From Verrucomicrobiota bacterium (lineage in GTDB: Bacteria > Verrucomicrobiota > Verrucomicrobiia > Limisphaerales > JAFMIX01): 29,904 nt of DNA. Positions 1 through 29,904 of this stretch are shown one piece after another. The stretch is taken from the NCBI GenBank assembly GCA_026397895.1, contig JAPLTZ010000118.1:1-29904 (forward strand), given 5' to 3'. Under the pieces are notes generated by a model. It was not told where the DNA came from and ran no database searches. It worked only from the letters and a program-made list of their open reading frames with translations. Within the stretch, counting starts at the first letter, position 1. Every line of letters begins with the position of its first letter. Position numbers and translations under genes: made by a program.

Positions 1-238
1 CAATGGCGGCGTAGAGGTCGGCCTCGCGGTCTTCGGCGAAGAGGTCCGGGCCGCGCACGCCGAGGCGGATGGAGCAGGAAAAGGCCTTGGCCGGCGCGCG
101 GTTGTGGTCGTGTTCGAGCGTCACGCGCGCGTCCACGGCCCAGCGGTCGAAGTGTTCCAGCTTGTCGAGCCGGTCAAGGAGGTGGTCTTCGATGGCTTTC
201 GTCAGGGTCACGTTGTGGGTGGAAAGAATGAATTTCAT
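1..238 (-). CDS. raiA: Ribosome hibernation promoting factor (HPF/RaiA family), 3' end truncated by window edge
   Basis: Manual translation from ATG at 238: MKFILSTHNVTLTKAIEDHLLDRLDKLEHFDRWAVDARVTLEH...DLFAEDREADLYAAI, matching the HPF pattern including the DLYAAI motif. Absent from the ORF track because there is no stop in the window. Confidence 0.85.
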   Translation of the reverse strand, partial: MKFILSTHNVTLTKAIEDHLLDRLDKLEHFDRWAVDARVTLEHDHNRAPAKAFSCSIRLGVRGPDLFAEDREADLYAAI

Positions 239-304
239 GGCCGGATGATGACGCCGTTTTTTGGAAAAATCCAGCGAAAGGTTGTGCCGGCAAAAATGGA
301 ATTC

Positions 305-333
305 TTGAACTTGCGCGCCGCTTGCCGTAAATC
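305..333 (+). promoter_or_regulatory. Putative sigma70-type promoter for parA
   Basis: TTGAAC (305-310), 17 nt, TAAATC (328-333), then 6 nt to the in-frame GTG at 340. Confidence 0.4.
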
Positions 334-1125
334 ATGCGCGTGCCGACCAAAGTCATCGCTGTTGCCAACCAGAAAGGCGGCGTGGGCAAGACCACGACCA
401 CCGTCAACCTCGCCGCCTGCCTTGCCGCGCTCGGACAGCGCGTCCTGCTGCTCGATTTCGACCCGCAGGCGAACGCAACGAGCGGCCTCGGTTTGGAAAA
501 AATCGAGGGCGGCAGTGCGTATCGGCCGCTCATGGGCGAGGGCGGCTTGCTGGAGAAAATCAAACCTACGGCCTACGAACGGCTGGAAATAATCCCCAGC
601 GAGGTGGACTTGTGCGGCGCGGACATCGAACTGGCGCGCATGGACAACCACCTGCAACGCCTCGCGCTCGCCTTCCAGCCCATCCACGATTCGGGACGCT
701 TCGACGTGGTGCTGATGGATTGCCCGCCGTCGCTGGGGATTCTGACGTTGAACGCCTTTGCCGCCGCCGACGCCGTGCTCGTGCCGTTGCAATGCGAATA
801 CTACGCGCTCGAAGGCGTCTCGATGCTGAACCGCATCATCAGCCAGCTTCACGACGCCGGCACGAATCCGCGCCTGGAACTTTTTGGTATCGTGATGACG
901 ATGTATGATGGTCGCACGAAACTCTCGCAGCAGGTCGTGGACGAGGTGCGGCAGCATTTCGGCGAGCGCGTTTTCGAGACGCTCATCCCGCGTTCGACGC
1001 GGCTGGCGGAAGCGCCGAGCTACGGCAAGCCCATCATCTACTACGACCGCTCCGGCCCCGGCGCGGCGGCCTACGAGCTGCTCGCGCAGGAAGTGCTGAA
1101 GCGGTTGCCGCCGGTCGCGCAATAA
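334..1125 (+). CDS. parA: ParA/Soj family ATPase (start could be GTG 340)
   Basis: Deviant Walker A NQKGGVGKTTT, DFDPQANAT, DCPPSLG, PLQCEYYALEG and LAEAPSYG motifs. No parB in the window. Confidence 0.95.
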   Translation: MRVPTKVIAVANQKGGVGKTTTTVNLAACLAALGQRVLLLDFDPQANATSGLGLEKIEGGSAYRPLMGEGGLLEKIKPTAYERLEIIPSEVDLCGADIELARMDNHLQRLALAFQPIHDSGRFDVVLMDCPPSLGILTLNAFAAADAVLVPLQCEYYALEGVSMLNRIISQLHDAGTNPRLELFGIVMTMYDGRTKLSQQVVDEVRQHFGERVFETLIPRSTRLAEAPSYGKPIIYYDRSGPGAAAYELLAQEVLKRLPPVAQ

Positions 1126-1157
1126 AAAAACCGGCCCGCGCGAAGGCGCGAGCCGGT
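1124..1157 (-). terminator. Intrinsic terminator for the yceI transcript, between convergent genes
   Basis: Stem ACCGGC-c-CGCGC, loop GAAG, GCGCG-a-GCCGGT (1130-1157). A7 at 1124-1130 gives a U-tract on the minus strand. Confidence 0.75.
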
Positions 1158-1174
1158 GGTTGCGGAAATGAATC

Positions 1175-1786
1175 TTACTTCGGCGAAGCGCCCGCGAGGC
1201 TCAGGGTGAGTTCGATTTCGTCGGAGACTTTGTCCGCCGGCGCGGTGGGGTTGATGCCGTAGTCGCTGCGCTTGATGGTGAAGCTGGCGCGGATGACGAG
1301 CAGGTCGCCTTCCATCTTTGGCACGCGCAGGCCGAGCTTGCCCTTCAGATAGGTCAATTTCAAGGGCACGGTGATTTCCTTTGTAACGCCGTGGACGGTG
1401 AAGTTGCCGGTCGCATCGGCGGTCGTGGTGTCGCCGGTGGTCTTGACGTTCTGGAGCGCCTTCGCCTCGAAAGTGATTTCCTTGAACTGCGCCGTGTCCA
1501 TCCACATCGCGCCGTGAAGGTGGGTGTTCATCATCGGATTCGGCACGGTGAGGGATTCTGCGGTGACGACGATCTTGCCCGTGGTCGCGCCGGGATTCTC
1601 CGCGTCGAACGTGACGATGCCGGTGATGCCGCTGGCGCTGCCGGTGATGGCTTCGAGCGGGGCGTCGAGCTTGAACACGGCGTTGTTCACGCCTTTCGGG
1701 TCTTTGAAGTCGAACGCTTGCGGCGCGGCGAGCGCGACGCCCGCGAACGCGGCGAGGACGATTGAGGTGATGAGTTGCTTTTTCAT
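1175..1786 (-). CDS. YceI family secreted lipid/polyisoprenoid-binding protein
   Basis: Start ATG 1786 (MKKQLITSIVLAAFAGVALA, signal peptide). Motifs HLHGAMWMD..QFKEITF, GNFTVHGVTKEITVP, FTIKRSDYGI. Confidence 0.9.
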   Translation of the reverse strand: MKKQLITSIVLAAFAGVALAAPQAFDFKDPKGVNNAVFKLDAPLEAITGSASGITGIVTFDAENPGATTGKIVVTAESLTVPNPMMNTHLHGAMWMDTAQFKEITFEAKALQNVKTTGDTTTADATGNFTVHGVTKEITVPLKLTYLKGKLGLRVPKMEGDLLVIRASFTIKRSDYGINPTAPADKVSDEIELTLSLAGASPK

Positions 1787-1793
1787 TTTGGTT

Positions 1794-2009
1794 TTATGAT
1801 TTGGTTGTTGGTTGATGTGATTTTGAGCGGACAAAAATTGAAGCGCCGGCCAGAACGCCCGCGCCGAGCAAGCCCGCACCGAGGAAGTCGAGGCCGGGCA
1901 GGAACTTCTTTTCGTAGGTGATGCCCTCGATGCCGGTGACTTCATCCACGGTCTTGACGGCGGCGGCGAGCGCGACAGCGGCGGCGAGGGCTTGAAGCAG
2001 GCGTTTCAT
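1794..2009 (-). CDS. Small hypothetical membrane protein (71 aa), possibly with an internal in-frame deletion
   Basis: Fills the gap between pirin (3 nt) and yceI (7 nt) on the same strand, with GC-rich codon usage and hydrophobic ends. Confidence 0.7.
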   Translation of the reverse strand: MKRLLQALAAAVALAAAVKTVDEVTGIEGITYEKKFLPGLDFLGAGLLGAGVLAGASIFVRSKSHQPTTKS

Positions 2010-2012
2010 GAT

Positions 2013-2711
2013 TCAGTTCAAGTCGAACAGCAACACTTGCGATTTTTGTTTGGCGGTCAGTTTCAAATCTCCTGTCTCACTGACTGCGGCGGCGTCGCCG
2101 GCGTTCAAAGTTTGGTCGTTCAATTCTACCTCGCCCTCGGCGACGTGAATCCACGCGTGCCGTTGCGGACGCAACGTGTGTTCCACGGTGTCGCCAGCTT
2201 CCAGCTTCGCGAGCGACAACTCCGCGTCCTGGTTGATGGCGATGGAGTTCTCGCGGCCCGTCTTGCTCGCGACGAGATGCCACCCGCCGGTCTTGGCGCG
2301 GGCGAGGGATTTTTCCTCGTAGCGCGGTGGCGCGGATTTGCGGTCGGGCTGAATCCAGATTTGCAGCAGGTGAACCGGCTGCTTCTCCGACGGATTGAAT
2401 TCGCTGTGCTGCACGCCCGTGCCGGCGGCCATGTATTGCACCTCGCCGGTGCGGATGACGCGGCCGTTGCCCATCGAGTCCTTGTGCTCCAGTTCGCCGC
2501 TCAAGATGTAGGTGATGATCTCCATGTCGCGGTGCGGATGCGTGCCGAAGCCGCCGCCGGGCGCGATGGTGTCGTCGTTGATGACGCGCAGGGAGCGGAA
2601 GCCCATGTGCGCGGGGTCGTGGTAGTCCGCGAAGGAAAACGTGAAGCGGGTGTTCAGCCAGCCGTGGTCGGCGTGCCCCCTGTCATTGGCCTTGCGTAGT
2701 TTCATATTCAT
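2013..2711 (-). CDS. Pirin family (YhhW-like) bicupin
   Basis: RGHADHGWLNTRFTFSFADY, GFGTHPHRDMEIITY, AGTGVQHSEFN, LLQIWI. Start ATG 2711 or 2705. The longer ORF to 3470 is antisense overlap with lysR. Confidence 0.95.
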   Translation of the reverse strand: MNMKLRKANDRGHADHGWLNTRFTFSFADYHDPAHMGFRSLRVINDDTIAPGGGFGTHPHRDMEIITYILSGELEHKDSMGNGRVIRTGEVQYMAAGTGVQHSEFNPSEKQPVHLLQIWIQPDRKSAPPRYEEKSLARAKTGGWHLVASKTGRENSIAINQDAELSLAKLEAGDTVEHTLRPQRHAWIHVAEGEVELNDQTLNAGDAAAVSETGDLKLTAKQKSQVLLFDLN

Positions 2712-2720
2712 CTTGGGGAC

Positions 2721-2750
2721 ACGGTAGCGCGCGGAAAAATTTCCGGCCAA
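2721..2750 (-). promoter_or_regulatory. Putative sigma70 promoter for the pirin-yceI operon
   Basis: Minus strand TTGGCC (2750-2745), 18 nt, TACCGT (2726-2721), then 9 nt to ATG 2711. Confidence 0.45.
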
Positions 2751-2771
2751 TACCTTGTTTCTGGCGCAGCG

Positions 2772-2786
2772 ATGCTTTTCAGGTAT
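2772..2786. promoter_or_regulatory. Putative LysR recognition box (T-N11-A)
   Basis: ATGC-TTTTCAG-GTAT, an imperfect dyad containing T-N11-A, between the divergent lysR and pirin genes. It overlaps the lysR -10 (TATCGT, 2784-2789). Confidence 0.55.
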
Positions 2787-2795
2787 CGTTGCGGC

Positions 2796-3680
2796 ATGGA
2801 ACTGCGACACCTGCGTTACTTCGTGACCGTGGCCGAGCTGCTGAATTTCACCAAGGCCGCGACGCGCCTCCGCGTGGCGCAACCGGCGTTGAGCCGCCAG
2901 ATCCGCGACCTCGAAGACGAGCTTGGCGCACCGCTGTTCGAGCGCGGGCCGCGCTTCGTGAAGTTGACCGATGCCGGGATCGCTTTCGTGCCGGAGGCGC
3001 AAGCCGTGTTGCTCCGAGCCGAGGAAGCGGTGCAGGCCGTGCGCGCGGTGGTGAACGGTGAGCGCGGGCAGATTCACGTCGGCTACGCGCCGTCGCCGAC
3101 GGTGGAGCTGCTGCCGAGCGCGTTGCATGCGTTCCAGAATCTCGCTCCCGGTGTGCGCGTGAACCTGCACGACCTTTCGAGCGAGGAACTGCTGCGCGGG
3201 TTGCACGACGGCAAACTGGATTTGTGCCTGGTGGTCCGGCAGCCGGAGAAGGCGATGCGCGGATTGAAATTTGAATGTCTGCGGGAATATCCGATGTGTG
3301 TGGCGGTTTCGCTGCGGCACCCGTTCGCAAAGCGGAAGCAGGTGACGCTGGCGCAAATCGCCGCCGAACCGTTGCTGGCCTACACGCGCGCCGACTATCC
3401 CGATTACCATGCGATGCTGGCGGAGATTTTCCGTCCGCTGGGCGTGAACCCGCGCGTGGTGGCGGAACACGACAGTGCGTCGAGCCTCATTGCGGCGACC
3501 GAGGCCGGGCGCGGCGTGAGCATCGCGGCCTCGTCGCTGGGCCTCGTCGCGGGCGGGCGGATCAAGCTCGTGCCGCTGAAGCCCGCGCCGGCGGCGATGG
3601 TGGTGGGCGCGGCTTACAATCCGAAGAAGTTCTCCGTCGCCGCGAAAAAGTTTTTGCAGGCGGCGGGTGGGAAGGCGTAG
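2796..3680 (+). CDS. LysR family transcriptional regulator
   Basis: MELRHLRYFVTVAELLNFTKAATRLRVAQPALSRQIRDLEDELG HTH plus substrate-binding domain. ATG 2796 preferred over 2772 because of the canonical N-terminus and the -10 spacing. Confidence 0.95.
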   Translation: MELRHLRYFVTVAELLNFTKAATRLRVAQPALSRQIRDLEDELGAPLFERGPRFVKLTDAGIAFVPEAQAVLLRAEEAVQAVRAVVNGERGQIHVGYAPSPTVELLPSALHAFQNLAPGVRVNLHDLSSEELLRGLHDGKLDLCLVVRQPEKAMRGLKFECLREYPMCVAVSLRHPFAKRKQVTLAQIAAEPLLAYTRADYPDYHAMLAEIFRPLGVNPRVVAEHDSASSLIAATEAGRGVSIAASSLGLVAGGRIKLVPLKPAPAAMVVGAAYNPKKFSVAAKKFLQAAGGKA

Positions 3681-3750
3681 CGGCGGTCGGCAGACCGCCG
3701 GATTATTTTGATAAGAGAATGAATGCGGCTCTCTGCCGAGGAGCCGCTAC
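3677..3750. repeat. Inverted pair of GTAG-type REP-like palindromes (REPIN/BIME-like), probably also acting as terminator
   Basis: Plus 3677-3700: GTAG-CGGCGGTC-GGCA-GACCGCCG (perfect 8-bp stem). Minus 3750-3725: GTAG-CGGCTCCTC-GGCA-GAGAGCCGC. AT-rich 24-nt spacer. Confidence 0.7.
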
Positions 3751-3760
3751 GGAGTTTCCG

Positions 3761-4411
3761 TCAAATGACCTTCACGAGGTCTTTCGCCTCGAAGCGGACT
3801 TTCGGCAGCGTCGCGTATTTGTCGTTGGCGGCGCGGTAGCCGAGCGCGCAGGCGACGATGGTCTGGTGGCCGCTGTCAGTGAGGCCGAGAATCTTGTCGT
3901 ATTCCGCTGGCACGAGGCCTTCCATCGGGCAGGCGTCCGCGCCGAGGAGCGCGGCGCTGGTCATGAGGTTGCCGAGGGCGATGTAGGCCTGGCGGGCGGC
4001 CCATTCGGCGATGATTTTGCTGCGCGCGCCGTTGATGAGGTCGCCGACCATCATGTCGCGGTAGAAATTCAGCGACTCCGCCGGCACCTGGCGCACTTCG
4101 ACGATGCGGGCGATGAAGCGGTCAATCTCCTCCTTCGTCAGCGCCGTGCGGGCGATGAAGACAACGAAATGCGAACAATCCACGACCTGCTTCTGCCCCC
4201 ACGAGTGCGGCAGCAAAGCGGCGCGCTTGGCGGCGTCCTGCACGATGAGGAATTTGTAGGGCTGTAGGCCGAACGACGACGGTGAGAGGATGAGCGTCTG
4301 CTCCAGCGCCTGCCAAACCTCGGCGGGGATTTTTTTGGTGGCGTCGAAAATCTTGGTGGCGTAGCGCCAGTTTTGGGCGGCGAGCAATTGCTTGTTGGTG
4401 ATTTTGTTCAT
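3761..4411 (-). CDS. NAD(P)H-dependent nitroreductase family protein (NfsB-like)
   Basis: Start ATG 4411. WRYATKIFD, LSPSSFGLQPYKF, ARQAYIALGNL, DACPMEG, KVRF motifs. Confidence 0.93.
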   Translation of the reverse strand: MNKITNKQLLAAQNWRYATKIFDATKKIPAEVWQALEQTLILSPSSFGLQPYKFLIVQDAAKRAALLPHSWGQKQVVDCSHFVVFIARTALTKEEIDRFIARIVEVRQVPAESLNFYRDMMVGDLINGARSKIIAEWAARQAYIALGNLMTSAALLGADACPMEGLVPAEYDKILGLTDSGHQTIVACALGYRAANDKYATLPKVRFEAKDLVKVI

Positions 4412-4500
4412 GGCGTAAATCGTTTTGCTGGGCCGCCGGTTTTGGCGGCGCGCAACATTGCCATCGTTCGGCGGTGCGCGCAACTGTGGCGATTTCAAAT

Positions 4501-4528
4501 TTGAATTTCGCCGGCCGCTTCCTATGCT
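4501..4528 (+). promoter_or_regulatory. Putative sigma70 promoter, probably leaderless transcript
   Basis: TTGAAT (4501-4506), 16 nt, TATGCT (4523-4528), then 6 nt to ATG 4535. No Shine-Dalgarno. Confidence 0.55.
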
Positions 4529-4534
4529 TGCGCC

Positions 4535-5179
4535 ATGAGCGAAAATTCCTACCGCGTCCGCCGCGCCACGGTGGACGACCTGCCGGCGCTCACGGCGTTG
4601 TGGCAGACAATGGCGTTTCCGGTGGCGGAACCGCATTTGGAAAAACGGCTCACGGAATTCCAGGTGGCGGTGGACGCGGGCGACAAGGTGCTCGGCGCGG
4701 TGGCGCTGGAAATCGCCGGTGCGCAGGGGCGGATTCACCACGAGGCGTTCGATGATTTTGGGCTGGCGGAGCGACTGCGCCCGCTGTTCTGGGACAAAAT
4801 CCAGATGCTCGCGCAGAACAACGGAGTGTTCCGGCTCTGGACGCAGGAGGACGCGCCGTTCTGGAAACAGACGGGCCTGCAAACTCCGCCGCGCGACATT
4901 CTGCAAAAGCTCCCGGCCAAGTGGACGAACGCGCAGGGCGGTTGGCTGACTTTGCCGCTCAAGGACGAGGCGGCCATCAAGGCGCTGTCTGTTGATCAGG
5001 AGTTCGCTGCGATGATGCAAGCTGAGCGCGAACGCATCGCGGCGCGGGTGCAGTGGTTCAAGACTGTGGGGATGTTGACGGCGGTTCTGTTCGCGCTGCT
5101 GGTGGGCGCGCTGCTTATCTACGTGTTCCGTCGCGACCCGGCCATCTTGCAGAACCTCGGCGGCTTCTTGCGGAAGTGA
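4535..5179 (+). CDS. Hypothetical protein with GNAT-like N-terminal domain and C-terminal transmembrane helix
   Basis: YRVRRATVDDLPAL...VLGAVALE...LAQNNGVFRLWT...FWKQTG resembles a GNAT fold. Hydrophobic segment VGMLTAVLFALLVGALLIYVF near the C-terminus. Confidence 0.75.
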   Translation: MSENSYRVRRATVDDLPALTALWQTMAFPVAEPHLEKRLTEFQVAVDAGDKVLGAVALEIAGAQGRIHHEAFDDFGLAERLRPLFWDKIQMLAQNNGVFRLWTQEDAPFWKQTGLQTPPRDILQKLPAKWTNAQGGWLTLPLKDEAAIKALSVDQEFAAMMQAERERIAARVQWFKTVGMLTAVLFALLVGALLIYVFRRDPAILQNLGGFLRK

Positions 5180-5185
5180 TCGTGG

Positions 5186-6073
5186 TCAACCGGCGGAAAA
5201 TTCATCCGCGTGATACGAGCTGCGGACGAGCGGGCCGCTCGCCACGTGGAGGAAACCCAGCGCCTGCGCCGCCCGGGCGTAGGTCACGAACTGAGCCGGC
5301 GAAATATATTCCACGAGCGGCAGGTGTTTTGCCGACGGCGGCAGATATTGGCCGAGCGTGAGGATGTCGCACTGTGCGGCGCGCAAATCTTCCATCGCTT
5401 GCAACACTTCCGCTTCCGTCTCGCCGAGACCGAGCATCATGCCGGACTTGGTGTGAAAAGAGTTTCGAGTTTCGAGTTTTGAGTTTCGAGTTTTCGCCTT
5501 CGCCAGCACGCTCAACGAACGGTCGTAGGTCGCGCGGTGGCGCACGGTGGGCGTGAGGCGGCGGACGGTTTCGAGGTTGTGGTTGTAGATGTGCGGGCGC
5601 GCGGCGAGGACGGCTTCGATGGCGGCGTCGCAGTCATTGAAATCGGGAACGAGCACTTCGATGACGATGCCGGGATTCAAGGCGCGCACGGCTTCGATGG
5701 TTTTGGCGAAATGCTCCGCGCCGCCGTCGGCAATGTCGTCGCGGGCGACGGCGGTGATGACGACGTGCTTGAGCTTCATCCGGTGCGTGGCTTCGGCGAC
5801 GCGCTGGGGCTCGTCGGCTTCAAGCGCGAGCGGTTTGGCGGTAGCGATGGCGCAGAAGCCGCAGGCGCGCGTGCAACGGTCGCCGGCGATCATGAAGGTG
5901 GCCGTGCCTTTGCTCCAGCATTCCCAATGGTTAGGGCACTTGGCGCTCTCGCAGACGGTGTGGAGCGTCAGCTCGTCGAGCAGGCCGCGCGTGCGGCTGA
6001 AGGTGTCCGCCGTAGGTAGCGGCATGCGCAGCCATTCCGGGAGGCGCGGGCGTTTTGATTCAACGGCGGTCAT
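5186..6073 (-). CDS. lipA: Lipoyl synthase
   Basis: CESAKCPNHWEC (CX4CX5C), CTRACGFC (radical SAM), HNLETV, TKSGMMLGLGE, VRSSY. Start ATG 6073 (alternative GTG 6085). Confidence 0.97.
   Translation of the reverse strand: MTAVESKRPRLPEWLRMPLPTADTFSRTRGLLDELTLHTVCESAKCPNHWECWSKGTATFMIAGDRCTRACGFCAIATAKPLALEADEPQRVAEATHRMKLKHVVITAVARDDIADGGAEHFAKTIEAVRALNPGIVIEVLVPDFNDCDAAIEAVLAARPHIYNHNLETVRRLTPTVRHRATYDRSLSVLAKAKTRNSKLETRNSFHTKSGMMLGLGETEAEVLQAMEDLRAAQCDILTLGQYLPPSAKHLPLVEYISPAQFVTYARAAQALGFLHVASGPLVRSSYHADEFSAG
5460..5494. repeat. Tandem heptamer array (GAGTTTY)x5 inside lipA
   Basis: gagtttc gagtttc gagtttt gagtttc gagtttt, encoding KTRNSKLETRNS in the lipA frame. Confidence 0.9.
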
Positions 6074-6079
6074 ATTTTC

Positions 6080-6163
6080 AGCCACAGATTTTCACAGATG
6101 AAACACGGATGGGAAAAACTCTGAATTCATTTTATCTGTGTCCATCTGTGTTTATCTGTGGCT
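6080..6163. repeat. Imperfect inverted repeat built from three ~10-nt CACAGAT units per arm
   Basis: Left arm agccacagattttcacagatgaaacacggat (6080-6110). Right arm atctgtgtccatctgtgtttatctgtggct (6134-6163). 23-nt AT-rich loop. The right arm supplies the glutaredoxin stop codon. Confidence 0.85.
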
Positions 6164-6415
6164 TAACTGCTCCCAAAACTTTTCCAGTTCGGGCGGGCCG
6201 AAGTCGGCGAGGATTTTGCCGTCCACCTCGATGACGGGGGCGTAGCGCTGGCCGGAGAGGTTGATCATTTCCGTGAACGCCTTGCTGTCGGCGATGACAT
6301 CGAGCGTCTCGCATTTGATGCCGCGCTCGTTGAGCCAGGCGACGGCTTTGTGACACCACGGGCAATAGGGTTTGATGAAGAGGCGGATATCTTGTGGTGG
6401 CTTGTTCATTGGCAT
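6152..6415 (-). CDS. Glutaredoxin family protein
   Basis: LFIKPYCPWCHKA (CxxC) and LSGQRYAPVIEVDG (cis-Pro motif). 87 aa, alternative start 6409. Confidence 0.9.
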   Translation of the reverse strand: MPMNKPPQDIRLFIKPYCPWCHKAVAWLNERGIKCETLDVIADSKAFTEMINLSGQRYAPVIEVDGKILADFGPPELEKFWEQLSHR

Positions 6416-6418
6416 TAA

Positions 6419-6811
6419 TCAACTGCTCCGGTCTCTTGGAATCTGAACTCCATACTTAACCAAAATATTTGTAATATTACTTTCTAAATCCGTGCTGTGC
6501 CCACTCATGACAATCTCAATCTGTTGAATAAATATGCGGAGATTGGTCATGTAAACGTCTGTCATTCTTTTCCGTTCTACCGTATGTGAAAGATCAGCCA
6601 TGTTGTATGCCAGCAAAGCTATTTTTTTGTATGCCTCATCAGGTATTAGCCCAGCGTTGATAATGGAGTTATTCTGAAGCGACTTCTTTATGTAAGTTTG
6701 TCCTGCCCGAACCGGGTTAGACCGCAATGCTATAAATCCAACCAGAAATTGGAGAACAAACCAACCGATCCAACAGATAACAAGACATGCGACAATGTAT
6801 AATAGAATCAT
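6419..6811 (-). CDS. Low-GC orphan hypothetical protein (130 aa) with N-terminal membrane helix
   Basis: Open frame from ATG 6811 that fills the gcvH-grx gap. N-terminus ILLYIVACLVICWIGWFVLQFLVGFIAL. Hand count 155 G+C in 390 nt (6421-6810), about 40%. Confidence 0.7.
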   Translation of the reverse strand: MILLYIVACLVICWIGWFVLQFLVGFIALRSNPVRAGQTYIKKSLQNNSIINAGLIPDEAYKKIALLAYNMADLSHTVERKRMTDVYMTNLRIFIQQIEIVMSGHSTDLESNITNILVKYGVQIPRDRSS

Positions 6812-6828
6812 GTCCGAACAGAATTTAG

Positions 6829-7212
6829 CTAACTTCCAATCTGCGTCTTGTAGGCTTCCGGCGTGAGGAGGGCGTTGAGTTCCGCCGCGTTGCTCAATTT
6901 GATTTTGTAGAACCAGCCGCCGGCGTAAGGCTCGGTGTTCACGAGCGCGGGGTTGTCGGTGGCGGCTTTGTTGATTTCCACGACTTCGCCGCTGACGGGG
7001 GAGTAGATGTCGCTGGCGGTCTTGACGGATTCCACAACGGCGCAGGATTCGCCGGCCTTCACCTTGCGCCCCACGGCGGGCAGCTCGACAAAGACGATGT
7101 CGGTGAGTTCGTGCTGGGCGTGGTCGGTGATGCCGACGGTGGCGGTGTCGCCGGCGAGGCGCACCCATTCGTGGGACTTGGCGTATTTCAGGTCGGAAGG
7201 AACGTTGCTCAT
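6829..7212 (-). CDS. gcvH: Glycine cleavage system H protein
   Basis: [40 protein letters not shown] (lipoyl-Lys), NTEPYAGGW. Confidence 0.97.
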
Positions 7213-7233
7213 AATGGTTTCAAAAAACTTGTC

Positions 7234-7260
7234 CGCAGATTACGCAGATTGCGCGGATTC
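7234..7260. repeat. Three tandem 9-mers (CGCAGATTN) upstream of gcvH, single arm
   Basis: cgcagatta cgcagattg cgcggattc. No complementary arm seen nearby. Confidence 0.75.
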
Positions 7261-7342
7261 ACAAATCCAATTTTGCCACGGTCGGCGCGGATGTTCACGG
7301 TGGCGGAAAAGCTTCTGGTGTTTCCGGCGGCGGCTCGTTATT

Positions 7343-7370
7343 TGTAACCCGAACCCGGTTTTTCCCGTCA
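7343..7370 (+). promoter_or_regulatory. Putative ECF-sigma-type promoter for the sulfatase cluster
   Basis: TGTAAC (7343-7348), 17 nt, CGTCA (7366-7370). Resembles the AAC/CGT bipartite ECF consensus. Confidence 0.4.
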
Positions 7371-7379
7371 GGGGCAGCA

Positions 7380-8972
7380 ATGAAGCCGATTGTTTGTGGC
7401 AAATCAACCATCCAGCCTATCCTCATCATGATCACATCCCGCAACCTCTCCAGATTCGTCGCCAAACTGAAACGCCCCGCCGTGTGGCTGGCGGTGGCGA
7501 TGTTCGCCAGCCTGACCGTGGCGTTCGCCGCCGCGCCGCCGCCGAACATCGTCATCATCTTCACGGACGACCAGGGCTATGCCGACGTCGGCTGTTTCGG
7601 CGCGAAGGGATTCGTCACGCCCAACCTCGACCGGCTCGCGCAGGAGGGGCGGAAGTTTTCCAACTTCCACGTCGCGCAGGCCGTGTGCTCGGCGTCGCGG
7701 ACGGCGTTGTTGACGGGCTGTTATCCCAATCGCGTGGGCATCCACGGCGCGCTGAACTCGAAGTCCGGCATCGGCATCAGCGATTCCGAGATGACGCTTG
7801 CGCAGTTGGTGAAGCAGCGCGGTTATGCGACGGCGATTTTCGGCAAATGGCATCTCGGCAGCGAGCCGCCGTTCTTGCCCACGCGCCACGGCTTCGATGA
7901 ATGGTTCGGCCTGCCGTATTCCAACGACATGTGGCCGGAAACCGCCACCGGCAAGCCCGGCAACCATCCGCCGCTGCCGATGTATGAGAACGAGAAGGTC
8001 GTCATCCCCGCCGTCACGCACGCCGATCAGGAGCAGCTCACGACGTGGTATACCGAACACGCGGTGAAGTTCATCGAGAAGAACAAGGCGCGCCCGTTCC
8101 TGCTCTACGTCGCGCACAATATGCCGCACGTCCCGCTGCACGTCAGTTCCAAGTTCAAGGGCAAGACGGCGCGCGGCCTCTACGGCGACGTGATCGAGGA
8201 AATTGACTGGTCGGTCGGGGAAATTCTCGCCGCGCTCAAGAAGAACGGGTTGGAGGACAACACCTGGGTCATCTACACGTCGGACAACGGTCCGTGGCTG
8301 CGCTTCGGCAATCACGGCGGCTGCGCTGACCCGCTGCGCGAAGGCAAGGGCACGGCGTGGGAAGGTGGCACGCGCACCCCTTGCGTCATGCGTTGGCCGG
8401 GGAAAATTTCCGGCGGAAAAGTCTGCGACGACATGTTCATGAGCATCGACCTGTTCCCGACCATCGCCAGGCTCATCGGCGCGAAACTGCCGGAGCATCC
8501 GATTGATGGCCTCGATGTCTGGCCCATCATCGCCGGCCAGCCCGGCGCGAAGAACCCGCATCCCGCCTACTGGTTCTACTACGAGCGCGGCCAGTTGCAG
8601 GCGCTGACGACGGGCGACGGCCGTTGGAAATTGCAACTGCCCCACAACTACGGCTCGCTCGGCGGCAAACCGCCCGGCCACGACGGCCTCCCCGTGCCGG
8701 GCACGAGTATTAAAATCGAGTCGAACGAACTCTACGACCTCGTCAACGACGTAAGCGAGAAGACGAACGTCATTTCGCAGCATCCCGACATCGTCCAGCA
8801 GCTCGAAGCCGAGGCCGAAAAGGCGCGCGTGGAATTGGGTGACGCGTTGACCAAGCGCGAGGGCAGGGGCGTGCGTGAGCCGGGTCGCATGAAATCACCC
8901 GCAGTCTCCAAGCAGGCGGCGCAACTGGGCGACAAGATGGCAATGCGCCTCGCCCAATCCGCTCCGGATTGA
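7380..8972 (+). CDS. Secreted Cys-type (family S1) sulfatase 1; start may be ATG 7428
   Basis: [47 protein letters not shown]. Signal-like segment before the mature domain. Confidence 0.95.
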
Positions 8973-9015
8973 TTTTTTCTGTTGAAATTTCAGTTTGTTT
9001 GAACATTCTAACCAA

Positions 9016-10536
9016 ATGGCACTCCGCTCTGTTTCAATTTTCGTCTTGCTGGCGACAGCCGCCGTGCTGGTCGCGGGTGCCGCCGAAACTTCCGCTCCCA
9101 AGGCATCACCTCCGCCGAACATCGTGTATATCTTGGCCGACGACCTCGGCTACGGCGACGTCGGTTGCTACAATTCGCAGACGAAGCTGCCGACGCCGCG
9201 CATTGACAAGCTGGCGACGGAGGGGATGCGGTTCACCGATGCCCACAGCGCGCCGGCCTGCACGCCGACGCGGTATGGGGTTTTGACGGGGCGATACGCC
9301 TTCCGCTCGCGCGTGCCGGTGCATGTGCTCGGGCCTTACGACGCGCCGCTGATCGAGGAAGGGCGGCTGACCGTGGCGGCGTTGCTGAAGCAGCAGGGCT
9401 ACCACACCGCCTGCATCGGCAAGTGGCATCTGGGTTGGGACTGGGCGTTCCCGAACGGCAACCGCAAGGGCGACCCGGATTTCACCAAGCCCGCCGCCAA
9501 CGGGCCGACGACGCGCGGCTTCGACGAGTATTTCGGCACGGACGTGCCGAATTATCCGCCCTACGCCTTCATCCAAAACGACCGGGTCACCGCGCCGCCG
9601 ACGGCGACGTTTCCCGGCCAGGACAAGGAATATTTTGTCAACCGCGCCGGGCCGATGGTGCCGGGCTGGAAGTTTGAGGACATCATGCCCACGCTCGGCG
9701 CGAAGGTGGCGGACTATCTCCGCGCCCGCGCCGCTGACAAGAAACCGTTCTTCCTCTACCACACGTTCACCATCCCGCATGAACCGCTCGCGCCGACGGC
9801 GGAGTTCGCCGGCAAGAGCGGCATCAACCGCTGCGGCGATCTGATTTTGCAGACCGACGCGGCGGTCGGCGCGATTCTGGACACGCTGGAAAAACTGGGC
9901 TTGGACAAGAACACGCTCGTCATCTTCGCATCCGACAACGGCCACGGCGGGGCGACCGGCGTGCCGGCGTTGCTCGCGGCGGGGCACGACCCCAGCCGTC
10001 CGTTCCGCGGCTACAAGGGCAGCATTTTGGAAGGCGGCCACCGCGTGCCGCTCATCGTCCGCTGGCCGGGCCGGGTGAAGGCGGGGACGGTTTGCGACGA
10101 AGTCATTTCGCTGTGCAGCCTGATGGCGACGTGCGCGGAAATCACCGGCGCGAAAATTCCCGCCCACGCCGGCGAGGACAGTTCGAGCATCCTGCCGTTG
10201 CTGGCGGGGCAGCCGGAGAAATTTCATCCGGTGCGCGCGGCGGAAGTCCATGCCGGCGTGAACGGCTTTGCCGCGCGGCAGGGCGACTGGAAATTTGTGG
10301 AATCGAAGGTCAAACAAACCAATCCCGCCCGCCCGGACGCCTTGGCCGGATTGTATGACGTGCGCCACGATCCGGCGGAAAAGAACAACGTCATCGCGCA
10401 GCACCCGGACATCGCGGCGAAACTGAAGGTGCTGCTCGATCAGATTGTCGGGACGGACGCGGCCCGGCTGCGGAAACCCGGCTCCGATGACGAAGACGCC
10501 GCCGCGCCCGGCGCGAAAAAATCCAAGACAAAGTGA
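9016..10536 (+). CDS. Secreted Cys-type sulfatase 2
   Basis: MALRSVSIFVLLATAAVLVAG signal, PNIVYILADDLGYGD, CTPTRYGVLTG, GKWHLG, FASDNG, RGYKG..LEGGHRVP. Confidence 0.95.
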   Translation: MALRSVSIFVLLATAAVLVAGAAETSAPKASPPPNIVYILADDLGYGDVGCYNSQTKLPTPRIDKLATEGMRFTDAHSAPACTPTRYGVLTGRYAFRSRVPVHVLGPYDAPLIEEGRLTVAALLKQQGYHTACIGKWHLGWDWAFPNGNRKGDPDFTKPAANGPTTRGFDEYFGTDVPNYPPYAFIQNDRVTAPPTATFPGQDKEYFVNRAGPMVPGWKFEDIMPTLGAKVADYLRARAADKKPFFLYHTFTIPHEPLAPTAEFAGKSGINRCGDLILQTDAAVGAILDTLEKLGLDKNTLVIFASDNGHGGATGVPALLAAGHDPSRPFRGYKGSILEGGHRVPLIVRWPGRVKAGTVCDEVISLCSLMATCAEITGAKIPAHAGEDSSSILPLLAGQPEKFHPVRAAEVHAGVNGFAARQGDWKFVESKVKQTNPARPDALAGLYDVRHDPAEKNNVIAQHPDIAAKLKVLLDQIVGTDAARLRKPGSDDEDAAAPGAKKSKTK

Positions 10537-10561
10537 ACGGAATCCCCCAATTTATCCAAAC

Positions 10562-11893
10562 ATGAAAATCAGACTCCCGTCCCTCCTGCTCGCGCTCGCC
10601 ATTGCCGCCGTCAGCGCGGCGCACGCCGCCAAACCGAACATCATCCTCATCGCCGCCGACGACCTCGGCTACGCCGACATTGGCGTTCATGGCTGCAAGG
10701 AGTTCGCCACGCCGAACATTGATTCGCTGGCGAAGAACGGGCTGCGGTTCGCCGCCGGTTACGCGACTTCGGCGGTGTGCGCGCCGTCGCGGGCGGGTTT
10801 TCTCAGCGGGCGCTACCAGGATCATTTCGGATTCCAGGGCAATCCCAAGCACGGCGCGTCGGACTGGGGCTTGCCGTTGGACGAGCGCACCATCGCCGAC
10901 CGTTTGAAAACTGCGGGTTACAAGACGGCGGCGTTCGGCAAATGGCATCTGGGCGAAAAGCCGGAGCAGCATCCGATGAGCCGGGGCTTCGACGAGTATT
11001 TCGGTTTCCTTGCTGGCATGCATGATTACTTCAAGGCCGAAGACCCGAACTGGGGCGCGATCATGCGCGGCCGCGAGAAGGCGGAGCTGAAGGAATATCT
11101 GACGTTCGCCATCGCCAAGGAGGCGTGCGGGTTCATCGAGCGGCAGAAGGACGCGCCGTTTTTTATCTACCTCGCGTTCAATGCGCCGCACACGCCGTCG
11201 CAGGCACCGGAAGATTATCTGAAGAAGGCGGCGCACATCGCCGACAAACAGCGGCAGACCTACGCCGCGATGGTCATGGCGCTGGACGATTCCATCGGGC
11301 GCGTGCTGAAAACGCTCCGCGAAAAAGGGCTGGAGGAAAACACGCTCATCTTCTTCCTGAGCGACAACGGCGGGCCGCTCATCAAGGGCAGCGCGCCGAA
11401 CGGTTCGCGGAACGACCCGCTGCGCGGCGGCAAATTGCAGATGTGGGAGGGCGGCATCCGCGTGCCGTTCATGATTCAGTGGAAAGGCCATCTGCCCGCC
11501 GGTAAAACGATTGCCGAGCCGGTCATCTCGCTCGACATCCAGCCCACGGCCTGCGCGGCGGCGGGCGTGGAGACCAAGCCGGAATGGAAATTGGACGGCT
11601 TGAACTTGCTGCCGCTGCTCGAAGGCAAGGCGGAGCATCTGGCGCGCACGGATCTTTTCTGGAAGTTCGGCAACGACCAGTTCGCCATCCGCGGCGGCGA
11701 CTGGAAACTGGTGAAGGTTCATGCCGACAAGGGATTGTTCAATCTGCCAAAAGACATCAGTGAAACCACTGACCGCACGGCGGAGCAGGGCAAGCTGGCG
11801 GAGGATTTGAAAGCCCGCTGGGATGTCTGGGAAACCAAGAACCCCACCGTGAACCTGAAGGTCGCCGCCGAGAAGAAAGGCAAAGAACAATGA
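10562..11893 (+). CDS. Secreted Cys-type sulfatase 3
   Basis: MKIRLPSLLLALAIAAVSAAHA signal, PNIILIAADDLGY, CAPSRAGFLSG, GKWHLG, FLSDNG, WEGGIRVP. Stop overlaps the next start (ATGA, 11890-11893). Confidence 0.95.
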   Translation: MKIRLPSLLLALAIAAVSAAHAAKPNIILIAADDLGYADIGVHGCKEFATPNIDSLAKNGLRFAAGYATSAVCAPSRAGFLSGRYQDHFGFQGNPKHGASDWGLPLDERTIADRLKTAGYKTAAFGKWHLGEKPEQHPMSRGFDEYFGFLAGMHDYFKAEDPNWGAIMRGREKAELKEYLTFAIAKEACGFIERQKDAPFFIYLAFNAPHTPSQAPEDYLKKAAHIADKQRQTYAAMVMALDDSIGRVLKTLREKGLEENTLIFFLSDNGGPLIKGSAPNGSRNDPLRGGKLQMWEGGIRVPFMIQWKGHLPAGKTIAEPVISLDIQPTACAAAGVETKPEWKLDGLNLLPLLEGKAEHLARTDLFWKFGNDQFAIRGGDWKLVKVHADKGLFNLPKDISETTDRTAEQGKLAEDLKARWDVWETKNPTVNLKVAAEKKGKEQ

Positions 11894-13215
11894 AGCCCGT
11901 TCAAATTCTTTCAACCTTGCTGCTGGCGGTCGTCGGCTGCGCGGCGGAAACCAACAGCGTCACGGCGGAAAAATATCCGGGGCTGGCGAAGGTGATGGCG
12001 CACATCCGCACGGCCTTCCCGCAGACCATCAAGGAACAGAAGGCCGACGCCGATGGCAACATCGCCGTGCCGCATCCCTACACCGCGCCGTGCGCGAAGG
12101 ACACGTTCCAGAACCTGTTTTACTGGGACACCTGCTTCATGAACCTCGGCCTGCTGCGCATCGGCATGCCGGCGCAGGCGAAGCACAACACGGACGACCT
12201 TTTGTTTCTCGCGGACAAGCTGGGTTACGTTCCGAACGCCAACCGTTGGGCGATGACGAACCGCGCACAGCCGCCGCTGCTGGCGTGGATGGTGCGGGAA
12301 ATTTTTGCCGAAACGAAAGACCGCGAATGGCTCCAGGGCGCTTACGCCACGCTGGTGAAGGAGCACGGCTTCTGGACGGAGCGGCGCATGACGCCCGCGG
12401 GTTTGAACCGGCATTTCAATTCCGCGACGGAAAAGCAACTGATGAATTTTTACAATTATCTGGCCAAGGATCGTTTCAAGGGACTGCCCTACACGAACAA
12501 GGCGGACAAGGTGGCGTTCAGCAGCCACTCGTTGAGCGAGGGGGAGACGGGCTGGGACTTCACGCCGCGCTTCGACCGGCGCTGCGGGGATTTTTGCCCG
12601 GTGGATTTGAACGCCAACCTTTATCTCTACGAAACCATCCTCGCCGATTTCAGCAAGGTGCTGGCCAACGGTGCGGAAGCCGGCTGGCGCACGAAGGCGG
12701 AGCAGCGCAAAAAGCTGATCCAGGAATTGCTCTGGAACGACGCCGTCGGCTGCTACACCGACTACGACTTCGTGAACAAAAAGAAAGGCGACGTCGTGAG
12801 CTGCGCCGCGCTGTTTCCGTTGCTGGCTGGCATCGCCACGCCGGAGCAGGCGGAGAAGGTCGTGAAGAAGATGAAGGCGGTTTTGGAATACGACCACGGC
12901 CTGTCCACCTGCGAGCAGCGGACGTGGCCGTTCACCCATCAGTGGGATTATCCGAACGGCTGGCCACCGCTCCAGTGTGTCGCAATTCAGGCGCTGGATC
13001 GTTACGGCTTCAAGGACGACGCGCGCCGCATCGCGGAAAAATACGTCCGCACCGTTATCGCCAACTACGAGAAGACCGGCGACCTGTGGGAAAAATACAA
13101 CGTCGTCAGCGGCACGACCGAAGTGGTGGACGAATACAAGATGCCGCGCATGGTCGGCTGGACGGCGGGCACGTTCGTGTTCGCGGCGGATTATCTCCAG
13201 GCGGACCTGCGCTGA
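11890..13215 (+). CDS. GH37 alpha,alpha-trehalase-like glycosidase, exported
   Basis: FYWDT, VPNAN, NRAQPP, ETGWDFTPRF, PVDLN, QWDYPNGWPP, WEKY, DEY, GWT motifs of GH37. N-terminal signal/lipobox-like LLLAVVGC. Confidence 0.88.
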   Translation: MKPVQILSTLLLAVVGCAAETNSVTAEKYPGLAKVMAHIRTAFPQTIKEQKADADGNIAVPHPYTAPCAKDTFQNLFYWDTCFMNLGLLRIGMPAQAKHNTDDLLFLADKLGYVPNANRWAMTNRAQPPLLAWMVREIFAETKDREWLQGAYATLVKEHGFWTERRMTPAGLNRHFNSATEKQLMNFYNYLAKDRFKGLPYTNKADKVAFSSHSLSEGETGWDFTPRFDRRCGDFCPVDLNANLYLYETILADFSKVLANGAEAGWRTKAEQRKKLIQELLWNDAVGCYTDYDFVNKKKGDVVSCAALFPLLAGIATPEQAEKVVKKMKAVLEYDHGLSTCEQRTWPFTHQWDYPNGWPPLQCVAIQALDRYGFKDDARRIAEKYVRTVIANYEKTGDLWEKYNVVSGTTEVVDEYKMPRMVGWTAGTFVFAADYLQADLR

Positions 13216-13242
13216 CCGGACCGGAAGCGGACAACCAAGCCT

Positions 13243-14524
13243 ATGAAAACAATTCTCTTTTCCGTGTTGATTGCTGGCGCGTTGTGCCGCGCGGAAACAG
13301 TTTCTGCTCCGGCCGCCCCGGCGGAAAAGATTCCGGGCGTCGCCAAGGTCATGGCGCACATCCGCGAGGCGATCCCGCAGACCATCAAGGTGCAAAAGGA
13401 GGACAAGGGCGACATCGTGGGCTTGCCGTATCCTTACACTTCGCCGTGCGCGAAGGAAGGGTTCGTGCTGCTGTTCAATTGGGACACCTACTTCATTGAT
13501 CTGGGATTGCTGCGCATCGGCCTGCTGGCGCAGGCGAAAAACAACATCGATGACCAGTTGTTCCTGACCGAAAAGTTCGGGGCCATGCCCAGCGCCAGCC
13601 GGGTGTCCATGGCCAACCGTTCGCAGACTCCGTTCCTGGCCCTGATGGTGCGCGATATTTTCGCGGCCACCGGCGACCGCGAATGGCTCCGGCACGCCTA
13701 CCCGACGGTGGTCAAGGACTACAACTTCTGGATGACCCGGCGGCTCTCGCCCATCGGGCTGAACCGGTTGCACAACTCGGCGACGACGAACTATCTGATG
13801 TCGTTTTACTCCTATTTGGAGCGCGAGCGGTTCAAAGGACTCGCGCTCACCAACCGGGCGGACAAGCTCGCCTTCAGCAGCCAGGCCTTGAGCGAGGCGG
13901 AAACCTGGGACTTCACGCCGCGTTTCGACCGCCGCGCCGAGGAATTTTGCCCCGTGGACGTGAATGCCAATCTCCACCTCTGTGAAACCACCCTCGCCGA
14001 CTTCAGCAAAATCCTGGCCAACGGCGAGGAATCCGCGTGGTTGGAAAAGGCGGCGAAGCGCAAGCAGCTCATCCAGCAATATCTCTGGAACGAGAAAGTC
14101 GGCTGCTACACGGATTACGACTTCGTGAACCAGAAGCAGGGCGAGGTCGTGAGCTGCGCCGACCGTCAGGAAGATGAGGGCGGCGCTGGAATATGACCAC
14201 GGATTGACCACCTGCGAGAAGGGAACATGGAAATTTGTTTACCAATGGGATCATCCGAACGCGTGGCCGCCGTTGCAGGCCGTCGCGATTCAGGCGCTCG
14301 ACCGCTACGGCTTCAAGGACGACGCGCGCCGCATCGCCGAGAAATATATTCGCACCGTCATCGCCAACTACGAAAAGACCGGCGACCTGTGGGAAAAATA
14401 CAACGTCGTCACCGGCACGACGGACGTGGTGGACGAATACAAGATGCCACGCATGGTCGGCTGGACGGCGGGCGTGTTCATTTTTGCCGCCGATTACTTG
14501 TCCTGTTTGCCTGCGGCGAAATGA
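13243..14524 (+). pseudogene. Second GH37 paralogue, frameshifted at ~14161 by an apparent 50-nt deletion (real or assembly artefact)
   Basis: ORFs 13243-14196 and 14174-14524 are collinear with the two halves of 11890-13215. Seventeen codons of paralogue 1 (12808-12858) correspond to a single nt here. The Gly of TGWD is also absent (13903-13908). Confidence 0.85.
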
Positions 14525-14707
14525 TCCTTCTGTCCGGCGGTTGCGCCTGCGGTGGCAGAGGCTGGCAATTCTTGCACGCGATTTGTCATTCCGTCTATTC
14601 CCCGGCGGCCGGACAAGGGTTCTACTGCTGACCATGAATCACCCCGCAAACCCGTCGTTCGCCAGCCCGTTCGGTGAACCGCGTTTTTCAACCGGCAGGG
14701 CTGTCGC

Positions 14708-15484
14708 TTGAAAAGCCGCTCGCCAGCCAAGCCGGGAAAAGTCGCGCTGGTCACCGGCTCGTCCAGCGGCATCGGCGCGGCCATCGCGGAACGGCTGGCC
14801 GCCGAGGGCTATCTCGCGCTCATCAACGCGCGCTCCGAAAATGCCGGCGCGCGGCGCACGCTCGCCGCCATCCGTGCCGCCGGTCACCGCGCGGAGCTTG
14901 CGCTGGGCGACCTTTCCCAAGTGTCCGAAATCCGCCGCCTGTTCACGGAAATCCGCGCGCGTTACGGGCGCATTGACGTGCTCGTGAACAACGCCGGCGT
15001 CTGTTCGTTTCACGAATGGAACGAAGTCACCGAGGAAATCTGGGATCAAACCCAGGATACCAACCTGCGTGCCGGTTTTTTTTGCACGCAGGAGGCGGCG
15101 CGGCTGATGATCGAGAAGAAAATCGCCGGTCGCATCATGGCCATCAGCTCCATTTCCGCCATCAAAGGCGGCACGGTGCAGACGCACTATTGTCCGAGCA
15201 AGGGCGGCCAGATTTCCATGATGAACGCCTTCGCCGTCTGCCTCGGCGGGCACGGCATCACCTGCAATTCCATCCTGCCCGGCACGATTGAGACGCCCAT
15301 CAACGCCGATTATCTCGCCACCGGCACGAACCGCGCCAACCTCGCCCGCCAGACCTGCGTCGGCTACATCGGGATGCCGCACGATGTCGCCGGCCTTGTC
15401 GCTTTTCTCGCGCGACCGGAAGCGCGCTACATCACCGGCGCTTCGATTCTGGTGGACGGCGGCGAAATGGTTAAACATCTTTGA
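14708..15484 (+). CDS. SDR oxidoreductase, L-rhamnose 1-dehydrogenase (LRA1)-like; start uncertain (TTG)
   Basis: VALVTGSSSGIG, VLVNNAG, ISSISAIKGGTVQTHYCPSKGG (YxxxK), CNSILPGTIETPIN, YITGASILVDGG. Context resembles LRA1 enzymes as I recall them (QTHYTPTKAG). Confidence 0.85.
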   Translation: MKSRSPAKPGKVALVTGSSSGIGAAIAERLAAEGYLALINARSENAGARRTLAAIRAAGHRAELALGDLSQVSEIRRLFTEIRARYGRIDVLVNNAGVCSFHEWNEVTEEIWDQTQDTNLRAGFFCTQEAARLMIEKKIAGRIMAISSISAIKGGTVQTHYCPSKGGQISMMNAFAVCLGGHGITCNSILPGTIETPINADYLATGTNRANLARQTCVGYIGMPHDVAGLVAFLARPEARYITGASILVDGGEMVKHL

Positions 15485-15492
15485 AATCTCCC

Positions 15493-16293
15493 ATGAGCCA
15501 GACCAAAAAAGAAAATTCCGGCGGCCACTCTGTCCGCATGCTGCGCACCGCCGAAATCGAAGTGCCGTGCCCGGAAGTTTACTGGATGGAAGGCTTCGCC
15601 GACTGGACGAAGCTGCAATTCCAGATGGCCGTCATCCGTGCCCACGGCAAAACCATCCTCGTCAACACCGGTTTCCCCGAAGACGTCACGGCGCTGACAA
15701 AAGCGTGGAGCGATTTCCTCGGCCCGCGCGCCACGCTCAAGCGCCCCGACGAATGGCGCACGCAGCACTTGCTCGCCGAAGCGGGCGTTGATCCGGCCAA
15801 GGTGGATTACGTCATCGTCACGCCCATCCAGCTTTACGCCACGGGCTGCCTGCATCTGTTTCCGAACGCCAAGTTCTGCTTCTCGCGGCGCGGTTGGATT
15901 GAAGACATCATCGCGCCGACGTATCCGCACCACGTTCCGCGGCAAGGCTGCATCAGCGACGAACACCTGCGCTGGCTGCAATTTGAGAACAACCAAAACC
16001 TCGTGCTCATGGACGACGTTCACGAATTGCTCCCCGGCCTGACGTGCCGCTGGGTCGGCGTGCATCACCGTTCGTCCCTGCTCGTCGAAGTGCAGACCGC
16101 GCGCGGCCTCGTGATGATGAGCGACTGCGCGTTCCACTACGCCAACATCGAGGAAAACAAGCCGCTCGGCATCGCCGAAAGCATCATCGAGGCGCACGCC
16201 GCCTACGCCGACATCCGCCGCCGCGCCGCCGTGTTCGTGCCGCTTTACGATCCGCTGGTGCAGGAGCGTTTTCCCGGAGGCAAAATTTCATGA
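15493..16293 (+). CDS. Metallo-beta-lactamase-fold (AHL-lactonase-like) protein with degenerate metal motif
   Basis: ILVNTG, GVDPAKVDYVIVT, HLFPNAKF, VEVQTARG..MSD, YDP.V..RFP match the scaffold, but HxHxDH reads PIQLYA. Confidence 0.8.
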   Translation: MSQTKKENSGGHSVRMLRTAEIEVPCPEVYWMEGFADWTKLQFQMAVIRAHGKTILVNTGFPEDVTALTKAWSDFLGPRATLKRPDEWRTQHLLAEAGVDPAKVDYVIVTPIQLYATGCLHLFPNAKFCFSRRGWIEDIIAPTYPHHVPRQGCISDEHLRWLQFENNQNLVLMDDVHELLPGLTCRWVGVHHRSSLLVEVQTARGLVMMSDCAFHYANIEENKPLGIAESIIEAHAAYADIRRRAAVFVPLYDPLVQERFPGGKIS

Positions 16294-17480
16294 GCAAGCC
16301 CAATGACATCATCAAGGACATCCGCTGCGCCGACCTGCAATTCTCGCGCACGCCGGACACGCTGAAAAAAAATCTCTGCACGCCCACGAGCCGGTTCAAG
16401 CACGACCCGCGTTCCCGCAACGCCCAATGGTTCGGTCCGGTCGCGCTGACGCTCGTCGAAGTCGAGACCGCCGGCGGCGAAATCGGCCACGGCACGATCG
16501 GCGGCTTCACGTCGTCCGGCACGGACATCGTCGAGACCTACCTCAAGCCGCTCGCGCTCGGCCACAGCGTTTACGAAACCGAATTGCTCTGGGACAAACT
16601 CTACCGCGCCACCGTGCGCTTTGGTCGGCGTGGCGTGGCGCTGTCCGCCTTGAGCGCCATTGACATCGCGTGCTGGGATTTGAAAGGCAAGTTGCTCAAG
16701 CAGCCCGTCTACAATTTGCTCGGCGGCAAAGTCCGCGACCGCGTGCCGGCGTATTGCAGCCGGCTTTACGCGCTCGAAGATTTGGACGCGCTCGCCGCCG
16801 AGGCGCGCGGTTATGTGAAGCAGGGTTTCCGCGTGTTGAAACAGCGCTTCGGTTTCTCGCCCATTGACGGCACGGAAGGCATGAACCGCAACGTCGCGCT
16901 CATCCGCGCCGTGCGCGAAGCCGTCGGCGACGACATCGAACTCGCCGCCGACGCCTACATGGGTTGGGATTACAACTACGCCGTCGAGATGGAGCGCCGC
17001 CTGCGGCCGTATCGCCTCGCGTGGCTGGAAGAACCGTTCCTGCCGGACGATCTGCAAAGCTACGTCAAGCTGCGCGCCAAGAGCTCGACGCTGATTTCCT
17101 GCGGCGAACATGAATACACCAAGCAGGGATTCAAACACCTCATTGACATCGGCGCGGCGGACATTCTCCAGCCCGACGCCAACCGCGTCGGCGGCATCAC
17201 CGAGATGAAAAAGATTTGCGCGCTCGCCGAGGCGGCGGGCCTCCCCGTCTATCCGCACTCGAACGAGGCGCACAATTTCCACGTCATCGTCTCGCAGCCG
17301 AACTGCCCGCTCGTGGAATATTTCCCCAACGTCGAGCCCGACACCGGCAACGAGTTGTTCTGGAAAGTCTTCACCGGCGAACCGACGGCGGTGGACGGCT
17401 GCTTGACGCCGAGCAACAAACCCGGCCTCGGCATCGAGGTCAACCGCGCCGCCGTGAAAAAGCTCAAGTGGACCGCGTGA
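16290..17480 (+). CDS. Enolase-superfamily acid-sugar dehydratase, L-rhamnonate dehydratase (RhmD/LRA3)-like
   Basis: ATG 16290 overlaps the previous stop. ALSAIDIACWDLKGK, PVYNLLGG, metal ligands DAYMGW / WLEEP / GEHE, QPD, PH, GNELF. Confidence 0.88.
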   Translation: MSKPNDIIKDIRCADLQFSRTPDTLKKNLCTPTSRFKHDPRSRNAQWFGPVALTLVEVETAGGEIGHGTIGGFTSSGTDIVETYLKPLALGHSVYETELLWDKLYRATVRFGRRGVALSALSAIDIACWDLKGKLLKQPVYNLLGGKVRDRVPAYCSRLYALEDLDALAAEARGYVKQGFRVLKQRFGFSPIDGTEGMNRNVALIRAVREAVGDDIELAADAYMGWDYNYAVEMERRLRPYRLAWLEEPFLPDDLQSYVKLRAKSSTLISCGEHEYTKQGFKHLIDIGAADILQPDANRVGGITEMKKICALAEAAGLPVYPHSNEAHNFHVIVSQPNCPLVEYFPNVEPDTGNELFWKVFTGEPTAVDGCLTPSNKPGLGIEVNRAAVKKLKWTA

Positions 17481-17488
17481 CGCAAATC

Positions 17489-18412
17489 ATGGCCAAGAAA
17501 AATCACATCCCCGACTGGCTCACTGGCGTGCTGCCGGTGCTGCCCACGCCGTTCACGCCGCAGGACGAGGTGGATTATACGGCATTGGAAAAGCTCGTGG
17601 ACTTCGCCGCCAAGTGCGGCGTGAAGACCGTCGTGACGCCCGCATTCGGCAGCGAGTTCTACAAACTGGACGGTGGCGAGCGCCAGCGCGTCATCGAAAT
17701 CGCCGTGGCGCAGGCGGCGAAAAGGAAATTGCGCGTCGTTGTGCAATGCAACCACACCACGCCTCGCCTCGCCGCGAAGCTCGCCGCCGAAGCGCGCGGG
17801 TTGGGCGCAGCCGCGGTAGCAACGGCCTTGCCCCGCGCTTTCGCCGCCAGCGAGAATCAGTTGTTCGACTACGCCCGCCGCGTCTGCGATGCCACGGACT
17901 TGCCGGTGATTGTTCAGGACTGGAATCCCGGCGGCAAATCCGCCGCCGCCGCTTTCTTCGTCCGGCTGCATCGCGCTTGCGCAAACTTCCGCATGGCCAA
18001 GCTGGAAGAAGCGGGCATCGGCGCGACCATCCGCGCCATCGCGCGCGAAACCGGCGGGCGCGTCGGCGTGTTGAGCGGCTGGGGCGGCAGCTTCGCCATC
18101 CAGCAGCACGGCGCTGGTTTGAGCGGACTCATGCCGGGTCTGGCGCTGGCGGATGTGTTCGTCCGCATCTGGGCGCAACTGCAAGCCGGCAAGCGCGACG
18201 CTGCGCTCAAACTTTTCTCGGAACTTACGCCCTACCTGCAATTCTCGTTGCAAACCTTCGAGCAATTTCATCACGCCGAAAAAGGTCTGCTCGTCCGACG
18301 CGGCGTGTTGAAGAACGCCATCGTCCGCCCCGTCACCATCGAACTGGACACCGATGCGAAAGCCTATCTCGATCTACTGACCACACGCCTGCTCATCACA
18401 ATCAAAAAATAA
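17489..18412 (+). CDS. DapA/NAL-family (class I) aldolase-like protein, candidate 2-keto-3-deoxy-sugar acid aldolase
   Basis: GVLPVLPTPF...VDY.AL, FGSEFYKL...ER, Schiff-base Lys candidate in MAKLEE, GLMPG. Confidence 0.85.
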   Translation: MAKKNHIPDWLTGVLPVLPTPFTPQDEVDYTALEKLVDFAAKCGVKTVVTPAFGSEFYKLDGGERQRVIEIAVAQAAKRKLRVVVQCNHTTPRLAAKLAAEARGLGAAAVATALPRAFAASENQLFDYARRVCDATDLPVIVQDWNPGGKSAAAAFFVRLHRACANFRMAKLEEAGIGATIRAIARETGGRVGVLSGWGGSFAIQQHGAGLSGLMPGLALADVFVRIWAQLQAGKRDAALKLFSELTPYLQFSLQTFEQFHHAEKGLLVRRGVLKNAIVRPVTIELDTDAKAYLDLLTTRLLITIKK

Positions 18413-18415
18413 TTT

Positions 18416-19522
18416 ATGGATAATCCATTTGTCGGAGTCGGACTGCACGCCGCCGGCGGCGTCGCGCACGGTTCGTTTTACGCGCCGCTGAAAAAAGTGC
18501 GGACGTGGGCGTGGGAATCTGCTTGGTTGGTGCAGGGATTCGCCGCGTGGCTCATCATGCCGTGGCTCGTCTGCTGGCTGACCGGGGCGCATCCCATCGC
18601 CGCTCTCTCGCAATCCTCGTGGCGGACGATCGGCTTCACGTTCCTCTTCGGCGCGATGTGGGGCGCGGGCAGCCTGACTTTTGGTTTGAGCATGCGCTAT
18701 CTCGGCATGTCGCTCGGCCAGGCGGTGGCGCTGGGCTACACCGTTTCGTTGGGCACGCTCGTGCCGCCGCTGTTCACCGGACAATTCGCAACTCTCACCG
18801 GCAACGCCGGCGGACGTGTGGTGTTGCTGGGCGTGCTGGCCTGTCTGGGCGGAATCGGCCTGTGCGGTCTGGCCGGCGTGCGCCGCGAGCGCGAATGCAG
18901 CGGGGCGCGCGTCGGGGCAGGGCGGGCGTCGCTGGGACTCGGCTTCGCGGTGGCGACGTTCTCCGGCATCATGAGTTCGGGATTCGCGTTCGGGATTCAA
19001 GCGGGCCAGCCCATCGCGGAAGCGGCGTTCAAGAATGGTGCGCCTTCAATTTTCAAAAATGGTCCGGTCTTCGTGGTGGTGATGGCCGGCGGATTTCTGG
19101 TCAACTTCCTCTGGTGTCTGTTCCTCGGCCTGCGCAACCGCTCCGTGGGCGACCTCATCGGCCGCAGCAACGGCCAGCAACACGACTGGCACGGCGCTGC
19201 CGGCGAGCAGCACGAAGCCGCCGGCATCATCGGGCGCAATTATCTCTGGGCCGGGCTGGCGGGCGCGACGTGGTATGTGGGCTTCATGCTCTACGGCATG
19301 GGGACGACGTTCATGGGTAAGTATGATTTCACGAGCTGGTCCATCCATCTGGCGTTCGTGATCGTGTTCAGCACGCTGTGCGGCATCCTCGCGCGCGAAT
19401 GGCGCGGCGTGAGCCGGCACACGGCGCTGCTCGTCGCGGCGGCGATGTTCATCCTCGTGTCGTCCACGTTCGTGATCGCAGTGGGCAACCGCATGGCGAG
19501 CGCTGCGGTGGCGGGGCATTGA
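18416..19522 (+). CDS. rhaT: L-rhamnose/proton symporter family
   Basis: GSFYAPLKKVRTWAWESAW, GAMWGAGSLTFGLSMRYLGMSLG, SGIMSSGF, GGFLVNFLWC, about 10 TM helices. Confidence 0.9.
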   Translation: MDNPFVGVGLHAAGGVAHGSFYAPLKKVRTWAWESAWLVQGFAAWLIMPWLVCWLTGAHPIAALSQSSWRTIGFTFLFGAMWGAGSLTFGLSMRYLGMSLGQAVALGYTVSLGTLVPPLFTGQFATLTGNAGGRVVLLGVLACLGGIGLCGLAGVRRERECSGARVGAGRASLGLGFAVATFSGIMSSGFAFGIQAGQPIAEAAFKNGAPSIFKNGPVFVVVMAGGFLVNFLWCLFLGLRNRSVGDLIGRSNGQQHDWHGAAGEQHEAAGIIGRNYLWAGLAGATWYVGFMLYGMGTTFMGKYDFTSWSIHLAFVIVFSTLCGILAREWRGVSRHTALLVAAAMFILVSSTFVIAVGNRMASAAVAGH

Positions 19523-19528
19523 AGCGGG

Positions 19529-20452
19529 TCAGCGGTTTGCGCGGCGGTTGAGTTGCCGCCGCCACGGCTGCGGGGCAAGACCGGTGAGGGCTTTGAACTG
19601 GTTCGAGAGGTGCGAGGCGGAGTCGAAGCCGAGAATCTCGGCGATTTCCTTCACGGGCTTGGCGGTGTTGGCGAGAAAGTCCTGCGCCTTTTGCAGCCGC
19701 ACCTGCGTGTGATATTGCTTGGGGCTGACGCCGGTCTGCTTCTTGAACACCTGCCGGAAATGGGAGTAGCCCATGTTCAATTCCCGCGCCAGCCGGTGCA
19801 TCTGGAGGTTTTCCTGGCAGCGTTGCGCGAGCAGCATCTGGGCGCGCTGGATGACTTCGTCGGTCTGGCGCTGCTCCTTGCCGCGCGGCGACTGCGCCTG
19901 TTCGATGACGGCGAGCAGTTGCAGGCAGAGCGTGGACAGCACCGCCTGCGCGCCGGGCGAGCTGCGTTGCGCCCACGAATGGCAGCGTTCGAAACAGTGC
20001 AGCACGTCGGGGTTGAGTCCCAGATTCAGCACGGGTTTTTTCGGGGAAATGATTCCGGCGGAACGCGCCTGGTCGAACACGCGCCCCTGGCATTCGATCC
20101 AATGTTCCACCCAGCCGACTTCGGGGTCGGGGGCGTAGCGGTGCCAGATTTCGGGGAACAGGATGAAGAGCGTGCCGGGTTCGATGCGGTAGCGGCGGCG
20201 CGGTTTGCCGGATTCAAACCAGCCGGTGCCTTCGCTGATGTAGAGCATCTGGTAGGCGTGCAGGATGCGGCCGTCCGCCCAGTCGAAATGATGATCCACC
20301 GGGTGCCGCAGGACGGGATACGGCCGGCACGGTGGCAGGGTGCGGGCGTAGCCGGTGGAGGTGACGGTGCCGCCCCACGGAAAAGTCCGGTTCGCCGGCA
20401 GGTAAACGAAATAGTCTTTCTGAAAACTTTTCACGGGTGGCAGAATTTGCAT
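19529..20452 (-). CDS. AraC family transcriptional regulator
   Basis: Start ATG 20452. Cupin-like GRIL..YQMLYI..G.G.F..PEIWHRY.P, and C-terminal double HTH LARELNMGYSHFRQVFKKQTGVSPKQY...EIAEILGFDSASHLSNQFK. Confidence 0.95.
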   Translation of the reverse strand: MQILPPVKSFQKDYFVYLPANRTFPWGGTVTSTGYARTLPPCRPYPVLRHPVDHHFDWADGRILHAYQMLYISEGTGWFESGKPRRRYRIEPGTLFILFPEIWHRYAPDPEVGWVEHWIECQGRVFDQARSAGIISPKKPVLNLGLNPDVLHCFERCHSWAQRSSPGAQAVLSTLCLQLLAVIEQAQSPRGKEQRQTDEVIQRAQMLLAQRCQENLQMHRLARELNMGYSHFRQVFKKQTGVSPKQYHTQVRLQKAQDFLANTAKPVKEIAEILGFDSASHLSNQFKALTGLAPQPWRRQLNRRANR

Positions 20453-20494
20453 GTTTTTCGGCAAACTGTCTATTTCGTAACGCGCGGCATCGGT

Positions 20495-20500
20495 TATTAT
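20495..20500 (+). promoter_or_regulatory. Putative -10 element of sulfatase 4
   Basis: TATTAT exactly 6 nt before ATG 20507. No clear -35, consistent with an activator-dependent promoter (inference). Confidence 0.5.
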
Positions 20501-20506
20501 CGTCCC

Positions 20507-22222
20507 ATGCAAAGCCCCCAGACTGCCTTCCGGCAAGCCGCCCTGTCGCTTGCGCTCGTTCTGCTGGCCGCGCGCGCTCTGCCGGCCAAGGAGACCGCGC
20601 CGGCGGCGCGCCCCAACATCCTCATCATCCTCGCCGACGACATGGGCTTCTCGGATGTCGGCTGCTACGGCGGCGAAATCCAGACGCCGAACGTGGACCG
20701 GCTCGCGGCGAACGGGCTGCGCTTCACGCAATTCTACAACACCGCGCGCTGCTGGTCGTCGCGCGCGTGCGTGCTCACCGGCTATTACGCGCAGGCCGTG
20801 CGGCGCGATGCGTTGCCGGACGCCGAGCTTGGCGAATTCGGCGAGGGCGGGGCCAAAGGTGGTGGCAACGGCATCCGTCCGCGGTGGGCGCAACTGCTGC
20901 CGGCGTATCTTAAGCCGCTCGGCTATCGCTCGTATCATTCCGGCAAATGGCACGTGGACGGGCTGAACCTTGCCGGCGGCTTCGACCATTCCTATTCGAT
21001 CGAGGATCACAATCGCTATTTCACGCCGAAAAAACATACGGAAGACGATGTGCCGCTGCCGCCCGTCGAGGCCGGCACCAATTTTTACCTGACCACCTTC
21101 ATCGCCGACCACGCGATCAAATACCTCAAGGAACACGCCGCGAAATATTCCGGCCAGCCGTTCTTTGAATACCTCGCGTTCACCGCGCCGCACTTTCCGC
21201 TGCACGCCTTGCCGCAGGACATCGCCATCTACAAGGACATTTATGAAAAAGGCTGGGACGCCGTTCGCGCCGAGCGTTATGCGCGGCTGAAAAAAATGGG
21301 GCTCGTTACCTGCGACCTTTCCCCGCGCGACCCCGTCGCCGCTCCGCGTTGGAATCTGTCCGAGGCGAAACTGCGCGAGAAAATCGGGCCGGGCGAAGTC
21401 GGCCACGCCGTTCCGTGGGCCAGCCTCACCGCCGAGCAGAAGAAATTCCAGGCCGTTCACGCCGCGATGATCCACCGCATGGACATTGAAATCGGGCGCG
21501 TGCTCGACCAGATCAAGGCCATGGGCGCGCTCGACAACACCGTCATTTTCTTCATGTCCGACAACGGCGCGACCGCCGAGCAGATCATCCGCGGCGACGG
21601 CCACGACCCCGCCGCGCCGGTCGGTTCGGCCAAGACCTTCCTCGGCATCGGGCCGGGCTGGTCCACGGCGGCGAACACGCCGTTCCGCCTGCACAAGTCG
21701 TGGGTGCACGAAGGCGGCATCAGCACGCCGCTCATCGTGCAATGGCCCGCCGGTTTGAAGGCGCACGGTGAATTGCGCGACAATCCCGGCCATCTCATCG
21801 ACCTCGTGCCGACGATCCTCGACCTCGCCGGCGGCAAACAGCCGGAGAAAGTTGGCGGCATGGCGGTGCCGCCGTTGCAGGGCAAAAGCCTCGTGCCTGC
21901 TTTCGCCAAGGACGGCGCGGTGGCGCGCGATTACCTGTGGTGGTTTCACGACGGCAACCGCGCCGTCCGCGTGGGCGACTGGAAGCTGGTGGCCGATCAT
22001 CAGTCGCCGTGGGAGCTTTACGACCTGCGTGCCGACCGGGCGGAGTCGAAAAATTTGGCGGCGGCGAACCCCGGCAAAGTCAAGGAGCTGGAACAGGAAT
22101 GGTTGAAACACGCGAAGGCATTCCACGCGCTCGCGCAGCAAGACCCGCCAGCCGCACCGGCGGGCAAGAAGAAAAACGGCAAAGTGGGCCGGGGAAAAGC
22201 CTCGGAAACAGAAGCCGAATAA
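20507..22222 (+). CDS. Secreted Cys-type sulfatase 4 (arylsulfatase-like)
   Basis: Signal peptide, PNILIILADDMGFSD, RCWSSRACVLTG, GKWH, YLAFTAPHFPLHA, FMSDNG, HKSWVHEGGISTP. Confidence 0.95.
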   Translation: MQSPQTAFRQAALSLALVLLAARALPAKETAPAARPNILIILADDMGFSDVGCYGGEIQTPNVDRLAANGLRFTQFYNTARCWSSRACVLTGYYAQAVRRDALPDAELGEFGEGGAKGGGNGIRPRWAQLLPAYLKPLGYRSYHSGKWHVDGLNLAGGFDHSYSIEDHNRYFTPKKHTEDDVPLPPVEAGTNFYLTTFIADHAIKYLKEHAAKYSGQPFFEYLAFTAPHFPLHALPQDIAIYKDIYEKGWDAVRAERYARLKKMGLVTCDLSPRDPVAAPRWNLSEAKLREKIGPGEVGHAVPWASLTAEQKKFQAVHAAMIHRMDIEIGRVLDQIKAMGALDNTVIFFMSDNGATAEQIIRGDGHDPAAPVGSAKTFLGIGPGWSTAANTPFRLHKSWVHEGGISTPLIVQWPAGLKAHGELRDNPGHLIDLVPTILDLAGGKQPEKVGGMAVPPLQGKSLVPAFAKDGAVARDYLWWFHDGNRAVRVGDWKLVADHQSPWELYDLRADRAESKNLAAANPGKVKELEQEWLKHAKAFHALAQQDPPAAPAGKKKNGKVGRGKASETEAE

Positions 22223-22243
22223 CCATTTCACCTGAAGCTGCCC

Positions 22244-22984
22244 ATGAAAAAATTTGTTCTCGCGGCTTTGCTTTTCAGTGCCGCCGCCGTTGCCCACGCC
22301 GCCGGGGAAAAGCCGTTCACGCCGGCCGCCGACCTGAAGGGCGACTGGAGTTTCACCGCCGACCCGAAGCTGCCGCACGTGCTGCTCATCGGCGATTCCA
22401 TTTCCATCGGCTACACCCGGCTGGTGCGCGCGAAGCTGGCCGGCAAGGCGAACGTCTATCGCCCGACAAAAGGCAAAGGCCCGGAGAATTGCGGCGACAC
22501 GACCATCGGCCTGAACCGGATTGACGACTGGCTGGCCGGACGGAAGTGGGACGTGATCCATTTCAACTGGGGGCTTTGGGATTTGTGCTGGCGCAATCCG
22601 GAGGTGAAAAAACAGGGCGGCAAGGACAAGGTCGGCGGCAAACTTTCCACCACGCCGGAGGATTACGAAAAAAATCTGGAGAAACTGGTCACGCGGCTGG
22701 AGGCCACCGGCGCGAAACTCATCTGGGCGAACACCACCGTCGTGCCCGAGGGCGAAGCCGGGCGCTTCGTTGGCGACGACGAGAAATACAACGCCGTCGC
22801 CGCGCGCGTGATGGCGAAGCACAAGATTCCCACGGATGATCTGCTCACGCTCACGAAAGGATTCGCCGGGAAGTTTTCCAAGGTCGCCGGCGACGTGCAC
22901 TACACACCGGAAGGCTACGAGCGCATCGCCGTCCAGGTCGCTGCTGCTGTTGAAAAGGTTCTGCCCGCCAAAGCCGCCCTGTGA
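22244..22984 (+). CDS. Secreted SGNH/GDSL hydrolase (esterase)
   Basis: Signal peptide, block I LIGDSIS, block III HFNWGLWD, block V GDVHY. Confidence 0.92.
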   Translation: MKKFVLAALLFSAAAVAHAAGEKPFTPAADLKGDWSFTADPKLPHVLLIGDSISIGYTRLVRAKLAGKANVYRPTKGKGPENCGDTTIGLNRIDDWLAGRKWDVIHFNWGLWDLCWRNPEVKKQGGKDKVGGKLSTTPEDYEKNLEKLVTRLEATGAKLIWANTTVVPEGEAGRFVGDDEKYNAVAARVMAKHKIPTDDLLTLTKGFAGKFSKVAGDVHYTPEGYERIAVQVAAAVEKVLPAKAAL

Positions 22985-23020
22985 CCCCGGTTTCCCGCCG
23001 GAAATTTTAAGCGAAGCCGG

Positions 23021-24766
23021 TCAACGGGGCGCGGCCGGGGCGAAAGCTTTCGCCTTCCGTTCCGCCGTGGAAATCTGTTTCGCCGTCATCGTGCCCTGCA
23101 ATTCCGCCACCGCCTTGTCCGCGCGGGCGTCGTGGTTGGCGCGGGCGAGCAGATACCACCGGAGCGCCTCCACTTTGTCCGCCGCCACGCCGATGCCGCT
23201 GATGTAAATGCCGCCGAGGGCGAACTGCGCCGGGGCGTAACCCTGTTCGGCGGCGCGGCGGAACCACTTGCCCATCTCCACCGCGTCCTTGGACACGCCC
23301 GCGCCGCGCAGGTAGGCGAGGCCGAGGTTGAACTGCGCCGCCGCGTCGCCGAGCAGCGCCTGCGCCTGCAACTTCTCGAAGCCGCTGTCCACCGGTGCGG
23401 CGGGCGCGGCGAGGGTGATCCGGTTGGTGACGACGACGGTGTTGGTCACGAAGCGCTCGAACGTGTTGGTGCGGCTGATGGTGTTCGTGAGGGTCTGGGT
23501 GACGAGATTGGTGAGCGGGATCGTTTTCGTCACCAGATTGGTGAGCGTGACAGTGTTGGTCGCGAACTGCGGGATGACGTTCGTCAGCGCGACGAGGTTG
23601 GTCACGGACTTTTGGGTGACGTTGGTGAGGCTGATGCGGTTCGTCAGCAAAACCGTGTTGGTCACGGCGAAGGTGTTCGTCAAGAACTCGCGGAACAGGT
23701 TGGTGAGCGCCACCTGGTTGGTGAGGATGACCCTGCGGTAATCCGTCTGGATGTTGGTGAAGGTCACGGAATTGGTCAGCAACGTGAGGTTGGTGACGTT
23801 GACTTGGTTGGTCAGCAGGACGGTGCTGGTCACGACGTTCGTCGTCGTTTTCACGATGGTGTTGGTGGTGAACACCGTGGTCGTGACGACGTTGGTGAGC
23901 AGCACGATGTTGGTCTGGAATTGCGGGATGATGTTGGTCAGCGCGACGGTGTTGGTCACGAAGCGGTCGAACGTGTTGGTGCGGTTGAACACGTTGGTGA
24001 CGGCGAAGTGCCGGGTCAGCGTGTTCGTCACAAACTCCGTCACGGTGTTGGTGGCGAAGCGCGTCAGGACGTTAGTGAGGCTGATCTGGTTCGTGACGGC
24101 GAAAGTGTTGGTGATGGAAACGATGTTGGTGACGGTGACGACGGGCGTGGGCTTCGGCTCGGCGCTGGCCTCGGTCGGCGGCGCGGCGACGGGGTCGCTC
24201 GCCTCGGCGTTGCCTTGGTCGGCGGCGAGCTGAAACCATTTGGCCGCCTCGCCCAAGTCCTTGTTCAGCCCGCGCCCTTGCAGATACATGATGCCGAGGC
24301 TGCATTGCGCTTCGGCGAGGTTCTGGTCGGCGGCCTGCCGGAACCACCGCGCGGCTTCGGCGGGGTCGGTGGCGGTGCCGATGCCCTGATCGAGCATGAC
24401 GGCAAGGTTGTATTGGGAATTGGCGTCGCCCTGTTCGGCGGCCTTGCGATACCAGCGGGCGGCTTCGGGGAGGAATTTTTCCACGCCCTTGCCGGCGGCG
24501 AGCCGTCCGGCCAGGCGGGATTGGGCGGTCACGTTCCCGCGCAGCGCAGCGAGCTGATACCAGCGGGTCGCTTCGGTGGCGTCGGCGATGACGTCCTCGC
24601 CCTGGTCGAGCATTTCGGCCAGACGGCACTGCGCCTCGGCGTTGCCGGTGAGCGCCTGCGCCTTGGTCTCCTCGAAGCTGGCGGCGGCCCCGGGCCCGGC
24701 GGCGGCGAGCAGCAGGCTCGCGGCGAGCAGCAGGGCGGGGAGGCGATGGGGATAAATTGGCTTCAT
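23021..24766 (-). CDS. Secreted Sel1-repeat protein with central Thr/Asn/Val-rich repeat
   Basis: Signal peptide, four N-terminal Sel1 repeats (e.g. AAEQGDANSQYNLAVMLDQG), two C-terminal Sel1 repeats (AQFNLGLAYLRGAGVSKD), TN tract in between. Confidence 0.92.
   Translation of the reverse strand: MKPIYPHRLPALLLAASLLLAAAGPGAAASFEETKAQALTGNAEAQCRLAEMLDQGEDVIADATEATRWYQLAALRGNVTAQSRLAGRLAAGKGVEKFLPEAARWYRKAAEQGDANSQYNLAVMLDQGIGTATDPAEAARWFRQAADQNLAEAQCSLGIMYLQGRGLNKDLGEAAKWFQLAADQGNAEASDPVAAPPTEASAEPKPTPVVTVTNIVSITNTFAVTNQISLTNVLTRFATNTVTEFVTNTLTRHFAVTNVFNRTNTFDRFVTNTVALTNIIPQFQTNIVLLTNVVTTTVFTTNTIVKTTTNVVTSTVLLTNQVNVTNLTLLTNSVTFTNIQTDYRRVILTNQVALTNLFREFLTNTFAVTNTVLLTNRISLTNVTQKSVTNLVALTNVIPQFATNTVTLTNLVTKTIPLTNLVTQTLTNTISRTNTFERFVTNTVVVTNRITLAAPAAPVDSGFEKLQAQALLGDAAAQFNLGLAYLRGAGVSKDAVEMGKWFRRAAEQGYAPAQFALGGIYISGIGVAADKVEALRWYLLARANHDARADKAVAELQGTMTAKQISTAERKAKAFAPAAPR
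23411..24136 (-). repeat. Coding low-complexity repeat: 33 TN dipeptides
   Basis: Counted from the translation. Partial internal duplication: RTNTFDRFVTNTV / RTNTFERFVTNTV and ALTNIIPQFQTN / ALTNVIPQFATN. Confidence 0.9.
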
Positions 24767-24798
24767 GGCAATCGTTGTCAGCGCATGACGAAAGCAGA

Positions 24799-25796
24799 TT
24801 AACGGAGGTTGTCCACCTGAATTTTCTTCCGGTCGGCCACGCCGAGTTCGAGCAGGGCGGCGTTGTGAATCAGTTCCGGGTTCACCGGCTCGCCGGGAAA
24901 GCCCGCGCGCGTGCGCTGTTGCTCCAGGTCTGCGAGCGACAAAACGTCCAGCGCCACCGGGTCGCGGCTGAAGCGGAGTTCGTTCAGCGTCGCGGAATAA
25001 TGCAACATGCCGCGGTCGGCGCCGGCGTATTGGCAGAGCAGGGCGTCGGTGAGGTTCAGCACCACGTGGTCGCCGAGCGCGGGCAGGGCGTAGATTTCCG
25101 GCACGGCGGTGGCGAGGCGGGCGGGGGCGTCCTCGAACCGCTGGGTGTTGTCCACGCTGCCGAACGCGAGGTCGTAGAGATGGCCGACGACGCCGGCGCT
25201 GTTGTGGTTCAGCAGCGGGGCAAGGTTGATGATCTATCGTTCCACAGCAGGTTGCCGAGCAGCGCGGTCTCGTAGAAAACTTTCTCGTCCCAACCCGACT
25301 CCACGCTGCCCGCGAGCCGGACGCCGAAGCGCGCGGCCAGTTCGCCGAAGCCCGCGCCCCGCAAATCCGCCAGCCGCCGGTCCCAGATGACGATGTGCGC
25401 CGCCGGCACGCGCGCCGCGAGCAGGCCTTCGATGACCGCCGCGACGACCGCCGGGCGCGTGCCGCTCGTCGGGCCGGGCGCGGAATAGACCTTGATGCCT
25501 ACCGTGTCCTGCGGCGTGACGAGGCTGCCCCATGCCGCAGCGACGGTGTTGCTGCCGGTCAGGGCGGTGATGCCCGCGTCCACCATCGCGCGGACGATTT
25601 CCGGGCGCGCCTTGTAAGCGACGGTGGCCTGCGGGTTGGCGACGATGACGACACGGGCGGTGACGGCGGGTTTGCTGTTGGTGGTCGTGAGCAGGTCGCC
25701 GGCGAAAACTGGCGCGGCGAAGGTCATTCCGCCCGCGCCCAGCAGGAGCAGAAGGCATTGTGACCAGCTTTGATGGAATGGCGCGTTTCTTGACAC
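24799..25796 (-). pseudogene. DUF362-like protein split by a frameshift at ~25234
   Basis: 5' frame 25796-25209 (VGIKV, PAVVAAVIEGL, IVIWDR). A second frame from 25233 reads IINLAPLLNHNSAGVVGHLYDLAFGSVDNTQRFE... to the stop at 24799 and resembles the DUF362 second half. Confidence 0.7.
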
Positions 25797-25818
25797 TTTC
25801 GGGCGCGGATGCTACCAC
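25790..25818 (+). promoter_or_regulatory. Putative sigma70 promoter for the TPR gene
   Basis: Perfect TTGACA (25790-25795), 17 nt, TGn-TACCAC (25813-25818), then 8 nt to ATG 25827. Confidence 0.55.
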
Positions 25819-25826
25819 CATCGCCG

Positions 25827-27407
25827 ATGCTGACCATAAAAAACCGGCGGTTGGGAGAATGTCTCGCAATCTTTTTTCTTGCCCTCGGCATCGCGGGCCT
25901 GGCCACCGGCTGCAAACCCGCCGGCGCGCGCGCGCTGCTCACCGGCAAGAAGCTTTTGGAACAGGGCAAAGCCGAGGCCGCCGTCGAGCAATTCAGATAC
26001 GCCGCCACGCTGCTCGCGACGAATGCGCCGGTGTGGAATTACCTCGGCCTCGCCCAGCACGCCGCCGGTCACGCGAACGATGCCGCCGCCTACCAAAAGG
26101 CGCTGGCGTTGAACCCGAATCTGGTTGAAGCCCATTTCAACTTCGGCTGCCTGCTGCTGGAGCAGGGCAACCCCGCCGCCGCGAAGAACGAGTTGACCAC
26201 CTACGCGCTCAGCCGCCCGAAGGACGTGAACGGCTGGCTCAAGCTCGGCGCGGCGCAATGGCGCGTCCACGATGCCGCCAATGCCGAGCGCTGTTACGCC
26301 GAGGCGTTGCGGCTGAACCAGCAGATTCCCGAAGCTTGGAACGCGCTCGGCCTCGTGCAACTCCAGCGCAGCCGCGCCGCTGACGCCGCCAAGGACTTCG
26401 CCGCCGCGCTGCGCTGCCAGCCGGATTACGCGCCCGCGCTGCTCAACCTCGCCGTCGTCCAGCACCAACATCTCAACAACCGCCCGCTCGCGTTGCAGAA
26501 ATACCGCGAATATGCCGCGCTGAAATCCGCGCCCAACCAGGACGCCGTCGCCGCCATCATCCGCGCGCTGGATGCGGAATTGAATCCGCCGTCCGCCGTT
26601 GCCGTCGTCGCAGTGGCCAAGCCCGCGCCGGTCGCCAAACCGGTCGTCACGAACCCGACCGCGCCCGTCGCCAGGCCCGTGACCAAGCCCGCCGTGTCGT
26701 CGGTGCCGCCGGTGGTGGCCGTCGTCGTGCCAAAAGCGAATCCAGTTGTTGAACCCGTTGCCGTCGCCAGCACCGAGCCGAAGAAAGTCTGGCCGGACGT
26801 GACGCCGTTGCCCTCCACGGAAACCGCGAAGCCGAACGCCGTCGCCGCCGCGCCGAAAGTCATCGTGCCGCCGCCCGCGCCCGCGCCGAAGCCCATCGCC
26901 CGCTACGCGTATCGTTCGCCGGCCAAACCCAAGCCCGGCAACCGCGCCGAGTCCGAGACGGCGCTGGAGCAGGGGCTGTTGAACCAGCAGCGGCGGCAGT
27001 TGCCGGAGGCGCTCGCGGCTTTCGAGCTGGCGGTGAAGGCCGACCCGGCCTACTTCAAGGCGCATTACAATCTCGCGTGGACGGCCTACGCCTTGAAGGA
27101 TTGGCCGACTTCGCTGGAGGCTTACGAGCTGGCGCTGGCACTCGACCCGGATTCGGCCTCGGCGCGCTACAACTTCGCCCTCGCGCTCAAGCAGGCGGGC
27201 TACCCGCTGGACGCGGTGAACGAGTTGGCGCGGCTGCTGGCGAAGAAGCCGGACGACGTGGCGGGGCAGTTGTTGACCGCCAATCTTTACGCGCAACAAC
27301 TCGGCGGGCCGTCGCTCGCGCGGCCGCATTACCTGCGCGTGCTGGAACTCGAACCGCAGCATCCGCAGGCCACGCAAATCCGCTACTGGCTTACGGAGAA
27401 TCCGTGA
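25827..27407 (+). CDS. Tetratricopeptide-repeat lipoprotein with central Pro/Ala/Val-rich linker
   Basis: Lipobox LATG-C, multiple TPRs (WNYLGLA, AHFNFGCL, WNALGLV, AHYNLA, ARYNFALAL), low-complexity linker at about 26590-26940. Confidence 0.9.
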   Translation: MLTIKNRRLGECLAIFFLALGIAGLATGCKPAGARALLTGKKLLEQGKAEAAVEQFRYAATLLATNAPVWNYLGLAQHAAGHANDAAAYQKALALNPNLVEAHFNFGCLLLEQGNPAAAKNELTTYALSRPKDVNGWLKLGAAQWRVHDAANAERCYAEALRLNQQIPEAWNALGLVQLQRSRAADAAKDFAAALRCQPDYAPALLNLAVVQHQHLNNRPLALQKYREYAALKSAPNQDAVAAIIRALDAELNPPSAVAVVAVAKPAPVAKPVVTNPTAPVARPVTKPAVSSVPPVVAVVVPKANPVVEPVAVASTEPKKVWPDVTPLPSTETAKPNAVAAAPKVIVPPPAPAPKPIARYAYRSPAKPKPGNRAESETALEQGLLNQQRRQLPEALAAFELAVKADPAYFKAHYNLAWTAYALKDWPTSLEAYELALALDPDSASARYNFALALKQAGYPLDAVNELARLLAKKPDDVAGQLLTANLYAQQLGGPSLARPHYLRVLELEPQHPQATQIRYWLTENP

Positions 27408-27416
27408 TGCTATATT
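27408..27416 (+). promoter_or_regulatory. Putative extended -10 promoter for the CvpA-family gene
   Basis: TG-C-TATATT immediately after the TPR stop, 9 nt before ATG 27426. Confidence 0.45.
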
Positions 27417-27425
27417 GAACCCGTT

Positions 27426-28029
27426 ATGAATCTGGAACTGCTTCTCGCCGTCGCCGCGCCCGTCGCGAAGGTCGCCGCCCAGCCGCAAACCTGGCTGGAC
27501 TCGTTCAAGGGCGGCAATCTGCCGTTCAACTGGTTTGATATCGCCGTGGTGGCGGTGCTGGCCATCGGCTTCAAGCGCGGCCGCAAGCACGGCATGTCGG
27601 AGGAGATGATGTATCTGTTGCAATGGATCGTCATGATTTTGGGCGCGGCGTGGGCGTATCAGCCCGGCGGCGATTGGCTTGTGTCGGTCTGTCCGGTCAG
27701 CCATCTGGCCAGCTACATCACGGCTTACATCACCACCGCGCTGGTCATCCGGATTTTCTTTTTGATCTTCCGAAAGCTCGTCGGGGGAAAATTGATCGGC
27801 AGCAATATTTTCTTTCTACAGCGCCGCCGAGATTGCGGCGCGCACCAAATACAACACCGACCTCTACGGCAGCAATTTTTTCCCCTCGTTGCAGGAGATG
27901 CAGACGGAGGTGTTCACCAAATCCTTCATCGGCCCGAAGGTCAAGACGCACCTCGCCGGGCTGCTCATCAAGCCCACGGCGCCGGAGAAGGTCGGGGTCA
28001 AGCGCCCCGGCGAATGGCAATGGCAATAA
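27426..28029 (+). pseudogene. CvpA-family membrane protein split by a frameshift at ~27813
   Basis: NWFDIAVVAVLAIGFKRGRKHGMSEE is a CvpA-like start. After GSNIF the likely coding frame shifts by +1 (FYSAAEIAARTKYNTDLYGSNFFPSLQEMQ...WQWQ, TAA 28027-28029). Confidence 0.7.
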
Positions 28030-28054
28030 CCCTTCGCGCTGCCGCGATTGACGC

Positions 28055-29904
28055 ATGGCCGGCCTGATTTCCCCCACGACGCTCGAGCAGATCCGCAGCG
28101 CCAGCGACATCGTGGATGTCATCGGCGGCTACATCCCGCTCAAGCGCGCCGGCGCGAACTTCACCGCGCTCTGCCCGTTCCACAAGGAGAAGACCCCCAG
28201 CTTCAACGTCAATCCGCACAAGCAGATTTTCCACTGCTTCGGCTGCCACAAGGGCGGCGACGTCTTCGGCTTCGTCAAGGAATACGAGAACATCGGCTTC
28301 GTGGACGCTGTCCGCCGCCTCGCCGACCGCGCGAAGATTCCGCTGGAGATGGACAACAATCCGCACGCCGCCGAGTCGCGCCACGTCAAAGACCAGTTGC
28401 TCCAGATCCACGACCAGATCGCCCAACGCTGGCAAAACTGCCTCGCCAACGAAGCCGCTGGCCAGCTCGCCCGCGACTACCTCAAGAAACGCGGCGTCAG
28501 TGAGGAAGCGATAAAACTTTTCCGCATCGGCGCTGCGCCGGAGCTGTGGGACGACACGGTGAATTGGGCCAAGAGCAAAGGCTACGACCTCGCGCTCGTC
28601 GAGCAGGCCGGGCTGATTCTCAAGAAGGAAGGCAGCGACCATCACTACGACCGCTTCCGGGGCCGGCTCATGTTCCCGATCTGCGACGAGCAGGGGCGCG
28701 TCATCGGCTTCAGCGGGCGCATTTTGTCCGGCGACGAAAAATCCGCGAAGTATGTCAACTCGCCGGAGACGCCCATCTTCACCAAGAGCAAAGTTTTCTT
28801 CGGCCTCGACAAATCCAAGCGCGCCATCCTCGACGCCGGGTTCGCCATCATCTGCGAAGGCCAACTCGACCTCATCGCGTGCTTCATGGGCGGCGTGCAG
28901 AACATCGTCGCGCCGCAGGGCACGGCCTTCACGGAGCAGCACGCCCGCATCATCAAGCGCTACGCCGACGAGGTCGTCCTTTGCTTCGACTCTGACAACG
29001 CCGGCCAGAACGCCGCCGTCCGCTCGCTCGATAGCCTCCTCGCCTCCGGCCTCGCCGTGCGCGTGGCCGTCGTGCCCGCGCCGCACGACCCGGACAGTTT
29101 CATCAAGGAACACGGCGGCATCGCCTTCAAGAATCTCATCCACGGCGCGGACGGATTTTTCGATTACTACCTGAAGCGCCTTTGCATCCAAAACGACGCC
29201 ACGTCCGACAAGGGTCGCCTCGTGATTTTGCGCGCGATGGCTGAAGCCGTCCACAAGACCGGCAACAACGTGCTCGTGGACACGCACGCGCAGAAAACCG
29301 CGCTCCGCCTCGGCGTCGCGCCCGAAGCCGTGCGCGCGGAGTTCACCAAGATCGCCCGCGCGGCCCAGCCGAAGGTCCAAGCCGCTGCGCCCGCGAGCGA
29401 AGAATACCTGCCCGGCGACGCCGACGCCGACGCCCACGCTGCAGCCGTCGAGTCCGGCGAAGCGCACGGCGAATACGAAGCGCCGGTCGGCCCGCCGAAT
29501 CCGCAGGAGCATTGGTTGCTGCGCCTGTTGCTCGCGCACGATGACGCTGCGCCGTGGCTTGCCGTGCATCTGGATTTGAACTGGATTCCGCACCCGCACA
29601 TCCGCGAGATTATTGCCCGCCGCCTCGCAGCGGAGAGGGACGGTAACTGGCATGGCCTAGCGGCGTTCCTGACCGGGTGCGATTCCGCCGCGCTGCAAGC
29701 CCTCATCTCCGCCGTCAGCGCCGAGCAGCGCGAAATCCAGAACGCGCCGCAGCAGCTCGCGGACATTCTGCTCCGGCTGCGGAATCAGTTCATCGAACGC
29801 GAAATCGCCGCGCTCTCCCAACGCGCCGCCCAGCCCGCGCTCAACGACGACCAGCGGATGGAACTACTGCGTCAGCAACAAGAGCTTCGTCGCGCCAAGC
29901 AGCA
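28055..29904 (+). CDS. dnaG: DNA primase, 3' end truncated by window edge
   Basis: Manual translation from ATG 28055: zinc finger CPFHKEKTPSF...CFGC, RFRGRLMFPI, KYVNSPET, TOPRIM EGQLD and FDSD, DPD. No stop found in the part translated by hand, and the frame is absent from the ORF track as expected for one running off the edge. Confidence 0.97.
   Translation, partial: MAGLISPTTLEQIRSASDIVDVIGGYIPLKRAGANFTALCPFHKEKTPSFNVNPHKQIFHCFGCHKGGDVFGFVKEYENIGFVDAVRRLADRAKIPLEMDNNPHAAESRHVKDQLLQIHDQIAQRWQNCLANEAAGQLARDYLKKRGVSEEAIKLFRIGAAPELWDDTVNWAKSKGYDLALVEQAGLILKKEGSDHHYDRFRGRLMFPICDEQGRVIGFSGRILSGDEKSAKYVNSPETPIFTKSKVFFGLDKSKRAILDAGFAIICEGQLDLIACFMGGVQNIVAPQGTAFTEQHARIIKRYADEVVLCFDSDNAGQNAAVRSLDSLLASGLAVRVAVVPAPHDPDSFIKEHGGIAFKNLIHGADGFFDYYLKRLCIQNDATSDKGRLVILRAMAEAVHKTGNNVLVDTHAQKTALRLGVAPEAVRAEFTKIARAAQPKVQAAAPASEEYLPGDADADAHAAAVESGEAHGEYEAPVGPPNPQEHWLLRLLLAHDDAAPWLAVHLDLNWIPHPHIREIIARRLAAERDGNWHGLAAFLTGCDSAALQALISAVSAEQREIQNAPQQLADILLRLRNQFIEREIAALSQRAAQPALNDDQRMELLRQQQELRRAKQ

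Follow-up and report, generated by a model that had tools for sequence, protein, structure and literature searches.

A candidate operon for non-phosphorylative L-rhamnose catabolism in a Verrucomicrobiota bacterium, with putative enzymes from uncharacterised protein lineages

A five-gene operon of a Verrucomicrobiota bacterium probably encodes an oxidative, non-phosphorylative pathway that breaks down L-rhamnose, a sugar of plants and algae, to pyruvate and L-lactaldehyde. We infer the substrates and chemistry of all steps as follows: RhaT would import L-rhamnose, an LRA1-like SDR would convert it to L-rhamnono-1,4-lactone, an MBL-fold protein would open this lactone, an enolase-superfamily dehydratase would convert L-rhamnonate to 2-keto-3-deoxy-L-rhamnonate (KDR), and a DapA-like protein, forming a Schiff base through Lys171, would split KDR into pyruvate and L-lactaldehyde. 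The latter could then go to a microcompartment locus elsewhere in the genome. The gene order, protein families, motifs, and conserved neighbourhood that we observed are given below; the best named relative of each enzyme was a rhamnose-pathway enzyme or near one. Somewhat tentatively, we regard the operon as a widespread, sparsely distributed variant of the LRA pathway (Verrucomicrobiota, Acidobacteriota, Bacteroidota, Planctomycetota, Chloroflexota, and some Proteobacteria), combining an MBL lactonase whose metal site was lost or rebuilt, an L-rhamnonate dehydratase clade sister to LyxD, and a class I aldolase of the KdaD lineage that would use Glu, not Tyr, as the acid/base.

Operon layout, SDR, and transporter

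The window, meaning the whole 29,904-nt stretch of DNA analysed, contained at 14708–19522 of the forward strand five co-oriented genes for an SDR, an MBL-fold protein, an enolase-superfamily dehydratase, a DapA-family protein, and RhaT (Table 1). The preliminary description of five packed genes with an ATGA overlap was borne out when the open reading frames were read directly, with junctions of 8, −4 (ATGA), 8, and 3 nt along the operon, and families were assigned by Pfam and NCBIfam profile searches. An alternative in-frame TTG start of the MBL-like gene at 15481 was less likely than the ATG because homologues begin at or after the ATG. The GC3 of the five frames was 0.69–0.82 in a window of 62% GC, which matched the expectation for real genes, and the arrangement was beyond chance, since the same set recurs in many unrelated genomes. 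The convergent AraC-family gene is a candidate regulator of the operon; AraC-type genes also flank the homologous clusters in loci L001, L002, and L012.

Table 1. Genes of the candidate L-rhamnose operon and the adjoining regulator gene
Product	Position	Strand	Remarks
SDR, candidate L-rhamnose 1-dehydrogenase (LRA1-like)	14708..15484	+	TTG start, TGA stop
MBL-fold protein, candidate L-rhamnono-1,4-lactonase (LRA2 slot)	15493..16293	+	ATG start, TGA stop, 8-nt gap after SDR
Enolase-superfamily acid-sugar dehydratase, candidate L-rhamnonate dehydratase	16290..17480	+	ATG overlaps MBL stop (ATGA)
DHDPS/NAL-superfamily protein, KdaD-like lineage, candidate 2-keto-3-deoxy-L-rhamnonate aldolase	17489..18412	+	8-nt gap
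RhaT-family sugar/proton symporter	18416..19522	+	PF06379; 3-nt gap
AraC-family regulator (candidate), convergent, 6 nt past RhaT stop	19529..20452	-	Pfam AraC_binding + HTH_18

The SDR matched Pfam adh_short_C2 with 178 bits. Its top NCBIfam model, ranking first of 220 SDR models, was that of the L-rhamnose dehydrogenase LRA1 (RhamDHLra1, NF053807) with 257 bits, under the equivalog cut-off of 400 bits, and the second match was a Thermoplasmatales rhamnose dehydrogenase (209 bits). The best PDB sequences were 7b81 and 7do5–7 with 189 bits, compared with at most 153 bits for glucose dehydrogenases. Orthologues with 80–88% identity occupied the same position in loci L012–L016. These matches point to the SDR as a candidate L-rhamnose 1-dehydrogenase.

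The transporter scored 202 bits on PF06379 (cut-off, 27 bits) and 363 bits on its best equivalog model, NF010024 (cut-off, 468 bits). It was 42% identical to a second RhaT of the same genome, encoded beside rhaA on contig C124. A check for the phosphorylative route, proposed earlier, found it present, since the genome also carried rhaA, a kinase, and a class II aldolase, together with a microcompartment (BMC) locus that includes an aldehyde dehydrogenase. Because the rhaA set is also present, the operon would be a second rhamnose route and not a replacement of rhaBAD. The best match to the LRA6 model in the genome scored 165 bits, the level of a generic FAH protein. A search of four congeners did not recover the five-gene operon.

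The lactonase, dehydratase, and aldolase candidates

The MBL-like protein had no Pfam match, including none to Amidohydro_2 (PF04909), on which Haloferax RhcC scores 113 bits, and gave only weak matches to AHL lactonases (E 1e-5). Its AF2 model (pLDDT 85) had the alpha-beta/beta-alpha MBL fold, and the top Foldseek matches were all MBL lactonases, namely AiiA, AiiB, GcL, and 4-pyridoxolactonase (TM 0.72–0.77), with E values of 1e-13 to 1e-15 for AiiA, GcL, and 4-pyridoxolactonase; the nearest folds were all gamma-lactone hydrolases. Whereas the fold was common to these hydrolases and the MBL-like protein, the full set of metal ligands, HxHxDH plus the distal His/Asp, was not, as the HxHxDH position was occupied by P115-I-Q-L-Y-A and that of the last His by Y256. 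Five of the seven usual ligands were missing throughout the family, and only H195/H196 and D215 remained. The family consensus, strongly conserved, was P-x-Q-x-Y in motif II and Tyr for the last His, with the new invariant motifs HHRSS, DCAF, and AES, and distant sequence relatives kept the full DTG/HxHxDH/GGHT/HDP set. Judged from these alignments, the family is under strong purifying selection, and its motif set was remodelled, not decayed. We know of no metal-free MBL lactonase. The protein is a candidate L-rhamnono-1,4-lactonase, which would be an analogue and not a member of LRA2/RhcC because the Amidohydro_2 domain is absent.

The dehydratase matched Pfam MR_MLE_C (206 bits) and MR_MLE_N, and its top NCBIfam model was L-rhamnonate dehydratase RhmD (NF011968) with 260 bits, under the cut-off of 393 bits. 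Among PDB entries it matched 3stp with 321 bits, fungal RhamD with 228 bits, and E. coli RhmD with 184 bits; we take 3stp to be the LyxD of Ghasempur et al. 2014, in agreement with the R179/H316 numbering after an offset of 22 residues for the tag. Where strand 2 ends, the dehydratase carried the K-x-R motif of LyxD (KQRFGF aligned to KSRFGY of 3stp), and it also had the His-Asp dyad (PHS and QPD aligned to PHA and QYD). In the phylogenetic tree, the dehydratase fell into a 19-row clade (SH-aLRT 100) made up of MBL-locus proteins only, which joined the LyxD-motif clade as its sister and lay outside it, with 39–47% identity between the dehydratase and LyxD clade members. E. coli RhmD and Haloferax RhcD stood apart, and E. 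coli RhmD grouped with acidobacterial MBL-locus dehydratases. The score below the RhmD cut-off and the tree placement ruled out an RhmD/LRA3 orthologue, and the sister-clade placement and a partner protein without DGEE ruled out a member of the LyxD clade. The protein is a candidate for an L-rhamnonate dehydratase from this LyxD sister clade. In locus L024, a dehydratase 84% identical to that of the window lies next to LRA5/LRA6-like genes in a cluster lacking a DapA-like gene, so its product there should be KDR.

The DapA-like protein scored 62.4 bits on PF00701 (DHDPS; gathering cut-off, 22.1 bits), and its best PDB matches were the L-2-keto-3-deoxyarabonate dehydratases 7c0c and 3fkk (78 bits). 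The Schiff-base Lys, K171, was invariant and aligned with that of KdaD. The catalytic Tyr of strand 5 was replaced by Gln143 (VIVQDW) and the GxTGE loop by AFGSE. In KdaD, Gln likewise stands in the Tyr position, a catalytic Glu follows the Lys by two residues, and the Glu-Glu pair E200/E201 of CnKdaD serves C5 deprotonation (PMC13398020). The DapA-like family kept Q143 and K171-L-E173 (K-x-E) invariantly. The Glu-Glu pair was missing: DGEEA of 7c0c and FDGEE of eight LyxD-partner proteins aligned to GWGGSF, so that Ser-Phe stood in place of a pair retained by all eight partners examined. These matches and residues place the protein in the L-KDP-dehydratase (KdaD) lineage. A putative aldolase role was assigned to it because aldolases fill its slot elsewhere, with RraA-like proteins (PF03737) in loci L019, L022, and L024, and HpcH-type (RhmA-like) aldolases in four other MBL loci.

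The preliminary description had proposed two non-orthologous parts, an MBL fold in the LRA2 slot and a DapA-type aldolase. The former agreed with the lactonase fold of the model and the recurring rhamnose-pathway neighbours. Of the latter, the DapA-family protein in the last slot stood, but it was not a canonical Tyr aldolase, given the KdaD lineage and Gln143. The number had to be raised to three, since by PDB scores and tree the dehydratase was not of the RhmD/LRA3 type.

Homologous loci and alternative readings

The small MBL-like family was found in 212 species genomes of many phyla. Its repeated neighbours were RhamD/LyxD-type dehydratases, LRA1-/LRA5-like SDRs, LRA6-like hydrolases, rhaM, RhaT, and GH78/GH106 rhamnosidases. 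Among 83 loci, 46 were well flanked (at least 5 kb on either side); 41 of these 46 had a rhamnose marker, 38 an SDR, and 34 a RhamD/LyxD-type dehydratase. An Amidohydro_2 (LRA2-type) homologue occurred in 0 of the 83 loci. The core set of dehydratase, MBL-like protein, DapA-like protein, and RhaT recurred together with neighbouring rhamnose-specific genes, namely GH106 in L001 and L002, GH78 with SusC/D in L003–L005, and rhaM with an LRA6-type hydrolase (NF053535, 352 bits) in L002. These neighbourhoods supported two points anticipated earlier, the conservation of the gene set and the oxidative use of L-rhamnose brought in by RhaT.

It is unlikely that the pathway leads to KDR as proposed while the DapA-like protein is a KdaD-style C4 dehydratase or other non-aldolase, and the MBL-like protein binds, isomerises, or regulates, with the lactone opening spontaneously or by another enzyme. 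The relatives of known structure closest to the DapA-like protein are dehydratases with the same Gln-for-Tyr and K-x-E (PMC13398020), but the Glu-Glu pair of KdaD is Ser-Phe in it, and neither an aldehyde dehydrogenase nor another follow-up enzyme was conserved across the homologous clusters. In L002, L013–L015, and L024, the homologous cluster has LRA5/LRA6-like genes next to it; in L013–L015, the closest relatives of the operon, and in L002, they accompany a DapA-like gene and could already consume KDR, so that a DapA-like aldolase would be redundant there. However, the four-enzyme clusters of L031, L040, and L047 offered no other candidate for the lactonase or the last step, and aldolase-family proteins substitute for the DapA-like gene in other loci. 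The loss of HxHxDH and the last His likewise favours another function of the MBL-like protein, against which stands the strong selection on its remodelled motifs.

Quite unlikely, in our estimate, is the same chemistry on another L-rhamnose-like sugar, such as L-mannose, L-lyxose, or a deoxy or modified sugar from a sulfated glycan, with L-rhamnose itself using the rhaA route on C124. The phosphorylative set looks complete and has its own RhaT, four sulfatase genes and GH37-like hydrolase genes surround the operon in a window with neither a rhamnosidase nor rhaM, L-lyxonate dehydratases form the sister group of the dehydratase clade, and all equivalog cut-offs were missed (SDR, dehydratase, and RhaT). 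In contrast, homologous clusters directly adjoin GH78/GH106 rhamnosidases, rhaM, and LRA6-type hydrolases, and the genome has at least eight GH78 genes. A Weimberg-type L-lyxose/L-lyxonate pathway as in Pseudomonas aeruginosa PAO1, in which LyxD and 2-keto-3-deoxy-L-lyxonate dehydratase lead to alpha-ketoglutarate semialdehyde, is highly improbable: 3stp, with a shared K-x-R motif, and an L-KDP dehydratase were the best PDB matches of the dehydratase and the DapA-like protein, respectively, and LyxD genes often adjoin a KdaD-like gene, but the dehydratase lies outside the LyxD clade, the LyxD partners are 22–27% identical to the DapA-like protein and retain the DGEE missing there, the operon has no ketoglutarate-semialdehyde dehydrogenase, and the homologous neighbourhoods are rhamnose-specific.

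Comparison with known pathways

Fungi, haloarchaea, and a few proteobacteria have been considered the only carriers of the oxidative L-rhamnose route (PMC3870299). The operon has the same four slots (dehydrogenase, lactonase, dehydratase, and aldolase) as the LRA1–LRA4 pathway described for Scheffersomyces stipitis and Azotobacter vinelandii in the accounts of Watanabe et al. 2008 (PMC5674754, PMC3870299), with an LRA1-like SDR as the first enzyme and a PF00701 protein, like yeast LRA4, as the last. However, the LRA lactonase is of the Amidohydro_2 family and not of the MBL fold, the operon dehydratase lies outside the RhmD/LRA3 clade, bacterial LRA4/RhmA is of the HpcH type and not of a KdaD-like lineage without the catalytic Tyr, and the transporter of the operon is RhaT. 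The steps up to KDR are also the same in the Haloferax volcanii rhc pathway and the LRA5/LRA6 diketo-hydrolase branch of Sphingomonas, but in H. volcanii the lactonase, RhcC, is of the Amidohydro_2 family and the transporter of the ABC type, in place of the MBL-like protein and RhaT. The L-lyxonate pathway, as outlined by Ghasempur et al. 2014 (PMC6336799), consists of LyxD and 2-keto-3-deoxy-L-lyxonate dehydratase, and resembles the operon in placing an enolase-superfamily dehydratase with K-x-R and His-Asp beside a DHDPS-superfamily protein with Gln-for-Tyr and K-x-E; the operon differs in its sister-clade dehydratase, a partner without Glu-Glu, the absence of a semialdehyde dehydrogenase, and its rhamnose-specific context. 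The route-1 L-fucose pathway of Veillonella ratti and Campylobacter jejuni, in the description of Watanabe 2020 (PMC11199699), is likewise a bacterial oxidative 6-deoxyhexose route, in which the DHDPS-type L-KDF aldolase FucH yields pyruvate and L-lactaldehyde, but from another sugar; FucH was compared by description only.

Three of the four enzymes (the MBL-like, dehydratase, and DapA-like proteins) thus come, as far as their sequences tell, from uncharacterised protein lineages. This version escapes annotation pipelines because all genes score below their equivalog cut-offs and no Pfam family covers the candidate lactonase. Should the assignments prove right, genomes would allow rhamnose use to be predicted for polysaccharide degraders of soil and freshwater, and two questions would become testable: how an MBL fold without the canonical metal ligands hydrolyses a lactone, and what decides whether a DHDPS-superfamily scaffold carries out C4 dehydration or aldol cleavage.

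Layout, surroundings and distribution of the operon

The window is the entire 29.9-kb contig C251 of a genome of 3.23 Mb in 487 contigs, with an estimated completeness of approximately 74%. The preliminary description had assigned to an oxidative L-rhamnose route five co-oriented genes at 14708–19522, and direct reading of the junctions together with Pfam and NCBIfam searches confirmed this arrangement and the families. Upstream of the operon were three sulfatase genes and two GH37/trehalase-like genes, the second of which was split into two overlapping frames, 13243–14196 and 14174–14524. Both frames matched successive parts of PF01204, and the split arises from either a frameshift or a fault in the assembly. 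An AraC gene, a fourth sulfatase gene and a GDSL esterase gene were located downstream. A scan for promoters and terminators gave no more sites than shuffled sequence did. In one segment of the window the GC content fell to 0.49, compared with approximately 0.62 elsewhere.

Features of the operon and of its surroundings in the window
Feature	Position	Strand	Junction or relation	Assignment or remark
SDR	14708–15484	+	read directly	Pfam and NCBIfam
MBL-like	15493–16293 (ATG start)	+	8-nt gap after SDR	no Pfam match
Dehydratase	16290–17480	+	ATGA overlap with MBL-like	Pfam and NCBIfam
DapA-like	17489–18412	+	8-nt gap after dehydratase	Pfam and NCBIfam
RhaT	18416–19522	+	3-nt gap after DapA-like	Pfam and NCBIfam
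AraC-family gene			convergent with operon; ends 6 nt past RhaT	
Second GH37/trehalase-like gene	13243–14524			split
lipA-gcvH flank	5000–7288			
Low-GC segment	6001–7000			
Sulfatase/GH37-like/rhamnose-operon block	7380–22984			

The MBL-like protein was chosen as the probe because it was the rarest part of the operon. It had 485 close homologues (approximately 256 aa, 51–91% identity), and only 94 matches among 1.84 billion representatives reached an E value of 1e-30 or better. The protein was encoded in 212 species genomes, with carriers in Verrucomicrobiota, many Acidobacteriota, Chitinophagaceae, Steroidobacteraceae, Planctomycetota, Chloroflexota, Rokubacteria and Burkholderiales; the single cultured carrier was Pyrinomonas methylaliphatogenes K22, and the nearest homologues came from Verrucomicrobiota MAGs labelled Verrucomicrobiaceae and Limisphaerales. 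Among 300 further genomes sampled from the phylum the family turned up in one, and it was not found in any of four congeners or of 36 genomes of the same order. The lipA-gcvH flank was 76–90% identical in four same-genus genomes, and the block that contains the operon had no DNA counterpart in those four. From this sparse occurrence beside a conserved flank, the operon and its surrounding block are accessory here.

All ORFs of 83 non-redundant loci carrying the MBL-like gene (MBL loci) were compared by BLAST with reference parts, and co-occurrence was counted in the 46 of them whose flanks extended for 5 kb or more on either side. A rhamnose marker was present in 41 of the 46, an SDR in 38, a RhamD/LyxD-type (L-rhamnonate or L-lyxonate) dehydratase in 34 and a DapA-like protein in 20, so that the gene set does recur beside rhamnose genes in other genomes. 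According to pre-computed annotations, the core in three homologous loci directly adjoined GH106, GH78 with SusC/D, rhaM and an LRA6-type hydrolase, the last scoring 352 bits on NF053535. Sulfatase genes also flanked the homologous operons in loci L012 and L026. Locus L002, from a Steroidobacter sp. MAG (GCA_036381075), had two dehydratases, one RhmD-like and one of the window type, as well as rhaM, GH106 and both branches from 2-keto-3-deoxy-L-rhamnonate (KDR), one DapA-like and the other LRA5/LRA6-like; these represent either redundant routes or two modules for different sugars.

The dehydratase and the final step

The best matches of the dehydratase in the PDB were LyxD (3stp, 321 bits), fungal RhamD (228 bits), the Azotobacter enzyme (221 bits) and E. 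coli RhmD (184 bits), and its K-x-R motif and His-Asp dyad aligned with those of LyxD. We take 3stp to be the LyxD of Ghasempur et al. (2014), whose residues R179 and H316 agree with the numbering of the chain once a 22-residue tag is allowed for. A search for related loci with the dehydratase alone yielded distant paralogues for the most part. In a phylogenetic tree of 73 sequences, including LyxD-type genes collected by motif scan, E. coli RhmD, Haloferax RhcD and a Paraburkholderia protein annotated as RhmD, the window dehydratase fell within a clade of 19 sequences (SH-aLRT 100) composed exclusively of proteins from MBL loci. This clade joined that of the LyxD-motif proteins and a third, small one (SH-aLRT 93), and E. 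coli RhmD was placed elsewhere, with enzymes of acidobacterial MBL loci; the deep branching order is tentative because the tree came from a quick LG+G4 search and had some long branches. Orthology with LyxD, at approximately 55% identity, was rejected, as BLAST against 16 LyxD-motif genes gave 39–47% and the tree showed a sister clade. In locus L024, a dehydratase with 84% identity was accompanied by LRA5/LRA6-like genes and no DapA-like gene, and KDR therefore fits as its product.

The best solved relatives of the DapA-like protein were L-2-keto-3-deoxyarabinonate dehydratases (KdaD; 78 bits). Its non-canonical residues, AFGSE and VIVQDW, are hallmarks of the KdaD lineage; the motifs of KdaD itself are ANFSE, VQD and K-x-E, and Glu acts in place of the usual Tyr (PMC13398020). 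The second catalytic site of KdaD, a Glu-Glu pair, reads GWGGSF in the DapA-like protein, a change invariant in its family, whereas FDGEE was kept in all eight KdaD-like proteins encoded next to LyxD genes. Since these LyxD partners shared only 22–27% identity with the window protein, it was rejected as a KdaD orthologue.

Three lines of evidence favour the DapA-like protein as a candidate aldolase. In four-enzyme clusters (L031, L040 and L047 among them), there was no other candidate for the final reaction, nor a dehydrogenase to follow it. In Verrucomicrobiota clusters that were homologous in other respects, the DapA-like slot was occupied by RraA-like proteins (PF03737; L019:3487–4329, L022:10906–11682 and L024:9768–10499), which may be a further, uncharacterised type of KDR aldolase; an HpcH/RhmA-like aldolase was present in four more MBL loci. 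The yeast rhamnose route ends with a DHDPS-type aldolase, as does the bacterial fucose route (PMC11199699). Against this role, LRA5/LRA6-like genes were also present in L002 and L013–L015, where an aldolase would be redundant.

The MBL-like protein

The top structural matches of the AF2 model (pLDDT 85) were all MBL-fold lactonases, namely AiiA, AiiB, GcL, AhlX and 4-pyridoxolactonase (TM 0.72–0.77). All of these enzymes are known to open five-membered lactone rings. In the MBL-like family an invariant P-x-Q-x-Y stands in place of the usual HxHxDH, with Tyr replacing the last His, and there is a new invariant set of NTG, H151, HHRSS, DCAF and AES. Weaker matches of the profile search regained DTG/HxHxDH/GGHT/HDP. 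On these motifs, the change looks like remodelling under selection and not decay. Six relatives (P0276, P0281, P0325, P0340, P0343 and P0389) had DTG and the final HDP without HxHxDH, and may be intermediates in loss of the metal site.

The dehydratases found with the MBL-like protein belonged to four different clades, and all variants of the downstream branch occurred with it; it thus tracks lactone opening, the sole step common to all of them and otherwise unfilled; this is guilt by association, not proof. Characterised rhamnonolactonases, such as Haloferax RhcC, belong to the Amidohydro_2 family, and BLAST of all ORFs detected no Amidohydro_2 homologue in the 83 MBL loci. A plasmid search with the MBL-like protein returned only canonical AHL-lactonase relatives (32% identity or less), and the limited literature searched contained no relevant report of an MBL-type rhamnonolactonase.

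Rhamnose genes elsewhere in the genome and reading of the pathway

A rhaA gene was present (687 bits) on another contig, C124, together with a second RhaT (42% identity with the operon RhaT), an FGGY kinase, an AraC regulator and a class II aldolase. The same contig had a microcompartment set of BMC-H, two EutN/CcmL proteins, an aldehyde dehydrogenase, acetate kinase and a PduS/RnfC-like protein, with an Ldh-like gene in the neighbourhood; the locus resembles the Planctomycetes-Verrucomicrobia fucose/rhamnose microcompartment (Erbilgin et al. 2014). On these genes, the organism carries a phosphorylative route in addition to the operon. The genome contained at least eight GH78 genes. Neither an HpcH aldolase nor rhaM was found in the assembly, whose completeness of 74% qualifies every absence, and the best match to the LRA6 model reached only 165 bits. 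As for LRA2, the best Amidohydro_2 gene, on contig C316, adjoined an aldo-keto reductase in a setting unrelated to rhamnose, and speaks neither for nor against a separate LRA2.

We consider that the operon probably converts L-rhamnose to pyruvate and L-lactaldehyde. Doubt attaches chiefly to the sugar, in view of the rhaA route that exists in parallel and the sulfatase genes around the operon, and to the MBL-like and DapA-like proteins, whose chemistry may differ from that proposed. A Weimberg pathway for L-lyxonate was rejected on the absent Glu-Glu pair and the gene context. No description of the five-gene parts list was found in the literature searched. We rate the operon as a variant of a known pathway and not as a new kind of system, and as such a variant it merits enzymology.
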